NCBI GenBank assembly: GCA_903859155.1
Contig: CAIOLO010000080.1
Location: forward strand, 64,210 to 128,209
From: an uncultured beta proteobacterium
Lineage (GTDB): Bacteria; Pseudomonadota; Gammaproteobacteria; Burkholderiales; SG8-39
Length of the DNA: 64,000 nt
Direction: 5' to 3'
How positions within the stretch are numbered: position 1 is the first letter of the stretch; each line of letters begins with the position of its first letter. Under the pieces are notes generated by a model. The model searched no databases, was not told the origin of the DNA, and saw only the letters and a program-made list of their open reading frames with translations. Made by a program: the position numbers and the translations under genes. This document shows positions 1 to 64,000 of this stretch, in pieces.

Positions 1-23
1 ATCTTCGCGGCAATGGAGGAGCG

Positions 24-1550
24 ATGCTCAAGTTTTTTGGTGGCAAGCCGGATCACCCAATGTCGGACCTCAAGGAGGCCCGCAAGATTCTGGACGAGAT
101 TCCGGCAAACGATGTGCACAAGGCGCTCGAAGAGTTGGGGAACTGGCTCGACTCGGTCAGCAGCACCGAAGGATTCAAGCCGGAGAATCGCGCGCAATTG
201 CTGTTTCTCATCGACGAAACAGCACAGGTTCACGTGCGCAAGCTGGTTCGTGATTACCTTTCCGCGGCGCGCCTGACCAAATTCCAGGAAGGCCGGCTCT
301 GGGGGGCGATCCACGGTTATTGGCGTCAGGCGGCGCTCGCCTTTGCTGTCTGCGTGGAGGCCTATGGGTCTGGAGCCAAGGGCACCGACGCATACAAAGG
401 CAGCATTGCGTTGCTCACGGTTCGTGCCCTGCGCGCGCTGGCGCAGCAGATGCGCTGGCAATACATGCGCTATGGCCCGTTTGAAGACAGCCTGTGGGGT
501 GCAGTCGCGAAAATCTACGCGTTGGCGGAAAACAAGAAGTACGCGCGCAACAAGGTAACGGCCTATCCCGCGATTCCCGGTGAAACCTCTCCGGAGCAGG
601 AGTTTCTGCGCGCGGTGATGCTCGCGTCGTCATCGCCTGATTCCTTGTTGCCCATGGAGATAGAACTCGCCGAACGCCTGATCGCTCATTTCTCCGCGTC
701 ATTTACCCTGGTGCTGGATCAGCAGCCCGATATCGCCTACTGGATAGATCTCGCAACCAGTCAGCCCCCCTTGCGCATTGCGCGGCCGCCACAGCGCGCG
801 CCGACTCTGCGGTTTTTTGCCGCTGGCAAGGCGCTGCAGGAACTTGAGGAACTGATCGCCAAGATCAAGGCCACCAACAGCGTGCCCTCGAGCGTCAATC
901 TGGGCGGCACCTATGAAGCGCCGATGGTTCTGGATGTCCTGCACCACCTGGCCCTGTACTGGTCGACCAAACCGCCGGAGCGCAGGCATCCGCGCCATCG
1001 CGTGAAAACGCGCCTCGCCGTCGCCTACGGCCTGGATGGAGTGCTGGGCGCGCTGGGAGCCTCGGTGTCTCTGGATTTTGACGAGGCGCCTACGGAAAGC
1101 TGGATCGTTGAAAACGTCAGCGCGGGTGGTTTCGGGGCGAGCGTTCCGCAAATCAAGGGCGAGTGGTTGAAAATCGGCTGCCTGCTCGCGCTGCAGCCCG
1201 AGGGCGGCGATAACTGGATACTGGGAATCGTGCGGCGTTTCAACCGCGAGTCCCCCCAGCAGGGCAGTGTCGGTATCCAGGCACTGGCGCGCAACATGGA
1301 GTCGGTGCAACTGCGGGCGCCGGGCGGCAACGAGGGCGGTGACATCTGCGTGCTGCTCGATCCGCAGGGAATTCCCACCGCCAGCGAAGCGTCGGTATTG
1401 TTGCGCAACGGTGTGACGGTTCCCGGCCAGAACCTGGAATTCGAGTACCAGGGCAAGCAGATCATGTTGCTCCCGCAAGGTGTGCTCGAGCGCGGCGACG
1501 ACTACGAGTTGGCCAGGTTCAAAGTCATGCTGCGCGACACCGGGGAGTAA
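24..1550 (+). CDS. PilZ-domain (c-di-GMP-binding type) protein with a large uncharacterised N-terminal region
   Basis: 508-aa ORF with GGAGGAG just upstream of the ATG. The C-terminal third has the PilZ signature RxxxR (RRHPRHR) followed by (D/N)xSxxG (ENVSAGG). I recognise no motif in the N-terminal ~340 aa. Confidence 0.7.
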   Translation: MLKFFGGKPDHPMSDLKEARKILDEIPANDVHKALEELGNWLDSVSSTEGFKPENRAQLLFLIDETAQVHVRKLVRDYLSAARLTKFQEGRLWGAIHGYWRQAALAFAVCVEAYGSGAKGTDAYKGSIALLTVRALRALAQQMRWQYMRYGPFEDSLWGAVAKIYALAENKKYARNKVTAYPAIPGETSPEQEFLRAVMLASSSPDSLLPMEIELAERLIAHFSASFTLVLDQQPDIAYWIDLATSQPPLRIARPPQRAPTLRFFAAGKALQELEELIAKIKATNSVPSSVNLGGTYEAPMVLDVLHHLALYWSTKPPERRHPRHRVKTRLAVAYGLDGVLGALGASVSLDFDEAPTESWIVENVSAGGFGASVPQIKGEWLKIGCLLALQPEGGDNWILGIVRRFNRESPQQGSVGIQALARNMESVQLRAPGGNEGGDICVLLDPQGIPTASEASVLLRNGVTVPGQNLEFEYQGKQIMLLPQGVLERGDDYELARFKVMLRDTGE

Positions 1551-1631
1551 TTCCCGCACCACAATGGCATGGGGCACAGCGAGGCGACCGCGTCACCGCG
1601 CCCGGTTCCGACCTTCCGGGAGTTTTCCTGG

Positions 1632-2294
1632 CTAAGCCAGAATGCTTCTCAGCCAGGAGGCTATATCGGCGATTTCCTCGCCGCATACTGAATGCGGCAT
1701 GCGGTAATCGTGCCATTCGACCCGATATCCCTGCTTGCGCAGCAGTTCGCGCGATTCCACGGCGCGGGCATGGGCGACTACCGGATCGGAGAGCCCGTGT
1801 CCCATGAATATGGGCGTCGTGCGGTTGGCCACGGCGGCCTCGGCTGCGAGACACTCGGCGAGCGGCAGGTAACAGGACAGCGCCATGACGCCCGCCAGGG
1901 GCTTGGTGCAGCGCAACGCCGTATGCAGCGATATGGCGCCGCCCTGCGAGAAGCCTGCGAGCACCAAGCGGGTGCTCTTGATGCCGCGTTGCAGCTCACG
2001 ATCGATCAAGGCCTCGACATTTTCCTGCGAGGCACGCACCCCGGGGTCGTCCTCGCGCCGGATCGCGGCATCGCTGATGTCATACCAGGCGCGCATCACC
2101 ATGCCGTTGTTTATGGTGACTGGCTGCATCGGCGCATGCGGAAAGATGAACCGCACCGGCAGGTCTGACAAATCCAGTTCCGGCACGACAGGAACGAAAT
2201 CATTGCCGTCGGCGCCCAGTCCGTGCAGCCATATCACCGCGGCGGCGGGGTCGGGCGCGGACTCAATCTCTATGGTTTCGAGCAGTTCAGCCAA
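1632..2294 (-). CDS. alpha/beta hydrolase, phospholipase/carboxylesterase family
   Basis: 220 aa. WLHGLGADG N-terminal motif, GFSQGG nucleophile elbow and a C-terminal His region typical of the carboxylesterase/phospholipase family. Confidence 0.85.
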   Translation of the reverse strand: MAELLETIEIESAPDPAAAVIWLHGLGADGNDFVPVVPELDLSDLPVRFIFPHAPMQPVTINNGMVMRAWYDISDAAIRREDDPGVRASQENVEALIDRELQRGIKSTRLVLAGFSQGGAISLHTALRCTKPLAGVMALSCYLPLAECLAAEAAVANRTTPIFMGHGLSDPVVAHARAVESRELLRKQGYRVEWHDYRMPHSVCGEEIADIASWLRSILA

Positions 2295-2348
2295 GGGTCA
2301 CCTGTCAGCGGGGGATGTCATTTTGAGGCCGGGGCGGCGCCGCCGGCA

Positions 2349-2951
2349 TCACGCGGGCGGTTTGGCGCGAACGGCGGATTTGGGGCGAAATGCCTTGATT
2401 ACATCGTCGTGGGTTTCCGCATAGGGTCCGCCGATGAGATCGATGCAGTAAGGCACCGCGGAAAAAATGCCGGGAACCAGGGTCTTTCCCTCCGGGTTTT
2501 TCAGGCCTTCCAGGGTTTCGCGGATCGACTTGGGCTGGCCGGGCAGATTGATGATGAGCGCCTGCTTGCGAATCACGGCGACTTGCCGCGAAAGAATGGC
2601 GGTAGGCACGAATTCCAGGCTGATGCGGCGCATCTGCTCGCCAAAACCCGGCATGACCCTGTCGGCGACGGCCATGGTGGCCTCCGGGGTGATGTCGCGA
2701 GGGGCCGGGCCGGTTCCGCCGGTGGTCAGTATCAGATGACAACCCAGTCGATCGACCAGATCGATCAAAGTGCTCTCGATGAGCGGCCGTTCATCCGGTA
2801 TCAGGCGGGTCTCGTCGCGCCAGGGCGTCGCCAATGCGCGCGCGAGCCATTCCTTGAGCGAGGGAATACCCTCGTCACGATAAGTGCCGGCCGAGGCGCG
2901 GTCGCTGATCGATACCAGGCCGATCAACAATTCTTCATCGAGCACACTCAT
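2349..2951 (-). CDS. mog: molybdopterin adenylyltransferase (MogA/MoaB fold)
   Basis: 200 aa. LILTTGGTGPAPRD and ALIINLPGQPKS motifs typical of MogA. 4-nt overlap with the upstream yjgA stop. Confidence 0.85.
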   Translation of the reverse strand: MSVLDEELLIGLVSISDRASAGTYRDEGIPSLKEWLARALATPWRDETRLIPDERPLIESTLIDLVDRLGCHLILTTGGTGPAPRDITPEATMAVADRVMPGFGEQMRRISLEFVPTAILSRQVAVIRKQALIINLPGQPKSIRETLEGLKNPEGKTLVPGIFSAVPYCIDLIGGPYAETHDDVIKAFRPKSAVRAKPPA

Positions 2952-3463
2952 TCCCTGTCCTCCGCGGACGCCGCGTCCGCGCCGGTCACCGTTTCCCGTA
3001 CCAGTCGGAACAGTTCACGGAAGCTCCGCGGCGGTTTGCCGGCGGCACGCTCCGCATTCGCGTTGCGCACCAGCAGGCGCAATTGCCGGATATCCGCGCC
3101 GGGATATTGACGTGCAAAGCCGGTGATCGCGCCCTCGTCCTCGAGCAGACGCTCGCGCCAGCGGATAATCGAGTGTTCAAGGGCGATATTGGTGCTCGAT
3201 TGCCCGTCCCATTGGGAGATCTTTTCGCGAATCGGCGCCGGGTCGACATCGCGCATCAGCCGTCCGATGTACTGCATCTGGCGCCGGCGCGATTCGTGGC
3301 CCTTGATACGGCGCGCCTCCATGACGGCATCGCGGAGAAAATCGGGCATCTCGATGGCGGCGATCTGCCCCTCGTTGAGCGCTACGATGCGTTCGCCCAG
3401 GTCCTGCAATTCAGTCATTTCCTGCTTGCGCTGCGTTTTGCTGACTCGGGTGGTCTCTTCCAT
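2948..3463 (-). CDS. yjgA: ribosome-associated protein YjgA/DarP (DUF615)
   Basis: ORF 2948..3547, trimmed to the internal ATG at 3463 (MEETTRVSKTQRKQE...). Basic N-terminus and the RRRQMQYIGRLMR motif typical of YjgA. Divergent from pmbA as in enterobacteria. Confidence 0.8.
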   Translation of the reverse strand: MEETTRVSKTQRKQEMTELQDLGERIVALNEGQIAAIEMPDFLRDAVMEARRIKGHESRRRQMQYIGRLMRDVDPAPIREKISQWDGQSSTNIALEHSIIRWRERLLEDEGAITGFARQYPGADIRQLRLLVRNANAERAAGKPPRSFRELFRLVRETVTGADAASAEDRE

Positions 3464-3552
3464 CTTGCATCCTGTGTTCGGGTCGCGTTGCGCCCCGGGT
3501 ATCGTCCCAATACCGGCTGCTATGATAGCGGCTTTTAAGCGGTGCACATTTC

Positions 3553-4893
3553 ATGCCCAGCAGCAGATTTTCGGTAGCACAGGATACGCTTCACACCATT
3601 GTCGAGGATGTGCTGGAGCGCGCGGCGCGGCGCGGCGCGACACAATGCGAAACGGAAGTCTCGGAGAGCTACGGGCAGACCGTGACCGTGCGCTGTTCCG
3701 AGGTGGACACGATCGAGCACAACCGCGACAAGTCGGTAGGCGTGACCGCCTACATCGGCAAACAGCGCGGCCATGCCACCACATCGGATTTTTCGCCCCA
3801 GGCAATCGCCGACACGGTCGATGCCGCCTTGTCGATTGCTCGCTTTACCGCCAGTGACGATTGCAGCGGTCTTCCCGAGCCTGAACTGCTGTGTACGCAG
3901 GTGCGCGATCTGGATCTCTTCCACCCCTGGGATCTGAAGGTCGAGGAGGCGATACGCATGGCAAAATCCGCCGAAAAGGCGGCCTTTCGCCTGGACCGGC
4001 GGATTGTCAATTCCGAAGGCGCGAGCGTCTCCTGCCAGCAAAGCCAGTTTGCGATCGGCAACAGCGCCGGTTTCCGCGGCAGCCAGCAAAGCTCGCGACA
4101 TTACATCTCCTGCGCGGTGATCGCCGCCGAGGGCGACAAGATGCAGCGCGATGACTGGTATTCATCACAACGTTCCAGCGCTGACCTGGCGACACCCGGG
4201 GCGATTGGCGACTACGCGGGCCGGCGCGCGCTGGCAAGGCTACGCAGCCGCAAGATCGACACCCGGCAGGCGCCGGTGCTGTTCGAGGCACCCATCGCCA
4301 ACAGCCTGCTGGGGCATTTTGTATCCGCGGTCAGCGGCGGCAGCCTGTACCGCAAGACGTCCTTCCTGCTCGACAGCCTGGGCCAGACGGTTTTTTCACC
4401 GATTGTGAATCTGTCCGAGCGGCCGTTTATTCAGCGCGGCCACGCGAGCGGCTGTTACGACGACGAGGGCGTGCAGGCGCACGATCGGGAAGTGGTGAAT
4501 GCGGGCGTGGTCCAGGGTTATTTTCTGTCCAGCTATTCGGCGCGCAAACTCGGCATGCAAACCACCGGCAATGCCGGCGGCAACTACAATCTGATCCTGC
4601 AGCCGGGTGAACGCGACTTCGCCGGAATGCTCCGGGAAATGGGCCGCGGCCTGCTGGTCACCGAACTCATGGGGCAGGGCATCAATCCTGTGACCGGGGA
4701 TTACTCGCGTGGTGCGGCGGGCTACTGGGTCGAAGGCGGCGAGATCCAGTTTCCGGTTGAGGAGATCACCATTGCCGGCAATCTGCGCGACATGTTTCGA
4801 TCGATTGCCGCAATCGGCAATGACACCCTGGTGCGAGGCTCGCGCCAATGCGGTTCGATATTGCTTGAGCAGATGACCATCGCCGGGAGTTGA
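3553..4893 (+). CDS. pmbA: metalloprotease PmbA (TldE)
   Basis: 446 aa. PmbA/TldD-family C-terminal region (GDYSRGAAGYWVEGGEIQFPVEEITIAGN). Conserved divergent pairing with yjgA. Confidence 0.9.
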   Translation: MPSSRFSVAQDTLHTIVEDVLERAARRGATQCETEVSESYGQTVTVRCSEVDTIEHNRDKSVGVTAYIGKQRGHATTSDFSPQAIADTVDAALSIARFTASDDCSGLPEPELLCTQVRDLDLFHPWDLKVEEAIRMAKSAEKAAFRLDRRIVNSEGASVSCQQSQFAIGNSAGFRGSQQSSRHYISCAVIAAEGDKMQRDDWYSSQRSSADLATPGAIGDYAGRRALARLRSRKIDTRQAPVLFEAPIANSLLGHFVSAVSGGSLYRKTSFLLDSLGQTVFSPIVNLSERPFIQRGHASGCYDDEGVQAHDREVVNAGVVQGYFLSSYSARKLGMQTTGNAGGNYNLILQPGERDFAGMLREMGRGLLVTELMGQGINPVTGDYSRGAAGYWVEGGEIQFPVEEITIAGNLRDMFRSIAAIGNDTLVRGSRQCGSILLEQMTIAGS

Positions 4894-5030
4894 TGGTCGG
4901 AGCGACCCAGATGGCATTCGTGGTAAAAATCCTGCACCGGGTTGTGATCGTCAAGCGGGCCCCGCCAAATGGCGGGGTGCGCAGGGAAGTGCTCTCCTTT
5001 TCGGTTCTTCCATAGGGAATATCTGGCGCG

Positions 5031-6764
5031 ATGCTCGGACGTCTTTTGCGTGGCGTGTTTGGGAAACGCCCGGCCGCAGTCCCGCTCAACGAGGAGGGCA
5101 TCCGCGCCTGGCATGCGGGCGATTTGTCCGCGGCGGAGGAAAAATTCCGGGGAGCATTGCGGCAGCGCCCGGACTACGCCGCTGCATGCTCGAATCTGGG
5201 CATGGTGCTGGTGGAGCAGCGCCAGTTGGAGGAGGGCCTGGCGTTTCTCACCCGCGCCGTGGAACTCGATGGCGGGCATGCCAGCGCCCGCGTCAACCTC
5301 GCCAACACCCTTGCCTACGACGGACAGATCGACGCGGCATTGACGCACTATGAGGCGGCTTTGCGCCTCGATCCAGACAGCGCTGCGGCGCGCATCAATT
5401 TCATCAAGCCCTGCATGGACGCCTGCCGCTGGGACGTGGTTGAAGCCGAAGCGCTGCGTTTGTCGGCGTTGCATCGCGACGGTTTGTCGGACTGGACGGC
5501 CCAGGTGCTGCCTTTCGTCGCGCTGCTGCTGCCCTTGCCCGCGTCGCTGCAACTTGCGGTTGCGCGCAGTCATGCGTCGGTGCTCACCGCCCGGTATGCG
5601 GCGTTGCGCCCGGGAATTCGCGCGCTGCGCCCGCCGGGCAGCACCGGCGCGAAGATCCGGATTGCCTACCTGTCGGGCGATTTTCGCAACAACGCCGTGG
5701 GCCACCAGATGGCGGGAATGTTCGGCCATCACGACCGGGATCGATTCGAGGTCCACGCCTATTCCTGGGGCGCGGACGATGGCAGCGCATGGCGCCGACG
5801 CATCGAGTCCGGCTGCGACCGCTTCCACGATATCCGTGGCGAGTCCTTCGAACAAAGTGCCGCGCGCATCGCCCGGGACGGCATGGACATTCTGGTTAAT
5901 CTGTCCGGCTACGGAGGCGGCAATCGCAATGAAATCTTCGCGCTGCGCGCCGCGCCCCTGCAGCTTCAGTGGCTCGGGTATCCAGGCACCATGGCGGCGG
6001 ACTACATCGACTATGTCGTCGCAGACCAGGTGGTGCTGCCCGCCTCGATGGAGGCGCGCTTCACCGAATCGATTGCGCGGTTGCCGCATTGCTATCAGGT
6101 CAATGACGATCTCCAGCCCATCGCCGCGACCGGCCAGAGGCGTGCCGAATTCGGACTGCCTGAGCAGGGATTTGTTTTCTGCAGTTTCAATCAGAGTTAC
6201 AAGGTGGACCGGGCGGTATTTGCCTGCTGGCTGCGGCTGCTTGCAGCGCTGCCGGGCAGCGTGTTGTGGATGCTGGTGACCAGCAACGCCGCTCGCGCCA
6301 ATCTGCGTGCGGCAGCGACAGCGGCGGGAATCGCGCCCGGGCGGCTGGTGTTTTCCTCTCCCTTGCCCAAGGCAGAGCACCTCGCGCGGCATCGCCTGGC
6401 CGATCTGTTTCTCGACACCTGGTGCGTCAACGGAGGCACCACCGCGAGTGACGCCCTGTGGGCCGGTCTGCCATTGCTGACGCGCGCCGGTGATCATTTC
6501 GGCGGGCGGGTTGCCGCGAGTCTGCTCGCCTGTCTGGGGCTGACCGAGTTGATCGCGCCGGATGCCCAGGCCTACGAACGCGTCGCGCTGGAACTTGCGC
6601 GAAATCCGCAGAGGCTGCAGGCGCTTCGCGAACGTTTGGCGGCCGCTCGCAAGCAAAGCCCGCTTTTCGATACCCGCGGATTCGTGCGAGGTTTCGAGTC
6701 GCTTCTGGAGCAAATGATGCGGCGTCACCGCGATGGTCTGCGGCCGGCGAACATCACACTCTGA
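5031..6764 (+). CDS. TPR-repeat protein fused to an O-GlcNAc-transferase-like (SPINDLY/GT41-type) C-terminal domain
   Basis: 577 aa. N-terminal TPR units (AWHAGDLSAAEEKFRGALRQRPDYAAACSNLG...). C-terminal half has RIAYLSGDFRNNAVGH, FCSFNQSYK and LDTWCVNGGTTASDALWAGLPLLT motifs typical of bacterial SPINDLY-like glycosyltransferases. Confidence 0.75.
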   Translation: MLGRLLRGVFGKRPAAVPLNEEGIRAWHAGDLSAAEEKFRGALRQRPDYAAACSNLGMVLVEQRQLEEGLAFLTRAVELDGGHASARVNLANTLAYDGQIDAALTHYEAALRLDPDSAAARINFIKPCMDACRWDVVEAEALRLSALHRDGLSDWTAQVLPFVALLLPLPASLQLAVARSHASVLTARYAALRPGIRALRPPGSTGAKIRIAYLSGDFRNNAVGHQMAGMFGHHDRDRFEVHAYSWGADDGSAWRRRIESGCDRFHDIRGESFEQSAARIARDGMDILVNLSGYGGGNRNEIFALRAAPLQLQWLGYPGTMAADYIDYVVADQVVLPASMEARFTESIARLPHCYQVNDDLQPIAATGQRRAEFGLPEQGFVFCSFNQSYKVDRAVFACWLRLLAALPGSVLWMLVTSNAARANLRAAATAAGIAPGRLVFSSPLPKAEHLARHRLADLFLDTWCVNGGTTASDALWAGLPLLTRAGDHFGGRVAASLLACLGLTELIAPDAQAYERVALELARNPQRLQALRERLAAARKQSPLFDTRGFVRGFESLLEQMMRRHRDGLRPANITL

Positions 6765-6871
6765 GGCTCCGGGCCGAACCTGACGCAAGGGTGTGTTCGA
6801 CTATACTTGCGAGGCGCTGATCGGCGCGCAAATCGCGGTCCGCTGATCCAAATTCACACGATGGAGGAATC

Positions 6872-8026
6872 ATGAAAAGGCGTTCATTTCTGACGAAATT
6901 GGGGGCAGGCGTGGCCGCTGGTAGCGTCGCAGCGCCAGCCATTGCACAGCAGCAGCCCAGCATCCAGTGGCGCATGGCTTCGAGTTTTCCGAAGAATCTC
7001 GACGCCCTGTTCGGGGCGGCGGAGCAGATCTCGCGGCGTGTCGCCGAGTTGACCGAGGGCCGCTTTCAGATTCGTGTGGCCGCGGCTGGCGAACTGGTGC
7101 CGCCGCTGCAGGTTCTCGATGCGACCCAGGCCGGTACGGTGGAATGCTGCCACACCGCACCCTACTATTATGTTGGCAAGGACCCGGCCTTTGCTTTTGG
7201 TACTGCAGTTCCGTTCGGACTGAATGCGCGCCAGCAAAACGCCTGGAAATACTTTGGCGGCGGCAATGAAGCCATGGCCCTGCTGTACAAGGACTACGGC
7301 GTGCTGGGTTTCCCGGCCGGCAATACCGGCACGCAGATGGCCGGCTGGTACCGCAAGGAAATCAAGACAGTCGCCGATCTCAAGGGGCTGAAAATGCGCA
7401 TCGCCGGCCTGGCCGGGCAGGTACTCGCCAGGCTGGGCGCGGTACCCACCCAGATTCCCGCGGGTGAAATCTATCCGTCGCTGGAGCGTGGCGCCATTGA
7501 CGCAGCCGAATGGGTCGGTCCGTACGACGATGAGCGCCTCGGCCTTTACAAGGTGGCCAAGTTCTACTATTACCCGGGATGGTGGGAAGGTTCGGCGGAA
7601 CTGACTTTTTTTGTCAATGAAAAGAAGTGGGCCGAATTGCCCAAGCACTACCAGGCGGCGCTGGAGAGCGCCTGCGCCGAGGCCAACGCCTTGATGCTCG
7701 CCAAGTATGACGCGCGCAATCCGGAGGCACTGCGCAAACTGATAGGCGAGGGAGCGGAGTTGCGCGCTTTCCCGCGGCCGGTGATGGAGGCGGCGCTCAA
7801 GGCGGCCAACGAACTCTACGACGAGTTGTCGGCGAAGAGCCCGCATTGGAAGCGCATCTACGAGCAGTGGCGCAAATTCCGGTCCGACCAGTTTCTGTGG
7901 TTCCGCGTGGCCGAGAGCAGCTACGACAACTTTGCGTTTGCCGGCGTGCCTGCAAGCGAACGCGCGGCGGAAGCCGCCAGGTCCTCCGCCAAAGGGGCGG
8001 CGAAGGGCGCAGTCAAGAGTCGCTGA
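6872..8026 (+). CDS. TRAP transporter substrate-binding protein (DctP family) with a Tat-like signal
   Basis: 384 aa. MKRRSFLTKLGAGVAAG...AIAQQ twin-arginine-type leader followed by a DctP-family body. SD-like GGAGGA upstream. Confidence 0.9.
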   Translation: MKRRSFLTKLGAGVAAGSVAAPAIAQQQPSIQWRMASSFPKNLDALFGAAEQISRRVAELTEGRFQIRVAAAGELVPPLQVLDATQAGTVECCHTAPYYYVGKDPAFAFGTAVPFGLNARQQNAWKYFGGGNEAMALLYKDYGVLGFPAGNTGTQMAGWYRKEIKTVADLKGLKMRIAGLAGQVLARLGAVPTQIPAGEIYPSLERGAIDAAEWVGPYDDERLGLYKVAKFYYYPGWWEGSAELTFFVNEKKWAELPKHYQAALESACAEANALMLAKYDARNPEALRKLIGEGAELRAFPRPVMEAALKAANELYDELSAKSPHWKRIYEQWRKFRSDQFLWFRVAESSYDNFAFAGVPASERAAEAARSSAKGAAKGAVKSR

Positions 8027-8058
8027 GCGGGTGTCGTCTGTGGATAGCCGGCAGGCAG

Positions 8059-8086
8059 GGCGCGGAAAAATTGCCGCGCCTTTTTT
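8059..8086 (+). terminator. rho-independent terminator downstream of the TRAP binding-protein gene
   Basis: GGCGCGG (8059-8065) pairs with CCGCGCC (8074-8080), followed by TTTTTT (8081-8086). Lies between convergent genes. Confidence 0.6.
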
Positions 8087-8092
8087 GTGCGG

Positions 8093-9586
8093 CTAGCGAC
8101 CGGACTTGAACTGCCGCTGAATCTCCGAGGCCGCGTCCTCCTCCGACGGAGGGCTTTCCTCTGTCGCCGGGGATTCGCCGGGTGCGGCAGGAGAATCAGG
8201 CGCGCTGCGGACGGGTTCGTCCAGCCGTATCTCCACCTTGGCGGGGTCGATGGCGTCATGCCGGGGCACAAAATCGGTCACCAGGCCCGGCCAGTAAATC
8301 AGTATGGCGACAAGCAGCAGTTGCAGCCCCACCCAGGGCACGGCCCCCCAGTAGATGTCCGAACTTTTCACTTCCTTCGGGGCGATGCCTCGCAGATAGA
8401 ACAGAGCCAGTCCGAACGGCGGATGCATGAAGGAGGTCTGCATGTTCGCGCCGAGCAGAACGCCGAACCAGATGAGATCTATGCCCAGCTTCTGCGCGAC
8501 CGGCGCAAGCAGCGGAATGATGATGAAGGCGATCTCGAAAAAATCCAGGAAAAAAGCCAGGAAGAACACGAATAGATTGACGAAGATCAGGAAGCCCGCG
8601 ACGCCGCCAGGCAGCGAGGTGAGCAGCCCCTCCAGCCACAGGTCGCCATCGACGCCGCGGAACACCAGCGAGAACACGGTGGATCCGATCAGTATGTAAA
8701 TCACCATGGCGGTAACGCGCATGGTGGTGGCCATGCCTTCGTGCAGCAGCGGCCAGGTGAGGCGCCGGTGCATGGCCGCGAGCGCCAGTCCGCCCACCGC
8801 GCCCATGGCGCCTGCTTCCGTCGGCGTGGCGAGGCCGAGAAAAATGGTTCCCAATACCAGGAAGATGAGCACCAGCGAGGGCACCATGCCCCACATCACC
8901 CTGGCAAGGAGGGCAGTTCCGCGCAGCGTGCGCGCCTCCGGCGGCAGCGCCGGCATGGCCTCCGGGCGGATGATGCTCAGCACCGCGATATAGATGCAGA
9001 ACAGCAGAACCTGCACGATGCTGGGTCCGATCGCGCCAGCGTACATGTCGCCCACCGAGCGGCCAAGCTGGTCGGCAAGTATCACCAGGACCAGGGACGG
9101 TGGAATCAGCTGGGTGATGGTGCCCGAGGCGGCTATGACCCCGCTGGCGAGCTTCATGTCGTAGCCGTAGCGCATCATGACAGAGAGCGAAATCAGGCCC
9201 ATGGCTATCACCGAGGCGGCGACAGTGCCGGTGATCGCGCCCAGGATGGCGCCGACGATGATCACCGCGTAGGCAAGTCCGCCGCGCACCGGGCCGAACA
9301 GCTGGCCCATGCCCTCCAGCAGATCTTCGGCCAGGCCGCAGCGCTCCAGGATCGCCCCCATGAAGGTGAAGAACGGGATTGCCAGCAGCAATTCGTTGGA
9401 GAGAATGCCGAAGACGCGCTCCGGCAGCGCCTGCAACAGGGCAAACTGGAAAAACCCCAGTTCGATGCCGATGAAACCGAAGAACAGTCCCACCGCGGCC
9501 AGCGAGAATGCCACCGGATAGCCGATCAGCATGAACACGACCAGGCCGCCGAACATCAGCGGCGCCATCAGTTCGCGGGAAATCAT
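8093..9586 (-). CDS. TRAP transporter large permease (DctM family) with an acidic/proline-rich C-terminal tail
   Basis: 497 aa, polytopic and hydrophobic, with DctM-like sequence throughout. The last ~55 aa are hydrophilic (PAAPGESPATEESPPSEEDAASE). Confidence 0.9.
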   Translation of the reverse strand: MISRELMAPLMFGGLVVFMLIGYPVAFSLAAVGLFFGFIGIELGFFQFALLQALPERVFGILSNELLLAIPFFTFMGAILERCGLAEDLLEGMGQLFGPVRGGLAYAVIIVGAILGAITGTVAASVIAMGLISLSVMMRYGYDMKLASGVIAASGTITQLIPPSLVLVILADQLGRSVGDMYAGAIGPSIVQVLLFCIYIAVLSIIRPEAMPALPPEARTLRGTALLARVMWGMVPSLVLIFLVLGTIFLGLATPTEAGAMGAVGGLALAAMHRRLTWPLLHEGMATTMRVTAMVIYILIGSTVFSLVFRGVDGDLWLEGLLTSLPGGVAGFLIFVNLFVFFLAFFLDFFEIAFIIIPLLAPVAQKLGIDLIWFGVLLGANMQTSFMHPPFGLALFYLRGIAPKEVKSSDIYWGAVPWVGLQLLLVAILIYWPGLVTDFVPRHDAIDPAKVEIRLDEPVRSAPDSPAAPGESPATEESPPSEEDAASEIQRQFKSGR

Positions 9587-9602
9587 GCGGTGTGTGGCGC
9601 TG

Positions 9603-10142
9603 TCACTGCAGCGGTTTCTCGTACTGCGGCGGTGTCGGACAGTCGCCGGTGAGGGCGCCCACGCGCTTGATGATCTCCGCGACGCCCTGCAGGCTGATCA
9701 GCAGAAAACCCGCGGGTATCAGCAGTTTCACCGGCCAGCGCAACAGGCCGCCGGCGTTGGCCGAAGTTTCCCCGTGCAGCCAGGCGCCGGCGAACATCGG
9801 CCAGGACAGCCACCCCATGATGATGGTTGCCGGCAGCAGGAACAGCAAGCCTCCCAGAATGTCGATCCAGATCTGCGCGCGCGTGGATAGCCGGCCATAA
9901 AGGATGTCCACGCGCACGTGCTCATTGCGCTGCAGCGTATGCGCGGCGCCCAGCATCACCATGCCGGCGAACAGGTACCACTGGATTTCCAGCCAGGCAT
10001 TGGAGCCGAGGTTCAGACTGTAGCGCGCCAGCGCATTTCCGGCGCTGATGAGACAGGCGAGCAGAACCAGCCAGGTGGCCAGCCGTCCGAAGCGCTCGTT
10101 GAGCCAGTCGATGGCGCGGGAAAAAGCTATCAGGTTCTGCAT
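9603..10142 (-). CDS. TRAP transporter small permease (DctQ family)
   Basis: 179 aa with four hydrophobic segments, immediately upstream of the DctM gene. Its start overlaps the stop of the upstream oxidoreductase by 1 nt (TGATG). Confidence 0.85.
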   Translation of the reverse strand: MQNLIAFSRAIDWLNERFGRLATWLVLLACLISAGNALARYSLNLGSNAWLEIQWYLFAGMVMLGAAHTLQRNEHVRVDILYGRLSTRAQIWIDILGGLLFLLPATIIMGWLSWPMFAGAWLHGETSANAGGLLRWPVKLLIPAGFLLISLQGVAEIIKRVGALTGDCPTPPQYEKPLQ

Positions 10143-11740
10143 CAGGAAACGGGTTTGCGGCGCAGGTCACGGAGGATTTCTCGGGCCGCATTGTATCCGG
10201 GCGCGCCGGTGACGCCACCGCCGGGATGGGCGCCCGAGCCGCACAAATAAAGCCCGCGCACCGGCGTGCGGTAGTCGGCGTGGCCGAGCAGCGGTCGCGC
10301 CGAAAAGATCTGATCCAGCCCCAGCGCGCCGTGCATGATGTCGCCATTGGGCAATCCGAAAATGGTTTCCAGTTCGAGCGGCGAGAGCACCTGGCGGGCG
10401 ATCACGCTTGCCTTGAAGTTGGGTGCATAGCGGCTAACGGTGTCGACGATGAGGTCGGCGGCCTGCTCGCGCTCTGCCATCCAGCTTCTGCCCAGGGGAA
10501 GCTGCGGATTGAAGTGCTGGCAGAACAGGCTGGCGACGTGCATGCCAGGCGGTGCAAGGCTGTCGTCGATCACGCTGGGGATCAGCATCTCCACGATGGG
10601 CTCGCGCGACCAGCCCAGGGCGCGCGCGTCGGCATGCGCGCGATCCATGTATCCGAGCGAGGGCGCCATGATGATGCCGGCACTATGGTGGGGCTGCGCC
10701 GTCTTGCCAGGAGCACAGCTGAAGTCAGGCAGTTCGGCAAGGGCGACGTTCATGCGAAAGCTCGCCGAGCCGCAGCGGTAACGGCGCATGCGGCCGCGGA
10801 TTTCCTCGTCGATGACGCCGGGCTCGAGCAGATCAAGGTACAACGAGCGCGGATTGACGTTCGCAGCCAGGGTCCGCGCTTCGATCTCCTCGCCGGAATC
10901 GAGCACCACGGCGGTGGCGCGTCCGCCGCGCACGCGAATGCCGGCCACCGCGGATTCGGTGCTGATCTCCACGCCGCGCACACGCGCCTCGGCGGCCATG
11001 GCCTGGGTGATGGCGCCCATGCCGCCGCGCGCATGTCCCCAGGTGCCGCGCTTGCCATTGACCTCGCCGAAGGCGTGGTGCATCAGCACGTAGGCCGACC
11101 CGGGTGTGTAGGGACTGGCAAAATTGCCCACCACGGAGTCAAAACCGAAAGCCGCCTTGAGCGGTTCGCTCTCGAACCAGTCGTCCAGAAGTTCACCGGC
11201 GCTTTTGGTAAACAGATCCAGCAGGTCGCGCCGGGCGGAGGTGCCGAGTTTGCGCAGACGCAGGCCCAGACTCATCGCACGCACCAGGTCGCCGACTCCA
11301 CCGCCCATGTTGGGAGGGGTCTTGAGCACCGATTCGCGCAGGACTTCGGCGACATTTTCGATGACCCGGTAATACGCCGGCAGACGCTGCGCATCGCGCG
11401 TCGAGAAGCGCGCCAGTTCGGACTGCGTTGTCGCGGCGTCGGGACCGAGCCGGAAGGCCTGGCCATCGGGCAGGGGAAGAAAATTCGCGTAGGAGCGCTC
11501 GATAATCTGCAACCCGTGCGCGGCAAGGCGCAGGTCGCGGATGATCGCCGGTTGCAGCAGGCTTACCGTGTAGCTTGCCACCGAGTTGCGGAACCCCGGA
11601 TGAAATTCTTCCGTGATGGCGCTGCCGCCGACAATGTGGCGGCGTTCGCACACTCGAACCTTCAGGCCTGCCGCAGCCAGGTAGCAGGCGCAGGTGAGGC
11701 CGTTGTGGCCGCCACCGATGATCACTGCGTCATAACGCAT
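10142..11740 (-). CDS. FAD-dependent oxidoreductase, phytoene-desaturase-like family
   Basis: ORF 10142..11929, trimmed to the ATG at 11740 (MRYDAVIIGGGHNGLTCACYLAAAGLKVRVCERR), a classic dinucleotide-binding GxGxxG start. C-terminal LYLCGSGAHPGGGVTGAPG motif. Confidence 0.85.
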   Translation of the reverse strand: MRYDAVIIGGGHNGLTCACYLAAAGLKVRVCERRHIVGGSAITEEFHPGFRNSVASYTVSLLQPAIIRDLRLAAHGLQIIERSYANFLPLPDGQAFRLGPDAATTQSELARFSTRDAQRLPAYYRVIENVAEVLRESVLKTPPNMGGGVGDLVRAMSLGLRLRKLGTSARRDLLDLFTKSAGELLDDWFESEPLKAAFGFDSVVGNFASPYTPGSAYVLMHHAFGEVNGKRGTWGHARGGMGAITQAMAAEARVRGVEISTESAVAGIRVRGGRATAVVLDSGEEIEARTLAANVNPRSLYLDLLEPGVIDEEIRGRMRRYRCGSASFRMNVALAELPDFSCAPGKTAQPHHSAGIIMAPSLGYMDRAHADARALGWSREPIVEMLIPSVIDDSLAPPGMHVASLFCQHFNPQLPLGRSWMAEREQAADLIVDTVSRYAPNFKASVIARQVLSPLELETIFGLPNGDIMHGALGLDQIFSARPLLGHADYRTPVRGLYLCGSGAHPGGGVTGAPGYNAAREILRDLRRKPVS

Positions 11741-11859
11741 CGCTCTGGTCTTTTCGTTTGGAGAGCAGCGGCCTGGACGGTGCACCCGCCCTCGACGGAG
11801 GACTTGCCACTGCTCCGGCGACAGTCTACGATGCCGGCTCCCTGACGTCATGCGCCGAT

Positions 11860-13191
11860 ATGGACAATTCAAAAAACGCGGAAGTCGCTGCACCCCGCCC
11901 GGTTCTCGATCTGAAAGATGCCGTCGCACTGGTGGTTGGCATCGTCATCGGCGCGGGCATCTTCAAGTTGCCGGCGCTGGTCGCCGGCAATACCGGCGAT
12001 GCGCAGACAATGATGTTTGCCTGGATACTCGGCGCCCTGATCTCCTTCATGGGGGCCTTGTGCTACGCGGAACTGGCAAGCGCCCATCCGAACGCCGGCG
12101 GTGAGTATCATTTTCTCGAGCGCGCCTACGGCCTGGAAATCGCGCGTCTGTTTGCCTGGGCGCGCATGACGGTGATCGCCACCGGTTCGATCGCGATCTT
12201 CGCTTTTGTTTTTGCCGATTATGCAACCCAGATCTTCAGGCTGGGCGAGCATTCCTCGTCGATATACGCCGCCCTGCTCATCCTGCTGCTCACCGCCATC
12301 AATATCGTGGGACTGAGCGCCGGAAAGGCAACGCAGAACTTTCTTACCGTCATCGAGGCCTCCGGACTGGTTCTCGTGACGGTGGTGGGATTCGCGTTCT
12401 CGGCACCCGAGGCGGCGCCAGTGGCGGCGCAGGCTTCCTCACAAGGCGCCTTCGGCCTGGCGATGGTGTTCGTGCTGCTGACCTATGGCGGCTGGAATGA
12501 TGCGGCCTATCTGTCTGCGGAAATCAAGGATGGTCAGCGCAATATCGTGCGCTCGATGATGTATGGCCTTGGAATCGTCGCCGTTCTTTATGTGCTGGTG
12601 AGCTTTGCCTATCTGAACGGACTGGGGATGGCGGGGCTGTCCAAATCACCGGCACCGGCGGCCGATCTCATGCAGCGCGCTTTTGGGGAAACCGGTGTCT
12701 GGGTGATGAGCGTCATTGTCGCCATTGCCGCCATTACCTCGGCCAATGCCACCATTCTTACCGGCGCCCGCACCAACTATGCCCTTGGCCGTGATTGGCG
12801 GTTGTTTCGTTTTCTCGGGCACTGGCACGGTGGCAAGAGCGTCCCGGTAAACGCCATGCTGGTGCAGGCGCTGATTTCTCTGGCGCTGGTGGCGCTGGGC
12901 ACCTGGGAGCGCAAGGGATTCAATACCATGGTCGACTACACTGCGCCGGTGTTCTGGCTGTTCTTCTTCCTGACGGGCATGTCCGTGTTCATTTTCCGGC
13001 ACTGGGAAGCTGACTCGACCCGTCCGTTCAAAGTGCCGCTATACCCGTTTACGCCGCTGATCTTCTGCGGCGTCTGCATCTACATGCTTTATTCCAGTCT
13101 GGCATATACCGGTCCGGGCGCCTTGTTCGGTGTGGGCGTGCTCGCCGCGGGCGCGGTACTCGTCCTGTTCAAGCGGCAACGGTCTCATTGA
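11860..13191 (+). CDS. APC-family amino acid permease
   Basis: ORF trimmed to the ATG at 11860 (MDNSKNAEV...). About 12 hydrophobic segments. GIVIGAGIFKLPALVA motif typical of APC transporters. Confidence 0.85.
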   Translation: MDNSKNAEVAAPRPVLDLKDAVALVVGIVIGAGIFKLPALVAGNTGDAQTMMFAWILGALISFMGALCYAELASAHPNAGGEYHFLERAYGLEIARLFAWARMTVIATGSIAIFAFVFADYATQIFRLGEHSSSIYAALLILLLTAINIVGLSAGKATQNFLTVIEASGLVLVTVVGFAFSAPEAAPVAAQASSQGAFGLAMVFVLLTYGGWNDAAYLSAEIKDGQRNIVRSMMYGLGIVAVLYVLVSFAYLNGLGMAGLSKSPAPAADLMQRAFGETGVWVMSVIVAIAAITSANATILTGARTNYALGRDWRLFRFLGHWHGGKSVPVNAMLVQALISLALVALGTWERKGFNTMVDYTAPVFWLFFFLTGMSVFIFRHWEADSTRPFKVPLYPFTPLIFCGVCIYMLYSSLAYTGPGALFGVGVLAAGAVLVLFKRQRSH

Positions 13192-13270
13192 GCCCGTTGC
13201 CTGCCTGCTCGTCGTGCGGCTAGCCAGGAATTCGCCGCGCTGCTTCCAGCAACGGCGCAAGCTGGCGGTC

Positions 13271-13843
13271 TCAGCCAGCGCCGCCTAATGCCCACCAGGC
13301 GACCAGCATCACCGCAAGGGTGCCGCCCACGAGCCACAGCGGGTTGAACGGCTCTGCCGTCTCCTCCTTGGCGGCCTTCGTCACTGCGGGAGTTGCGCCC
13401 GAGGACTCGCCCATCACCTTGTTGAATTTGACGAAGAAATCGTTGGCCATTTTCTGCGCGACGCCGTCAACCAGCCTCGAGCCGATTTGCGCGAGCTTGC
13501 CGCCGATATTGGCCTTGGCCGAATAATTGAGGCGGGTGCCGCTTCCTTCGGTGCTGAGTTTGACTTGCGCGGACCCTTTTGCGAATCCGGCTGCGCCGCC
13601 CGAGCCTTCGAAGGCAATGGAATAGGAATTCGGCGGATCGAGGTCCGAAAGGGCGAGTTTGCCGGTGAATTTTGCTTTCACCGGGCCCACCGACGCGGTC
13701 AGCGCAATGCGGTACTCGTTCTCGGCGGTTTTCTCGACGCTCTCGCACCCGGCGATGCTGGTCTTGAGCACTTCGGGATCGTTCAGGCCGCGCCATACAT
13801 CTTTTTGCGCCAGGGGAATCAGTTGTTCGCCGGTCATTTCCAT
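13271..13843 (-). CDS. coxG: SRPBCC-fold CoxG-type protein with a C-terminal membrane anchor
   Basis: Trimmed to the ATG at 13843, which has AAGGAG 9 nt upstream. MEMTGEQLIPLAQKDVWRGLNDPEVLK... matches the CoxG family. Hydrophobic C-terminus. Last gene of the cox-type accessory cluster. Confidence 0.8.
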   Translation of the reverse strand: MEMTGEQLIPLAQKDVWRGLNDPEVLKTSIAGCESVEKTAENEYRIALTASVGPVKAKFTGKLALSDLDPPNSYSIAFEGSGGAAGFAKGSAQVKLSTEGSGTRLNYSAKANIGGKLAQIGSRLVDGVAQKMANDFFVKFNKVMGESSGATPAVTKAAKEETAEPFNPLWLVGGTLAVMLVAWWALGGAG

Positions 13844-14030
13844 TGTCAATTTCTCCTTGTGTCGAATCTCATGGGCGAGCCGCATCGAATTGATGCAATG
13901 CCCATGCCTTAGGGTGTGCCTGCCGGGATTTTCGAATTTTACGCAACATTGCCCGCGTAACCGGCTTTTGGCCTATTTTCCCACCGATCGAGTATGACGT
14001 TCCAGTGAATATCAGATCCCGAGGAACCGT

Positions 14031-15218
14031 CTAGGCGGCGTGCCTGTGCGATTCGCGGCCTTCCAGGACGCTGGCCAGGTCGAGCAGGCTCTGCATATTG
14101 TGCGCGGGCAGAAATTTGTCCACATGCGGCAACATCGCGCGTATGCCCGCCGGGCGCGCCTCGAAGCCCTCGTAGCGAAGCAGGGGGTTGAGCCAGATCA
14201 GCTGGCGGCACGAGCGGTGCAGGCGGTCCATTTCCTCGGCCAGGCCCTGGCCGACGTCGGCATCCAGGCCGTCGGTGATCAGCAGCACCACCGCGTTCTG
14301 GCCGAGCACGCGCCGCGACCAGTGCAGATTGAAATCGCGGATCGACGCGCCTATGCGCGTCCCACCCGACCAGTCGGCGACCAGGTCGGCGACGCCGGTC
14401 ATGGCGATATCGACGTCGCGGTGGCGCAGGCAGCGGGTGACGTTGGTAAGCCGGGTGCCGAACACAAAGGTGTGCACGCGGTCGCGGTCGTTGGTGATGG
14501 CGTGCAGAAAATGCAGGAATACCCGGGAATAGCGGTTCATGCTGCCGGAGATGTCGCACATGACCACCAGCGGCGGATGCTGCCAGCGCGGCGAGCGGTA
14601 TTTGATGTCGATGAGCGCGCCGCCCTCGCGCAACGAGGCGCGCATGGTCGCGCGCATGTCGATGCGCCGCCCGTGCGGGTCGCCGTGAAAGCGCCGCGTG
14701 CGGATGTCGCGGATCGGCAGGCGCATGCGCTTGATCAACGCCTTCGCCTGCGACAATTCTTCCGCCGTCATGGTTTCGAAATCGGCGTGCTGCAGCACTT
14801 CGCGAGAGGAGAAGGTGAGGGTGGCGTCGAGTTCGACCTTTTCCTCCTCCTGCTCCTCCTTCTTCTGCGCCTGCGGCTGCTCAGGGTTGAAGGCTTCGCT
14901 GACGCGGCTGTTGGCTTTCTTCTCGTCCTCGGGCGCCGTGGCGAAATCGTCTGGCATCAGCATCGCCATGGCGCGCTCGAGCAACTGCGGATCGCGCCAG
15001 AAAATGTGGAAGGCCTGATCGAATACCTCGAAATGCTCGCGTTTGGCGAGAAATACCGAGGCGAGCGTCCAGTAGAAATCCTCGCGCCGCTCGATGCCCA
15101 CCACCTCGAGCGCGCGCAGGGCGTCGATCACCCGGTCGGGTCCGATGGGCAGGCCGGCGGATCGCAAAACGCGTGCGAAATGCATGACGTTTTCGGCAAG
15201 ATGCCCGGTGTTATTCAA
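14031..15218 (-). CDS. coxE: VWA-domain protein, CoxE type
   Basis: 395 aa. MIDAS-type DISGSM motif and a C-terminal VWA domain (VVLLITDGLD). Acidic EEQEEEK linker. Cox-accessory context. Confidence 0.85.
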   Translation of the reverse strand: MNNTGHLAENVMHFARVLRSAGLPIGPDRVIDALRALEVVGIERREDFYWTLASVFLAKREHFEVFDQAFHIFWRDPQLLERAMAMLMPDDFATAPEDEKKANSRVSEAFNPEQPQAQKKEEQEEEKVELDATLTFSSREVLQHADFETMTAEELSQAKALIKRMRLPIRDIRTRRFHGDPHGRRIDMRATMRASLREGGALIDIKYRSPRWQHPPLVVMCDISGSMNRYSRVFLHFLHAITNDRDRVHTFVFGTRLTNVTRCLRHRDVDIAMTGVADLVADWSGGTRIGASIRDFNLHWSRRVLGQNAVVLLITDGLDADVGQGLAEEMDRLHRSCRQLIWLNPLLRYEGFEARPAGIRAMLPHVDKFLPAHNMQSLLDLASVLEGRESHRHAA

Positions 15219-15228
15219 TTTGCGGGCC

Positions 15229-16581
15229 TCACGTCGATTTCTCCTGGGGGCGCACCAGCAGTGACTCGCGCGCCAGCAGGTCGAAGCGCCGCGATGCGAT
15301 GATGCGGTTGTCCCTGGCGTAGGCTTCGTGGTTGCGCTCCAGGTCGCTCAAATCGTAGACGTAATTCACCATCATGCCCGCTGAACGCCGCAATCCCGTA
15401 GCGGAGGTATCGCCCAGCCAGTTGAGCCGTTCCAGGCGTGCGCCGTTGCCCAGGTGAAAGCGCGCAACGGAATCCAGGGGTTCGGCGCGGGATTTCGCGA
15501 GCAGCAGGTATTGCGCGCAAAGCCGCGGCAGTTCGCGCTGCAGGGCGGTCCTGACCCCCTTGTCGGTCATCCAGTCCGGCAGGTCGAGCATTGCCAGCAA
15601 GCCGGCCAGCTGCTCGCGCCGCGGATCAGGATCGCCATTGCCGTCCTTTTTCCCGGCTTGGGCCGACAGCCACGCGCGAAATCCGGGGATGGGCGACAGC
15701 GTCGCGAAGGTCTTAAGGCGCGGGAACTCGCGCCCCAGGTCTTCGGCGACCTGCTTGATCAGCAGATTGCCGAAGCTGACGCCGCGCAATCCTTCCTGGC
15801 AGTTGGTTATCGAATAGAACATGGCGCAATCGGCATTGCCCGCGTCGAACACCGGCGCTTCCGGGTCGAGCAGCGGCTGTACCGTCGTGCTCAGGCCTTT
15901 GGTGAGGGCCACTTCGATGAATATGAGCGGTTCATCGGGGAGCGCCGGGTGAAAGAACGCATAGCAGCGCCGGTCCGCCTGGGTGCGTCGGCGCAGGTCG
16001 CGCCAGCCCTGGATTTCGTGCACCGCTTCGTACTTGATGAGCTTTTCAAGGATCTGCGCCGACGTGCGCCAGTCGATGCGCTCCAGCAGCAGGAAGCCGC
16101 GATTGAACCAGGAGCGAAACAGTTCGGCGAGATCGGCGTCTATTCCCACCCACAGGGGCGTGTCGCGCAGGTCGCGCAATATGCGCCGCCGCATTTCCAC
16201 GAGAACCGTCGTGCCGCCGGGGGCCATGTTGACGCGGCGGAACAACTCCTGGCGCGGCGAGTCCACCGCGCGCTGCAGTTTCAGCAGATTTGCCGGAATC
16301 GGGGACTCGCGGTAATTGTCCGCCGCGCTGCTGACTGCGTCGGGGTCCGGGACAAATTGGGCGGCGAGCAGGTCGAAAAACACCGGCAATGAGACCTCGT
16401 CCAGTGTCTTGTAGGCCTGCAGGGTTTCGGCGGCCAGGCGCGCGCCGGAGACTTCGCCGCGCTCGGACATGAGCGCCTTGCACAGGTCTATGACCCTTTG
16501 GGCATCGCGCGCGGCCAGGCGCGGCGCGGGCGGGCGTTCCGGCATGCGCAGCAGGCGGCGGAGGAGTGAGCGTTCAGGCAT
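15229..16581 (-). CDS. malonyl-CoA decarboxylase family protein
   Basis: 450 aa. FFHPALPDEPLIFIEVALTKG, MFYSITNCQEGLRGVSFGNLLIKQV and TLSPIPGFRAWL are hallmark blocks of the MCD/MatA family. Confidence 0.85.
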   Translation of the reverse strand: MPERSLLRRLLRMPERPPAPRLAARDAQRVIDLCKALMSERGEVSGARLAAETLQAYKTLDEVSLPVFFDLLAAQFVPDPDAVSSAADNYRESPIPANLLKLQRAVDSPRQELFRRVNMAPGGTTVLVEMRRRILRDLRDTPLWVGIDADLAELFRSWFNRGFLLLERIDWRTSAQILEKLIKYEAVHEIQGWRDLRRRTQADRRCYAFFHPALPDEPLIFIEVALTKGLSTTVQPLLDPEAPVFDAGNADCAMFYSITNCQEGLRGVSFGNLLIKQVAEDLGREFPRLKTFATLSPIPGFRAWLSAQAGKKDGNGDPDPRREQLAGLLAMLDLPDWMTDKGVRTALQRELPRLCAQYLLLAKSRAEPLDSVARFHLGNGARLERLNWLGDTSATGLRRSAGMMVNYVYDLSDLERNHEAYARDNRIIASRRFDLLARESLLVRPQEKST

Positions 16582-16590
16582 GCGGCCCGC

Positions 16591-17502
16591 TCAGCCCGCG
16601 GCGATTTCTGCCTTGACTTCGGTGAGCAGGCGTTCGGCTTCGCTGCCCTTGATGCGCGAGATGTCGTCCTGGTACTTGAGCAGCGTGCCCAGTGTGTCAT
16701 TGACGGTTTGCGGATCCAGGGAAAGCTTGTCGAGCGCCATCAGGGCCTTGGTCCAGTCCAGGGTTTCGGCCACGCCGGGCAACTTGAACAGTTCCATTTT
16801 GCGCAGGCGCTGCACGAAGGCCACCACTTCCGCGGACAGCCGTTCGGCGGCGCCGGGCACCTTGCGGCGCAGGATTTCCGCCTCGCGCTTCGCGTCGGGA
16901 TAATCGACCCAATGATAGAAGCAGCGCCGCTTGATGGCGTCGTGAATCTCGCGCGTGCGATTGGAAGTGATGATCACCACCGGCGGTTCCTTGGCCTTGA
17001 TCGTGCCCAGTTCGGGAATGCTGACCTGGAAGTCGGAGAGCACTTCCAGCAGATAGGCTTCGAAGGGTTCGTCGGTGCGATCGAGTTCGTCGATCAAAAG
17101 CACCGGCGCCGCGCCCGCCTTGCCCTCCAGCGCCTGCAGCAGCGGCCGGCGGATGAGGAAGCGCTCCGAAAAGATGTCCCTGGCGAGGCTGTCGCGATTC
17201 TTCGCGCCTTCGGTCTCGGCGAGGCGGATTTCGATCATCTGGCGCGAATAATTCCATTCGTAGACTGCGCTGGCGATATCCAGGCCCTCGTAGCATTGCA
17301 GGCGCACCAGCTTGCGCTCCAGGGTCTGCGCGAGCACCTTGGCGATTTCGGTTTTGCCGACACCGGCTTCGCCCTCCAGGAACAACGGCCGGCCCAGCTT
17401 CAGCGAAAGGTAAACCGAGGTGGCGAGACTGCGCTCGGCGACGTAATCGGCGTTGGCCAGCAGTTCGACGGTGCTGTCAACCGACTTGGGAATGGCGGCC
17501 AT
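16591..17502 (-). CDS. coxD: MoxR-type AAA+ ATPase, CoxD type
   Basis: 303 aa. Walker A GEAGVGKT, Walker B LLIDELDR, MoxR-like length and layout. Cox-accessory context. Confidence 0.85.
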   Translation of the reverse strand: MAAIPKSVDSTVELLANADYVAERSLATSVYLSLKLGRPLFLEGEAGVGKTEIAKVLAQTLERKLVRLQCYEGLDIASAVYEWNYSRQMIEIRLAETEGAKNRDSLARDIFSERFLIRRPLLQALEGKAGAAPVLLIDELDRTDEPFEAYLLEVLSDFQVSIPELGTIKAKEPPVVIITSNRTREIHDAIKRRCFYHWVDYPDAKREAEILRRKVPGAAERLSAEVVAFVQRLRKMELFKLPGVAETLDWTKALMALDKLSLDPQTVNDTLGTLLKYQDDISRIKGSEAERLLTEVKAEIAAG

Positions 17503-17597
17503 GGGATCGATTCTGCAAAAAGAAATGCACGCAAGCCCGGCTTACGTGCATTTTATTGATTGGAGAGATGTTCGAAAAAAACAGGCAGAAGCGGTGC

Positions 17598-18398
17598 TCA
17601 GCCGCGCAGCGCCGCCTCGACGGCGCGCTTGGCCATGACAGTCACCAGATGCGCGCGGTAATCGGCCTTGGCGTGGATGTCGGAGTTCAGGCCTTTATCG
17701 GATACCTTGATATTGGCGACGGACTCGGGTGCGAACTTCGCAGCAAGCGCCTTTTCCATCTCGGGCACGCGGAACACGCCGGGACTCGCGCCGGTCACGG
17801 CCACGCGCATTCCGGAGGCGGTTTCTGCCACGAACACGCCGACGATTGCGTAACGCGACGCCGGATTCTTGAACTTGATATAGGCCGCCCGCTTCGGCAC
17901 CGGGAAGCTCACCGCCGTAATGATCTCGCCATTCTCCAACGCAGTCTCGAACATGCCCTTGAAGAAATCGTCGGCGGCGATCTTGCGCTTGTTGGTCTGG
18001 ATGGTCGCGCCCAGGCCCAGCAGGCCTGCCGGGTAATCGGCGGAAGGGTCGTTATGCGCCACCGAACCGCCCATCGTGCCCATGTTGCGAATCTGCCGGT
18101 CGGCGATGCTGCCGGCAAGTGATGCCAGTGCGGGGATGGCTTTCTTCACCTCCTGCGAGGCAGCCACTTCGGCGTGGCGGGTCATGGCGCCGATGGTTAC
18201 CGTGCTGCCCTCGACCTTGATGCCGCGCAATTCCGAAATCGTACCCAGGTCGATGAGATCCGAAGGTTTCGAGAGCCGCAGCTTCATTGTGGCGATCAGG
18301 CTCTGGCCGCCGGCCAGCAGCTTGACGTCTTCGCCTTTGACCAGGGCGGCCGCAGCCTCAGCCACCGATTTGACGCGGTTGTAATTGAACGAGTACAT
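17598..18398 (-). CDS. coxM: FAD-binding medium subunit of a xanthine dehydrogenase/CO dehydrogenase-family molybdoenzyme
   Basis: 266 aa. [11 protein letters not shown]-binding motif and a CO-dehydrogenase flavoprotein C-terminal region. Follows the 2Fe-2S subunit gene. Confidence 0.85.
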
Positions 18399-18416
18399 GT
18401 TTTTCTCCTTTTTCGC

Positions 18417-18890
18417 TCAGCCGCGCATCGTGGCGGCGGCCGCTTTGATCGCCTTGACGATGTTGTGATAACCGGTGCAGCGGCACAGGTTGCCGTCCAG
18501 TTGCTCGCGGATTTCGCGCTCGCTTGGGTCGGGGAAATTCTTCACCAGGTCCATCGCAGAGAGCACCATGCCGGGGGTGCAGAAACCGCACTGCAGCGCG
18601 TGGTGCTCGCGGAAGGCCTCCTGCATCGTGTTGAGCGTGCCATCGCTCTTGGCGACGCCTTCGATGGTGAGGATGTCGGCGCCTTCGGCCTGCATCGCAA
18701 CGATGTTGCAGGATTTGATGGCGCGGCCGTTCAAGTGCACGGTGCAGGCACCGCATTGGGCAGTGTCGCAACCCACGTGGGTGCCGGTAAGCCGCAGATT
18801 TTCGCGGATGTAATTCACCAGCAACGTGCGCTCCTCGACTTCGGCGCTTACAGCCTTGCCGTTGACAGTCATTGAGACCTTGACGGTCAT
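18417..18890 (-). CDS. coxS: [2Fe-2S] small subunit of a xanthine dehydrogenase/CO dehydrogenase-family molybdoenzyme
   Basis: Trimmed to the ATG at 18890 (GGAGG 5 nt upstream). [12 protein letters not shown] and CGFCTPG...CRCTGY cysteine motifs for two [2Fe-2S] clusters. Confidence 0.9.
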
Positions 18891-19217
18891 GTTTGCCTCC
18901 AAGTTTTCTGAACGGATTCCGTGGCCAGGCATCAATCGCAGAATTCGACCTGCAAGGGGGGAGACCCCGCGCTGGTTTTCCTTCTTTGGGTTTTTGATGC
19001 GGAAGGCCGACGAGTGGGGGCTATGCTAGACCAAGGAGGCTGGATTGGCAACCGCCCGAAGCCGGAAAATCCTTAACGATTCGGGCTTTGCGCTACGCGG
19101 CTTGACCGGGTATCGGCGCGGGAATAGGCTTGCGCAAAGGTAATCGTGGCCGTCGGTCGTTGCAATTAACGGGCGGCGCCCCCATTTGCCACGGGACAAA
19201 TCTCAACGAGGCAAAGC

Positions 19218-20225
19218 ATGGACAGTGTGGATCTGGAGGTCGTAAGAAGCGCCGTGGCATGGGTCCGGGACGGCCATCGGGCCACCGTCGGGACCATCAC
19301 CCACACCTGGGGTTCGGCTCCCCGCCCGGTTGGAGCCATGGTGGCGATTCGCGATGACGGGCAGGTGATGGGCTCGGTTTCCGGCGGCTGCGTCGAGGAC
19401 GACCTCATCGACAAAGTCAAATCGCGAGCGGTGGCGGCGGAAAAGCCCGAGGTCGTGGTCTACGGCGTGACGCAGGAACAGGCGACGCGATACGGGCTGC
19501 CCTGCGGGGGCACGCTGCAAATCGTACTGGAGCCGGTGCGCGAGCATTCGCATCTGGAGGACCTGCTTGCCGCCATCGAGCGCCATGAACTGGTGGCGCG
19601 CACTCTCGATATGGAAACCGGCGTTGCGACGCTCCAGCCGGGGCGCTGGTCCGACAATCTGGAATTTGAAGGCAAGGTTTTGAAATCCGTGCACGGACCG
19701 CGCTGGCGCGTTCTGCTGATCGGCGCAGGGCAGGTCAGCCGCTATCTCGCGCAAATGGCGCAGGCGCTCGATTATCACGTCACGGTGTGCGATCCGCGTG
19801 AGGAATACTACGAAGCCTGGGACCTGCAGAGCGTGCCCCTCAATCGCAGCTACCCCGACGATGCGGCCATTGCCATGAACCTGGATGCGCACTGCGCGGT
19901 GGTGGCGCTCACCCACGACCCGAAACTCGACGACATCGCGCTCCTCGAGGCGCTGAAATCGCCCGCGTTCTACGTCGGGGCGCTGGGTTCGAAAAAGAAC
20001 AACGACGGGCGCCGCAAGCGCCTGGCGGACTTCGATCTGGCCGCCGCCGAGATCGCGCGCATGCGCGGCCCGGTAGGACTGCGCATCGGCTCCAAGACAC
20101 CGCCGGAGATTGCCGTCGCGATCCTGGCCGAAATGACCGCGGTACGCCATGGCGTGCAGATCCCCGAGCTTGTCGAGGCCCCCAAGGTCAACGTTACTTC
20201 GGGCTGTGCCGTACCGCAAGCCTGA
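19218..20225 (+). CDS. XdhC/CoxI-family molybdenum cofactor insertion chaperone
   Basis: 335 aa. N-terminal XdhC_CoxI region (GSAPRPVGAMVAIRDDG...SGGCVE) and a Rossmann-like C-terminal part (VLLIGAGQVS). Confidence 0.85.
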   Translation: MDSVDLEVVRSAVAWVRDGHRATVGTITHTWGSAPRPVGAMVAIRDDGQVMGSVSGGCVEDDLIDKVKSRAVAAEKPEVVVYGVTQEQATRYGLPCGGTLQIVLEPVREHSHLEDLLAAIERHELVARTLDMETGVATLQPGRWSDNLEFEGKVLKSVHGPRWRVLLIGAGQVSRYLAQMAQALDYHVTVCDPREEYYEAWDLQSVPLNRSYPDDAAIAMNLDAHCAVVALTHDPKLDDIALLEALKSPAFYVGALGSKKNNDGRRKRLADFDLAAAEIARMRGPVGLRIGSKTPPEIAVAILAEMTAVRHGVQIPELVEAPKVNVTSGCAVPQA

Positions 20226-20267
20226 ACTGCCTCGGGCAAACGCAACGAGCGGCTTGTTTGCCGCTCG

Positions 20268-20867
20268 TTGCGTTTTTTGGATGCTTTCATGACGCAAGGC
20301 GTTTGCGGAATCCTGCTGGCGTCGGGTTCGGGCTCACGCTTCGGCTCGAACAAGTTGCTGCATCCGCTCGCGCCGGATGGCATTCCCATTGCCGTGCACG
20401 CGGCGCGCCATCTGATCGAGGCGATTCCGGGTTCCATCGCCGTAGTGCGCTCGGCCAATTCGCACCTTGCCCGGTTGCTGCGCGCCGAGGGGCTGCGGAT
20501 CGCCGTTTGCCGCGACGCTGTCAATGGCATGGGCCACACGCTGGCGGCCGGGGTGCGCGCCAGCGCCGGTGCTGGCGGCTGGGTGGTGGCGCTGGCTGAT
20601 ATGCCCGGCATCCTGCCGCAGACCATCGGGCGTGTCGCCGATGCATTGCGGGGTGGTGCGACGCTGGTGGCGCCGCGTTACCAGGGGCAGCGCGGCCATC
20701 CGGTTGGTCTGGCGCGCCGCTTCAAAGGCGATCTGCTGTTGCTGCAAGGCGATGCCGGTGCGCGCGCCATCGTCGCGGCCAACCAGGATGGCATCTCGCT
20801 GATCGATGTCAATGATCCCGGCGTGACCAAAGATATCGATACACCGGGCGATCTCCCCGGACAATGA
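20268..20867 (+). CDS. MobA-like nucleotidyltransferase (MocA-type molybdenum cofactor cytidylyltransferase)
   Basis: 199 aa. GILLASGSGSRFGSNKLL N-terminal NTP-binding motif and LADMP motif. Follows xdhC. Confidence 0.8.
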   Translation: MRFLDAFMTQGVCGILLASGSGSRFGSNKLLHPLAPDGIPIAVHAARHLIEAIPGSIAVVRSANSHLARLLRAEGLRIAVCRDAVNGMGHTLAAGVRASAGAGGWVVALADMPGILPQTIGRVADALRGGATLVAPRYQGQRGHPVGLARRFKGDLLLLQGDAGARAIVAANQDGISLIDVNDPGVTKDIDTPGDLPGQ

Positions 20868-20927
20868 AGGAAATGCCACTTATGGCGGTTATTATCCGGG
20901 GCTTGCAGGTCTTATCCTCTTTCGATC

Positions 20928-22802
20928 ATGAATAACAACAAGAATCCTGTCTCTGTCGATGGCAAGGTGGTGCGCTACCGGATTGCCCCGGCGCGACCCG
21001 AGGCGCATTTATACGCGGTCAGTTGCTCGGTCGAGGATCCGGATTCCGCAGGGCAGCAATTTGCCCTGCCAGCATGGATACCGGGCAGCTACATGATCCG
21101 GGAATTCGCCCGTCACATCGTTTCCATCAGGGCCGAGTCCCGCGGCCGCGCGGTCGGTCTTGAGAAACTCGACAAGCACACCTGGCAGGCTGCGCCGGTG
21201 GCCGCAGCGCTGGTGCTGCACTACGAGGTCTATGCGTGGGACCTTTCGGTACGCGGCGCGCACCTGGATACGACGCATGGGTTTTTCAACGGTACCAGTG
21301 TGTTTGTGCGCGTGCTCGGGCACGAACAGGAAACCTGCATCGTGGAGATCGCGCCACCCGCCGGCACTCGTTATCGCGCCTGGCGCGTGGCGACCAGTCT
21401 GCCGCGCATGGGCGCCCCGCTGGCGGGCTTCGGTGTGCATGTGGCGCGCAACTACGATGAGTTGATCGACCACCCGGTCGAAATGGGTACGTTTGCAAGC
21501 CTGCGTTTTCGCGCCTGCGGGGTGCCGCATGAAATGGCGATCACCGGCGTGCAGCAGGCCGACACTGCGCGCCTGGCGCGCGACCTGAAAAAGATCTGCG
21601 AAACGCAGATCCGTTTCTGGCATGGAAACGCCGCGGCGTCCGGAGCGCGCGGCGTGGCGCCGATGGAGCGTTACCAGTTTCTCACCACGGCACTGGGCGA
21701 GGGCTATGGCGGTCTGGAGCATCGCGCCTCAACCGCGCTGATGTGCTCGCGCGGCGACCTGCCGCAGCGCGGCGTCAAGGAGGTTGCCGAGAGTTACCGC
21801 GGCTTCCTGGGTTTGTGCAGCCACGAGTATTTCCATACCTGGAACGTCAAGCGGCTGAAGCCTGCACCATTCGCTCCCTATGACCTGGATCGCGAAAACT
21901 ACACCACGCTGCTGTGGATGTTCGAGGGCTTTACCTCCTATTACGACGATCTGATGTTGCTGCGCTCGGGCCTGATCGGCCGCGACAGTTATCTCGAATT
22001 ACTGGCGCGAACCATCACCAACCACCTGCGCACCGGAGGGCGGGAGCGCCAGACGGTGGCCGAATCGTCCTTCGATGCCTGGATCAAATACTACCGACAG
22101 GACGAGAACTCGCCCAATGCCGTGGTCAGCTATTACGTCAAGGGGAGCCTGGTGGCGCTGTGTCTTGACTTGCATATCCGCGCCCGTACCGGCGGGCGCA
22201 GGTCCCTCGACGATGTGATGCGCCTGCTTTGGCGTCGCCGCGGCGTGGACGGCAGCGGTATCGGTGACGACGAGGTGGAAGCCCTCGCGGAGGAGGCCAG
22301 TGGCCTGCGTCTGCACGCATTTTTCGATCAGGCGGTGCGCTCCACCGCGGAGCTGCCGCTGGCGCGCCTGCTGGCAACCCACGGTGTGCGCCTGCGCCGC
22401 CGCCCCGCAAAATCCGCCACCGACAAGGGGGGCGTTGAAAAGGGTGAAGAACGTCCGACAAAAACGCGGGCCGCTTCATTGGGGGTGCGCAGCCGCACTG
22501 AGGGCAAGGAGATCATCCTGACCCACGTGCTCGAGGGCGGCGCGGCGCAAGGGGCGGGCCTGGCTGCCGGCGATGCCATTGTGTCGGTCGATGGATTGCG
22601 GCCGCGACCGGGCGGACTGGAGGCGCTGCTTGCCGCGCGGCGTCCCGGCGGGATGATGCAGGTGCATGCCTTCCGGCGCGATGAACTGCGCGAGTTTCGC
22701 GTGCGCCTGCAGGCCGCGCCTGCCGATACCTGCGATTTGAGCGTGGTCGAAGCGCGGGGCGGGGCATTGCGCAGGCGTTGGCTGGGGTCGGGCGATGAGT
22801 GA
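20928..22802 (+). CDS. M61 glycyl aminopeptidase-family metalloprotease with a C-terminal PDZ domain
   Basis: 624 aa. HEYFH zinc motif (CSHEYFHTWNVKR). C-terminal PDZ-like segment (GGAAQGAGLAAGDAIVSVDG). Confidence 0.85.
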   Translation: MNNNKNPVSVDGKVVRYRIAPARPEAHLYAVSCSVEDPDSAGQQFALPAWIPGSYMIREFARHIVSIRAESRGRAVGLEKLDKHTWQAAPVAAALVLHYEVYAWDLSVRGAHLDTTHGFFNGTSVFVRVLGHEQETCIVEIAPPAGTRYRAWRVATSLPRMGAPLAGFGVHVARNYDELIDHPVEMGTFASLRFRACGVPHEMAITGVQQADTARLARDLKKICETQIRFWHGNAAASGARGVAPMERYQFLTTALGEGYGGLEHRASTALMCSRGDLPQRGVKEVAESYRGFLGLCSHEYFHTWNVKRLKPAPFAPYDLDRENYTTLLWMFEGFTSYYDDLMLLRSGLIGRDSYLELLARTITNHLRTGGRERQTVAESSFDAWIKYYRQDENSPNAVVSYYVKGSLVALCLDLHIRARTGGRRSLDDVMRLLWRRRGVDGSGIGDDEVEALAEEASGLRLHAFFDQAVRSTAELPLARLLATHGVRLRRRPAKSATDKGGVEKGEERPTKTRAASLGVRSRTEGKEIILTHVLEGGAAQGAGLAAGDAIVSVDGLRPRPGGLEALLAARRPGGMMQVHAFRRDELREFRVRLQAAPADTCDLSVVEARGGALRRRWLGSGDE

Positions 22803-23436
22803 GGCGACGCGAATCATCCTGGTGCGCCATGGCGAGACCCACTGGAATCGCGAAGCGCGCATCCAGGGTTATCACGCCAACAGCCCGCTCACCGACACCG
22901 GCGTCGCCCAGGCGCGCGCGGTTGCCGCACGCCTGGCCGAGGAGGGTATTGACGCGTTGTATGCGAGCGATGCGGGCCGCACCCTGCAGACGGTCGAGCC
23001 GATCGCCGCGGCCACCGGCCTGCCGGCTACCCACGAGGCCGGCGTGCGCGAGCGCAATTACGGCATATTCGAGGGCCGCACATTTGCCGAAGTCGAAGAG
23101 GTCTTTCCCGAGGAATTCCAGAAATACCGGATGCGCGACCCGCATTACGCCATCGACGGCGGCGAGAGCGCGGTGCAATTTCGCGACCGCATTGTGGCGG
23201 CGCTTGCGGAAATCGCGCGCCGGCATGCGGGCAAGCGCTCGGTGGTGGTGACCCACGGCGGCGTGATCGGGGCGTTATACCGCGTGTCGCTGGATATGCC
23301 GATGGACGCGCCGCGCGTCTATGCCACGCGCAATGCCAGCCTCAACCGCTTCCGCTTCGATGCCGGACGCTGGGTGCTCGAAGTCTGGGGTGATGTCGCG
23401 CACCTGGACGGGGAGGACAGTCTCGATGACGCTTGA
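22795..23436 (+). CDS. histidine phosphatase family protein (phosphoglycerate mutase-like)
   Basis: 213 aa. RHGETHWN catalytic motif and a C-terminal VVTHGG motif. 8-nt overlap with the upstream gene. Confidence 0.85.
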   Translation: MSEATRIILVRHGETHWNREARIQGYHANSPLTDTGVAQARAVAARLAEEGIDALYASDAGRTLQTVEPIAAATGLPATHEAGVRERNYGIFEGRTFAEVEEVFPEEFQKYRMRDPHYAIDGGESAVQFRDRIVAALAEIARRHAGKRSVVVTHGGVIGALYRVSLDMPMDAPRVYATRNASLNRFRFDAGRWVLEVWGDVAHLDGEDSLDDA

Positions 23437-23469
23437 ACCGCGCAGGCGCACCTGCTTTGCGCTGCGGTC

Positions 23470-24441
23470 ATGACGGCGGCGCCGCTTGCAGTCGGCTATG
23501 AAGACATCGTGGCGGCGGCCTTGCGCATTGCCGGCCAGGCGCATCGCACGCCGGTGCTCACTTCGGCGTCGGTGAACGAGCGCACCGGGGCGCTGGTTTT
23601 TCTCAAGTGCGAGAACCTGCAGCGCATGGGCGCGTTCAAGTTTCGCGGCGCCTACAACGCGCTCGCCAGGCTCACGCCCGAGGCGCGCGCGCGCGGTGTG
23701 CTGGCCTATTCCTCGGGCAACCATGCGCAGGCGGTGGCGCTGGCCGGCCGCGAGCTGGGCGTTGCCGCGACCATCGTCATGCCGCAGGATGCACCCGCGG
23801 TGAAACTCGAGGCCACGCGCGCCTATGGCGCGCAGGTGGTGCTCTACGATCCGAAAACCACCAACCGCGAACGCTTGGCCAGCGAGATTGCCGCCAGCCG
23901 CGGCCTTACTTTGATTCCGCCCTACGATCACCCGGACGTCATTGCCGGGCAGGGCACCGCCGCAAAGGAACTGATCGAGGACATCGGGCCGTTGGATTAT
24001 CTGTTCGTGCCCTGTGGCGGAGGCGGGCTGATATCGGGCAGCGCCCTTGCCGCCGCCGCGCTTTCGCCGGGTTGCCGGGTGATTGGCGTGGAACCCGAGG
24101 CGGGCGACGATGCCACGCGCAGCTTCAGGACCGGCACGCTGCAAAGCTGCAGCAATCCGGACACCATCGCCGATGGCGCGCGCACCGCCTCGCTGGGGAG
24201 GCTGACCTTTCCGATGGTGCTGGCGCTGGTGAGCGACATGACCACCGTCGGCGACGCGGCCCTGCTGCGCACCATGCGCTACCTCATGGAGCGCATGAAG
24301 ATCGTGGTGGAACCCACCGGCGCGCTGGGTGCGGCGGGGATGTTCGAGAGTGGCTATGAACTCGCCGGCAAGCGCGTCGGGGTGATTATCTCCGGCGGCA
24401 ATCTGGACCTGAACCTGACAGGGCGAATGCCAAACCTATGA
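23470..24441 (+). CDS. PLP-dependent serine/threonine dehydratase family protein (serine racemase / hydroxyaspartate ammonia-lyase-like)
   Basis: 323 aa. PLP-lysine motif ENLQRMGAFKFRGAYN, SSGNHAQ and GGGGLISG motifs. Confidence 0.85.
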   Translation: MTAAPLAVGYEDIVAAALRIAGQAHRTPVLTSASVNERTGALVFLKCENLQRMGAFKFRGAYNALARLTPEARARGVLAYSSGNHAQAVALAGRELGVAATIVMPQDAPAVKLEATRAYGAQVVLYDPKTTNRERLASEIAASRGLTLIPPYDHPDVIAGQGTAAKELIEDIGPLDYLFVPCGGGGLISGSALAAAALSPGCRVIGVEPEAGDDATRSFRTGTLQSCSNPDTIADGARTASLGRLTFPMVLALVSDMTTVGDAALLRTMRYLMERMKIVVEPTGALGAAGMFESGYELAGKRVGVIISGGNLDLNLTGRMPNL

Positions 24442-24651
24442 ATAGCCTATTAGTGATATATAAATAGGCGGATAAGCAAAGTATATATTTATTTTTGTAA
24501 AATAAAGTGCAACTTTATTAAGTGTGTCTGACTAGGCCTGACGCGCCCGCAGGCGGGTGACCACTATCGCATATTGTGTCCGTGGCGTTTGCGATAGCAT
24601 GGGCTCTGCACCGGAATCACTGGCGTGTCCGCGCCGCACAGGAGGTTGGCA

Positions 24652-25617
24652 ATGAACCGAGCTCTGTATCAAATGGCTGTCGTGGCGATCGTTGCCGTGT
24701 CGGCAACCACTGCATTCGCCCAATACCCGACAAAGCCTATCCGGATCATTTCGCCGGCTCCTCCCGGCGGCGGTACTGAACTGGCCGCGCGCCTGGTTCA
24801 GGCCGGGATGCAGGAAAGTCTTAGGCAGCCCGTGATCATCGAGGCGCGCGGCGGGGCGGGCGGTTATATCGGCTCGGACTTCGTCGCCAAGTCGCCGCCG
24901 GATGGCTATACGCTGTTGCTGGGCGGCGCCTTTACCACCATCACCGCCACCCTGCAGAAGAACCCGGCCTATAACCCGAGGAAGGATCTGCTCCCCATCG
25001 CGATCATTTCCAGCGTTCCGAACATCCTGATTGTGGGCCCGAATCTGAAGGCGAACTCGGTCGCGGAGTTGGTGGCGTATGCCAAGACGAATCCCGGCAA
25101 GCTGAACATCGGTTCCAACGGGGTGGGAACGACGCTGCACCTTTCCGGAGAACTGTTCAAGCTGCGCACCGGAACGGATATGCTGCATATCGCCTACAAG
25201 GGCTGGGCCGACTGCGTAACCGGCCTCCTGGGAGGCCAAGTCGATTTGATGTTCGACAACCTATCCACTGCATTGCCGAATGTGACCGCCCGCAAGACCC
25301 GTGCGCTGGCCGTCGCTGCATTTGCGCGCCATCGCTCGCAGCCGGAAGTTCCCACTCTGGGCGAGCTGGGTATCAAAGACGCGGAAGTGATTTCCTGGTT
25401 CGGCATCATGGCTCCGGCCGGAACGCCACAGGCGGTGCTCGAAGCGCTGGGACGCGCCGTGAAAAATGCGGCAGACCACCCCGACTTCCCGCTCCAGGTT
25501 GCGAAGACCGGGATGGACGCGAACTACCAGGGCACGGCCGAAGCCGTCAAATTCTGGACCGCGGAAGTCGACAAGTGGGAAAGCGTGATCAAAGCCGCCG
25601 GCATCATCGGTCAATAG
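24652..25617 (+). CDS. Bug-family (TctC-like) tripartite tricarboxylate transporter substrate-binding protein, orphan
   Basis: Trimmed to the ATG at 24652 (GGAGG at 24641-24645). Signal peptide followed by the FAQYPTKPIRIISPAPPGGG motif typical of Bug proteins. No TctA/TctB gene adjacent. Confidence 0.9.
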   Translation: MNRALYQMAVVAIVAVSATTAFAQYPTKPIRIISPAPPGGGTELAARLVQAGMQESLRQPVIIEARGGAGGYIGSDFVAKSPPDGYTLLLGGAFTTITATLQKNPAYNPRKDLLPIAIISSVPNILIVGPNLKANSVAELVAYAKTNPGKLNIGSNGVGTTLHLSGELFKLRTGTDMLHIAYKGWADCVTGLLGGQVDLMFDNLSTALPNVTARKTRALAVAAFARHRSQPEVPTLGELGIKDAEVISWFGIMAPAGTPQAVLEALGRAVKNAADHPDFPLQVAKTGMDANYQGTAEAVKFWTAEVDKWESVIKAAGIIGQ

Positions 25618-25635
25618 CGGCATCAACAGGAGTTC

Positions 25636-25962
25636 ATGAACAAGGAACTCCTGGACAAGGAGCTCCTTCTGGTGGGCGGCATTCCTCTGGATACCCTCGA
25701 GGAGGTAATGCGCGCTTTCGGGGGGGGCGCCGCACCGACTGGATCCGCGTCCCTGTCCTGAATCGCGCCGGCAGCGATTTCTATGCACCGCTGGCGCGAC
25801 TCGAGCCGCGCGGCGCGCGCGTTCCTTCCTGATTTCGGCCTGGCCGCCTATTGCGGCTTCGGACGCACTCCCGCGGAGCAGTTGCCGCAGATCCTGGAGG
25901 ACCATCTCAAGGCCGTTGCGATCGCAGGCTGGCGCAGCAGGCACTGGCACGCGATCGCTTGA
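25636..25962 (+). pseudogene. possible degraded gene remnant (short frame-broken fragments)
   Basis: AGGAG + ATG opens MNKELLDKELLLVGGIPLDTLEEVMRAFGGG..., which stops after 41 codons right after a G8 run (25700-25707). Two further short frames (DWIRVPVLNRAGSDFYAPLARLE; FGLAAYCGFGRTPAEQLPQILEDHLKAVAIAG) read like middle and C-terminal pieces of one larger protein. The identity of the parent family is not established. Confidence 0.35.
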
Positions 25963-26001
25963 TTGGGCATGGTAAGATTTTGTTTTGCAGAAGAATTTGC
26001 C

Positions 26002-27276
26002 ATGTTCTCGAAAAACGCCGATCTCCGCAGGACCGATCCCGAAGTGTTTGCCGCCGTCCGGGCGGAAAACCGCCGCCAGGAAGATCATATCGAGCTGATC
26101 GCCTCGGAAAATTACGTGAGCAGCGCGGTACTGGAAGCGCAGGGCTCGCAGCTCACCAACAAATATGCCGAGGGTTATCCGGGCAAGCGCTATTACGGCG
26201 GCTGCGAATACGTCGATGTGGCCGAGACACTTGCGATTGAAAGGGTGAAGCAGCTGTTCGGCGCGCAGTGCGCCAATGTGCAGCCTAATTCCGGATCGCA
26301 GGCCAACCAGGCGGTGTATTTTGCATTGCTGAAGCCGGGCGACACGATGCTGGGCATGTCACTCGCGCATGGCGGACACCTGACGCACGGCTCGCCGGTG
26401 AATATGAGCGGCAAGTGGTTCAACGTGGTCAGTTACGGCCTGGACGCGCACGAAGAAATCGACTACCACGCGCTCGAGTCCCTGGCCCGCGAGCATCGGC
26501 CCAAGCTGATACTGGCCGGCGCTTCGGCCTATGCGCTGCGCATCGATTTCGAGCGTTTCGCACGCATTGCGAAAGAGGTCGGCGCCTACTTCATGGTGGA
26601 CATGGCCCACTACGCGGGCCTGATCGCCGCCGGCGAGTACCCCAATCCGGTGGGCATCGCCGACGTGGTGACCAGCACCACGCACAAGACCCTGCGCGGC
26701 CCGCGCGGCGGATTCATCCTGATGAATTCGATACTCGAGAAGCCGATCAATTCGGCGATCTTCCCCGGCATACAGGGCGGGCCGCTGATGCATGTCATCG
26801 CCGCGAAAGCCGTGGCATTCCATGAAGCTGCGCAACCGGCGTTCAAGTTGTATCAGAAGCAGGTGATCGCCAATGCCGCGAAAATGGCGCAGGCGCTGAC
26901 CGAGCGCGGCCTGCGCATCGTGTCGGGCCGCACCGAAAGCCACATGTTCCTGGTCGACCTGCAGGCGAAGAAGATCACCGGCAAGGATGCCGAGACGGCG
27001 CTGGGCCGCGCGCACATCACCGTCAACAAGAACGCCATTCCCAACGATCCGCAGAAGCCCTTCGTCACCAGCGGCGTGCGCATCGGTTCGCCCGCGATGA
27101 CCACGCGCGGCTTCGGTCTCGCCGAGGCGGAAAAAGTCGCCAACCTCATCGCGGATGTTCTGGATGCCCCCGCCGACGAGGAAAACCTCTCGCGTGTGAA
27201 GAAAGACGTCGAAGCGCTCTGCCTCCGCTTCCCTGTTTACGAGGCCGCGGATGAAACTGTAAGGGCGAGTGCTTGA
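26002..27276 (+). CDS. glyA: serine hydroxymethyltransferase
   Basis: Trimmed to the ATG at 26002 ([16 protein letters not shown]...). [20 protein letters not shown] and [12 protein letters not shown] (PLP-Lys) motifs. Confidence 0.95.
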
Positions 27277-27325
27277 TTTGCAATCTGCTCGGAGGTGCAT
27301 TCGAAGCGCCAGGTGAGAGGCAAGT

Positions 27326-27796
27326 ATGAAATGTCCTTACTGCAAGGCTGACGATACCGCTGTCATTGATTCGCGGCTCTCCGAGGACGGCGACAGCGTG
27401 CGCCGCCGGCGCGAATGCGAGGCCTGCCACAAGCGTTTTACGACTTATGAGCGCGTCGAGCTGCATATGCCGATGGTGGTGAAAACCAACGGCCACCGCG
27501 TTCCCTACGACCGCGAGAAGATCCGCACCGGATTCATGCGCGCCCTGCACAAGCGGCCGGTGCCCGCCGAGTACCTGGAAGCAGCGATCATCCGCACCGA
27601 ACAGCGGGTCATCGGATTGGGCGAGCGGGAAGTGGCAAGCCGGGTCATTGGCGAGTTGGTGATGCGCGAACTGCGCAAGATGGACGACGTGGCCTACATC
27701 CGTTTTGCGTCCGTCTACGAGGATTTTCAGCGCGTGGACGATTTTCACGACGCCATCCTGCAGGTGAGGAAGCCGCAGAAAAAACGCGTCCGCTAA
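27326..27796 (+). CDS. nrdR: transcriptional repressor NrdR
   Basis: 156 aa. [17 protein letters not shown]...CxxC zinc ribbon plus an ATP-cone. Conserved glyA-nrdR-ribD order. Confidence 0.95.
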
Positions 27797-27922
27797 AGGG
27801 CTTTTCAGACCATCATGGTCTGAATCCCGTTCGCCAAGCCGAAGGGCGAGGATGGCATCCCCGGGGAAAAGTTGGTGTCGCCGCTGGCGCGGTGCCATGC
27901 GCTGCTGCTACTCTTGGCCGCT

Positions 27923-29014
27923 ATGGATTTCTCACGCAACGACCGCGAGTACATGACGCGTGCCCTGGCGCTTGCCGCGCGCGGCCTGTTCACCGCCACG
28001 CCCAATCCGCGCGTCGGCTGCGTCGTTGTTCGTGACGGCGAGGTCGTCGGCGAAGGCTGGCACGAAGCGGCGGGCCTGCCGCACGCCGAGGTCAACGCGC
28101 TGCGTCAGGCCGGTGCGCGCGCCCATGGCGCGACGGCCTACGTCACGCTGGAACCCTGCAATCATCACGGCCGCACCCCGCCCTGCACCGAGGCGCTGAT
28201 TGCCGCGGGCGTGGCGCGCGTGGTCGCTGCGATGCGTGATCCCAATCCGCTGGTGTCGGGGCAGGGATTCGCCCGGCTCGCCGCGGCGGGCATTGCAATC
28301 GACCAGGGCCTGCTCGAGACCGAAGCGCGCGAACTCAATATAGGTTTTGTATCGCGTATGGCGCGCAAGCGCCCGTGGGTGCGCATGAAGATTGCTGCCA
28401 GCCTGGATGGCCGCACCGCGCTGGCCAATGGCCAGAGCCAGTGGATTACCTCGCAGGCGGCGCGCGACGACGGCCATCGCTGGCGGGCTCGGGCCTGCGC
28501 GCTGCTCACCGGCATCGGCACGCTGCGCGAAGACGATCCGCAACTGAATGTGCGCGCGCTGCAAACCCCGCGGCAGCCGCTGAAGGTGCTGATCGACAGC
28601 CGCCTGGAGGCCGCGCCGGAGGCAAAACTGTTCCGGTCCGGCAGGACGCTGGTGTTTGCCGGGGGATCCTATCCGGCGAAATCGGCGGTGCTCGCCGCCC
28701 TCGGCGTGGAGGTGGTGGTGCTGCCCAACGCCGGGGGCAAGGTCGAATTGCCGCAGATGCTGGAAGAATTGGCGCGCCGCGGCGTGAACGAACTGCACGT
28801 CGAGGCCGGTTCGAAGTTGAATGGATCACTGTTGCGCGAAGGCTGCGTCGACGAATTGCTGATCTATCTCGCGCCGATGCTGATCGGAGATGCCGGGCAG
28901 GGCATGTTTCATCTGCCGGAGGTGACCGCGTTGTCGGCGGCATCCCGGCTCGCGATCGTGGAACTCACCACCATCGGCGACGATGTGCGCATCAGGGCGC
29001 GAAGGCAGGATTAG
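27923..29014 (+). CDS. ribD: bifunctional diaminohydroxyphosphoribosylaminopyrimidine deaminase / 5-amino-6-(5-phosphoribosylamino)uracil reductase
   Basis: Trimmed to the ATG at 27923 (MDFSRNDREYMTRALALAARG). Deaminase HAEV...PCNHHGRTPPC zinc motif. Reductase C-terminal half. Confidence 0.9.
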   Translation: MDFSRNDREYMTRALALAARGLFTATPNPRVGCVVVRDGEVVGEGWHEAAGLPHAEVNALRQAGARAHGATAYVTLEPCNHHGRTPPCTEALIAAGVARVVAAMRDPNPLVSGQGFARLAAAGIAIDQGLLETEARELNIGFVSRMARKRPWVRMKIAASLDGRTALANGQSQWITSQAARDDGHRWRARACALLTGIGTLREDDPQLNVRALQTPRQPLKVLIDSRLEAAPEAKLFRSGRTLVFAGGSYPAKSAVLAALGVEVVVLPNAGGKVELPQMLEELARRGVNELHVEAGSKLNGSLLREGCVDELLIYLAPMLIGDAGQGMFHLPEVTALSAASRLAIVELTTIGDDVRIRARRQD

Positions 29015-29184
29015 GCAAGCCGCGACCAAGGGCGTGGCATCGGCGTGAAGCTATCACCCATATTTCCCTGAATGTAAATTCCTGCCTGCAATCTTCCCGC
29101 CGGCAAGCTCCCCACCTTTTCAGGGAAGCTCCTGTAGTTCAGGCTTAGAATCACCACCTGTCCAGTGTTTTTCGGGTAATCACC

Positions 29185-29775
29185 ATGTTTACAGGAATTG
29201 TCGCGGCCATCGGCCGCATCACCAAGATCGACAAACGCGAAGGCGGTGTGCGCCTGGTAGTGTCGGCATCGCGCCTTGGGATGGACGATGTCGCCATCGG
29301 CGATTCGATCGCCGTCAACGGCGTGTGCCTTACGGTAGTGACCAAGAACGCGGCCTCGTTCGGCGCCGATGTTTCGGCCGAAACGCTGGCGTGCACCGCC
29401 GGTCTGGACGCGACTGGCGAGGTTAATCTGGAAAAATCCCTGCGCCTTGCGGACCGCTTGGGCGGGCATCTGGTCTCGGGGCACGTCGATGGCGTGGGTG
29501 AGGTTTTGAAATTCGAACCCGCAGGCGAGAGCATGCTCTTGCGGGTGCGCGCACCGCAGGCCCTTTCACGCTATATCGCGAAAAAAGGTTCCATCGCCAT
29601 CCAGGGGGTGAGCCTGACGGTGAATGACGTGCAGGATGCCGAATTCGAGGTGAATCTGATACCCCACACGGTGTCGGTCACCACGCTGCACAACCTCAAG
29701 CCGGGCAGCAGGGTCAACCTCGAGGTTGACATGATCGCGCGTTATGTGGAACGGATGCTGGGGGTGTCCCAGTAG
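29185..29775 (+). CDS. ribE: riboflavin synthase (alpha chain)
   Basis: 196 aa. MFTGIV start and duplicated lumazine-binding repeats (GDSIAVNGVCLTV / GSIAIQGVSLTV). Confidence 0.9.
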   Translation: MFTGIVAAIGRITKIDKREGGVRLVVSASRLGMDDVAIGDSIAVNGVCLTVVTKNAASFGADVSAETLACTAGLDATGEVNLEKSLRLADRLGGHLVSGHVDGVGEVLKFEPAGESMLLRVRAPQALSRYIAKKGSIAIQGVSLTVNDVQDAEFEVNLIPHTVSVTTLHNLKPGSRVNLEVDMIARYVERMLGVSQ

Positions 29776-29911
29776 ATCTCTGTAATACCGTTTTCTCCTA
29801 TGAAACACCCCTGCTTACTGTCCCGAGAAATCCCAACATAGCCTATTGCAGCCTGACGGTGTTGACGGTATTGGACAAGAGTTTTCCGTCCCGATACCGT
29901 CAGGAGGCCCT

Positions 29912-30001
29912 ATGCTTACCGATACCAAGACACGCCAATGCAAGGCCGAGGGCAAGCCTTTTGTGCTGTCCGACAGTGGCGGGCTTTGGGGTAACAATTG
30001 A
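29912..30001 (+). pseudogene. N-terminal fragment of a P4-type tyrosine integrase (truncated after 29 codons)
   Basis: AGGAGG + ATG opens MLTDTKTRQCKAEGKPFVLSDSGGLWGNN*. This matches the conserved integrase N-terminus (MLTDTKxRxAKxxxKPYKLSDGGGLYL) and then terminates. No catalytic domain follows. Confidence 0.55.
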
Positions 30002-30149
30002 GCGTGGGAGAACCGTAGCGTCCGCATCGACTGGCATCCTGTTTTGTCCGATACATTTCCCCGGTGCGATAAAAAACGTCACCGTAAGGTATCGCAACAC
30101 CAATAGAAACATTCCAGTTTTCATGTTCACCTCCATCCCGCAGCGAGCG

Positions 30150-31523
30150 TTACTGTCGGCATTCAATCTGAAAGGTGAACTGACGGGCTAGATCGCTCAC
30201 ATCGCCAATGCGCAGCTCTTTGGCGGAAGAACGCTCCTCTACTCGCTGCCCCCCCGCTTCAAGGAAAAGCCGGGCCATTGCACCCTGTACGGCAAAGTTA
30301 ACATTCTGTGGGATGTCACCTGTGGATTGCGCTATTCGCATAGCATCAAGTTTGCTGACGACCACGCCAACAAGGTTTCCTCCCATGTCAAGGAGTGGTC
30401 CACCGCTGTTGCCAGGCTGAACTGGTGCCGTGACCTGCAGAAATGCCGTATTTCCGCCCAATCCGGCAAGGGCACTGACATTGCCTAAGGTTACATTCAG
30501 TCCGTTTTGCAACACATCAGGGAGCGGAAATCCAGCCACCATCACACCTTCGCCAGCCTTAATGCCCGGTGCCGAACGAAATCGCACAAATGGGACCGAG
30601 CCTGTAACTTGAACGCGGATCATCGCTAAATCATTGCGCTCGTCACGGCGTACCAACTGTGCGGGATGAGTCCGTCCATCCAGAAGGGCCACAATGGATT
30701 TGCAAGTTTGCGTGACGTGGTTGTTTGTCAACGCGTGTCCCTGAGTGGATACAAAAAAACCGGTGCCAAATGACTGTCCACCTGCGGGCGGTGCGGCGGA
30801 TGGGGACCTTGGTGCTTGTGGGGCCGTTACGACGGGCGAGGTACGGAGGGTCGATCCGTTGAAAACTATATCAGTCAACGTGCAGAGATTTTGTCCACGC
30901 CGTTCTTCGAACCGACGATCTTTGTAACCCACTCGAACGTCGAACTGGCACTGACCATCTTTGGGCATCCGGATTGTCATCCGGTTTCCCGGGTCTACTA
31001 CGACCCCAGCACCCAGTTTATCCTCGCCCCAACTAGTCGCCTCTATCGGGCTGACATAGACAAATAAAATGGACTCTGATGAATTATTGACCAGATCAAA
31101 ATCAGCATTAGATGCGTCCGCTGTCGGAGTACTGATGCCACACGCAATTCTGAATCTAATTTGTCCGACTGAATTGGGTACCACCGCATTCCATGATCCA
31201 CTTGCGTTCGCTGAACCAACCACAGTCCCGGTCCCCATTTGTCCTGAGTTTTCAACATAGGCAGTTATTCGGAATCTAATTTCGGAACAATCGTATTCAA
31301 ATTGAGTTTGCTCTGAAAAATAATTTATGCGTCGATCATTTGTTTTCGCGACACTGTAGTCTGTTAATGACCACATTTTCGCAAATGTGCCTGTGCGGCG
31401 AATTGTTGTCGGATCATGGTATCCAACAGAAGTATCTGTACTAGTGCTTCGTACCCACTCAGCTAATGCATTTTCAGCACATAGCACGAGAACAGCTATC
31501 AGGATGAATAGCAATCGTTTCAT
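30150..31523 (-). CDS. secreted trypsin-like (S1) serine protease with two extra N-terminal domains
   Basis: 457 aa. Signal peptide MKRLLFILIAVLVLCAENALA. C-terminal protease domain with His (LTNNHV), Asp (NDLAMI) and Ser (GNSGGPL). Pro-rich linker (APQAPRSPSAAPPAGG). No PDZ domain seen. Confidence 0.85.
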   Translation of the reverse strand: MKRLLFILIAVLVLCAENALAEWVRSTSTDTSVGYHDPTTIRRTGTFAKMWSLTDYSVAKTNDRRINYFSEQTQFEYDCSEIRFRITAYVENSGQMGTGTVVGSANASGSWNAVVPNSVGQIRFRIACGISTPTADASNADFDLVNNSSESILFVYVSPIEATSWGEDKLGAGVVVDPGNRMTIRMPKDGQCQFDVRVGYKDRRFEERRGQNLCTLTDIVFNGSTLRTSPVVTAPQAPRSPSAAPPAGGQSFGTGFFVSTQGHALTNNHVTQTCKSIVALLDGRTHPAQLVRRDERNDLAMIRVQVTGSVPFVRFRSAPGIKAGEGVMVAGFPLPDVLQNGLNVTLGNVSALAGLGGNTAFLQVTAPVQPGNSGGPLLDMGGNLVGVVVSKLDAMRIAQSTGDIPQNVNFAVQGAMARLFLEAGGQRVEERSSAKELRIGDVSDLARQFTFQIECRQ

Positions 31524-31526
31524 AGA

Positions 31527-31745
31527 TCAGCAAGTTCTTTTATAAGCGCGTTTAGTCGCACCCCTGAAGTTCTGCGCCTGATACTCTCGCACTAGCGTCT
31601 GCGCTTCGGTCATTTGTAGAGGTGTCATTTATATTGCAGCAATGTCGCGGTTCTCCACCGCATCGGCATCACCTTTCGCGGCTGCAAGGTTGAACCACAT
31701 GTGGGCGCGGGCGTCATCCACAGGGACACCTTGCCCCAAGCTATC
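31527..31745 (-). pseudogene. remnant of a Sel1-repeat (SLR) protein with an in-frame stop
   Basis: The minus-strand frame reads ...LGQGVPVDDARAHMWFNLAAAKGDADAVENRDIAAI*MTPLQMTEAQTLVREYQAQNF..., i.e. one terminal Sel1 repeat plus the usual tail. It is interrupted by TAA at 31629-31631. No upstream repeats remain. Confidence 0.4.
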
Positions 31746-31840
31746 TAGCTCAGTTTCCGCCCACACCCTACCCCCTGCTTGACCTAGATCAATTTTCTGC
31801 CCATTGGAGGTATATGCTGGCCGGATACTGGGTGGTAACT

Positions 31841-32182
31841 ATGCGCTTTGTCCCTGCCTTACTGCTGTCGCTGGCGCTATGCCTGCCGATCACTGCCCAT
31901 GCCAAGGGTGGACACGGTGGGTCAAGCCATGCCCACGCAACCAACTCCAGCACTTCCGCATCCGCCCCCGAGACCCCCACGGCAGAATCCAACATAAGCG
32001 CTGCGGCTCGGTCAAGCTTCCAGGACTCTAACCCCCGCCCTGCAACCGACGAGACTTCTGGCGCTTGTCCCGGCTACGTTGCCGATCATATCCAACCACT
32101 GAAGGGTGGTGACGATGATAGTTCGAGCAATATGCACTGGCAGATCAGGGAAGCAGCGAAGATCAAAAATCGGACTGAGTAG
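31841..32182 (+). CDS. small secreted HNH-nuclease-like protein
   Basis: Start set at 31841 (signal peptide MRFVPALLLSLALCLPITAHA). Low-complexity KGGHGGSSHAHATNSSTSAS region. C-terminal CPGYVADHIQPLKGGDDDSSSNMHWQ resembles the short periplasmic HNH family (CPGYvvDHivPL..GG.D...NMQWQ). Confidence 0.6.
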   Translation: MRFVPALLLSLALCLPITAHAKGGHGGSSHAHATNSSTSASAPETPTAESNISAAARSSFQDSNPRPATDETSGACPGYVADHIQPLKGGDDDSSSNMHWQIREAAKIKNRTE

Positions 32183-32237
32183 ATTGTGAAGTTTTCCCGG
32201 ATTTATTATTTTGTCGGTTAGCCCTTGGAGGAATTTT

Positions 32238-32810
32238 ATGAAGATTGCATTCGTGGCATTCATTGCTGCTATTTTATTGTCGAGTTGTGGCTCAATCCCG
32301 CCATTGAACTTTTCGGTTCCCAATGTTGGCGTGTCAAATAAAAAAATTGACGCTGAAATGAAGTCAATGACCATAACGATTGCTCGCCCAGATGAAAAAA
32401 CAGGAGCCCTCCCGGCGGGCATGGAGAATAACGTCCCCCAACTGTGGCAAACAGCTTTGACTGAGTCACTAAACAGAATGGTGATTTTTAGAGATGATGC
32501 AGCCATGAAGGTGAATCTGTCGGTAAAAATCCTCAAGCTTGAGGTGCCGGGTGGCGGCTTTTCAATGACTACGAATGCGGCTGCGCGGTATGAACTAATT
32601 GATCGAAACACCGGGGGTATTATTTTTGCTCAGGATATTTCGTCATCGGGCACCACTCCTGCCGACTTTGCCTTTGCCGGAATAGCCCGTATTCGCGAGT
32701 CAATTAATCGCGCCGTCCAAAACAACATCACGCAATTTCTGCAAGCCTTGGAAACGGTTGATGTTAAAAAGCCAATGTTCCCTGCTAAGGGTAAGGGAGC
32801 TAACGAATGA
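32238..32810 (+). CDS. lipoprotein of unknown function
   Basis: GGAGGA + ATG at 32238. MKIAFVAFIAAILLSSC lipobox. Its stop overlaps the start of the next gene (ATGA at 32807-32810). Confidence 0.7.
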   Translation: MKIAFVAFIAAILLSSCGSIPPLNFSVPNVGVSNKKIDAEMKSMTITIARPDEKTGALPAGMENNVPQLWQTALTESLNRMVIFRDDAAMKVNLSVKILKLEVPGGGFSMTTNAAARYELIDRNTGGIIFAQDISSSGTTPADFAFAGIARIRESINRAVQNNITQFLQALETVDVKKPMFPAKGKGANE

Positions 32811-33271
32811 GATTACAGCAGGTTGTTTGTGCCACCATCGTCGTTCTTGCCGGATGTGCGTCCAACATTTCGCCGCAGACCTACTCTGTTGGCGCTGTTG
32901 GACAAGTCAATCGCACTGTAGCTGCCACTGTGGTGAGTGTTAGGGAAGTCGATGTGTCTGGCACCAACCGCGTGGGCGGCAGTGCCGGAACAGCAGCAGG
33001 TGCCGTTGTTGGGTCGTCCGCCGGTGGGAACAACTCAAGGGGCAATATCGTCGGGGCAATCGGAGGCGCGGTTGTTGGTGGCCTTGCAGGAGCCGCAATC
33101 GAAGCGAATGCTACGAAGCAGAAAGGCATGGAATATGTCGTCGAAACCGAGAACGGTAATCTCATGACGATTGTCCAGGGTGCAGACACATTATTCACCG
33201 TCGGGCAAAAAGTTTTCGTGCTTTATGGCTCTCCTTCGAGGCTTATTGCGGACCCTCGGACGAAGCAATGA
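32807..33271 (+). CDS. glycine-zipper outer-membrane lipoprotein (SlyB/Pcp-like)
   Basis: 154 aa. VVLAGC lipobox. Gly/Ala zipper GSAGTAAGAVVGSSAGG...GAIGGAVVGGLAGAAI. SlyB-like C-terminal segment. Confidence 0.8.
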   Translation: MRLQQVVCATIVVLAGCASNISPQTYSVGAVGQVNRTVAATVVSVREVDVSGTNRVGGSAGTAAGAVVGSSAGGNNSRGNIVGAIGGAVVGGLAGAAIEANATKQKGMEYVVETENGNLMTIVQGADTLFTVGQKVFVLYGSPSRLIADPRTKQ

Positions 33272-33373
33272 AAAAGAGCGCGGATCCCAGTAGCCTATAT
33301 CAACATTCAAGGTTCCGTCACGATCTGGAAATACGGCTTTTCTTGTCGTGAAGAAAATATAGCCTGAATATGA

Positions 33374-33952
33374 TTAGCGTTTGTCCAACTGCTTCAATAG
33401 CCGATACTTGCACCATGCGGCAAGTGTAAATGTGTCCTGCACCTCGGAGCGTTCAATCATTCCTTCGAACTCCTGAAAATCGAAAAAGCGAAATTCCCCA
33501 AGGCCTAACTCGCAATCCTCTCGCTTTGTAAGACGCCCACCTTCGGCCACATATAGATGAACTCTTGCCGCCAACACTCCAGAATCGGGAGTGATAAATC
33601 CCAGTGAACGAGAGCGTTTCGGATCGACAACCAACCCGGTTTCCTCCAGCAGTTCTCTCAATGCAGCGGTTTGTTCATCCTCTCCTTCGTCTACAAAACC
33701 GTGTGGTATTTCCAGAGAAAATCCACGCAAGGCAGGACGGTAAATTTTTATCAACCCGACTTGTTCATCGACAATAGGCAAGATAGCCACCCCGGTCACG
33801 AGGTTTTTTCCTGCATGTTTTGGAGCAACCACCAGATAGTCAGGCACTTCGTCACCAGCCATGTCGGACACATGGTCGAAATAGACAAAGAACTTTGAGT
33901 TCTCGCATGCCAGGCGCCTGGAGATCACCTCAATCGGTGGGTCTTTATCCAT
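33374..33952 (-). CDS. NUDIX hydrolase (ADP-ribose pyrophosphatase-like)
   Basis: 192 aa. Nudix box GFVDEGEDEQTAALRELLEETGL. AAGGGA SD upstream. Confidence 0.85.
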   Translation of the reverse strand: MDKDPPIEVISRRLACENSKFFVYFDHVSDMAGDEVPDYLVVAPKHAGKNLVTGVAILPIVDEQVGLIKIYRPALRGFSLEIPHGFVDEGEDEQTAALRELLEETGLVVDPKRSRSLGFITPDSGVLAARVHLYVAEGGRLTKREDCELGLGEFRFFDFQEFEGMIERSEVQDTFTLAAWCKYRLLKQLDKR

Positions 33953-34016
33953 ATTCCCTTTTGCTCAGAGGATTGAACGACAGCCGTAGTCTAAGAGCTC
34001 GCTGCAGTGATCGCGC

Positions 34017-35453
34017 CTAGAACGGGTAGATGCTGACCGCCACACCTGATGCATCTGAACTCACGCGGATGAGAGGTTGGGATGCGTCTGCCGAGGTCAA
34101 TTCTTTTTCGCCTGAGCCGGTTCTTGAATAGCGCAGCTTCCAGGTGCCTGCGGGATACTTGAAATGGTGCTGGCTTCCCCAGGCGAGGTCGACGTTCTCT
34201 TGCGTGGTGCCAGAATCCTTCACTTCCCGCCAAATCGTTGATGAAATTTTCCAGTTCGTCAATCCACCCGGTGCGGCAGTCTGGCTTGCTGGTGCGTCCG
34301 CAGCGTGAAACGTGCCGGCACTCCAGCAGGCCGCTTGCTCGGTTTCTGACACAAGTCTTATTATCCATCCCCCCATATTCTGTGATCCGGCTTGGCCCGC
34401 GCTTGGCACAAACGCGCTGGTACCCGGCTTGATTCTCCAACCATCTGCCAGTTCTTGTGGCGTCACTACGAGGCATTGCCGGTTTGTCGCTTCAGTACTA
34501 CCCGCATCCAGTAGGAATTCCCGTGAAATCTGGATTTTCTCTTCCGTTTTTACCGTGGTGATGGCGTGCTCCATGCTCATGCGACCAAACGAACCCGGCA
34601 GAATGGCGAGTTCGACCTCCAATTGCTCGATTGCTGGAGTGGAGAAAAAATTCGAAGAAGGGACCCAGGGAATGCCAATAACCCCTGTTTTCCAGATTAT
34701 TTGTCCCGGGTCCGCCGCGTCCAAATCGGTGGTGGGTACATTGAACCCAAGGCGGTCCGACCCGTACTCGAAAGCCTTGTAGGATTTGCCGTCAATCGAC
34801 AACTGCGGAACAGCCCCACCAGTATAGGAACTGGGGAGGTTTCCACGCACGGTGATGGACTGAAACGGCATAGAGGAAAACAGGAAAATCGGACCGCTGG
34901 CATTCAGCAGGGGGGCGGCGCTCGGGGGGCGGAGTCGGTATGCGATTGCTTGGGCGCGCTCACCCGCGTCCTTCACGGTCATGTCCACAGGCGAGTAAAG
35001 ATTCGATATCAGAGGTTCCAGTTCGGACTTGAGTTTATTCTCCTGCTCGCCAAGAGCAGAAGTGCTCAGGGACAGGCTGTCCTTGAATGTCGCCCGGCCC
35101 CGCGCCAGTGCATTCTGTGCGCGCACGCCGGCCACAACCAGTACTTCACGCTGGGCCTGTTTGGCTCGTTGCACCAAAACCCGGACTTCGGCCTGGCTAG
35201 TCGCGAGGAACGCGCCCAAGGTTCCTGGCTCCTGTGCTGCGTCCTCGCTGCCCTGATCGCGCTTGAGCGTCTTGTAGAGTCCGGGCGCGGCCAGCACCGT
35301 CACGGCCCCCGCCCCGGCACCGACGGCCAAGGTAGCGGCACCGGTATGCGCGGCCACTGCGGCGGCGGCAGTGTGAGCGGCGGGAATCATGGCCGCACAT
35401 CCGCTGAGTGCAAGGACACCAGAACCTATGAAACCGGCAAGAATGTATTGCAT
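34017..35453 (-). CDS. large lipoprotein/membrane-anchored protein of unknown function
   Basis: 478 aa. VLALSGC lipobox followed by an Ala/Gly-rich hydrophobic stretch, a predicted helical region, then a long beta-rich C-terminal part. I recognise no family motif. Confidence 0.7.
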   Translation of the reverse strand: MQYILAGFIGSGVLALSGCAAMIPAAHTAAAAVAAHTGAATLAVGAGAGAVTVLAAPGLYKTLKRDQGSEDAAQEPGTLGAFLATSQAEVRVLVQRAKQAQREVLVVAGVRAQNALARGRATFKDSLSLSTSALGEQENKLKSELEPLISNLYSPVDMTVKDAGERAQAIAYRLRPPSAAPLLNASGPIFLFSSMPFQSITVRGNLPSSYTGGAVPQLSIDGKSYKAFEYGSDRLGFNVPTTDLDAADPGQIIWKTGVIGIPWVPSSNFFSTPAIEQLEVELAILPGSFGRMSMEHAITTVKTEEKIQISREFLLDAGSTEATNRQCLVVTPQELADGWRIKPGTSAFVPSAGQAGSQNMGGWIIRLVSETEQAACWSAGTFHAADAPASQTAAPGGLTNWKISSTIWREVKDSGTTQENVDLAWGSQHHFKYPAGTWKLRYSRTGSGEKELTSADASQPLIRVSSDASGVAVSIYPF

Positions 35454-35974
35454 GGGCCTACCTTTTGCAGAGACTGTTTGCCCTTATAAACCGGCAATGA
35501 CCAGGGCATCCGCCACCGCTGGCCCGCCACCCGGGGCAGCGCGGCAGTTTAGCGATAACACGGCGCACAATTGGAGACTTATGCACACCCCCTTGGAAAT
35601 CCACTGCTGGCGCTGGTTTTCACAGGTCCCGTAGAGAAAACGGCCTAACTGGTTATATTTTAATAAGAAAAAATATTGGCTGCAAAACACTCAACTCAAA
35701 AAATCCCTTATGCGTAAGGTATTTACATTATATCGCCGACGATACTCACACACTTATGCACAGAAATTGTTGGCAACTCAAAATCCCATGCGAATTGAGG
35801 TTGTTATGGCTGCAATTTGAATTGCTTATGAGGAGTTTTCGGGGCGCACAAATATTGTTCGGCGTCAACAAAAACCGTGCGCGAACAAATCACTCACCGG
35901 CGTCACGTGCGGGCACGCCACGCTGACAGTCTGGATGTCCGGTTATGACCTCAGCGGCCATTCATTCGGATAAA

Positions 35975-37531
35975 TCAAACCTTGAATTTCCTGACCATAC
36001 TGGAGAGCTGCACCATTTGACCGTTCAGATCGCTGGCGGCGCCAAGGGATTCGGCAGCACTTGCGGCGTTCTTCTGCGTGACCAGATTGATCTGGGAAAC
36101 TGAATCGTTGATTCGCTCAATGCTTCCCGCCTGCGCCATTGTCGCGCTGGATATGTCGTTGGCAAGACGACTGATCGCATTCGCACCTTCGGCTGCTGCG
36201 GCAAGATTCTTGTCTATCTCCCTGGACAGATCGACCCCGTTTCTCGATTGCGCGACGGCGCTCTTTATCAGCATTTCGCTGCGGCGCGCCGCATCGGTCG
36301 AACGCGCCGCCAGGCCGTTGATCTCATCGGTGAGTATGCTGAAATCCGCTCCGGCCCCGCCGACGTGCGCCGCCTCTATCGCCGCGTTTATGCCGAGGAG
36401 ATTGGAGAAGATCGCCAATTCGTTCATGTTGTCGATGAGTTTCAGAATCTCCTTGAGAAACGGGTCATCCCTGTTCATGGCCATTTTCTTTTCCAGGGCC
36501 TTCATGTTCCTGGCAGTCTCGGTGCAGCGAGTGGACAGTTTTCGAATTTCTTCTGCCACTACTCCAAATCCTCCGGCAGAGGTCCTCACGCGTACCGCTT
36601 TTTCGCTGGCGCTGGTGGACAGTTTGCCGGTCTCTTTCGCAATGGAATCGATTTCAGTGACAATGGTGGCGGTGTTTTCCGCAGAGGCGCTGATCTCCGA
36701 CATCGCCGCTACCATTTGCCCCATCGACTGTTTGGCCGTCGTCACCGCCGCGGCCGCCCGCTTGGCATTCTGCTGCGCTTCATCGGTGTTTTTTGCACTG
36801 CTTCTGGCGCTGTCAGCCAGTTTTTCGATATTGCCAGCAGCGTCTTCGAGTCGGCGCTTTTGCTCGTCCGCGCCTTCGGCAACGGTAGAACTGGATTGCA
36901 TCACGCTCCGGCCCACGCCTGTGGCCAGTTCGACGGTATTGGTAACCTGGGAGATTGCGCCGTGCAGCGTATCCGCAGTCGCATTCATGGCATCCCTTAT
37001 GACCGCGTGCTCGCCACGATATCTGCCGTGCATCCGCGCATTCAGGTCATAGGTTGCGAGTCTGCCCAAAACGTCGCTCGCCTCATGCATGGGATCTACC
37101 ACTGCATCCAGGGTCTTGTTCATTCCGGATATCAACTCTTTCCAGATGCCTTCGTAATCCCAATCGTTGCCCCTGGTGCGCAGCCTGCCTTCCCTGACGT
37201 TGTCCGTGAGGTTCAAGGTCTCACGATGCATGCCGTAGAGAACCGCCAACAGCGTATTGATACTCTGCTTGATACGGTCATATTCGCCTTTTTGTTCATC
37301 TATGACGAAAGGCGGGATGCGTCCGTGAGCGATCTCGTCCAGCGCGCTGGCGGCAAGCCGCATCGGCGAGACAAGGTTGTCCAGCATCCGATTGACCAGG
37401 CCGACCAGTTCGGCATCCTGCCCCGAGAACCTGGAGGCATCTCCGCGGACATCCAGCTTGCCCTCAATCATCGCCTCTGCCACGGTGTTGACGACGTCAA
37501 AGACGGTTGCTTGTTTGGGTTTTGGCGTCAT
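35975..37531 (-). CDS. soluble methyl-accepting chemotaxis-type signalling protein (HAMP-like repeats plus an MCP signalling domain with a duplicated hairpin tip)
   Basis: 518 aa with no hydrophobic segments. Three HAMP-like units (GKLDVRGD...LVNRMLDNL; GRLRTRGN...GMNKTLDAV; YDLNARMH...). The C-terminal arm (IERINDSVSQINLVTQKNAASAAES) and tip motifs (GGFGVVAEEIRKLS; NLLGINAAIEAAHVG) are typical of MCP signalling domains. Starts 6 nt after the protease stop. Confidence 0.85.
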   Translation of the reverse strand: MTPKPKQATVFDVVNTVAEAMIEGKLDVRGDASRFSGQDAELVGLVNRMLDNLVSPMRLAASALDEIAHGRIPPFVIDEQKGEYDRIKQSINTLLAVLYGMHRETLNLTDNVREGRLRTRGNDWDYEGIWKELISGMNKTLDAVVDPMHEASDVLGRLATYDLNARMHGRYRGEHAVIRDAMNATADTLHGAISQVTNTVELATGVGRSVMQSSSTVAEGADEQKRRLEDAAGNIEKLADSARSSAKNTDEAQQNAKRAAAAVTTAKQSMGQMVAAMSEISASAENTATIVTEIDSIAKETGKLSTSASEKAVRVRTSAGGFGVVAEEIRKLSTRCTETARNMKALEKKMAMNRDDPFLKEILKLIDNMNELAIFSNLLGINAAIEAAHVGGAGADFSILTDEINGLAARSTDAARRSEMLIKSAVAQSRNGVDLSREIDKNLAAAAEGANAISRLANDISSATMAQAGSIERINDSVSQINLVTQKNAASAAESLGAASDLNGQMVQLSSMVRKFKV

Positions 37532-37537
37532 GGTGGG

Positions 37538-38020
37538 CTACGCAGAGTGGATGGATGGGTTCGAGCCGATTCGCAACAAGGACATCACTTTCTCGACTGC
37601 CGGCTCGGTGGCCTCTGTCACCTCTTTGCTCATGTGCGCGCGCGGCAGGTCGAAACAACGCCCTTCCACGCCCACAAGGGAGATCTGCTTGGGCATGCGT
37701 TCCGGATACAGCGCCGCGCCGATTTCCATCGTCTCCCGCAGTCCGATCCCATGTGCGGATATGGCGTTGGCCCGGCTTCGGGGGATGTCATCCATTCCCA
37801 GGCAGTGCACTGTTCCTACAGCGGCGCCCAGGCACATCGCATCGACAACGATCATGGCGTCTTCCGTTCCATCGAGCAGATCCAGCAAGGCGATTCCACC
37901 GACGCTGCAGTATTCCAGCCTGACCCCGGGCGGCAACCTTCGTGCCAGGCTGGCGTGGACCTCGAAGCCGATTGCATCATCGGCCACTAATTCGTTCCCG
38001 ATGCACACGACAAGAGGCAT
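37538..38020 (-). CDS. [NiFe]-hydrogenase maturation endopeptidase (HycI/HoxW/FrhD family)
   Basis: 160 aa. VCIGNELVADDAIG and AHGIGL motifs typical of hydrogenase C-terminal processing proteases. Its ATG abuts the stop of the upstream gene (TAGATG). Confidence 0.85.
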   Translation of the reverse strand: MPLVVCIGNELVADDAIGFEVHASLARRLPPGVRLEYCSVGGIALLDLLDGTEDAMIVVDAMCLGAAVGTVHCLGMDDIPRSRANAISAHGIGLRETMEIGAALYPERMPKQISLVGVEGRCFDLPRAHMSKEVTEATEPAVEKVMSLLRIGSNPSIHSA

Positions 38021-38482
38021 CTATTGCGTCGCAATCTTTATCTGGCAGGATTTCCCAACCCTGGCGATTTCTGACTTTACCGGCCGCCGCATCAACTCAT
38101 TGACGATGCCGTCAAAATACGCGTGGTACAGCTTGCATGTCGCTCCGCCGGTTTGCTTGCCCGAACTGGTGCAAAGGTCGCGAATGAAGCAGGTACCTAC
38201 CGTGGTATCGGCCCCGTTCTCGATGACGGAGGTGACCGAAATGTCGAACCCGGCCTTCATGCGTTCGGACAAGACTGCAATCGTCTCGGCCAGAGAAGGC
38301 TCTCCCAGATGCAGGGGCAGCTTTTTTGCCATGTCCCGCCCGGCCACCCTGCCCACCGGGCCGGTGGCTCCACCCATGACGTTGTCGATGGTGCTGGCGA
38401 ATGCGTCGACCAGAAAAGCCACCTCCATCATGGCGTGATCGTGGTCCTCGGCTGTCAGATCACCTGCGGGCGCAACTTTCAC
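38021..38482 (-). CDS. V4R-domain protein (second copy in the operon)
   Basis: Start assigned to the GTG at 38482 (GGGGAG 6-7 nt upstream), overlapping the ferredoxin stop as GTGA. An alternative ATG lies at 38431. C-terminal GTCFIRDLC...GGATCKLYHAYFDGIVNEL...GKSCQIKI fits the cysteine-containing V4R (4-vinyl reductase) pattern. Confidence 0.7.
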   Translation of the reverse strand: MKVAPAGDLTAEDHDHAMMEVAFLVDAFASTIDNVMGGATGPVGRVAGRDMAKKLPLHLGEPSLAETIAVLSERMKAGFDISVTSVIENGADTTVGTCFIRDLCTSSGKQTGGATCKLYHAYFDGIVNELMRRPVKSEIARVGKSCQIKIATQ

Positions 38483-38736
38483 AGAAATCTCCCCACCCGA
38501 TTGCAGAACTCGCTGTCGCGGTAAAAGTTCTTTACTTCGTGGTGCCCGGAATGTTTGATGGCATGAGACGGGCAGATATAGCCGCACGACAGGCAGGCAA
38601 TGCAATCCTCGGCATGTTCAACTTTGCACAGCCGGGCATCCTGATCGAATCGGAACACCTTGGTTGGGCAGATATCCACGCACAATTCGCAGCCGCGGCA
38701 GGCCCTCTCGTGGATCTCGATAACGACCGGATTCAT
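38479..38736 (-). CDS. 2x[4Fe-4S] ferredoxin
   Basis: 85 aa. CRGCELCVDICP and CIACLSCGYICP cluster motifs. Its ATG overlaps the large-subunit stop (ATGA). Confidence 0.85.
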   Translation of the reverse strand: MNPVVIEIHERACRGCELCVDICPTKVFRFDQDARLCKVEHAEDCIACLSCGYICPSHAIKHSGHHEVKNFYRDSEFCNRVGRFL

Positions 38737-40184
38737 CCGGCCCTCCTGATCGAGCGCAGCAACTGTCCGGAGCGCCGGATTGTGATTTCCATCGGCATCT
38801 CACCCAATGCATGAGTGGCGCAGGACAGGCAGGGATCGTAGCAGCGGATGCTGAACTCGACGGCATTGAGCAGGGCGTCGTCGCTTGATTTGCCGACGAC
38901 ATGCGACACGGCGGCCTGCTCGATCGAACGGTTGATGAGTGCATAGTTCTGCTGTGTTGCGACGATCAGATTGGCAGCCCTGACTATGCCCTGATCATCG
39001 ATCTCATAGTCGTGAATCAAAGTTCCCCGCGGCGCCTCGACATGCCCGACGCCGCGTCCGCCTGCATACTTCACCGGTACCCGCGTCTGGCCGAAAACCG
39101 CCTTGTCCCGCATGATTTCGGCGCCGCGCTCCAGTGCCCAGATGGTTTCCATTAATTTGGCGTATGCCTGAAATACCGTTACATGGCACGGTGTACCGGC
39201 TACCGACTTAAAGGTTTCATATTCGCGATCGGCCCATTCGGTTCCGTATTGCCCGGCGACATTTATGCGCGCAAGCGGTCCGACGCGATAGTCGTGCAGT
39301 GCCGCGTCGGCATCGAGACTCTCGCGGATGCGGACCGGCTTCATATACGACCAGTCCAGCACCGATTCCGACATGTATTTGTCGTAATCCCCGGTAGGGA
39401 ACTTGAGGCGGTGCTTGCCACTCTGGTCAATGACCGCAATGCTGCCCTCGATCATCGACAGCTTGCCGTTCTTGAGCGTGCCGGCACCCCAGGTTGGAAC
39501 AACCCATTCGGTGAGCATCGAGGGGTGCTTTTCGGCGGTAGCCATCAACAGTTGTTTGATTACCGGAGCAAGGTCCCCCATCAAAACCAGCCCCTCGGAA
39601 ATCCACTTGGTCAACTGCGCCGCATGGGCTTCATCGAGCACAAAAGTGATACCTCCTGCAACGGAAGTGACCGGATGCGTACCTCGGCCTCCGACGAGTT
39701 CGTTGATCTTCTGGCCTATCGATCTGATCCGCAGTGCTTTTTTGGCGACCTCCGGGTTGGCTTTGACAATTCCGACAATATTTCGGATTGCGGGATCGGC
39801 ATCCAGCCCGAGCACCAGATCCGGCCCCTGCAGTACGAACAGCGACAGGCTGTGAGAATGAATCAGGTGCCCCATGTACATCAGCTCCCGCAGCAGCATC
39901 GCAGCCGGCGGAGCCTGGACGCCGGCCGCCGAATCCAGCGCATTGGAGGCGGCGAGGTGATGGGCGGTAGGACATACGCCGCAAATACGGGCGGTAATGT
40001 GCGGCATGCGGTCGGCTTCCATGCCGACCAGTATTTTTTCAAATCCGCGGAGCTCGTTGACGATCAGGCCGGCCGACTTCAGCACACCGTCATCGTCAAG
40101 GTCGATGAACACCTTGGCGTGACCTTCAATCCGGGTTACCGGATCGATCTTGATGGTTCTGGTTGTTGCGCTATTGGGTGTCAT
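38733..40184 (-). CDS. [NiFe]-hydrogenase large subunit, cytoplasmic group-3-like
   Basis: 483 aa. N-terminal RIEGH. L1 motif RICGVCPTAHH. L2 motif DPCLSCATH followed by a 25-aa C-terminal extension (ALGEMPMEITIRRSGQLLRSIRRAG). Confidence 0.9.
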   Translation of the reverse strand: MTPNSATTRTIKIDPVTRIEGHAKVFIDLDDDGVLKSAGLIVNELRGFEKILVGMEADRMPHITARICGVCPTAHHLAASNALDSAAGVQAPPAAMLLRELMYMGHLIHSHSLSLFVLQGPDLVLGLDADPAIRNIVGIVKANPEVAKKALRIRSIGQKINELVGGRGTHPVTSVAGGITFVLDEAHAAQLTKWISEGLVLMGDLAPVIKQLLMATAEKHPSMLTEWVVPTWGAGTLKNGKLSMIEGSIAVIDQSGKHRLKFPTGDYDKYMSESVLDWSYMKPVRIRESLDADAALHDYRVGPLARINVAGQYGTEWADREYETFKSVAGTPCHVTVFQAYAKLMETIWALERGAEIMRDKAVFGQTRVPVKYAGGRGVGHVEAPRGTLIHDYEIDDQGIVRAANLIVATQQNYALINRSIEQAAVSHVVGKSSDDALLNAVEFSIRCYDPCLSCATHALGEMPMEITIRRSGQLLRSIRRAG

Positions 40185-41130
40185 ATTTTGCGCCCTGATA
40201 ATCCTGGTCCGCCTCTGCGATCCATCTCCTTATGAGAAACGTAGGCTTCTCGCCTATCATTTGCGTTGCCATGGTGTAGGAATAGTGGGACTTGGAGGTG
40301 CGTTCGATCTCCTTGACAATGGCGTCACGGGGAATTTTCGTCAGTTTGGACATGCGCTCTGCGATCTCGGTCCTGATATCGCGGTTCGGCTCGGTCAGCA
40401 CCTGCATGGTTGCGCCGGCACATCCGGTGCACGGAATCCCGTTTTGTGGACAGGGGGACAGGCACCTGTCGATAGTCGCCGATCCCATGCACAGATACCC
40501 CTGGCTGAGGAAACATTGGTCGGCATTGGCGATGCCGTCCGAATTTGAGCGGATGGCGTCCACATCCGTTTTTCGCATCTGGCGGGTGCAATGGCCGCAG
40601 ACAGACTCCTGCGTTGCCTTTGGCGTTCTCCCCTCCACCAGGGCCAGCAATGCATCAAACACGAAAGCCGGATGCGGCGGACATCCTGGAAGATAGAGAT
40701 CCACATCGATCGCCTTGTCGAGCGGGGAAACCGTCGATTCCAGCGGCGACACTTCGCAGCTGGGCGGCTGGGCTGAGACCGTCGTCTTGTTGTTGAGGTA
40801 GACCGCGTCCGCGATCTCTTCCCGGGTATGCACGTTGCCGGCACCTGCAGGGCCGCCGAACACGGCGCAGGAACCCCAGGCGATAACCAGATCGCAGCTT
40901 TTTCTCATCTCCATGGCTGCGTGCCTGTCATGCTCGTTCCTGATTGCGCCGGATACGAGACCGACCGTCGCATGCGGATAGTCCTTGATATCGGTCAGCA
41001 CCGGGCAGCGCTGTATGGTCACCGAATCCAGGACCGCCAGTATCTTCTCGTGCAGATCGACGATGGCAATATGGCAACCGGAGCAATCGCTCAACCATTC
41101 CGTGTTCACAGTTACGGGCACGGCGCTCAC
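40171..41130 (-). CDS. [NiFe]-hydrogenase small subunit, three-cluster type, no Tat signal
   Basis: 319 aa with a GTG start (GGGAGG upstream). Proximal-cluster cysteines DCSGC...GSCAVFGG...LPGCPP. Medial and distal cysteines CGHC...CFLSQGYLCMG...CLSPCPQNGIPCTGC as in FrhG/MvhG-like subunits. About 70-aa hydrophilic C-terminal tail. Confidence 0.85.
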   Translation of the reverse strand: MSAVPVTVNTEWLSDCSGCHIAIVDLHEKILAVLDSVTIQRCPVLTDIKDYPHATVGLVSGAIRNEHDRHAAMEMRKSCDLVIAWGSCAVFGGPAGAGNVHTREEIADAVYLNNKTTVSAQPPSCEVSPLESTVSPLDKAIDVDLYLPGCPPHPAFVFDALLALVEGRTPKATQESVCGHCTRQMRKTDVDAIRSNSDGIANADQCFLSQGYLCMGSATIDRCLSPCPQNGIPCTGCAGATMQVLTEPNRDIRTEIAERMSKLTKIPRDAIVKEIERTSKSHYSYTMATQMIGEKPTFLIRRWIAEADQDYQGAKYDTQ

Positions 41131-41663
41131 GCAGCCTCCCGGTTCCTGACGATGAGGCGCTTGTAGCAGGCGTTTTCCCCGCTGTGCATGATCTCCAGAG
41201 TCGATTCACGGCCCATGACGTTCTGCAGCGCGCCGGCAAAAAAGCCGAACATCATGTTGCACAGCGAGCCTTTCTGGGCGTGTCCAAAGCGGAAAAGGGA
41301 CTGCCGTATCATGCAGTCACGGAACACCAGCATCACCTCGCTGCCGCCGTCCACCTTCTGCACCAGATCGGGACGATCATGCGGCTTGAATGTTTCGAAC
41401 ATCCAGAGATAATTGTTTTCCAGCAATACGTTGCGTGTCGCGGCCAGTGCCTCTTCAATGTCATCGGTTTTATCGACGCCGTCGGAGAGCTTTTTCCCAA
41501 GGTTCTTGCCGGCAAGATAGGAAATGCTGTTGGCGGATTCGCCTACCGCCTGTTCCATGCCGCTGGAAATGGCGCCAAGAAAAATCATCGCCTGCTGCAG
41601 TTTTGCCCGCCGGTCGGCGAGGGGCGTTGTCGGCGCCGTGGACCGGGAATCCTCATGTGCCAA
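41127..41663 (-). CDS. V4R-domain protein (first gene of the operon)
   Basis: 178-aa ORF with a TTG start (start uncertain; in-frame ATG at 41588). VFRDCMIRQSLFRFGHAQKGSLCNMMFGFFAGAL...GENACYKRLIV fits the V4R pattern. Its stop overlaps the small-subunit GTG (GTGA). Confidence 0.7.
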   Translation of the reverse strand: MAHEDSRSTAPTTPLADRRAKLQQAMIFLGAISSGMEQAVGESANSISYLAGKNLGKKLSDGVDKTDDIEEALAATRNVLLENNYLWMFETFKPHDRPDLVQKVDGGSEVMLVFRDCMIRQSLFRFGHAQKGSLCNMMFGFFAGALQNVMGRESTLEIMHSGENACYKRLIVRNREAA

Positions 41664-42121
41664 GATTCGTCGCCTTCTCTGTGGGGTGCGCCTGTACTAG
41701 TAGATTCTTTAACCTTGAGACTGAAACGCAGGCCAAAGATAATGTGCCCAAATTTGCCGTCTTTATAAGTCGCGAGTAAGGGGGGTATTTCAGTGCTATT
41801 CGCCGCTTTGTTTCGTGGCGGGCGGGAACCAGACTGGCCTGGCGCCAGTAACACCATGCGGAACCGCCTCAAACCGGGATTTGAACAGAGGCGCTTTTGC
41901 TGCGCCATAAGGTAATACGGGGAAAAGGTTCAGCGACAGGCCCGGCGGGAAGTAATATCGCCCAATGTGATACAAGATCCTTACGATGCTCTGGCGCGGG
42001 TGCAAACAATGGGGCGATTGCACAATCGGAAAGGCATTTTGACGGCATCCTTGATGGCATCGGAACGCATGGCGTCTTTTGTCATCAATTAAGATCGGGT
42101 TTGATTGCACAGAATGACGTT

Positions 42122-42718
42122 GTGACTGACGCGCCGCGAAAACCTTTCGCAGGAATCTTCCTGTTGCTGATTACGGCGGTGCTTTTGCTGTCGTCCGGCG
42201 CGCAGGCAGACAGTCCTGTGCCGCCCGAAATCAATATTCGTGTGGATGTTGCCGGCGAATCAGTAATCGTCGATGTCGAATTTTTTGTGCGCGCCACTGC
42301 GGAAGAAGCCTGGGCTGTCATGGTCGATTTTGACAATGCCACCCGATTCATCGCCAAACTGCATGAGAGCCGGATCCTGAAACGAACGCCGGATACTCTG
42401 CTGGTTGCGCAAAAGGGCACCATGGGGCTGGGCCCGTTCTCGGTGCCCCTGGACTCGGTAAGCGAGATCCGGCTCCGGCCATTCGAAAAAATCCAGTCCC
42501 GAATGATCTCCGGCAACATGAAGAAATACGATTCGGATGCCGAACTGCATCGCGAGCCGGAAGGTACGCGCGTGAAGTACCGGGTCGAATCGATTCCGGA
42601 TGTCTGGATTCCGCCCCTGATCGGGCCGGCGATGATTGAACTTGAGACACGCTCCCGATTCCGTCAACTCACAGAGGAAATTCTCCGGCGCAAGGCGCGT
42701 CCTGAACCAGCCAGGTAA
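42122..42718 (+). CDS. secreted SRPBCC (START/polyketide-cyclase-like) protein
   Basis: No in-frame ATG in a sensible position. The GTG at 42122 gives VTDAPRKPFAGIFLLLITAVLLLSSGAQA, a signal peptide. The body (VIVDVEFFVRATAEEAWAVMVDFDNATRFI...) looks SRPBCC-like. Start uncertain. Confidence 0.6.
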   Translation: MTDAPRKPFAGIFLLLITAVLLLSSGAQADSPVPPEINIRVDVAGESVIVDVEFFVRATAEEAWAVMVDFDNATRFIAKLHESRILKRTPDTLLVAQKGTMGLGPFSVPLDSVSEIRLRPFEKIQSRMISGNMKKYDSDAELHREPEGTRVKYRVESIPDVWIPPLIGPAMIELETRSRFRQLTEEILRRKARPEPAR

Positions 42719-42749
42719 AGCTCGCCTTTTTTAATGAGAAAATGACGAC

Positions 42750-43997
42750 ATGAAAATGACTCGCGCCACCGCCGCCGACATCGAATCACCGTACGCCTGG
42801 GCGCGGCTCGTGGTCGCGCTGGCGCTTATGACGATCGGTGCCTCGGGCATGTACGTGTTTACCGTGGTGCTGCCCGCGGTGCAGGCCGATTTTGCGGTGG
42901 GGCGTTCGGAGGCGTCGCTTCCCTACACGCTGACGATGATCGGTTTCGGGCTGGGCGGGGTGTTGATGGGGCGCCTCTCCGATCGCTTCGGGGTGATGTT
43001 TCCGGTGATCCTCGGCGCCTTTGGCCTGGGGGCGGGCTACGTTGCCGCCGGCATGTCGCAGAGCATTCTCCAGTTCAGCCTGGCGCAGGGGATCCTCATC
43101 GGCATGCTGGGCACCTCGGCCACTTTTGCGCCGCTGGTGGCCGATACCACGCTTTGGTTCAAGGGCCGGCGCGGCATCGCGGTGGCCATCTGCATCAGCG
43201 GCAACTACCTCGGCGGCGCGCTGTGGCCGCCGCTGGTGCAATACTTCGTCGACAGTGTCGGCTGGCGCCAGACCTATATCAATACCGGCCTGATCTGCAT
43301 CGCGACGATGCTGCCGCTGGCGCTGTTCCTGCGCCGGCGCCCGCCGGTGCCGGATGCGCCTTCCGCTGCCGCGGCTGGCGCCATGCACGGCGCGGAACGG
43401 CCATTGGGTTTCTCGCCGGGCGTATTGCAGGCGCTGCTGTGCATTGCCGGGGTCGCCTGCTGTGTCGCCATGTCGATGCCGCAGGTGCATATCGTCGCCT
43501 ATTGCAGCGACCTCGGCTACGGCGCCGCGCGCGGCGCGGAGATGCTCTCGGCAATGCTCGCCTTCGGCATCGCCAGCCGGCTGCTCTCGGGCTGGATTTC
43601 CGATTTCATCGGCGGGCTGCGCACGCTGCTGCTCGGTTCGATACTGCAGGGCATCGCCCTTCTCCTGTTCCTGCCGTACGACGGCTATGTGTCGCTGTTC
43701 GTGGTGTCGGCGCTGTTCGGTTTTTTCCAGGGCGGCCTGGTGCCCTCCTACACGCTGATCGTGCGCGAGTACTTCACTCCCCGGGAAGCCGGCGCGCGCG
43801 TCGGCACGGTGATGATGGCGACGCTCTTCGGCATGGCCCTGGGCGGCTGGATGTCGGGCGCCATCTTTGATTTCACCGGCTCATATCGTGCCGCGTTTCT
43901 CAATGGCATCGCCTGGAACCTGCTCAACATCAGCATTGTGCTGCTGTTGCTGTACCGGGCTCGCCGGCCGACCGTACCGGCCTTGCTGGCCGCGTAA
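42750..43997 (+). CDS. MFS transporter (oxalate/formate antiporter-like)
   Basis: 415 aa with about 12 hydrophobic segments. GRLSDRFG loop motif between TM2 and TM3. Confidence 0.85.
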   Translation: MKMTRATAADIESPYAWARLVVALALMTIGASGMYVFTVVLPAVQADFAVGRSEASLPYTLTMIGFGLGGVLMGRLSDRFGVMFPVILGAFGLGAGYVAAGMSQSILQFSLAQGILIGMLGTSATFAPLVADTTLWFKGRRGIAVAICISGNYLGGALWPPLVQYFVDSVGWRQTYINTGLICIATMLPLALFLRRRPPVPDAPSAAAAGAMHGAERPLGFSPGVLQALLCIAGVACCVAMSMPQVHIVAYCSDLGYGAARGAEMLSAMLAFGIASRLLSGWISDFIGGLRTLLLGSILQGIALLLFLPYDGYVSLFVVSALFGFFQGGLVPSYTLIVREYFTPREAGARVGTVMMATLFGMALGGWMSGAIFDFTGSYRAAFLNGIAWNLLNISIVLLLLYRARRPTVPALLAA

Positions 43998-44137
43998 CGG
44001 CCGCTTTCGTGCCGCTTCCAGAACGGCAAACCCGGAGTCCCGGTAGAATGTTCCTCACCGCGGCGGGCGGTGCCGGTGCCATGAAACGGGAGGTTCATGC
44101 GGCGGATTCCAGGGCAATTCCTCAGGAGGAGCTTTAC

Positions 44138-45133
44138 ATGAGATGTCACATGTCGGTTTGCAATGCAGTGTTTGCTGTCGGTGCCGCAGCGGCGTTCGCG
44201 GTCGCCTCGTCCGCGGCCCTGGCGCAGGGGGCTTATCCGATCAAGCCGATTCGAGTGATCATTCCGCAGCCTGTCGGCGCCGGGATAGACATCATCATTC
44301 GCAAGGCTTCGGAGGACCTGCTGCCGCGCATGGGCGGACAGCCGCTCGTCGTCGAGAATCGCGCCGGCGGCGCCATGGTGATTGCGGCAGAGGCCTGTGC
44401 CAAGGCGGCGCCGGATGGTTATACCTTGTGCAGTCTGAGTCCGGATGCGGTGTCGATTGCACCGCATATCTTCAACAAGCTGCCCTACGATCCCGACAAG
44501 GACCTGCGCCCGGTGGTCCAGTTGTATTTCCTGCTCGAAGGACTGTTCGCAAAAACAGCGCTGCCCGTCAATAGTGTCAGGGAACTGGTGACCTACGAAC
44601 AGGCGCGTTCCGGGACGCTCAATTTCGGCACGCTCGGACCCGGGTCGAATTCCGACATGAACCGCCAGGACATCAACCAGCTCCTGAAAACCAACTTTGC
44701 CGGCATTCCGTACAAGGGCGGCAATCTGGTCATCAACGCGCTGGTGGCAGGGGAGATCGATGTGGGCAAGATCGGCGCCTATAACGCGATCGGTCCGCTC
44801 AAGGGTGGCAAGGTGAAACTGCTGGCCATCGCGGGATCCAAGCGCTCCCCGGTGATGCCGGATGTGCCGACCTTCGTCGAGGCCGGGATCTCCGATCCGG
44901 GTGCGCGCGCCTGGTGGGGCATTCTCGCACCGGGGGGCACGCCGGATCCGATCGTGCGGCGCCTGAACAGCGAGTTCGTGCAGCTGTTCCGCGATCCGAA
45001 GTTCGTGCCGTTCATCGATTCGCTGGTGGTCGAGATTGCCACCGGCACGCCCGAGGAGTTTGCCGCGTTCCTGCGGCAGGATCGCGAAGCGGCCGGCGTT
45101 CGGGTCAGGAAATACAACATTCCCAAGGAATAG
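44138..45133 (+). CDS. Bug-family (TctC-like) substrate-binding protein, orphan
   Basis: Trimmed to the ATG at 44138 (AGGAGGAG upstream). Signal peptide followed by LAQGAYPIKPIRVIIPQPVGAG. Confidence 0.9.
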   Translation: MRCHMSVCNAVFAVGAAAAFAVASSAALAQGAYPIKPIRVIIPQPVGAGIDIIIRKASEDLLPRMGGQPLVVENRAGGAMVIAAEACAKAAPDGYTLCSLSPDAVSIAPHIFNKLPYDPDKDLRPVVQLYFLLEGLFAKTALPVNSVRELVTYEQARSGTLNFGTLGPGSNSDMNRQDINQLLKTNFAGIPYKGGNLVINALVAGEIDVGKIGAYNAIGPLKGGKVKLLAIAGSKRSPVMPDVPTFVEAGISDPGARAWWGILAPGGTPDPIVRRLNSEFVQLFRDPKFVPFIDSLVVEIATGTPEEFAAFLRQDREAAGVRVRKYNIPKE

Positions 45134-45160
45134 CGCAAGCGCCGAAGCGGCCTTCCGGCC

Positions 45161-45194
45161 CGCGGAATAATCCGCGAAGAGGGATTATTCCGCG
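45161..45194. repeat. perfect 13-bp inverted repeat (stem-loop) between convergent genes
   Basis: CGCGGAATAATCC (45161-45173) and GGATTATTCCGCG (45182-45194), with an 8-nt loop. No flanking T-run. Confidence 0.5.
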
Positions 45195-45215
45195 CGGCGT
45201 TACCGCCTCGGGAGG

Positions 45216-45722
45216 CTAGTAAGGTCCGAGGAAATCGCGCTTGCCAACCTCCACGCCGTTGTGACGCAGGATGGCGTAGGCCGTGGTGACGTGAAAATAG
45301 ACGTTGCCGTAGACAAAGTTCTGCAGGTACGCCAGCCCTTTGAAATGCGTTTCGCCGGAGCGCATCTTCAGCGTGATGTCCTTTTCCTCGGTGCCGTCGA
45401 TCTGCTCGGACCGGAAGCCGTCAATGAAAGCGACGGTTTTCGCAATGCGCGCGGCGAGATCGGCGAAGGACTTCTCGGTGTCCTCGTACACCGGCGGTTC
45501 CTGACCGGCCAGGCGCGCCACGCCGCCCTTGGCCATGTCGGTGGCGATCTGGACCTGCTTGATGAGGTGGAACATGTCCGGAAACAGCCGCGCCTTGAGC
45601 AAGGCTTCGGGATCTATTTTCTTGTCCTCGCAGTGTTTGGCTGCCATGTCCAGGCAGGTGGCAAGATTGCCCAGCATGCGCGAGAGCAGCGGAACGGAGG
45701 CCTGGTACATCGAAATCGTCAT
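45216..45722 (-). CDS. DUF1993-family protein
   Basis: 168 aa. MYQASVPLLSRMLGNL...VYFHVTTAYAILRHNGVEVGKRDFLG matches the DUF1993 family as I recall it. Confidence 0.8.
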   Translation of the reverse strand: MTISMYQASVPLLSRMLGNLATCLDMAAKHCEDKKIDPEALLKARLFPDMFHLIKQVQIATDMAKGGVARLAGQEPPVYEDTEKSFADLAARIAKTVAFIDGFRSEQIDGTEEKDITLKMRSGETHFKGLAYLQNFVYGNVYFHVTTAYAILRHNGVEVGKRDFLGPY

Positions 45723-45752
45723 GGATGGATCTCCTGAAAACGGGGCGCAAGT

Positions 45753-46346
45753 CTAACGCAATGCCGCTTCGATTTCCGCGAAACTGCGCAAGACGGCTCC
45801 GGGTTGCAGCGTAATGCCCAGGCTGCGCGCGACCTGCGTGGCCGACAGGATGCCGCGCACGAAATCCACGCCGGCTGCATTTTCCACCACCAGCGCGTGC
45901 TGGCGGCCCAGTGCCTTGAGAGTCGCCACCACGTGCCCCACCTTGGCAGAGGCGATGGTCTTGTAATCGATGGCTTCGAGATGTTCCGCGGCGGTCATGA
46001 TGTCCGAGACCACCAGTTCGCGCCGCGGCACGCCGCGCTCGACGGCGAGCCGCAGGGGTTTCTCGCCAAGAATATCGGTGGCGGTGAGCAGTCCGACCAG
46101 ACGCTGATCGGTGTTGAGCACGAACAGCAGCCGGATGCCGCGCCGTATCATCGCCTCGTTGGCCTCTTCGATGCCGTGCCCGGGTTCGATGGTCGCCGCG
46201 GGAACCACCGTAAGATCGGTCATGATGCGCAGCGCGGGAGCCTCCATATCCAAGTGCTCCGCCGGGCCCTGCACCGGCTGGGAGAGGCGCGCACCATCCT
46301 TTAGCGCCGTCACTGACAAGGGGGAATATTCACGAGCCATGGCCAC
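45753..46346 (-). CDS. CBS-domain pair protein
   Basis: 197 aa with two CBS-like units (IRLLFVLNTDQRLVGLLTATDILG; HALVVENAAGVDFVRGILSATQV). Confidence 0.8.
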   Translation of the reverse strand: MAMAREYSPLSVTALKDGARLSQPVQGPAEHLDMEAPALRIMTDLTVVPAATIEPGHGIEEANEAMIRRGIRLLFVLNTDQRLVGLLTATDILGEKPLRLAVERGVPRRELVVSDIMTAAEHLEAIDYKTIASAKVGHVVATLKALGRQHALVVENAAGVDFVRGILSATQVARSLGITLQPGAVLRSFAEIEAALR

Positions 46347-46373
46347 CTCCGTGGGTTGTGGGTTGGAACCTCT

Positions 46374-46823
46374 CTAGACTTTGTCGCGCAGTCCCAGATT
46401 GCGCCGCAGCACCACGGGCTTGCCGCCGTACTGTTTCTTGCTCATCCAGTGAGCCAGCGCGGAATCCATGTAATCGGCATGCCCGGGAAACCAATCGGCC
46501 AGCGCGGTCGCCAGGGAGCGGCCCTGGGCGGCATCGCCCGCGGCGACAATCTGCTGCACCTCGCGCACCGATTTCATCACCGCGTTGTGTTCATCGACAT
46601 GGCATTGCATCGCCGGAAATGCGGTTGTCTCCATCCATTCGCGTTCCTGCGAGAAATGCGCCTCGGCATGCCTGGCGAAGGCCTCGAGGCGGGCGGCAAC
46701 CGCGGCGTCCTCGGCGCCAAGCAGTGCGCCCACGATTTCGACGAACTCGCGATGCGTGTCATCCATGGGCGCATAGCCCAGCAGATAGGCATCGGTCCAG
46801 GAAAAGTCCTCGGCGGAAGGCAT
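46374..46823 (-). CDS. hemerythrin-like metal-binding protein
   Basis: Trimmed to the ATG at 46823. FSWTDAYLLGYAPMDDTHREF...HAEAHFSQEREWM...CHVDEHNAV gives the His/Glu/Asp ligand pattern of bacteriohemerythrins. Confidence 0.75.
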   Translation of the reverse strand: MPSAEDFSWTDAYLLGYAPMDDTHREFVEIVGALLGAEDAAVAARLEAFARHAEAHFSQEREWMETTAFPAMQCHVDEHNAVMKSVREVQQIVAAGDAAQGRSLATALADWFPGHADYMDSALAHWMSKKQYGGKPVVLRRNLGLRDKV

Positions 46824-46957
46824 GGCGGGCAATCGATGGCTCTCAGGACCGAAAGCATACCATCGCAACGGCGGGAATCGATGGAGCCCCCACCCCAGAG
46901 CGGATTACAGCAAGAAGCGGGTGGCCGGCGGGTTTTCGGGGCTGGCACAATGGGGTC

Positions 46958-47839
46958 ATGAATGACTATGAACGCATTGCGCGGGTTATCCGCTACCTGG
47001 ACTCGCATCGCACCGGGCAGCCTTCACTGGCGGAGCTTGCCGCCCGGGCCGGACTGAGTCCGTTTCACTTTCACCGCCTGTTTTCGGCCTGGGCCGGGGT
47101 GACGCCCAAGGATTTCCTGCAATGCCTGACACTCGCGCATGCGCGGGCCCTGCTGCGCGAGGGCGAGAGCGTGCTGGGTGCGTCCCACGCCGCCGGGCTA
47201 TCCGGCCCGGGACGGCTGCATGATCTTGCGGTGGGCCTGGAGGCGGCCACGCCGGGGGAGATCAAATCGGGCGGCGAGGGCTGGCTGTTGTGCGCGGGTT
47301 TTGCGGACACCCCGTTTGGCGCCTGCCTGATCGCCGAATCGCCGCGCGGCATCTGCCACGTTTCCTTCGCAGGTGAAGGACAGGCCCCCGAAGACGCGCT
47401 GGCGGTTTTGCAGCAGGATTGGCCGCGGGCGCGATTGCGTCGCGACGATAAAGCGGCCCGGGACCGGGCTGCGGCAATATTCCGGCCGGCCGGCGCGCAG
47501 CCGCTTGCACCATCACTGCGCGTGCTGGTGCGCGGCAGCACCTTCCAGGTGCGGGTCTGGCGCGCTTTGTTGCAGATTCCCGCCGGTGCGCTGGTCAGCT
47601 ATGGCGGGCTCGCGTGCCTGCTGGATAAGCCTTCGGCCGCGCGCGCGGTGGGCTCGGCAGTGGCACGGAACTCCATTGCATTTCTCATCCCCTGCCATCG
47701 CGTCATCCGTGAAACCGGCGTGGCCGGCCAATACCGTTGGGGGAGCGAGCGCAAACGCGCGATGATCGCGTGGGAGGGCGCCCGTCCCACCGCCGAGGCG
47801 GCGCCGGGACGGGTTGCCGGGGACGTTCGCGCTCAGTGA
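46958..47839 (+). CDS. AraC-type HTH fused to methylated-DNA-protein-cysteine S-methyltransferase (Ada-like, lacking the N-terminal Zn domain)
   Basis: Trimmed to the ATG at 46958 (MNDYERIARVIRYL...). AraC HTH (LSPFHFHRLFSAWAGVTPKDF). C-terminal MGMT active site IPCHRVI. Confidence 0.85.
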   Translation: MNDYERIARVIRYLDSHRTGQPSLAELAARAGLSPFHFHRLFSAWAGVTPKDFLQCLTLAHARALLREGESVLGASHAAGLSGPGRLHDLAVGLEAATPGEIKSGGEGWLLCAGFADTPFGACLIAESPRGICHVSFAGEGQAPEDALAVLQQDWPRARLRRDDKAARDRAAAIFRPAGAQPLAPSLRVLVRGSTFQVRVWRALLQIPAGALVSYGGLACLLDKPSAARAVGSAVARNSIAFLIPCHRVIRETGVAGQYRWGSERKRAMIAWEGARPTAEAAPGRVAGDVRAQ

Positions 47840-48498
47840 ACGGTTGACGGTTCGTCGGGCAGCAGCAGCCGGGCCGCGCGACCGAAGCGATAGTTCACCT
47901 TGCGGGGGCGCTGCATCCAGCGCGTGTCGCCGAAATCGCGGCTCAGCTCGGGGCAGGGCGGATTGCGATAGCCGCCGGGTTGCAGTGTGGCATCGTCGCT
48001 GACTTCTTTCCAAAAACCGCCGCGAACCGGGCGGAAGCGCCACAGCACATAGCCGCGCTGACCCGCGGTGGCAAGCAGGTCATCGGCGTCCTGAACCTCG
48101 GATACCGGCGCCAGTTCCGGGTCAAAGTAGGGGTGCGGCTGCCCGAATGCCATGACGCCTTCGATGGCCTCCTGGGTGGGCGCGCCGGGCCGCATGAAGG
48201 GGCGCTGCTCGAAGCGTGTCAGGTCCCAGGCGCCAAGCTCCCAGGCGACATCCATGACCGCATATTCCAGATCGCGCAGGGCCGTCCAGCGGCGATTCAC
48301 CTGCAGGCAGGACGAGGGCACCGGCTCGTAACGGAATTTTCTGCCCTGCGGCGTTTCAGCCTCGTGCTCGATAAAACCGTGCCAGTGCAGCGACAACACC
48401 ATGGGCGTGTCCTCGCAGGGCAGCGCGGCAATGGAGATGCCGGCAAGAGGAAGGCGGTTGGAAACCATTTGTGTTTCGATTGCGTCCAGAAAATCCAT
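47833..48498 (-). CDS. hypothetical protein
   Basis: 221-aa ORF with GGAGGA 9 nt upstream of the ATG. Coherent non-repetitive sequence. I recognise no motif. 7-nt convergent overlap with the ada-like gene. Confidence 0.65.
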   Translation of the reverse strand: MDFLDAIETQMVSNRLPLAGISIAALPCEDTPMVLSLHWHGFIEHEAETPQGRKFRYEPVPSSCLQVNRRWTALRDLEYAVMDVAWELGAWDLTRFEQRPFMRPGAPTQEAIEGVMAFGQPHPYFDPELAPVSEVQDADDLLATAGQRGYVLWRFRPVRGGFWKEVSDDATLQPGGYRNPPCPELSRDFGDTRWMQRPRKVNYRFGRAARLLLPDEPSTVH

Positions 48499-48765
48499 GT
48501 CTGCAAATCCTCCATCTTATTGTTGAACACAAAGAGGGTTCAGCAAAAAATACGCCACATTAATTGCGCCGTGTTGTTGGCAGGCGCGATGCCTGGCTGC
48601 CAATCGCTGCTTGCTGGTACTTACAAATAAGATATCGGCAATAGCAGCAACGTATTGAGGAGTTGTTGCGTGGACAGGGGCGGGCGGCAGCATCTGCGCA
48701 AACCGGCCGGGGGGGCGCTATCGGCTATCATTGGGGATTAAACCCCGAAGACGCAGGTTTGCACG

Positions 48766-49578
48766 GTGAGTGATCTCTCCTACCGCGATTTTGAATATCA
48801 GGGCTGGGAGCGTGTTGCCAACAGTTATGGCAAGTCTTTCGAATCCGCCACCCGCCTGTTTGTATCGAGGCTGCTCGACGCCGCGCAGATCAGCAAGGGC
48901 ATGCGCGTGCTGGACCTGGCTTGCGGCACCGGCATAGCGACCTCCCTGGCGGCCGCGCGCGGCGCCCGGACCATGGGCGCGGATTTTTCCCCGGCGATGA
49001 TCCGGGCGGCCCGGCAACGTTATCCGGCCATCGAGATTCGCGAGGCCGAAGCCAACGCGTTGCCGTTCGAGGACGAGAGCTTCGATGTGGTCATTTCGAA
49101 TTTCGGCTTGAACCACTTCGCATTTCCGCTCGAGGCCCTGGCCGAAGTGCGCCGCGTGCTCAAGCCCCAGGGGCGCTTCGTGTGCACCGTCTGGGCGGCC
49201 TCGGAGGAGAGTTCCTTTCATTCCCTGGCGGTGGATGCGGTGTGCGCGGTCGGTGATCCCGGTCCGGCGCTGCCCGCACCCCCGGATGGCGCGCTCGACA
49301 GTCCGCGCGCCTGCCTGCGCCTGCTGGAGGATGCGGGCTTCGACGATGCCGGGTGTAGTGCGGATATCGTGGAGGCTTCGCTTCGGCTGGAATCGGTGCA
49401 GCACCTCATCGACATGCTGCTCGAGGGCACGGTGCACACCGCCGAACTGCTGCGCACCCAGTGGCCCGAGCGCGCCGATGCGCTGCTTGAGGCCATGGAG
49501 CGCAGCACCGCGCGGTTCGCGGTGCGCGGTTCGCTCAAACTGCCGGTGAGCGCCGTTCTGGCGAGTGCAGTCAAATAG
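48766..49578 (+). CDS. class I SAM-dependent methyltransferase
   Basis: 270 aa with a GTG start. VLDLACGTG SAM-binding motif I and FDVVISNFGLNHF motif. Confidence 0.8.
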   Translation: MSDLSYRDFEYQGWERVANSYGKSFESATRLFVSRLLDAAQISKGMRVLDLACGTGIATSLAAARGARTMGADFSPAMIRAARQRYPAIEIREAEANALPFEDESFDVVISNFGLNHFAFPLEALAEVRRVLKPQGRFVCTVWAASEESSFHSLAVDAVCAVGDPGPALPAPPDGALDSPRACLRLLEDAGFDDAGCSADIVEASLRLESVQHLIDMLLEGTVHTAELLRTQWPERADALLEAMERSTARFAVRGSLKLPVSAVLASAVK

Positions 49579-49679
49579 CGCGGCGAGCTATTGGCCGCGC
49601 GGTCCTAGCTGATACCGCCGTCGCATAAAGCTTGCGCCGGCTGATGGATGCAGCGCGGCGGGTTTTTGGCCGCGCGATA

Positions 49680-50903
49680 TCAGATAACTTTCCGTTTGCG
49701 TAGCTCGTCGAGCCTGGTGTCGTCGATGCCGAGGAGCCGGGCGAGCACCTCGCCGGTATCCTGGCCCAGCAGCGGCGGCGGGAGCCGGTATTCGACCGGT
49801 GTTTCCGACAGCCGCATGGGGCTGGCAACCAGCGGCACAGTACCCGAGGAGGGGTGCGGCATCTCGATCTTCATGCCGCGGAACTGCACCTGCGGGTCGG
49901 CAAACACCTGATCGAGCTTGTTGATCGGTCCGCACGGTACGCCGGCCGCTTCGAGGCTCGCAACCCAGTCGTCGCGCGCGCGCTTTTCGATGATGCCGGC
50001 GAGGATCGGCACCAGGGTGTCGCGCTGGCGCACACGCGATTCGTTGCTCGCGAAGCGCGGGTCCGCTGAAAGCTCCGTGCAGAGGGCGACTTCGCAGAAT
50101 TTCCGGAACTGGGTGTCGTTGCCGACGGCGAGGATCATGTGTCCGTCGCTGCAGGCGAACACCTGATAGGGAACGATGTTGGGATGCGCGTTGCCCCAGC
50201 GCTTGGGAACTTCATTGGTGGTGAAATAGTTGAGGTGCATGTTCCCCAGCATCGACACACCGACGTCGAGCAGGGCCATGTCGATGTACTGGCCCTTGCC
50301 GCTTTGCTCGCGCCAGGCCAGCGCGGCGAGGATGGCGATGCTCGCGTACATGCCGGTCATGACGTCGGTGACCGCGACGCCCACCTTCTGCGGGCCGCCG
50401 CCGGGCAGATCCTCGCGCTCGCCGGTGATGCTCATCAAGCCGCCCATGCCCTGGATCAGGAAGTCGTAGCCGGCGCGCTTGGCATACGGACCGGTCTGGC
50501 CGAAGCCGGTGATAGAGCAGTAGACGAGGCGCGGGTTGAGCGCCTTGAGGCTTTCATAGTCCAGGCCGAAGCGCGCGAGGTCCCCCACCTTGAAGTTCTC
50601 GATCAGCACATCGGATTTCGCCGCGAGCGCGCGAAACATCTCCTGTCCTTCCGGGCACGAGATGTCGAGGGTCACCGATTGCTTGCCGCGGTTGCATGAG
50701 AGGTAGTAGGCGGCCTCGCTGGTGTCGCGGCCCTGTGCGTCCTTCAGATACGGGGGCGCCCAGGAGCGCGTGTCGTCGCCCGAACCGGGGCGCTCGATCT
50801 TGATGACCTCGGCGCCCAGATCGGCGAGCGTCTGCGAACAGGTGGGGCCGGCGAGAATGCGGCCCAGGTCAAGAATGCGGATGTGGGAGAGGGCGCCGGG
50901 CAT
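49680..50903 (-). CDS. family III CoA-transferase (CaiB/BaiF; formyl-CoA transferase-like)
   Basis: Trimmed to the ATG at 50903 (MPGALSHIRILDLGRILAGPTCSQTLADLGAEVIKIERP). Motifs typical of CoA-transferase family III throughout. Confidence 0.9.
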   Translation of the reverse strand: MPGALSHIRILDLGRILAGPTCSQTLADLGAEVIKIERPGSGDDTRSWAPPYLKDAQGRDTSEAAYYLSCNRGKQSVTLDISCPEGQEMFRALAAKSDVLIENFKVGDLARFGLDYESLKALNPRLVYCSITGFGQTGPYAKRAGYDFLIQGMGGLMSITGEREDLPGGGPQKVGVAVTDVMTGMYASIAILAALAWREQSGKGQYIDMALLDVGVSMLGNMHLNYFTTNEVPKRWGNAHPNIVPYQVFACSDGHMILAVGNDTQFRKFCEVALCTELSADPRFASNESRVRQRDTLVPILAGIIEKRARDDWVASLEAAGVPCGPINKLDQVFADPQVQFRGMKIEMPHPSSGTVPLVASPMRLSETPVEYRLPPPLLGQDTGEVLARLLGIDDTRLDELRKRKVI

Positions 50904-51047
50904 GGATTTTTCGTTGTGTAAAACAGGATGAATGGACAATAACAGCAAGCTGTCAACTGCTGTGAAGAATAGTAATTAAAAACTTTATATAAGAGAAATA
51001 GCCAATCTGCTTTAATTAATTGGAAGTTAGCATTCAAATATGGAATA

Positions 51048-51070
51048 AGAGTTCTGCAGAACTCCTTTTT
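51048..51070. terminator. palindromic hairpin with a T-run (possible bidirectional terminator)
   Basis: GAGTTCTGCAGAACTC (51048-51063) is a perfect palindrome, followed by CTTTTTT (to 51070) on the + strand and preceded by an A/T-rich stretch. It sits in the A+T-rich gap between the CoA-transferase start and the toxin gene end. Confidence 0.5.
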
Positions 51071-51117
51071 TGAAAGGTGGCTGAAGTAATGCGCATGCTG
51101 GGGGTCGCCGCAGAACG

Positions 51118-51408
51118 CTACAGGAACGGCCCTGAGCCCCGGCTCGTATGCCACAGTGCCACTACCTCCACTTGAGCACGACGAACACGATAGTAGAGGT
51201 GGTAGTGAATCCGAGCCAGGTGCAAGCGTCGAATGCCTCGCAGGCGAACGTTCAAAGCCGGTGCGCCTATGCCGGGTTCGAGCCCGAGAAGCGAAAACGC
51301 ATCCTCAAGTTCCTCGTCAAAAGCGTTTGGAGCAAGAGGGCGGTTCTGGTCCCAACCACAGCGCGGCGCGATCAATCCGCGCCTGCGCTCGCCGGGTGAC
51401 CTGAACAT
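51118..51408 (-). CDS. type II toxin, ParE/RelE superfamily
   Basis: 96 aa. The C-terminal ...IHYHLYYRVRRAQVEVVALWHTSRG pattern is typical of ParE-type toxins. Lies 10 nt downstream of a small antitoxin-like ORF. Confidence 0.7.
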   Translation of the reverse strand: MFRSPGERRRGLIAPRCGWDQNRPLAPNAFDEELEDAFSLLGLEPGIGAPALNVRLRGIRRLHLARIHYHLYYRVRRAQVEVVALWHTSRGSGPFL

Positions 51409-51418
51409 TCACGGCTAT

Positions 51419-51643
51419 TCAGCCGTGGCGTTGGGCGAGCTTCGCGACCACCTCCGCGGCGGACACGGTCTCTCCGCGATCCGCCTCGGCAATCGACAAC
51501 AGCAGTTCAGCCTCTTGCTCAGCCGTCAGGTTGAAGCCGCCTTCATCGTCTTTTGTCAGAACGGTCACCGATGCGCCCTCCTCGAAGTTGACTCCTTCGA
51601 CCACGATTTTTCCGTCGACTATTTTTCCAGTGGCTATCTTCAT
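51419..51643 (-). CDS. putative antitoxin partner of the ParE-like toxin
   Basis: Small ORF directly upstream of the toxin. MKIATGKIVDGKIVVEGVNFEEG...LTAEQEAELLLSIAEADRGETVSAAEVVAKL resembles addiction-module antitoxins. Start uncertain (TTG at 51691 or ATG at 51643; no clear SD). Confidence 0.55.
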   Translation of the reverse strand: MKIATGKIVDGKIVVEGVNFEEGASVTVLTKDDEGGFNLTAEQEAELLLSIAEADRGETVSAAEVVAKLAQRHG

Positions 51644-51739
51644 AACGGAAAAGGATACTCTGAACTGCAACGGTTGTGCTTGGGCAAACAAATCACCGGC
51701 GTGGCGAGAACATGATGTTTGCCGGGGTGCGGATTGGGT

Positions 51740-52585
51740 CTAATCCGAAGTGAATCGATCTCCCAAAACCCGTGCGATTGCGCTCAAACCGGCCAGCGCG
51801 CCCACTGGCAAGCCGACGTCGCGAGGGGTTGGCACCTTGGATTCGTCGGGATTGATGCGTATCAGCTGGCCATTGAATTGCTGGATTACGCGCTGGCTGA
51901 AATGGCGAACAGAGGGGATTGCAGTGCCTGCCCCTAGTTCAATGACGACCGGCCGGCTTGCCGATGACAGCCACGTTTGCTGGCGAAGCGCCTGCGCCGC
52001 GGTGCGCTGATCGACCCAGCTCCAGTCGTTGAACATCAGCACGTTGGGCCGCGCCAGGGCGCCACAGTCCGGGCACTGTGGCGGAGCATTGCGCAACCGG
52101 CATTCGTCCTCGTCAACCTCGGGATAAAAAGCATCGGCATCCCAGACGGACTGGCTGCACGGTTCCAGGCATTGCAGATGATGGATTGAGCCGTGGCATT
52201 CATGGACGTGTTCCTGGTCGAAGCCGTTTTTTTGAAACTGCCCATCGACGTTGCTGGTAAAGACGCTATAGCCATGGGGCATCCGCTCGCCCCAATGTTT
52301 GAGGAGCGCGAAGCCCGGGTGCGGCACCGTATGGCGATACAAGGCCAGGCGGTGCCCGTAAAACCCCCAGGCGGTTTCAGGCATCGAGCGAAAAGAATCC
52401 GGCGAGGCGACGCTGTAAAAATCCATTTGCGCCTTGCGCAACGCGGGATAGGCGTTCCAGAAACCTTCCTTGCCGCGGAAATCGGGCAAGCCGGAATCGA
52501 CACCCATTCCGGCACCGGCGGCGACGATCAAGGCGTCGGCCTGATCGATCAGGGTTGCCGCGCGCTCGATCAGCGAATCAAACAT
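51740..52585 (-). CDS. SIR2-family NAD-dependent protein deacylase (sirtuin)
   Basis: 281 aa. GAGMGVDSGLPDFRG NAD-binding motif, catalytic HECHGS, and a Zn-ribbon with QCLEPC...CPDCG cysteines. Confidence 0.85.
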   Translation of the reverse strand: MFDSLIERAATLIDQADALIVAAGAGMGVDSGLPDFRGKEGFWNAYPALRKAQMDFYSVASPDSFRSMPETAWGFYGHRLALYRHTVPHPGFALLKHWGERMPHGYSVFTSNVDGQFQKNGFDQEHVHECHGSIHHLQCLEPCSQSVWDADAFYPEVDEDECRLRNAPPQCPDCGALARPNVLMFNDWSWVDQRTAAQALRQQTWLSSASRPVVIELGAGTAIPSVRHFSQRVIQQFNGQLIRINPDESKVPTPRDVGLPVGALAGLSAIARVLGDRFTSD

Positions 52586-52616
52586 GGGATCCGGAAAGGT
52601 TCGCGGGTGTCAAAGC

Positions 52617-53135
52617 TCAAAGCACCTTCTCCATCACATAGTCGTCCATCACATAGCCGTTGCCGATATCGAACACCGCCTCTTCGCGCACGGCAAAGCC
52701 CGATTTGCGGTACACGGCGATCGAGTCCGCATTGTGTTTGTTGACCGTCAGCATCAGCACCCGGCAGGCGCGCGCCCGCGCCCGGGTTTCGACGTGCCGC
52801 AGCATGAGGCCGCCGAGACCTTTGCCGCGACATTCTTCCAGGAGGTAGAGTTGCTCCAGTTTCATCTCGCCTGGTGCGGATGAAATCGCGTGGCTGCAAT
52901 AGCCCACCGCCCTGCGGTCGAGCCACAGCAGTTCCAGCCAGCGATCGTCCGCGTTCAGGTAGGCACGCAGCTTTTCCGCCGTGTAGCGGCCCGAGAGCAT
53001 GTAATCGATCTGCTCCATGCTGATAATCTTGGAGTAATGCAAGCGCCAGATGGCCTCACCCAGCCGCGCCAATGTCTCGAAGTCGGCTTCGGTGATGGGG
53101 GCAAGTCTTGCATTGAAGTGTTCCCGGCCCGGCAT
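52617..53135 (-). CDS. GNAT-family N-acetyltransferase
   Basis: Only the C-terminal 172 codons of the 518-aa ORF look real (start ATG at 53135, alternative 53165). Acetyl-CoA motif ECRGKGLGGLML and NADSIAVYRKSGF. Confidence 0.8.
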   Translation of the reverse strand: MPGREHFNARLAPITEADFETLARLGEAIWRLHYSKIISMEQIDYMLSGRYTAEKLRAYLNADDRWLELLWLDRRAVGYCSHAISSAPGEMKLEQLYLLEECRGKGLGGLMLRHVETRARARACRVLMLTVNKHNADSIAVYRKSGFAVREEAVFDIGNGYVMDDYVMEKVL

Positions 53136-53234
53136 GGTGATTGGCCCCGCCGCAATATGTACCATCGCAATGCTACTGCAATCTATTGAGTAATATGCCG
53201 GCTCGCCAACGGCTTGGGGGCGGCGGGGACAAGA

Positions 53235-54143
53235 ATGGTGAATATCCGTTTCATTGAAAAGGAGTGTCGCTTGAAGAACGTAATTCGTGCGGTCCCGTTG
53301 GCGCTTGCGGCGCTCTTTGCGATGTCGGCAATGCCGGTTTGCGCCGCGGAGGAGGAGCCGAAGATCACCGAGGAAACGCCTTACGTCCCCTCGCCGAGGA
53401 TCGTGGTCGACACCATGCTGCGCATGGCGGACGTGCACAAAGGCGATTTCCTGATCGACCTGGGATCGGGTGACGGACGCATCATCATCACCGCGGCGGC
53501 GGAGTACAACGCACGCGGCTTCGGCGTCGACTACGATCCGCGGCTGGTCAGGCTGGCCACCGAGAATGCGAAAAAAGCGGGGGTCTCCGACCGGGCACGC
53601 TTTATCGACCAGAACGTTTTCAAGACCGACCTGGGCCAGGCGTCGGTCGTGACCATCTACCTGTTGCCCGAATACAACGCCGTGCTCAAGCCCACCCTGC
53701 TCGCGCTGAAGCCCGGCACGCGCATCGTCTCGCACGATTACGGCATCGGCGACTGGGAGCCGGATGCGGCGTCCAAGGTCCAGGTCCCGGAAAAACCCGT
53801 CGGCCTGGAAAAGGCGAGCTGGATCTACTACTGGATGGTGCCGGCCAAAGTGGAGGGGCAGTGGCGCTCGAGCATTCCCGCCGCGAGGGGGGCGACCGCG
53901 CTGGAACTCAAGCTGACACAGCACTACCAGAAGGTAGAGGGCACCGCGAAGATCGGTGCCAGCACCGTTGCGATCGAGCGGCCGGTGTTGAAGGGGGACG
54001 CGCTGTCGTTCGAACTCACCGACGGCAAGCAGCACCTGCAGTTTGAGGGCCGGATCTCCGGCGGGAAACTCAGCGGTCAATTGCTGTCGGGCAACAAAAA
54101 GCAAACCTGGCGCGCAGTACGGATTGATGCGCCCAAGGGGTGA
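53235..54143 (+). CDS. class I SAM-dependent methyltransferase-like protein with an N-terminal signal peptide or anchor
   Basis: Start set at ATG 53235. Hydrophobic AVPLALAALFAMSAMPVCAAEEE leader. LIDLGSGDGRI SAM motif I. C-terminal ~100-aa beta-rich extension. Confidence 0.75.
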   Translation: MVNIRFIEKECRLKNVIRAVPLALAALFAMSAMPVCAAEEEPKITEETPYVPSPRIVVDTMLRMADVHKGDFLIDLGSGDGRIIITAAAEYNARGFGVDYDPRLVRLATENAKKAGVSDRARFIDQNVFKTDLGQASVVTIYLLPEYNAVLKPTLLALKPGTRIVSHDYGIGDWEPDAASKVQVPEKPVGLEKASWIYYWMVPAKVEGQWRSSIPAARGATALELKLTQHYQKVEGTAKIGASTVAIERPVLKGDALSFELTDGKQHLQFEGRISGGKLSGQLLSGNKKQTWRAVRIDAPKG

Positions 54144-54317
54144 ATGCTCCGACCCTGTTCCGGTTCCAGCCAAGTTTGTTTCAGCGTCGCCGAGAATTAG
54201 CGCTTAGCGGGAAATTTGCAAGCTTGCGGTAAGCCGCGACCCTCAATGGGACGTTTTAGAACGCCACTAAAATACCGCCTCGGGTCCGCCTCTGGCCCCG
54301 GGATCCCACAAGGTTCC

Positions 54318-55484
54318 ATGATCAAACCGCTTCACCTGCAGATTTTTCTCTCCTCCTGCAACCACACCACCGTCAACGGCACGCGCCTCACGGTGCTGTT
54401 GTACGCGGCCTACCTGCAGGCGTCGCCTGCCGTGATCGGGCTGCTTGCCGCCTCGTATGGCCTGGTGAGTGCATTCATGGCGGTGGGGATGGGCCGTTGG
54501 ATCGACCGGATCGGGCCGCGCAAGCCGTTCATGCTGGCCTCGCTGGTGATCGCGCTGTGCGGTGTGCTGGCATGGTTCATCGAGGGGCTGGCGGTGCTGT
54601 TCGTCATTTGTCCGCTGCTGGGCATTTTCAACAGCATGTTCCAGATCGGGTCACATCAGACCATCGGGCGCTTCGGCAGGCCGGACGAACGCACCGCCAA
54701 TTTCACGTTGCATTCGCTGGGTATTTCCGCCGCCACGTTCATCGGGCCGATGCTCTCGGGCCTGACGGTGGATCATCTGGGCCATCTGAATTCGTTCCTG
54801 GTGCTGGGGGTGCTCTCGGCCCTGCCGTTGCTGATGCTGGGCGCGAACTGGCTGGTGTATCCGCCGCAGGTCGCGCGCCATCGCGAAACGCCAGAGGAGG
54901 CCAAGGGCGGGTGGGCGCTGCTGAAGGACCTGCCTTTGCGGCGTGCCTATATCGTCGCTTCGCTGAATAACTGCCTGTGGAGCCTGGTGAGTTTCATGAT
55001 TCCTCTGTATGGCACGCAGATCGGCTTTTCGGCGACGCGCATCGGCGCGCTGATGGCCTTCCTCGCCGCGGGCACCGTCGGCATACGCGTGGTGTTGCCG
55101 TGGCTGCTGCGCAGCCTCGGCCGCTGGCAGCTCATCATTCTGGCGCAGGCGATGATCGCCATCGGTTTCATCGGCATGCCCTTTACCGAGATTTACCTGT
55201 GGGTCGCGGTGCTGTCCTGCCTGATCGGCACGGGACTGGGGGTGTCCGGGCCGGTGGGCACCACGCTGATGTATGACGCTTCGCCGCCGGCGCGCGTCGG
55301 TGAAGTGGTGGGCATGCGCATGACCGTGGCCAATATCGGGCAGACGGTGGTGCCGCTGCTCTCCGGTGCAGTGGGCGCCGCGTTCGGCGTGGCACCGGTT
55401 TTCTGGGCGGTGGCGGCGATCGTGGTGGGTGACATGTATTCGCACCGCGGCATGCTCGGCGCCAGGGAGCCGCCGCAGCCATAG
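54318..55484 (+). CDS. MFS transporter
   Basis: Trimmed to the ATG at 54318. About 12 hydrophobic segments. GMGRWIDRIGPRK loop motif. Confidence 0.8.
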   Translation: MIKPLHLQIFLSSCNHTTVNGTRLTVLLYAAYLQASPAVIGLLAASYGLVSAFMAVGMGRWIDRIGPRKPFMLASLVIALCGVLAWFIEGLAVLFVICPLLGIFNSMFQIGSHQTIGRFGRPDERTANFTLHSLGISAATFIGPMLSGLTVDHLGHLNSFLVLGVLSALPLLMLGANWLVYPPQVARHRETPEEAKGGWALLKDLPLRRAYIVASLNNCLWSLVSFMIPLYGTQIGFSATRIGALMAFLAAGTVGIRVVLPWLLRSLGRWQLIILAQAMIAIGFIGMPFTEIYLWVAVLSCLIGTGLGVSGPVGTTLMYDASPPARVGEVVGMRMTVANIGQTVVPLLSGAVGAAFGVAPVFWAVAAIVVGDMYSHRGMLGAREPPQP

Positions 55485-55548
55485 GCATTTCTGGCCCTGC
55501 CGTTATACTGTCTGCCGTGGAGAGCGCAGGTTACAGGAGAGGCAAGGT

Positions 55549-56781
55549 ATGAACGAGAAAGTCATGGAGGCACCGGCGGCGGTGCAGGCCGGCCCGAGCG
55601 CCGCATTCCGCGAGACGCTGCGCACCTATCCCACCATCTACCATCTGCGCGAATGCGCGCGCCGTCGCCTGCCCGGTTTTGCTTTCGATGCCGGTGATGG
55701 CGGCGTGGGTGCCGACAAGGGCATTGCCAGAAACTGGAACGCGCTCGACGCGGTGGAGTTGCTGCCCCGGTATGGCGTTGCCAAGGGTCTGCCCCCCACC
55801 GGCGTTGAACTGTTCGGGCAGCGCTACGGCGCGCCGATCGGCATCGCGCCGATGGGTTCGCCCGGCATTGTCTGGCCCGACGCCGATGCGCTGCTGGCCA
55901 AGGCAGCGCAGCGCGCGCGCGTGCCCTATACCCTCTCCACGGTGTCTGGCATGTCCATCGAGGAAGCGGCTAAACATGCTCCGGATGTTTTCTGGCTGCA
56001 GTTGTACCGCTTCCCGCGCAACGAGCATGCCATCGGCTTCGACCTGACGCGCCGCGCCGCGGCGGTCGGTGCCAAGGCGCTGGTGATGACGCTGGATGTG
56101 CCGGTGCGCACCACGCGCACCCGCGAAGTGCTCTCGGGCATATCCTCGCCCTTCCGCTTCACGCCGAAGATGATCATGCAGGCGCTGGGCTGTCCGTCGT
56201 ATTGCGCGGCGTTCCTCAGGAACGGCATTCCGCGCTTTGCCAACTTCACCAAGTATGCGGGCGACAACGTCGGGTTGAACGACATGTCGAAATTCATCCA
56301 GGGGGAATCCGGCGGCGCGTTTACCTGGGAGGACGTGGCGCGCTACCGCGACATCTGGAGGGGGCCGCTCATCATCAAGGGCGTGATGCATCCTGAGGAT
56401 GCGGAGCGCGCGATTGCCCTGGGTTGCGAGGGGCTGCACGTTTCCAATCATGGCGGGCGCCAGATCGAGGGCCTGCCGGCCACCATAGACGCGCTGCCTG
56501 GCGTGGTTGCGGCCGCCAATGGCCGCGCCAAAATATTGTTCGACAGCGGCGTGCGCAGCGGCCTCGATGTGGTGCGCGCGATGGCGCTGGGCGCCGATTT
56601 CGTGCTCGCGGGCAAGGCTTTCCTCTGGGGCCTGGGGGCCATGGGTGAGCGGGGGCCGGACCACACCATCGAATTGTTCATCGACGAGATGCGCGCCACG
56701 CTGGGCCAGATCGGCGTGCGCGATTTTCTAGCCGCGCGCAAGGTGCCGATCCGGCACAACTCGGCTTTCAGGATCGCCTGA
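55549..56781 (+). CDS. FMN-dependent alpha-hydroxy-acid dehydrogenase/oxidase (LldD / mandelate dehydrogenase family)
   Basis: Trimmed to the ATG at 55549. LTLDVPVRTTRTRE, IIKGVMHPEDA, VSNHGGRQ and DSGVRSGLDV motifs. Confidence 0.9.
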   Translation: MNEKVMEAPAAVQAGPSAAFRETLRTYPTIYHLRECARRRLPGFAFDAGDGGVGADKGIARNWNALDAVELLPRYGVAKGLPPTGVELFGQRYGAPIGIAPMGSPGIVWPDADALLAKAAQRARVPYTLSTVSGMSIEEAAKHAPDVFWLQLYRFPRNEHAIGFDLTRRAAAVGAKALVMTLDVPVRTTRTREVLSGISSPFRFTPKMIMQALGCPSYCAAFLRNGIPRFANFTKYAGDNVGLNDMSKFIQGESGGAFTWEDVARYRDIWRGPLIIKGVMHPEDAERAIALGCEGLHVSNHGGRQIEGLPATIDALPGVVAAANGRAKILFDSGVRSGLDVVRAMALGADFVLAGKAFLWGLGAMGERGPDHTIELFIDEMRATLGQIGVRDFLAARKVPIRHNSAFRIA

Positions 56782-56889
56782 GCCTGTTTCAGCAGCGCGT
56801 AGACCGCGAAGGGGTGTGGCTCTGTATTAATCATGGTACAGGCGGGTAACATGCGGCATCGATGCCGGGTTTCCCGGGAAGGGGGAGTG

Positions 56890-57846
56890 ATGCGCGAAAC
56901 GGTCCGTCTGGCCATGGCCTGTATGTTCGCTCTGTTTGCCGGAGTGGCATGGGCATTCCCCACCAGACCCGCCTCGATCATCGTCCCGCAGGCCCCGGGC
57001 GGCGCCAATGACGTGCTCGCGCGCATGGTGGCGGGCAAGCTCCAGGAATACTGGGGCATGCCGGTGCTGGTGGATTTCAAGCCCGGCGGCGGTGTCATCG
57101 TGGCCACGCAATTTGTCGCCAGGAGCGCGCCGGACGGCCATGTCATCGGCCTGGTGAGCAGCGCCCATGCGATCAACCCCAGCCTCAATGAAAAGCTGCC
57201 CTACGACAGCGTGCGCGATTTTGTACCGGTGGCGCGCCTGGGGTTCAACGTGATTGGTCTGGTGGTGGTGCCGTCGCTTGGTGTCAACGACGTGAAAGGC
57301 CTGATAGACCTCGCGCGCAGCAAACCGGATTTTCTTTCGCATGGTTCCAACGGCATCGGCACCGGTGCACACCTGTCCGCGGAACTGTTCAAGTTCATGA
57401 CCGGCGTAAAGATGGTGCATGTGCCTTACAAGGGCGGTGCGCCGTTGTATGCGGACATGATGGGTGGCCGCATCCCGGTGGCATTTGCGATTCTCACCTC
57501 GGCGATGCCGCTGGTGAAGGCAGGCAAGCTCAAAGTGCTGGGCGTCACCAACCCTCTGCGCAGCAGCATCTATCCGGAGTACCCGCCGATTGCCGCATCG
57601 GTTCCGGGCTACGACATGACAACCTGGACGGGTTTCATGGTGCCTGCCGGAACGCCGCGCGATGTGGTGCAGAAGATTGCCACGGATGTATTGCGGCTTG
57701 CCAACGCGGCGGAGCTGCGCCCGAAGTTCGAGGAAATGGGTTTTGAGACCGCGCCGCTGGGGCCGACCGAGTTCGAAGCCTTCATTCGCGTCGAGACCGA
57801 AAGCAAGGGCAAACTGGTGCGGGAATCCGGCTCGAAATTCGAGTAA
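56890..57846 (+). CDS. Bug-family (TctC-like) substrate-binding protein, orphan
   Basis: Trimmed to the ATG at 56890 (GGGGGAG upstream). Signal peptide followed by AFPTRPASIIVPQAPGGAND. Confidence 0.9.
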   Translation: MRETVRLAMACMFALFAGVAWAFPTRPASIIVPQAPGGANDVLARMVAGKLQEYWGMPVLVDFKPGGGVIVATQFVARSAPDGHVIGLVSSAHAINPSLNEKLPYDSVRDFVPVARLGFNVIGLVVVPSLGVNDVKGLIDLARSKPDFLSHGSNGIGTGAHLSAELFKFMTGVKMVHVPYKGGAPLYADMMGGRIPVAFAILTSAMPLVKAGKLKVLGVTNPLRSSIYPEYPPIAASVPGYDMTTWTGFMVPAGTPRDVVQKIATDVLRLANAAELRPKFEEMGFETAPLGPTEFEAFIRVETESKGKLVRESGSKFE

Positions 57847-57977
57847 GCAGCTGTTGCGGCGCGGTGCCGGTTTCAGCGCGATAATAGGCGGGTTACAGGC
57901 AGGGAATTCGGCGCTGAGGGCGCCGATGCCCGCATTTTTGGCGGCGCCCATGAGGCGCCGATGTTATCCGGAGGACG

Positions 57978-60326
57978 ATGGTGGAAAAAGGCATAGGCGC
58001 GCACATACCGCGCCGCGAGGATTTCAGGCTGCTGACCGGCGCCGGCAAATACGCCGATGACATGCGCGCCGATGGGCAGGTGTACGGCTATGCGCTGCGC
58101 GCTTATCACGCGCATGCCCGGTTGAGGAGCATCGACGTCACCGAGGCGAAGAAGGCGCCCGGCGTTCTCGCCGTGCTCACCGGCGCCGATTACGCCGCCG
58201 ACGGTCTGAAGGGCATTCCGCACGGCGCCATGACGGTCAAGCCCGAAGACCACACGGTCCCGTGCTTTGGCCAGGCCGATGGCAAGCCGGCGTTTTCCGC
58301 GCCCAATATTCCGATCGTGTGCGACAAGATCCACCACATCGGCGAGATCGTTGCGTTCGTGATCGCCGACACGCTGCAGCGGGCGCGCGATGCGGGCGAG
58401 CTGATCGAGGTCGATTACGAGGTGCTGCCCGCGGTGACGCGCGGCATGGAGGCCATGAAACCGGGCGCGCCGGTGGTGTGGGACGAGCAACCGGGCAACA
58501 TTGCGTTCGACGGCCTGCATGGCGACCACGCCGGGGCGGAACAGGCGTTCCGCAATGCGGCGCACGTGGTCGAGGAGGAGTTTCCCTTCAATCGTGTCGC
58601 CAATGCGCAGATGGAACCGCGCGCCTGCCTGGCCGAATACACCGCCGAGGGGCGTTTCATCCTGCACGCCGGTTCGCAGGGCGTGCATCGCCTCAAAACC
58701 AACGCGTCAGTGGTGTTCTCCTGCGACCCGTCGATGATCCGGGTGCTGACGCGCGACACCGGCGGGGGCTTCGGGCCGCGCTCGCACCTGTATCCCGAAT
58801 ATGTCCTGGCGATGTGGGCGGCGCGCAAACTCGGCCGCCCGGTCAAATGGAACAGCGATCGCTCCGAGGCTTTCCTTTCGGACTACCAGGCGCGCGATGT
58901 CACCATCAAGGGATCGCTGGCGCTGGACGCGAACGGTAAATTTCTTGCGCTCAAGGAGACCATCTATTCCAATGTCGGCGGCAACTGCGTCTCGTATGTG
59001 CCGGCGGCGAATGGTTCGCGCATTGCCACCACTGTCTACAAAACGCCCTTCCTCGGCATGCACGCCATCGGCATCCTCAGCAACACCCTGCCTTCGGTGA
59101 ATTACCGCGGCGCCGGGCGGCCCCAGGCGATGCTGGTCATGGAGCGCCTGATCGACCTGGCCGCCGACAAACTCGGCATGGACCGCATCGAGCTGCGCCG
59201 CCGCAACCTGATCGCGATCGCGGACTTTCCGTTCAAGCAGGCGGGGGGGCTTACCTACGATTGCGGCGAGTTCGAAAAGAACATGGATCGCTGCATGGAA
59301 TTCATCGACTGGAAGGGCTACCCGGCGCGGCGCGAGGAAGTGATAAAGCGCGGCATGCTCTCGGGCATAGGCCTGGCCAATTACATCGAAACGCCGGTGG
59401 GCGCGCCGATTGAGCGCTCGAACATTCTGGTGCGCACCGATGCCGACAAGGTCGATGTCATCGTCGGCACGCAATCGGGCGGACAGGGGCACGAGACCAG
59501 CTTTGCGCAGGTGATCGAATCTTGGCTCGGCGTGCCCATGGACGATGTCAATCTCATCACCGGCGATTCCGACATCGTGATCGAGGGCGGTGGTACGCAC
59601 TCCGACCGTTCGATACGCATGGCAGGCTATGTAATGGTGAAGGCATCCGAGCAGATCATAGAAAAGGGCAAGAAGATCGCCGCCCACCTGCTGGAAGTAG
59701 CCGCCACCGACATCCAGTTCGGCAAGGGTCAATTTACCGTGGGCGGCACCGATCGTTCGGTGTCCCTGTTCGAGGCCGCGCGTGCCGCTGCCACTGACAA
59801 GGTGCCCGAGGAGTTGCGCGGGCCGCTTGCGGGCGACGCAAAATTCGTCGGACGCATTCCCGCCTATCCGAATGGCTGCGCGGCCGCGGAAGTCGAGATC
59901 GACCCCGACACCGGCGTGGTGGAAATCAAACGCTATGTCTGCATCGACGATGTCGGCCGGGTGGTGAATCCGATGATCGTCGACGGCCAGACGCACGGGG
60001 GCATCGTGCAGGGCGTGGGACAGGTGCTCACCGAGAGTGTCATACACGACGCCGATGGACAGATACTCACCGGCTCCTTCATGGACTACGGCATGCCGCG
60101 CGCCGACATGTTCCCGGAGTTCAAGGTGGAGAACAACGAGGTCATCACCAAGGGCAATCCCCTGGGTGTCAAAGGCGGCGGCGAAGCCGGCACCACCGGC
60201 GCGCTGGCAGTGATGATGAACGCCATCCTCGATGCGCTCAAGCCGCTGGGCATCACGCGATTCGACATGCCCGCGACGCCCGGCCGGGTGTGGCAGGCGA
60301 TACAAGCGCGCAAAACACTGAACTGA
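57978..60326 (+). CDS. molybdopterin-binding large subunit of a xanthine dehydrogenase/CO dehydrogenase-family enzyme (form-II CoxL-like)
   Basis: 782 aa. N-terminal RREDFRLLTG a/b-hammerhead. The active-site loop reads VNYRGAGR, closer to the form-II AYRGAGR type than the form-I AYxCSFR type. C-terminal GGGEAGTTGA motif. Confidence 0.9.
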   Translation: MVEKGIGAHIPRREDFRLLTGAGKYADDMRADGQVYGYALRAYHAHARLRSIDVTEAKKAPGVLAVLTGADYAADGLKGIPHGAMTVKPEDHTVPCFGQADGKPAFSAPNIPIVCDKIHHIGEIVAFVIADTLQRARDAGELIEVDYEVLPAVTRGMEAMKPGAPVVWDEQPGNIAFDGLHGDHAGAEQAFRNAAHVVEEEFPFNRVANAQMEPRACLAEYTAEGRFILHAGSQGVHRLKTNASVVFSCDPSMIRVLTRDTGGGFGPRSHLYPEYVLAMWAARKLGRPVKWNSDRSEAFLSDYQARDVTIKGSLALDANGKFLALKETIYSNVGGNCVSYVPAANGSRIATTVYKTPFLGMHAIGILSNTLPSVNYRGAGRPQAMLVMERLIDLAADKLGMDRIELRRRNLIAIADFPFKQAGGLTYDCGEFEKNMDRCMEFIDWKGYPARREEVIKRGMLSGIGLANYIETPVGAPIERSNILVRTDADKVDVIVGTQSGGQGHETSFAQVIESWLGVPMDDVNLITGDSDIVIEGGGTHSDRSIRMAGYVMVKASEQIIEKGKKIAAHLLEVAATDIQFGKGQFTVGGTDRSVSLFEAARAAATDKVPEELRGPLAGDAKFVGRIPAYPNGCAAAEVEIDPDTGVVEIKRYVCIDDVGRVVNPMIVDGQTHGGIVQGVGQVLTESVIHDADGQILTGSFMDYGMPRADMFPEFKVENNEVITKGNPLGVKGGGEAGTTGALAVMMNAILDALKPLGITRFDMPATPGRVWQAIQARKTLN

Positions 60327-60452
60327 GGGGTTCACCTGCTGTCTGGGGCGGGCGCGGCAAACCCAGGCTGCGCTCGCGTGCAGCTGGCGCAGGGCCGCGT
60401 TCGATTGCCTTTACAATGACATTCCGAAATTTGCCATTCAGGAACTGTATCC

Positions 60453-61700
60453 ATGACCGACTCATCGCCTAAAATCAGCCAGGCCCAGATGTACTCCGTG
60501 CTTATCGGCGCGAGCCTGATGCTCACCATGAGCATGGGCATGCGCCAGAGCTTCGGCCTGTTCGTCACGCCGATCACCCAGAGCATCGGCGTCTCGGTGT
60601 CCGATTTCACGCTGGCGCTGGCGTTGCAGAACATCATCTGGGGCGTCACCCAGCCGTTCACCGGCGCGGTGGCCGACAAGTTTGGGGTGCGCATCATTAC
60701 GCTTCTCGGGTCGGTGCTGTTTGCCGCCGGACTTTCGGTGACCATGGTGGCCACCGGACCGGTTACGCTGATCATCGGTATGGGCGTGCTGATCGGTCTG
60801 GCCATGTCCTGCGTGTCCCTGAGCCTGGCGCTGGCCGCCAGCGCCAAGGTGGTCTCCCCCGCCAAGCGCAGCCTGACGCTGGGGGCGGTCTCCTCGGCCG
60901 GTTCGATCGGCAGTTTCATCGCCGCACCGATGGCGCAATCCCTGATCGTCGGGCAGGGCTGGCAGATCGCCCTGGTGGGTTTTCTCGGCCTGTGCGTGAT
61001 CATGCTCCCCGGCGCGTATTTCGCCGGCGCCGGCGACAAGAAGAGTCCGCGTCCGCTGCCCGGTGCCATGGACCGCGATGCCGGGTTGTCGCTGAAAGCC
61101 GCGTTGCACGAGGCCGCGCATCACAAGGGCTTTGTCACCATGGCGATTGCATTTTTCGTATGCGGCCTGCAACTGGTGTTCATCACCACGCATCTGCCCG
61201 CCTACCTGATGCTGTGCGGGCAATCTCCCGGACTGTCCGCGACTGCGCTGGCCACCATCGGCGGGTTCAACGCCATCGGTTGCTATCTGCTGGGATGGAT
61301 GGGCGGCAAGCTGCCCAAGCAATATCTGCTGGGCACCGTGTATATCCTGCGCTCGCTGTTCATTGTTTTCTATTTCATGTCCGCCCCGACGCCGACCACT
61401 ACGGTCATTTTTGCCGGGGCGATGGGCCTGCTGTGGCTGGGCACCGCGCCGCTGGTGAGCGGCCTGATTGGTTCCATCTTCGGCCTGCGCTACATGGCAA
61501 CGCTTTCGGGCATTGCCTTTTTCAGCCACCAGGCGGGGTCGTTCGTCGGGGCCTGGGGCGGCGGGCTGATATTCGATGCCATGGGCAATTACGACATGGC
61601 GTGGAAGATCGGCGTGGCCATCGGTCTGTCGGCCGGCATTGCGCAGATGTTCATGCAGACCCAGCCCACGGCGCGGATGTCCGCCGCGGTTCCGGCATAA
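60453..61700 (+). CDS. MFS transporter (oxalate/formate antiporter-like)
   Basis: 415 aa with about 12 hydrophobic segments. GAVADKFGVR loop motif. Confidence 0.85.
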   Translation: MTDSSPKISQAQMYSVLIGASLMLTMSMGMRQSFGLFVTPITQSIGVSVSDFTLALALQNIIWGVTQPFTGAVADKFGVRIITLLGSVLFAAGLSVTMVATGPVTLIIGMGVLIGLAMSCVSLSLALAASAKVVSPAKRSLTLGAVSSAGSIGSFIAAPMAQSLIVGQGWQIALVGFLGLCVIMLPGAYFAGAGDKKSPRPLPGAMDRDAGLSLKAALHEAAHHKGFVTMAIAFFVCGLQLVFITTHLPAYLMLCGQSPGLSATALATIGGFNAIGCYLLGWMGGKLPKQYLLGTVYILRSLFIVFYFMSAPTPTTTVIFAGAMGLLWLGTAPLVSGLIGSIFGLRYMATLSGIAFFSHQAGSFVGAWGGGLIFDAMGNYDMAWKIGVAIGLSAGIAQMFMQTQPTARMSAAVPA

Positions 61701-61727
61701 GTGCCGCCGCGAGCGCTTCTTGCATAA

Positions 61728-61755
61728 GCCGGTAAAGCCGGCGGGATTTTTGTTT
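61728..61755 (+). terminator. weak candidate rho-independent terminator
   Basis: GCCGG (61728-61732) pairs with CCGGC (61738-61742), followed by GGGATTTTTGTTT. The stem is short. Confidence 0.35.
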
Positions 61756-61876
61756 GCCCCTCCGGTCTTCCGGCAAAAAATGGGGACTGCGGGCGTGAGA
61801 GAAACAGCAATCGAATCCGGGAACGCGGCAGGCTATGATTGGGGCCGTTCCCTTAAACCGTTTCAGGAATGCCGCC

Positions 61877-62833
61877 ATGCCAAAAGTTGCCGTGCCCCTG
61901 CCTTACTTCGATTTCTTCCCGGAATTGAAAGCCGAGTTCGCGGCAAAATATCCGGGGACCCGGTTTTCGCAACCCGGTGTCCTCATGCAGGGGGACACGC
62001 TGATCGATTTTCTGCGCGGCTGCGACACCGCGGTGATCGGACTGAACCGTTTCACCGAAGAGGTGTGCGCGGCGCTGCCTGAGCTCAAAGTGGTGTCGAT
62101 GTGCTCGGCCGGCGTCGACCACATCGATCCGGCCATTCTCAACCGGCATGGCATCAAGATGTGGTGGGCCCCGGGCATCAACAAGATTTCGGTGTCCGAG
62201 CTGGCTCTTTGCTACATGGTGTTCGCGCTGCGCCGTTTGCATTTCTTTTCCTCGGTCCTCTATCAGGGGGAGTGGAAGGGGCCGCGCGGTTTCGGCGGGG
62301 ACCTGCGCGGGCGCACCGTCGGCATTCACGGCGTCGGGCACATCGGCAAGGAGGTGGTGAAGCTGCTGCAGCCCTATGGCGTTCACATCCTTGCCTGCGA
62401 TCGCGAGGACTTCGGCGATTTCTACAAGCAGTTTCCCAATGTCGAAAAAGTCGGCGCCGAGGAACTCTGGGCGCGCTCGGACGTGCTCACCATCCATCTG
62501 TCCAAGAACCAGTCGACCATCGGCATGTATTCGCGCGAGGTGCAGGCCAGGCTCAAGCCGGGCATGGTGCTGGTGAACTGCGCGCGTGGCGGCATGGTGG
62601 ACGAGCCGGCGCTGGCCGACAACCTGAAAAGCGGACACATCGCCGGCGCGGCTTTCGATGTGTTCGCAGTTGAACCTGCCAACAACAATCCCCTGCTTGG
62701 CCTGCCGAACATGTTCGCCTCGCCGCATATCGGCGCGACCACCATGGAATCCTGGGATGCGATGCTGCGCTCGGGGATGCACGGGATCGAGAACGCCTAT
62801 GATCCCAAGCCCGGCGTCTATCCCTTCGATTGA
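61877..62833 (+). CDS. D-isomer-specific 2-hydroxyacid dehydrogenase family protein
   Basis: Trimmed to the ATG at 61877. NAD motif GIHGVGHIGKEV, NCARGGMVDE, and catalytic SPHIG. Confidence 0.85.
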   Translation: MPKVAVPLPYFDFFPELKAEFAAKYPGTRFSQPGVLMQGDTLIDFLRGCDTAVIGLNRFTEEVCAALPELKVVSMCSAGVDHIDPAILNRHGIKMWWAPGINKISVSELALCYMVFALRRLHFFSSVLYQGEWKGPRGFGGDLRGRTVGIHGVGHIGKEVVKLLQPYGVHILACDREDFGDFYKQFPNVEKVGAEELWARSDVLTIHLSKNQSTIGMYSREVQARLKPGMVLVNCARGGMVDEPALADNLKSGHIAGAAFDVFAVEPANNNPLLGLPNMFASPHIGATTMESWDAMLRSGMHGIENAYDPKPGVYPFD

Positions 62834-62981
62834 GGCGCGGGACCCGGCCAAGCGGCCTGTACCGGTCGCGCAACCCTAAGCACTCGATTCCAAAATGACG
62901 GCGACGTATGCGCTGGGATGCCGAGGCCTGGGCCAGGCACAAGCTTCGGTTGCCGCTCGGTCATCTCAAGCTGCATCCGTA

Positions 62982-63046
62982 TTGCATTTTGCAGCGAAGA
63001 AAAATTGCATCCTTGTCGCAGGTTGCAATTGGCGTTGCAAATTGCA
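62982..63046 (+). promoter_or_regulatory. candidate enhancer (UAS) for the sigma-54 promoter at 63143: TTGCRwwTTGCA repeats
   Basis: TTGCATTTTGCA at 62982-62993 and TTGCAAATTGCA at 63035-63046, exactly 53 bp apart. Extra half-sites TTGCAT at 63005 and TTGCAA at 63023. Confidence 0.45.
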
Positions 63047-63142
63047 CGTCGCTACGCATATGCGGCAAAAAGGCGCTAACGCGGGCTGATAGCAAAATAT
63101 CAATAGATCAATAACTTAAAAATTATTAACGTCTCGCAGAAC

Positions 63143-63157
63143 CTGGCATCAGTCTTG
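63143..63157 (+). promoter_or_regulatory. sigma-54 (-24/-12) promoter
   Basis: TGGCAT-CAGTC-TTGC matches TGGCAC-N5-TTGCW in spacing and in the GG/GC dinucleotides. An A+T-rich, IHF-like stretch (ATCAATAACTTA, 63107-63118) lies between it and the TTGCA repeats. Confidence 0.65.
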
Positions 63158-63184
63158 CCTTGTCCAAAAACCAATACACCTCTC

Positions 63185-63580
63185 ATGGTTTTAGCGCCAC
63201 CCATGGATTCCGGCTTCAAGGTCATCAACCGCGAGCAGAGTGCGCGCTCACGCCAGCATCGGGGAGTCCTGACCCAGGTGATCTGCGAATTTGAGTCCCT
63301 GGAAGTCCTGCGCATCGAGATGGAGTCCGGCAGCATCTGCGACAGCCAGGAATTCGGCGACTTCGCAGTCGTTCATGTGGTGATCGATGGAACGCCGGCA
63401 TTCAGTACTGCCGAGCGCTCTGCAGATCTGATGCCTGGCGATAGTATTGTTTTCTCCATCAATGCCTTATATGCGATTACGAATCGCGCGCCCGCGCGTG
63501 CCGTGATCCTGAGTGTGTTGTTCAAACCCGGCGCGACGGAACTTCCAGCAAGCCTATTCCCTCCCGGGATGAAGGGATGA
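63185..63580 (+). CDS. hypothetical small protein (possibly a cupin-like beta-barrel)
   Basis: ORF 63155..63580. The first ATG lies inside the predicted promoter, so the start is more likely 63185 or 63203 (neither has a clear SD). Beta-strand-rich sequence. The canonical cupin HxH ligands are not evident. Confidence 0.5.
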   Translation: MVLAPPMDSGFKVINREQSARSRQHRGVLTQVICEFESLEVLRIEMESGSICDSQEFGDFAVVHVVIDGTPAFSTAERSADLMPGDSIVFSINALYAITNRAPARAVILSVLFKPGATELPASLFPPGMKG

Positions 63581-63627
63581 ACACATGTTCAGGTGGTTTT
63601 GTTTTTGCGATCCAAAACGCAGAGGCA

Positions 63628-63692
63628 TTGCGTTTTGCAATGAATGAAAAGAGTTTATTTTCATCGGTTTGCATTTTTCATTGCAATTTGCA
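63628..63692 (+). promoter_or_regulatory. candidate enhancer (UAS) for the sigma-54 promoter at 63792: TTGCRwwTTGCA repeats
   Basis: TTGCGTTTTGCA at 63628-63639 and TTGCAATTTGCA at 63681-63692, again exactly 53 bp apart. Half-site TTGCAT at 63669, 12 nt upstream of the second site as in the first region. Confidence 0.45.
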
Positions 63693-63791
63693 TGAAATAA
63701 GTTGGTAGAAGTTATGATGTCCTGCCGCGGGTATTTTGAATAAATGCTTATAAATCATTTTGTTATAAAGAAATGCGCTGCCGAAATTTGC

Positions 63792-63807
63792 TGGCATCAG
63801 TCTTGCA
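63792..63807 (+). promoter_or_regulatory. sigma-54 (-24/-12) promoter
   Basis: TGGCAT-CAGTC-TTGCA. The 16-mer CTGGCATCAGTCTTGC is identical to the one at 63142-63157. Confidence 0.65.
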
Positions 63808-63888
63808 TTAGGTTGTTGCGACAGCAATCTGTAACGTTTTGTTATTTGTAACGACTGGGCAGTTCCTGCCAACAAGGGAGACTACGCG

Positions 63889-64000
63889 ATGAAATATGTC
63901 GGATGCCACCTAACCAGAATTCTCCAAGGCGTTGCCTTGGCGTTGGGTCTGGCCTTTCTCAACCAGGGTGCGGTTGCGGTCGGCCCGGGTGCGGAGGTTT
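63889..64000 (+). CDS. 5' end of a secreted protein gene (runs off the window)
   Basis: AAGGGAG SD 8 nt upstream of the ATG at 63889. MKYVGCHLTRILQGVALALGLAFLNQGAVA looks like a signal peptide. Only 37 codons are visible. Confidence 0.5.
   Translation, partial: MKYVGCHLTRILQGVALALGLAFLNQGAVAVGPGAEV

Follow-up and report, generated by a model that had tools for sequence, protein, structure and literature searches.

A conserved operon joins a group 3 [NiFe]-hydrogenase, two V4R-fold proteins, and a soluble chemoreceptor in a candidate H2/redox input module

Within a 64-kb stretch of DNA (the window), we identified seven tightly packed genes on the minus strand (35975-41663) that encode, in this order, the V4R-fold protein X1, the small and large subunits of a cytoplasmic group 3 [NiFe]-hydrogenase, a ferredoxin, a second V4R-fold protein (X2), a maturation protease, and a soluble chemoreceptor-type transducer (MCP). 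On the basis of gene linkage, we give an even chance to the hydrogenase complex acting as the input module of the MCP and thereby supporting H2 or redox taxis. The persistence of the seven-gene unit in dozens of species suggests that these bacteria probably steer by H2 or redox through the enzyme. Our literature search found no paper on a [NiFe]-hydrogenase, V4R, and MCP arrangement, as the original prediction had surmised, and no experiment on any member of the family.

A cytoplasmic group 3 hydrogenase and its operon

The ORF list of the window contains exactly the seven packed genes that had been read from the sequence, all intact (Table 1), and the ORF coordinates reproduce every junction given earlier: 4-nt overlaps at 41127-41130, 38733-38736, and 38479-38482, a 14-nt overlap at 40171-40184, an abutment at 38020/38021, and a 6-nt gap at 37532-37537. 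From the gene layout, the promoter is presumed to lie in the intergenic region upstream of X1; no sigma-70-like site was found on the minus strand of this region or in front of the MCP gene.

Table 1. Features of the hydrogenase–chemoreceptor operon (window coordinates)
Feature	Position	Strand	Description
X1	41127-41663	-	ORF, 178 aa; TTG start; first gene of the operon
Small subunit	40171-41130	-	ORF, 319 aa; [NiFe]-hydrogenase
Large subunit	38733-40184	-	ORF, 483 aa; group 3 [NiFe]-hydrogenase
Ferredoxin	38479-38736	-	ORF, 85 aa; 2x[4Fe-4S]
X2	38021-38482	-	ORF, 153 aa; GTG start, as chosen by other gene callers
Protease	37538-38020	-	ORF, 160 aa; HycI/HybD-type hydrogenase maturation endopeptidase
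MCP	35975-37531	-	ORF, 518 aa; soluble chemoreceptor-type transducer
Intergenic region	41664-41896		Upstream of X1; adjoins a divergently oriented gene

Profile searches matched the hydrogenase subunits, the ferredoxin, the protease, and the MCP to their families, V4R being the one family that was not matched. In Pfam, the large subunit was recognized by NiFeSe_Hases (E 1e-30), the small subunit by Oxidored_q6 (E 1e-28), and the protease by HycI (E 4e-12), the last also scoring above the cut-off of TIGR00072 (E 1e-31). The motifs RIEGH, RICGVCPTAHH (L1), and DPCLSCATH (L2), reported before, are read directly from the large subunit, which supplies the NiFe ligands C68, C71, C452, and C455 and continues for 25 residues beyond the final His as a C-terminal extension. 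The small subunit possesses four proximal-cluster cysteines and eight more that align one for one with those of MvhG (PDB 5odc); both the cysteine list and this alignment bear out the proposed proximal, medial, and distal Fe–S clusters, and no Tat motif was detected in this subunit. Across the seven proteins, the only 19-residue stretch hydrophobic enough for a membrane helix was a buried strand of the protease.

Among the closest characterized relatives by sequence is MvhAGD (Mvh/Vhu, group 3c, heterodisulfide-reductase-linked), a cytoplasmic enzyme that likewise has no Tat signal and undergoes proteolytic cleavage of a C-terminal extension; its small subunit aligns with ours at E 1e-67 and 231 bits (5odc_E). 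However, VhuA and VhuG, the best NCBIfam models for the large and small subunits, score far below their equivalog cut-offs (345 bits vs 800 and 228 bits vs 450, respectively), and MvhD and HdrABC are missing from the operon and the window, their place in the operon being taken by the small ferredoxin, X1, X2, and the MCP. The best PDB matches of the large subunit were HydL of the electron-bifurcating NiFe-HydABCSL (7t2r/7t30; 332 bits to 7t2r), MvhA (5odc, 327 bits), and HoxH (5xf9, 280 bits). Unlike NiFe-HydABCSL, whose small subunit is short (179 aa), the enzyme described here has a full three-cluster, MvhG-like small subunit, while the HydABC flavoprotein genes are absent.

These solved relatives are metabolic, which favors the main rival explanation, namely, a metabolic bidirectional cytoplasmic hydrogenase (L-S-Fd-X1-X2) that would exchange electrons between H2 and either the ferredoxin or a V4R-bound small molecule or cofactor. 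In that case, the MCP would sense something else and, through the shared transcript, merely be made alongside the hydrogenase. We consider this explanation possible but rather doubtful. In its favor, the NiFe ligands, the three clusters, the C-terminal extension, and the dedicated protease match those of catalytic enzymes, and this completeness weakens the input-module reading; group 2b sensor hydrogenases are not known to have a C-terminal extension. On the other hand, domain annotation of the operon and of 20 long ORFs elsewhere in the 64-kb window found no gene for a diaphorase, Hdr, an F420-binding subunit, or cytochrome b. The absence of nearby genes for the usual electron-transfer partners, already proposed together with the cytoplasmic nature of the enzyme, thus holds for this group 3 hydrogenase, and the lack of a metabolic partner encoded in the operon or the window supports its role as an input module.

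The ferredoxin and the V4R-fold proteins

The small ferredoxin was matched by Fer4, Fer4_7, and related Pfam families, and its eight cysteines (13, 16, 19, and 23; 45, 48, 51, and 55) form two CxxCxxCxxxC motifs, in keeping with the two [4Fe-4S] clusters assigned to it. A relative of this ferredoxin is naturally fused to an X1-like (V4R) domain (P0353); the ferredoxin is therefore probably a bound subunit rather than free, which speaks against a diffusible acceptor as required by mere co-expression and in favor of the input-module reading. The same fusion, which shows a ferredoxin and a V4R protein working together, appears to connect X1 and X2 to the route of electrons through the hydrogenase.

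X1 and X2, soluble paralogs of each other (E 5e-7), had been predicted to be V4R proteins, a claim that holds at the fold level only. Neither gave a Pfam V4R match at E-values up to 10; X1 had no Pfam match at all, and X2 only a weak one to ATC_hydrolase. Nevertheless, a V4R / H-NOX / Bet3-type fold is supported by the predicted models: the AlphaFold model of X1 (pLDDT 74.5) retrieved the MopR, PoxR, and DmpR sensor domains, Bet3, and H-NOX in Foldseek at E 8e-4 and weaker, and that of X2 (pLDDT 86.5) retrieved PoxR, MopR, DmpR, YslB, Bet3, and H-NOX from E 1.3e-4. In addition, homologs in JGI/UniRef are named 'predicted hydrocarbon binding protein (contains V4R domain)', and remote relatives give V4R matches below the threshold. 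The likeness to the MopR/PoxR/DmpR sensory domains (Foldseek E about 1e-4, TM 0.5-0.63) extends to conserved cysteines in the same region, as in MsvR, yet X1 and X2 are small stand-alone proteins devoid of a DNA-binding or AAA+ domain, remain below the Pfam V4R threshold, and form a narrow family so far found only beside this hydrogenase.

Sharing a fold with the MopR/PoxR/DmpR sensory domains and H-NOX is consistent with X1 and X2 feeding a signal to the MCP, although this fold also binds small hydrophobic ligands (MopR, PoxR) and haem (H-NOX), which suits a metabolic enzyme with a co-expressed MCP. Alignments revealed that C117, H128, C135, and C166 are invariant in X1, with near-invariant E157 and H160, and that C98, C104, C116, C146, and H120 are invariant in X2. 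The X1 family is tiny: of 1.84 billion cluster representatives, only 82 belong to it, and in every recovered X1 locus long enough to show its neighbors, X1 adjoins this hydrogenase. MsvR owes its redox sensitivity to cysteines of its V4R domain, which form a redox switch (PMC3729527); this precedent supports the input-module reading.

The MsvR switch, the small size and exclusive location of the X1 family, the presence of X1 and X2 with their invariant cysteines and histidines beside the hydrogenase in all clades, and the fold they have in common with stand-alone H-NOX sensors would suit another explanation, in which the whole family is regulatory, MCP-less forms included. Here, a slow-turnover hydrogenase would set a redox state held at the cysteine or metal sites of X1 and X2, which would be the true output proteins, with the MCP as their target in one clade and unlinked partners taking its place in others. 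We regard this explanation as unlikely. The conserved X1 cysteines may be structural, because the spacing of C135, E157, H160, and C166 resembles what we take to be the structural zinc site of MopR, and no conserved adjoining signaling gene accompanies the MCP-less clusters in the main, Desulfobulbales-type part of their group.

The chemoreceptor and its linkage to the hydrogenase

The soluble MCP-type protein placed at the end of the operon was recognized as such: Pfam identified HAMP_2 (E 4e-33) and MCPsignal (E 2e-29), and profile and fragment scans located two HAMP_2 domains at about 34-97 and 126-189, followed by the signaling domain, which the profile matches twice in overlapping ranges. 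Profile, fragment, and hydrophobicity scans detected neither a sensor domain nor a membrane segment. Across 53 MCP orthologs, column identity was 0.69-0.82 in the HAMP region, about the same as at the signaling tip (0.84) and higher than in the intervening helices (0.56-0.67). The constrained HAMP input region of a protein that has no sensor of its own supports the input-module reading, and the missing sensing domain counts against an MCP that responds to an independent signal. Under a strict pattern search, no match to a canonical methylation-site motif was obtained in the MCP, which weakens the input-module reading.

The neighborhood is conserved well beyond a single strain. About 60 independent loci, mainly from Geobacterales and a few betaproteobacterial MAGs, share the seven-gene order, and in one clade of the large-subunit tree, which includes Trichlorobacter lovleyi, Geobacter sp. 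OR-1, and Geomonas species, the MCP is present in the same order in all sufficiently long loci (63/63). Its sister group, mostly Desulfobulbales-type, retains a six-gene core (X1-S-L-Fd-X2-protease) without the MCP, as judged on 18 loci of sufficient length. Since the MCP is universal among the sufficiently long loci of one clade and missing from those of the other, this undescribed group 3 hydrogenase, with X1, X2, and the ferredoxin, is the older unit; the MCP joined later and has been strictly retained. Because the six-gene core stands without it, X1 and X2, for which an adaptor role had been suggested, and likewise the ferredoxin are more than adaptors to the MCP. In all clades, the hydrogenase is invariably accompanied by X1 and X2. 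The solitary core implies an enzyme function independent of the MCP; it weakens the input-module reading and favors mere co-expression.

Against mere co-expression, the MCP is not only kept in every clade locus but also follows the cluster into new phyla and genomic contexts. In most loci, translational coupling links the MCP gene to that of the protease, with the two overlapping or lying 20 nt or less apart in 43 of 53, and the MCP tracks the hydrogenase tree: the Spearman correlation with large-subunit identity to the window was 0.67 for the MCP, much like that for X1 (0.66) and X2 (0.64). At two loci (L101 and L102), the MCP gene is embedded in the hydrogenase/hyp gene string, between the protease gene and hypA. 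The retention, co-inheritance, tight coupling, and embedding of the MCP gene all support the input-module reading.

Further support comes from transfer of the unit as a block. In the large-subunit tree, the window copy falls within the Geobacterales clade, grouped with three loci from betaproteobacterial MAGs (L008-L010) and a near-identical contig from a metagenome (L128). The operon has a GC content of 0.58 and a GC3 of 0.68-0.73, against 0.62-0.63 and 0.76-0.86 for the host genes, and in one of these MAGs (L010), it sits in an unrelated genomic context. The whole unit was thus probably acquired horizontally, passing from one phylum to another as an intact block.

That the genes came together by chance or in one strain only, or are decaying remnants, is highly improbable: the recurring gene order contradicts chance association, all seven ORFs are intact and keep the conserved catalytic and cluster residues, and metagenome contigs from several samples carry copies that are identical or nearly so. 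Nothing was found in favor of this explanation, and the absence of che and hyp genes within the 64-kb window says little. The examined locus flanks likewise contain no che genes, and this absence weakens the input-module reading.

The hydrogenase as a putative input module

According to the input-module reading, the large and small subunits, the bound ferredoxin, and the cysteine-bearing X1 and X2 would form a soluble five-subunit hydrogenase, to which the operon adds a protease for maturing this enzyme and, dedicated to it, a sensor-less chemoreceptor of the cytoplasm. H2 would be split at the NiFe site, and the electrons would pass through the three small-subunit clusters to the ferredoxin and on to X1 and X2, whose conserved cysteines and histidines would receive them at metal or thiol sites. 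The MCP may then read the redox or conformational state of the complex through its two-HAMP N-terminal part and modulate a CheA-type kinase whose gene lies elsewhere in the genome, so that taxis or another Che-type output would follow the availability of H2 or the ferredoxin/H2 redox poise.

Transducers composed of HAMP and signaling domains and fed by a separate sensor module, as in CetA/CetB, offer a likeness to this arrangement. Aer2 and the H-NOX-linked MCPs similarly receive input from a separate or N-terminal sensor; an Aer2-like model covers the HAMP region of our MCP, and Tt H-NOX, presumably the sensor domain of an MCP, has the same fold as X1 and X2. In contrast to all of these systems, no PAS or haem domain is present, and the presumed sensor is a multi-subunit hydrogenase.

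Among hydrogenases, the state of the cytoplasmic group 2b enzymes HoxBC/HupUV is read by the co-encoded HoxJ/HupT histidine kinase (PMC6978683). The shared concept is a hydrogenase whose state would be read by a signaling protein encoded alongside, whereas the hydrogenase group differs, the output is an MCP rather than a PAS histidine kinase, the C-terminal extension and protease are kept, and a ferredoxin and the V4R proteins X1 and X2 are interposed. In HydDB, MCP linkage is listed for a single hydrogenase class, [FeFe] group C2, 'chemotactic (putative)' (PMC5037454). Both systems may direct H2 sensing into the Che pathway, yet the enzyme superfamilies are unrelated, and in our operon, the MCP is a separate polypeptide accompanied by V4R proteins.

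Operon architecture and hydrogenase class

The original prediction of seven consecutive minus-strand genes was confirmed by the ORF table, and the gene coordinates reproduced all of its listed junctions: four overlaps (three of 4 nt and one of 14 nt), an abutment and a gap of 6 nt. In profile searches, the seven proteins recovered the hydrogenase, ferredoxin, protease and MCP families listed in the table, with E-values of 1e-30 for the large subunit and 1e-28 for the small subunit. No membrane-helix-like segment was detected in any of the seven proteins, and a promoter/terminator scan of the operon revealed no minus-strand promoter-like site ahead of X1 or the MCP gene and no convincing terminator.

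Genes of the hydrogenase operon and of its low-GC flank (30000-36000 of the window)
Feature	Position	Strand	Evidence or remark
X1	41127-41663	minus	ORF table
Small subunit	40171-41130	minus	ORF table; Oxidored_q6
Large subunit	38733-40184	minus	ORF table; NiFeSe_Hases
Ferredoxin	38479-38736	minus	ORF table; Fer4 families
X2	38021-38482	minus	GTG start; same 153-aa product from independent gene callers
Protease	37538-38020	minus	HycI + TIGR00072
MCP	35975-37531	minus	HAMP_2 + MCPsignal
Adhesin_E-trypsin-like protease gene	30150-31523		Low-GC flank
Glycine-zipper protein gene			Low-GC flank
NUDIX gene	33374-33952		Low-GC flank
478-aa lipoprotein-like ORF	34017-35453		No Pfam match; low-GC flank

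The large subunit carries both NiFe-binding motifs, L1 (RxCGxC) as RICGVCPTAHH and L2 (DPCxxC) as DPCLSCATH, with the motif cysteines at positions 68, 71, 452 and 455. The expected RIEGH motif was also found, and a 25-residue C-terminal extension follows DPCLSCATH. As anticipated, the small subunit has no Tat leader, its N-terminus MSAVPVTVNTEW holding no twin-arginine motif, and its proximal, medial and distal cluster cysteines, twelve in all, align with those of MvhG. It is a full three-cluster MvhG-like protein, scoring 231 bits against MvhG. Past the region aligned with MvhG/VhuG, it extends by ~70 C-terminal residues (about 250-319); the small subunit of the clade lacking the MCP gene is similarly long (310 aa in locus L044).

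When scored against solved enzymes, the large subunit was about equally close to HydL of the bifurcating NiFe-HydABCSL (332 bits), MvhA (327 bits) and HoxH (280 bits), and periplasmic or membrane-bound group-1 enzymes reached 75-118 bits, over the N-terminus only. By sequence score, it is thus most similar to the group-3 reference enzymes, and not to those of groups 1, 2 or 4. The nearest NCBIfam models were VhuA (345 bits, equivalog cut-off 800) and VhuG (228 bits, cut-off 450). Neither match is an equivalog, the scores reaching less than half of the cut-off for VhuA and about half for VhuG, so that the large subunit does not fall squarely within a characterised subgroup. Group 3c (Mvh/Vhu), which is linked to heterodisulfide reductase, has by definition MvhD and HdrABC, or an HdrA-MvhD fusion, encoded with it or nearby; none of these was found in the operon, among the 20 further ORFs scanned in the window or flanking the cluster in four surveyed loci (L005, L007, L010 and L044). 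The predicted absence of diaphorase, Hdr, F420-subunit and cytochrome b genes likewise holds for the operon and the 20 other long window ORFs. As judged by these comparisons, the enzyme is a hydrogenase of group 3, the cytoplasmic bidirectional type, nearest to 3c and lacking the 3c-defining partners.

Group 2b regulatory hydrogenases possess a large subunit devoid of a C-terminal extension, have no dedicated protease and are partnered by a PAS histidine kinase. In contrast, the window enzyme retains both the extension and a HycI protease gene, and its partner is an MCP, with no kinase. Since the kinase contact of the HoxBC sensor is mediated by the C-terminal tail of its small subunit, the corresponding tail of the window enzyme may, by analogy, be a candidate docking site.

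X1 and X2

The V4R label given to X1 and X2 in the original prediction held at the level of the fold, where the predicted structures match solved members, and failed in Pfam. Neither protein matched Pfam V4R (PF02830) at E-values up to 10, and NCBIfam likewise returned no V4R model. Remote X1 relatives, collected by a profile search of cluster representatives, scored a sub-threshold 16-23 bits against Pfam V4R in the homologous segment (cut-off 31), and searching PDB sequences with the X1 and X2 profiles gave spurious matches only, such as designed armadillo repeats. The V4R link is, therefore, visible by fold only. X1 homologues bear the JGI/UniRef name 'predicted hydrocarbon binding protein (contains V4R domain)', and X1 and X2 are paralogues sharing 21% identity (E 5e-7). 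Foldseek searches with the AlphaFold models (pLDDT 74.5 for X1 and 86.5 for X2) returned, for both, the V4R-containing sensory domains of PoxR/MopR/DmpR, YslB, Bet3/TRAPP subunits and H-NOX domains, at E-values of about 1e-4 to 1e-3 and TM scores of 0.5-0.63. Among these, X2 matched PoxR (5fru, E 1.3e-4) and MopR (5kbh, TM 0.63), and X1 matched MopR (5kbh, E 8e-4). On the strength of the predicted models, X1 and X2 belong to the V4R/H-NOX/Bet3 fold superfamily.

Our alignments further identified C117, H128, C135 and C166 as invariant and E157 and H160 as near-invariant in X1, and C98, C104, C116, H120 and C146 as invariant in X2. These cysteines and histidines are kept at corresponding sites even in the most remote of the clades sampled. 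In X1, the residues C135, E157, H160 and C166 are spaced in a way that appears to resemble the MopR zinc site (C155, E178, C181 and C189). The conserved sites may accommodate a putative Zn ion or Fe-S cluster, or provide redox-active thiols.

An exhaustive profile search yielded only 82 X1 relatives among 1.84 billion cluster representatives, a family that is narrow by this measure, and X1 adjoins this hydrogenase in every recovered locus long enough to show neighbours. In one remote relative (P0353, 231 aa), a 2x[4Fe-4S] ferredoxin is naturally fused to an X1-like V4R domain, an argument for the ferredoxin being bound to the V4R proteins as a partner rather than diffusing freely as a carrier. 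Similarly, the tandem V4R-V4R proteins P0386, P0403 and P0404 (288-323 aa) argue for paired action of X1 and X2. Long coiled-coil-like extensions were observed at the N-terminus of two other remote relatives, P0352 and P0367.

The MCP and its linkage to the hydrogenase

Judged by its domain matches, the operon MCP is of the chemoreceptor type, combining MCPsignal (102.8 bits, cut-off 34.6) with a HAMP input made of two HAMP_2 copies (113.6 bits, cut-off 24.3; residues about 34-97 and 126-189). No sensor domain was recognisable in the protein, and no membrane anchor was found. A conservation profile built from the window MCP and 52 orthologues, 53 distinct sequences in all, gave a mean column identity of 0.69-0.82 in the HAMP region, 0.84 in the signalling tip and 0.56-0.67 in the helices between them; the HAMP region is about as conserved as the tip, which fits a constrained input surface. 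No canonical methylation motif was found in the MCP by the strict pattern [ASTG][ASTG]xx[EQ][EQ]xx[ASTG][ASTG], and no che genes lie within the window.

The signalling domain of the MCP is unusual in that the Pfam profile matched it twice in overlapping ranges, with residues 256-352 covering profile positions 3-99 and residues 344-485 covering positions 26-172. The first match keeps the consensus half 'GFGVVAEEIRKLS' and the second keeps the half 'SNLLGINAAIEAA'. At the profile level, the hairpin tip thus seems to be duplicated; a pairwise BLAST of one half against the other detected no similarity. A '40+24H' MCP class has been mentioned for Geobacteraceae (PMC3543383), to which this doubly matched domain, possibly of interest to chemoreceptor structural biologists, may be related.

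The order X1-S-L-Fd-X2-protease-MCP (S and L, small and large subunits; Fd, ferredoxin), which the original prediction had proposed to look for in other genomes, indeed recurs across loci. Scanning a single genome for each species yielded 44 loci, whose gene order was determined by tblastn with the seven window proteins; every locus of sufficient length displayed the full order, except for two Desulfobulbales-type loci devoid of the MCP. A metagenome scan with the X1 alignment contributed 80 further loci, in which the six-gene core (X1 to protease) was present wherever the length allowed it to be seen and the MCP in part of them only. An identical large subunit was found on metagenome contigs from several samples, each with the same seven genes, and Trichlorobacter lovleyi SZ and Geobacter sp. 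OR-1 possess large-subunit relatives of ~70% identity in the same seven-gene order, flanked in the latter by hypBFCDE and hypA.

When 88 distinct large subunits were placed in a midpoint-rooted neighbour-joining tree, the MCP was present in all 63 long-enough loci of one clade, and the other side comprised 18 loci without it and none with it. Within the MCP clade, the protease and MCP genes overlap or lie no more than 20 nt apart in 43 of 53 loci, and MCP divergence follows that of the large subunit (rho 0.67, compared with 0.66 for X1 and 0.64 for X2). Chance juxtaposition was excluded, and a pseudogene cluster rejected, by the synteny survey. Because the six-gene core predates the MCP and is functional without it, and because the enzyme displays all the hallmarks of a catalytic hydrogenase, the main rival explanation is a metabolic hydrogenase, its acceptor possibly held by the V4R subunits, with a receptor that is merely co-expressed; we consider this rather unlikely. 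The linkage data, for their part, strongly support a functional connection of this hydrogenase with the MCP.

The MCP-less form looks like an undescribed V4R-associated group-3 hydrogenase. The main part of these loci (L044 and L052-L086, from Desulfobulbales-type genomes and metagenome contigs) shares the housekeeping synteny htpG-bamE-pcm ... yaaA and revealed no conserved signalling neighbour, and that the whole hydrogenase family is regulatory, with X1 and X2 as its outputs, appears improbable to us. A GGDEF gene near L044 was rejected as a conserved partner, not being conserved in the other MCP-less loci. In MCP-less L089, hypA and hypB come directly after the protease gene, and hypE and hypD are encoded on the other strand. 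The MCP gene of L101 and L102 is placed between the protease gene and hypA. The T. lovleyi unit (L005; CP001089, 1638375-1655814) is located in a region rich in signalling genes, with two large dCache-PAS hybrid histidine kinases upstream and, downstream, a response-regulator-SpoIIE phosphatase with a HATPase_c_2 domain, an ORF of 99 aa and another two-component pair.

Sensory reading and horizontal transfer

The most economical mechanism, to which we assign an even chance, is that a complex of L, S, Fd, X1 and X2 would feed the sensor-less MCP as its input module. The cysteine-bearing V4R-fold pair would then be the likely redox-to-conformation element, since V4R cysteines have that role in MsvR, where they serve as a redox switch (PMC3729527). 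In its full form, which we put forward tentatively as a real possibility falling short of even, the unit would be the first chemoreceptor built on a [NiFe]-hydrogenase: a soluble enzyme of five subunits, those of V4R fold acting as a redox-to-conformation switch, would serve a cytoplasmic MCP as its sensor and enable true H2 or ferredoxin-poise taxis in Geobacterales and in some Betaproteobacteria to which the unit has passed. The six-gene core, with its V4R subunits, would then represent a new subgroup of hydrogenases.

Both sensory hydrogenases and soluble transducers of the HAMP-only kind are already known; what is new is a [NiFe] enzyme with V4R subunits linked to an MCP. Characterised H2 sensors act on transcription via histidine kinases. 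In anoxic sediments, subsurface aquifers and syntrophic consortia, H2 serves as a central currency, and how bacteria locate it is, to our knowledge, largely unexplained. If the sensory reading is true, the seven-gene unit is a concrete candidate for H2 or redox taxis that lends itself to genetics, with T. lovleyi, Geomonas species and Geobacter sp. OR-1 as cultured carriers; a conserved, mobile and monophyletic unit in cultured organisms makes a testable and surprising case. Independent of sensing, the probably bound ferredoxin and the pair of cysteine-bearing V4R-fold subunits constitute an undescribed group-3 hydrogenase architecture and raise the new question of the role of V4R in electron transfer.

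A hydrogenase complex feeding a sensor-less transducer is analogous in logic to HoxBC-HoxJ (PMC6978683), and the proposed hydrogenase-MCP input module to split energy-taxis receptors. The same holds for the proposed [FeFe] group C2 system, the only one for which HydDB gives an MCP link, as a proposed function (PMC5037454). No description of a [NiFe] + V4R + MCP cluster was found in the freely accessible literature, as covered by HydDB, a 2025 [NiFe] neighbourhood survey, papers on Geobacter/Pelobacter genomes and chemotaxis, a paper on nickel in cable bacteria and papers on hydrogenotaxis.

In the large-subunit tree, the window copy is nested in the MCP clade of Geobacterales, alongside three MAG loci from Betaproteobacteria and a near-identical contig of metagenomic origin. 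The GC content of the cluster is 0.58 compared with 0.62-0.63 for the surrounding host genes, and its GC3 is 0.68-0.73 compared with 0.76-0.86. Another betaproteobacterial MAG (L010) carries the seven genes in an unrelated context of dihaem cytochromes, pgk and earP. Together, the nested position, the lower GC and GC3 and this unrelated context indicate that the seven-gene unit, MCP included, was probably transferred horizontally as one block.

The adjoining low-GC flank displays a GC of 0.53 and a GC3 of 0.46-0.63. Its genes were found on same-strain contigs only, not beside the cluster in other hosts, and it probably belongs to the same acquired region or to one next to it. Elsewhere, the window holds genes for a CoxE-like VWA protein and a molybdopterin-binding dehydrogenase large subunit of the xanthine or CO dehydrogenase family (14031-15218 and 57978-60326), as well as genes for transporters of the TRAP and TctC types, as is typical of Betaproteobacteria, all of which are ordinary and unrelated to the hydrogenase operon.

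Follow-up and report, generated by a model that had tools for sequence, protein, structure and literature searches.

Duplicated and complementarily decayed signalling tip in a poly-HAMP MCP-like protein of [NiFe] hydrogenase gene clusters

The hairpin tip of methyl-accepting chemotaxis proteins (MCPs) is among the most invariant segments of bacterial proteins because it must fit the CheA/CheW lattice. Among hydrogenases, the sensors of [NiFe] group 2b are not known to have a C-terminal extension of the large subunit or a dedicated maturation protease. For [FeFe] group C2, HydDB proposes MCP-coupled H2 sensing, and in the entries of its class table covered here MCP linkage appears under this group only (PMC5037454). 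Receptors with two signalling domains are represented by DosM of Vibrio cholerae (VC1403), which belongs to the F9 chemosensory systems and carries tandem signalling domains, one at each end of an extended rod that spans two baseplates; its homologues mostly lack a sensory domain and occur in partial gene sets with a CheW-type adaptor (PMC7534058, PMC9321776). Unusual long MCP classes are known from the Geobacteraceae (PMC3543383, PMC6943060, PMC8235581). Here we describe a soluble MCP-like protein of 518 aa in which the tip itself has been duplicated. It is probably the counterpart of MvhV from the Mvh cluster of Geobacter sulfurreducens. In proteomics papers MvhV figures as a detected, annotated protein (PMC7894505, PMC8691401).

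The gene occupies positions 35975..37531 on the minus strand of the window, the whole 64-kb stretch of DNA that was analysed, and all further features given below lie on the same minus strand. Gene calls on six public, independent contigs yield an identical protein. Pfam searches gave significant matches to HAMP_2 (113.6 bits) and to MCPsignal (PF00015; 102.8 bits against a cut-off of 34.6 bits). The MCPsignal match is split over two stretches, the best of which pairs aa 359-485 with profile positions 32-172, and NCBIfam models likewise match the protein in two stretches. The N-terminal module (aa 1-190; 36962..37531) is matched by HAMP_2 in two stretches and was assigned as poly-HAMP; phmmer related it to the poly-HAMP histidine kinase chains 9trk and 9trj and to Aer2 (3vol), and no ligand-binding domain was recognisable within it. 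A descending arm follows (aa 191-316; 36584..36961), which aligns without gaps to Tsr 265-390, and the chain closes with an ascending arm (aa 393-518; 35978..36355), gapless against Tsr 392-517.

Two tandem segments of the protein align without gaps to the Tsr tip (residues 371-410). Copy 1 (aa 297-336, IAKETGKLSTSASEKAVRVRTSAGGFGVVAEEIRKLSTRC, beginning and ending IAKETGKLST...LSTRC; 36524..36643) and copy 2 (aa 372-411, LAIFSNLLGINAAIEAAHVGGAGADFSILTDEINGLAARS, LAIFSNLL...LAARS; 36299..36418) had ungapped BLOSUM62 scores of 65 and 89, respectively, as compared with 21 for the next best 40-mer of the protein; the maximum score per shuffled sequence averaged 15.9 and never exceeded 40 in 500 shuffles. 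When the halves were scored separately, copy 1 showed a decayed N-half (25) and a canonical C-half (40), and copy 2 a canonical N-half (54) and a decayed C-half (35). In the phmmer comparison with Tsr, query residues 145-303 matched Tsr 219-377 and query residues 375-517 matched Tsr 374-516, both without gaps, so that an extra 75 aa fall precisely at the tip as an insertion. BLASTP comparison of the protein with itself paired aa 276-348 with aa 351-423 (23% identity, E = 7e-7), and hhalign of the family sub-alignments paired aa 288-348 with aa 363-423 (probability 88%, E = 3e-6). On the basis of these three comparisons, an internal duplication spans the MCP tip. The initial annotation had called two tandem tips with opposite halves degenerate and had proposed such a duplication, all of which holds; its position for the second copy was exact, that for the first was off by one residue, and its spacing of about 73 residues is corrected to the 75 aa measured here.

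The same architecture was found throughout the family. An initial collection of 240 proteins contained 145 with two tips, and after a profile search of a representative library 162 members could be scored, all 162 of which have two tips. The duplication is ancient, since it is found in all scored members across several phyla. The two tips lie 71-94 aa apart in 120 of 120 close homologues and in 25 of 120 matches to a distant member, and canonical relatives have a single tip scoring 147-189. Mean half-scores (tip 1 N, tip 1 C, tip 2 N, and tip 2 C) were 25, 39, 45, and 35 for the close set and 41, 59, 58, and 36 for the distant set, respectively; complementary decay of the two copies is thus a family-wide property. 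In some members, P0135 and P0131 among them, both tips are nearly canonical. The representative-library search otherwise returned mostly long poly-HAMP MCPs and only nine further double-tip clusters, and the cluster names were no more specific than 'methyl-accepting chemotaxis protein'.

The residues retained by each copy were compared with 33 reference positions, each with a conservation of at least 90% across 207 canonical tips. At least one copy keeps 25 of these 33 positions and both copies keep eight. The canonical N-helix surface residues N376, N381, A383, E385, and A387 (Tsr numbering) are retained only in copy 2, and the canonical C-helix residues G395, V398, V399, A400, and R404 only in copy 1; within the family, retention reaches 100% for N381, 91% for E385, and 99-100% for V398, V399, and A400. 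The canonical invariants Q374, L380, A389, and G390 are absent from both copies. In the numbering of the 518-aa protein, the close family is invariant at S318, A319, G321, F322, V324, V325, A326, E328, I329, R330, L332, and C336 in tip 1 and at L379, G380, N382, A383, A388, V390, G394, F397, T401, I404, L407, and A408 in tip 2. We denote as D1 the last 34 aa of the descending arm, which form the decayed N-half of copy 1. The retained canonical residues fall on the two inner helices. Helix A1 (aa 318-351; 36479..36580) keeps the equivalents of G395, F396, V398, V399, A400, E402, R404, and L406, and helix D2 (aa 358-391; 36359..36460) those of N376, L378, N381, A382, A383, E385, A386, and A387. 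Of the options raised in the initial annotation, a composite tip to which each copy contributes one half-site best fits this division of the conserved surface.

The residues that form the canonical U-turn are lost. The motif R388-A389-G390-x-x-G393-x-G395-F396 (Tsr numbering) is 100% conserved in 93 control MCPs, as compared with R-(M/V/I)-R-(I/T)-S-A-G-G-F in tip 1 and H-V-(E/D)-G-A-G-N-(E/D)-F in tip 2 of the family. The equivalents of A389, G390, G393, and G395 are M/V/I, R, A, and G in tip 1 and V, E/D, G, and E/D in tip 2, respectively, so that two of the three invariant glycines are gone from each copy and A389 is gone from both. At the apex of tip 1, most members have Ile or Thr. Tsr F396 corresponds to F322 in tip 1 and to F397 in tip 2, and both positions are nearly invariant. 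About two glycines are left in each old tip, and kinks or alternative states are therefore possible at these sites.

The fold was predicted with AlphaFold2, which may be biased towards long helices, and all models are of monomers. The full-length model has helices at aa 174-351 and 358-517, with pLDDT values of ∼88-91 across the region. A fragment (aa 255-450) modelled with a more diverse alignment has helices at aa 256-351 and 357-449 with a mean pLDDT of 91.9 in the best of five models, which ranged from 64 to 92; superposition of this best model on the hairpin of Tsr (1qu7) gave a TM score of 0.82 and an rmsd of 2.2-3.0 Å. In both runs D1-A1 and D2-A2 are continuous helices with no turn at either old tip, and the sole turn assigned by DSSP is the linker NRDDPF (aa 352-357; 36461..36478). 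This linker varies in length across the family, spanning 4-25 aa among the linker segments listed, and has many G, S, T, D, and P residues. The models point to a single elongated hairpin as the most likely fold, with ∼23 heptads per arm and the linker as the new distal turn; the former tips, ∼34 residues above it, are predicted to be straight helical segments that face one another. Each predicted arm measures 161 aa, or 23 heptads, for a total of ∼46 heptads, and the 75 aa of the duplication can be broken down as 35 + 5 + 35. Heptad phase is unbroken through both old tips, as it is through the real U-turns of 92 controls, so that straightening of a tip is geometrically natural. Because canonical hairpins behave alike in this respect, phase continuity was discarded as a test between the elongated hairpin and a W-shaped fold, and covariation, for which diverse sequences are also too few, could not separate the two folds either because their helix-helix pairings are the same.

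A W-shaped or double-tipped bundle, another option of the initial annotation, would have both old tips still making U-turns. The hairpins D1-A1 and D2-A2 would then pack as an intramolecular four-helix bundle that mimics the tip of a receptor dimer, giving a single-chain pseudo-dimer tip, and the homodimer would be Y-shaped with two heads, in which the asymmetric decay would reserve one face for the binding of CheW/CheA and leave the other inert. Such a fold would have been the default right after the tandem duplication, when both copies were still turn-forming, and all four of its helix pairings would be native-like. In canonical receptor dimers F396 and F396′ stack, and the nearly invariant F322 and F397 could stack together here; the glycines left in each tip and the nearly canonical tip pairs of P0135, P0131, and others are also consistent with it. 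However, neither AlphaFold2 run placed a turn at an old tip, even for the isolated fragment, for which a compact four-helix bundle was an option, and the turn residues have been replaced (A389 in both tips, G390 and G393 in tip 1, and G390 and G395 in tip 2), with Ile or Thr at most tip 1 apices. We consider the W-shaped fold unlikely, and the elongated hairpin is used below.

The gene for the MCP-like protein is the last of a seven-gene cluster, whose order is small protein, NiFe small subunit, large subunit, ferredoxin, small protein, maturation protease, and MCP. The first gene (41127..41663), whose products have 153-178 aa and are unassigned to a family, is conserved in this position in nearly all loci; here its 178-aa ORF is paralogous (BLASTP E = 6e-7) to the 153-aa protein encoded at 38021..38482, for which Pfam and NCBIfam searches returned no match. 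A V4R-like identity considered for these two small proteins was not supported by Pfam and was dropped. The VhuG/MvhG-like small subunit (40171..41130; PF01058) scored 227.8 bits against NF045875 (VhuG), under the cut-off of 450, and the large subunit (38733..40184; PF00374), closest to Vhu/Mvh, scored 345 bits against NF041785 (VhuA), under the cut-off of 800. On these scores an Mvh/Vhu (group 3c) equivalog identity was rejected, and no MvhD or Hdr family was found among the cluster genes with Pfam and NCBIfam. The remaining genes encode an 85-aa 2x[4Fe-4S] ferredoxin (38479..38736; Pfam Fer4 families) and a hydrogenase maturation endopeptidase of the HycI/HybD type (37538..38020; PF01750; TIGR00072, 109.8 bits), the latter directly upstream of the MCP gene and fused to the MCP in the homologues P0016 and P0027. 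The hydrogenase looks catalytic and not like a dedicated group 2b sensor, on account of its normal maturation protease and the C-terminal extension of its large subunit, which runs ∼25 aa past the DPCLSCATH motif.

This gene linkage extends over the family. Every double-tip member whose context was examined lies within a NiFe hydrogenase cluster, and the seven genes are colinear in nearly all of 71 genome loci, which come from Geobacterales, Desulfobacterales, Ignavibacteria, Acidobacteriota, Gemmatimonadota, and proteobacterial metagenome-assembled genomes; the same cluster surrounds the divergent members P0129, P0232, and P0137. At locus L070 the MCP slot is occupied by a canonical single-tip MCP that retains the poly-HAMP module in front of a different signalling domain; what is conserved together with the hydrogenase genes is the poly-HAMP region (aa 1-190). 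Immediately upstream of the cluster, and on its strand, 21 of 61 loci have a cheW gene, whereas the other 40 have none beside the cluster. The cheW of locus L040 encodes a single-domain protein of 170 aa (Pfam CheW, E = 2.4e-38), and no cheA was detected in the flank of that locus, the one flank scanned with Pfam. No cheW, cheA, or cheY was found in the 64-kb window in a search that used CheW and CheY sequences as queries and in which most ORFs carried no annotation. Methylation motifs have been lost from the family. Using the consensus [ASTG][ASTG]xx[EQ][EQ]xx[ASTG][ASTG], we found no site in the 518-aa protein, and the mean number per protein was 0.1 for 145 double-tip members, as compared with 2.9 for 93 canonical MCPs, each of which has at least one.

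These data bear on whether the protein has a chemosensory output at all. It might instead be a scaffold or hydrogenase accessory whose coiled coil assembles, localises, or regulates the hydrogenase complex with no output to CheA/CheW, its tip-like motifs being relics that persist because they stabilise the bundle or bind cluster proteins. The strict co-location with hydrogenase genes, the fusion to the protease in some lineages, the loss of methylation motifs, the lack of cheW beside most clusters and in the window, and the disappearance of Q374, L380, A389, and G390 from both copies are all in keeping with such a role. Against it, the canonical surface residues of A1 and D2 are under strong purifying selection, for which bundle stability alone can hardly account; in addition, cheW is immediately upstream in 21 loci, and a canonical MCP domain serves as the substitute at L070. 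An accessory role is improbable in our estimation, and the neighboring cheW genes and the substitution at L070 likewise weaken the suggestion, made from the sequence at the outset, that the protein signals to something other than CheA/CheW.

The explanation that we prefer as a whole, with confidence somewhat better than even, is that of a hydrogenase-coupled transducer with a duplicated tip, an elongated hairpin, and a circularly permuted composite tip. A 36H-type MCP hairpin would have undergone a tandem duplication of ∼75 aa spanning its tip, yielding the order D1-tip1-A1-linker-D2-tip2-A2. The inner helices A1 and D2 have retained the canonical C-helix and N-helix tip residues, respectively, whereas D1 and A2, on the outside, have mostly kept apparent core positions, and both copies have shed U-turn residues. 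Because A1 and D2 are joined by the linker, they must pack against each other; together they may form a circularly permuted version of the canonical tip bundle, with pairing and register unchanged, closed at the opposite end and reversed in direction relative to the stalk. The poly-HAMP N-terminus may receive the state of the complex of hydrogenase, ferredoxin, and small proteins, and the composite tip may relay it to CheW and CheA encoded elsewhere, with no adaptation by methylation. Judging from the gene context, the protein probably signals H2 or redox status through its rearranged tip, and the same context suggests CheW/CheA as the output. This family, with its duplicated tip, its conserved surface split between the copies, and its probably buried old U-turns, would indicate that circular permutation offers a way to rebuild an MCP tip. 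The linkage to NiFe hydrogenases over several phyla, with frequent cheW, makes the system a candidate route of H2 or redox sensing for bacteria like Geobacter.

The closure of the A1/D2 bundle at the 'wrong' end allows a bolder version, in which the composite tip is a CheW/CheA-binding module of inverted polarity that inserts upside-down into the lattice of trimers of dimers, CheA, and CheW. A hairpin of ∼5 nm would then stand among the receptor tips, and the stalk, the poly-HAMP module, and the hydrogenase complex would project through the baseplate. We think this arrangement improbable; if true, it would connect a large cytoplasmic redox enzyme to a chemosensory array in a novel manner and provide a direct molecular route to H2 taxis. 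On this reading, duplication of a tip and its subsequent straightening would also be a hitherto unrecognised mechanism that lengthens both arms of an MCP hairpin symmetrically in a single step. That the repeat stems from an error of assembly, from a frameshift, or from coiled-coil similarity arising by chance has a negligible probability; nothing more speaks for such an origin than the low identity between the copies (23%), and it is effectively refuted by the identical protein on six contigs, the architecture of 162 proteins, and tip scores above the shuffle maximum.

Several known systems resemble the hydrogenase-linked transducer in part. If the extended model is right, it shares a longer hairpin with the long MiST3 classes (48H, 52H, 58H, 64H, and the '40+24H' class of Geobacteraceae), but its ∼46 heptads fall outside the twelve classes listed (PMC6943060), and membership in MiST '64H' or Geobacter '40+24H' was rejected because ∼64 heptads (∼448 aa) would be needed as compared with the ∼46 present here (161 + 161 aa); the papers found on the '40+24H'/'64H' class contain no description of its structure. 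An internalised, duplicated tip motif is not described for the long MiST3 classes in the literature found. More generally, we found no description of a duplicated and rearranged tip of this kind. The initial claim of an undescribed architecture nevertheless needs qualification, since receptors with two signalling domains, such as DosM, are known (PMC7534058, PMC9321776); the claim stands insofar as the topology of DosM differs. Both are cytoplasmic MCPs with more than one tip-like signalling element per chain. However, only ∼75 aa around the tip are duplicated here, nested within one signalling domain (the repeat comprises only aa ∼276-348 and 351-423, and each arm matches Tsr once), and a DosM-like rod was rejected because arm lengths of 126 + 75 + 126 aa cannot close. 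The genetic setting is likewise a hydrogenase cluster with, at L040, a neighboring single-domain CheW, in contrast to an F9 cluster with a triple CheW. The putative H2-sensing hydrogenases of [NiFe] group 2b (HupUV/HoxBC with a histidine kinase) and [FeFe] group C2 are also genetically coupled to a signal-transduction protein; the present enzyme differs from group C2 in being a [NiFe] hydrogenase closest to Vhu/Mvh and from group 2b in having the C-terminal extension and a HycI/HybD-type protease. Canonical 36H MCPs (E. coli Tsr; PDB 1qu7, 3zx6, and 8c5v) have the same order of HAMP followed by an antiparallel coiled-coil hairpin, and our models superpose on MCP hairpins. The present protein departs from them in the 75-aa duplication of its tip, in the predicted turn at a variable linker that replaces the conserved motif, in the loss of A389 and G390 from both copies and of consensus methylation sites, and in being a soluble protein with a poly-HAMP N-terminus that is encoded in a hydrogenase operon.

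The soluble MCP-like protein (518 aa; window 35975-37531, minus strand) holds two tip-like segments, aa 297-336 (copy 1) and aa 372-411 (copy 2), spaced 75 aa apart. Ungapped BLOSUM62 comparison with Tsr 371-410 yielded scores of 65 and 89, respectively, against 21 for the third-best position and a highest value of 40 in 500 shuffles, confirming the two tandem segments described in the initial annotation. In Pfam, HAMP_2 was matched in two stretches and the MCPsignal domain was likewise split into two. A phmmer alignment with full-length Tsr gave two gapless pieces (query 145-303 with Tsr 219-377 and query 375-517 with Tsr 374-516), so the protein corresponds to a hairpin of Tsr length (36H-like) with 75 residues inserted exactly at the tip. 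Judged by sequence, this insert is a repeat: BLASTP pairs aa 276-348 with aa 351-423 (E = 7e-7), and family sub-profiles of the two copies align by hhalign with 88% probability (E = 3e-6). Along with the phmmer split, these alignments support the suggested internal duplication spanning the tip.

The duplication is shared by relatives. Database searching retrieved over 100 full-length homologues at 54-85% identity, each of which has both tips. A search from a 39%-identical member (P0121) added 25 further proteins with both copies in one chain (double-tip proteins); most of the other 95 matches in that list were conventional MCPs, whose one tip scored 147-189. Nine more double-tip clusters (50% identity level) emerged when 1.84 billion representatives were searched with a profile. 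The inter-tip spacing varies from 71 to 94 aa across the family, and the variation lies in the G/S/T/D/P-rich linker joining the copies. Distant members are nearer canonical in both tips (P0135, for example, scores 116 and 130); therefore, the duplication is old and decay is most advanced in the clade of the window.

The complementary degeneration of the copies was borne out family-wide, with the inner halves (C-half of tip 1, N-half of tip 2) more canonical than the outer halves across 145 proteins. When 207 canonical tips were compared with 162 double-tip proteins, 33 positions were at least 90% conserved in the former; 25 of these persist at a level of at least 80% in one or other of the copies, but only eight do so in both. 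Copy 2 alone retains Asn376, Asn381, Ala383, Glu385, and Ala387 (Tsr numbering), copy 1 alone retains Gly395, Val398, Val399, Ala400, and Arg404, and Gln374, Leu380, Ala389, and Gly390 are gone from both. At the turn, Ala389, Gly390, Gly393, and Gly395 are present in 100% of the canonical tips compared; the corresponding residues are M/V/I, R, A, and G in tip 1 and V, E/D, G, and E/D in tip 2. Helix A1 of copy 1 (aa 318-351) and helix D2 of copy 2 (aa 358-391) are antiparallel neighbors joined by the linker whichever fold is adopted, in the register of the canonical C and N helices. Jointly they bear nearly the full canonical tip surface, which supports the proposal of a composite tip built from two half-sites; the arrangement is in effect a circularly permuted tip.

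AlphaFold2 modeling of the full protein (115 aligned sequences) predicted uninterrupted helices at aa 174-351 and 358-517, with pLDDT values of ∼88-91 over the signaling domain and the sole break at aa 352-357. When only aa 255-450 were modeled, from an alignment of 47 more diverse sequences, the helices were again continuous, at aa 256-351 and 357-449 (mean pLDDT 91.9). The models superimposed on the MCP hairpins 3zx6 and 2ch7 (TM 0.76-0.81 by target) and 1qu7 (TM 0.82 by query). The length arithmetic agrees with one extended hairpin (75 = 35 + 5 + 35), each arm from the Tsr-equivalent start comprising 161 aa (23 heptads). With this fold, residue 351-k would lie opposite 358+k, so that by geometry the old apex at 317 would face that at 392. 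On the basis of these predictions we consider it reasonably likely that the signaling domain folds as a single extended hairpin turning at the linker, in which case the orientation of the permuted tip to the stalk would be reversed. The W shape raised in the initial annotation, with both old tips still forming U-turns, or a pseudo-dimer, would make the same D-with-A pairings, much as closed and open forms do in domain swapping, but neither AlphaFold2 run turned at the old tips and we regard it as rather unlikely. The hydrophobic heptad phase, unbroken through both old tips, failed as a discriminator, as it is equally unbroken through the real U-turns of 92 canonical MCPs; straightening of a tip is therefore geometrically natural.

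The MCP gene closes a cluster on the minus strand that encodes, in order, a 178-aa protein (41127-41663), the NiFe small and large subunits, a 2x[4Fe-4S] ferredoxin, a 153-aa protein (38021-38482), a HycI/HybD-type protease, and the MCP. The large subunit is nearest VhuA, with a score under the equivalog cut-off. The 178- and 153-aa proteins are paralogous (BLASTP E = 6e-7) and matched no Pfam or NCBIfam family; they have conserved cysteines and bracket the hydrogenase subunits in nearly all loci, and are candidate couplers of the enzyme to the poly-HAMP module. Successive genes of the cluster share 4-14 nt (38479-38482, 38733-38736, 40171-40184, and 41127-41130), an overlap suggesting that translation of the hydrogenase subunits, ferredoxin, and small proteins is coupled. 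By tblastn of the window proteins on 71 genome loci, the same colinear cluster was found in nearly all, spanning Geobacterales, Desulfobacterales, Ignavibacteria, Acidobacteriota, Gemmatimonadota, and proteobacterial metagenome-assembled genomes. Divergent double-tip members, one of them PAS-bearing, are also located in this same cluster, and in some Geobacter-related lineages two homologue clusters (P0016 and P0027, the latter at 7515-9554 of locus L009) are protease-MCP fusions of ∼692 aa. The G+C content is 0.50-0.58 at window 30000-42000 versus 0.62-0.65 in the flanks; the cluster and its downstream genes may be a horizontally acquired island, which would fit the patchy spread of the family across phyla. 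Just downstream of the MCP gene, a 478-aa ORF (34017-35453, minus) without a Pfam or NCBIfam match has an N-terminus resembling a lipoprotein signal (…LALSGCAAM) and is found in the closest contigs but absent from other loci. Farther on (30150-31523, minus), an Adhesin_E domain is joined to a trypsin-like peptidase domain. Two unrelated loci (L040, 9625-10518; L073, 13140-13694) each have a TIR-domain gene a short distance downstream of that for the MCP, which may be coincidence.

The first 190 aa of the protein consist of poly-HAMP and include no sensor domain, and input therefore probably arrives via protein contact within the hydrogenase cluster. Two Acidobacteriota versions (L070, 7959-9647; L069, ∼7900-10130) carry extra HAMP repeats. 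Methylation consensus sites number 0.1 per double-tip protein versus 2.9 in canonical relatives. With regard to output, no cheW was detected in the window by screening with approximate CheW query sequences; in 21 of the 61 loci with enough flank, all 21 Geobacterales-type, the directly upstream gene is a single-domain cheW in the same orientation. The L070 protein occupies the same slot and has the same poly-HAMP N-terminus, but its MCP domain is short, canonical, and single-tipped, which argues for Che-type output. The adjacent cheW genes and the L070 protein weaken the suggestion that the protein signals to something other than a standard CheA/CheW array.

The family brings a testable link to hydrogen sensing. 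The protein annotated MvhV in the Mvh cluster of Geobacter sulfurreducens (PMC7894505, PMC8691401) probably belongs to it. In the parts of the HydDB account drawn on here, MCP-coupled H2 sensing is proposed for [FeFe] group C2 only (PMC5037454). A literature search of limited coverage turned up no account of a tip duplication nested in this way. The DosM receptors have two signaling domains and form extended rods with one such domain per end (PMC7534058, PMC9321776). MiST3 recognizes twelve heptad classes, and the 46 heptads predicted for the double-tip hairpin set it apart from all of them (PMC6943060).
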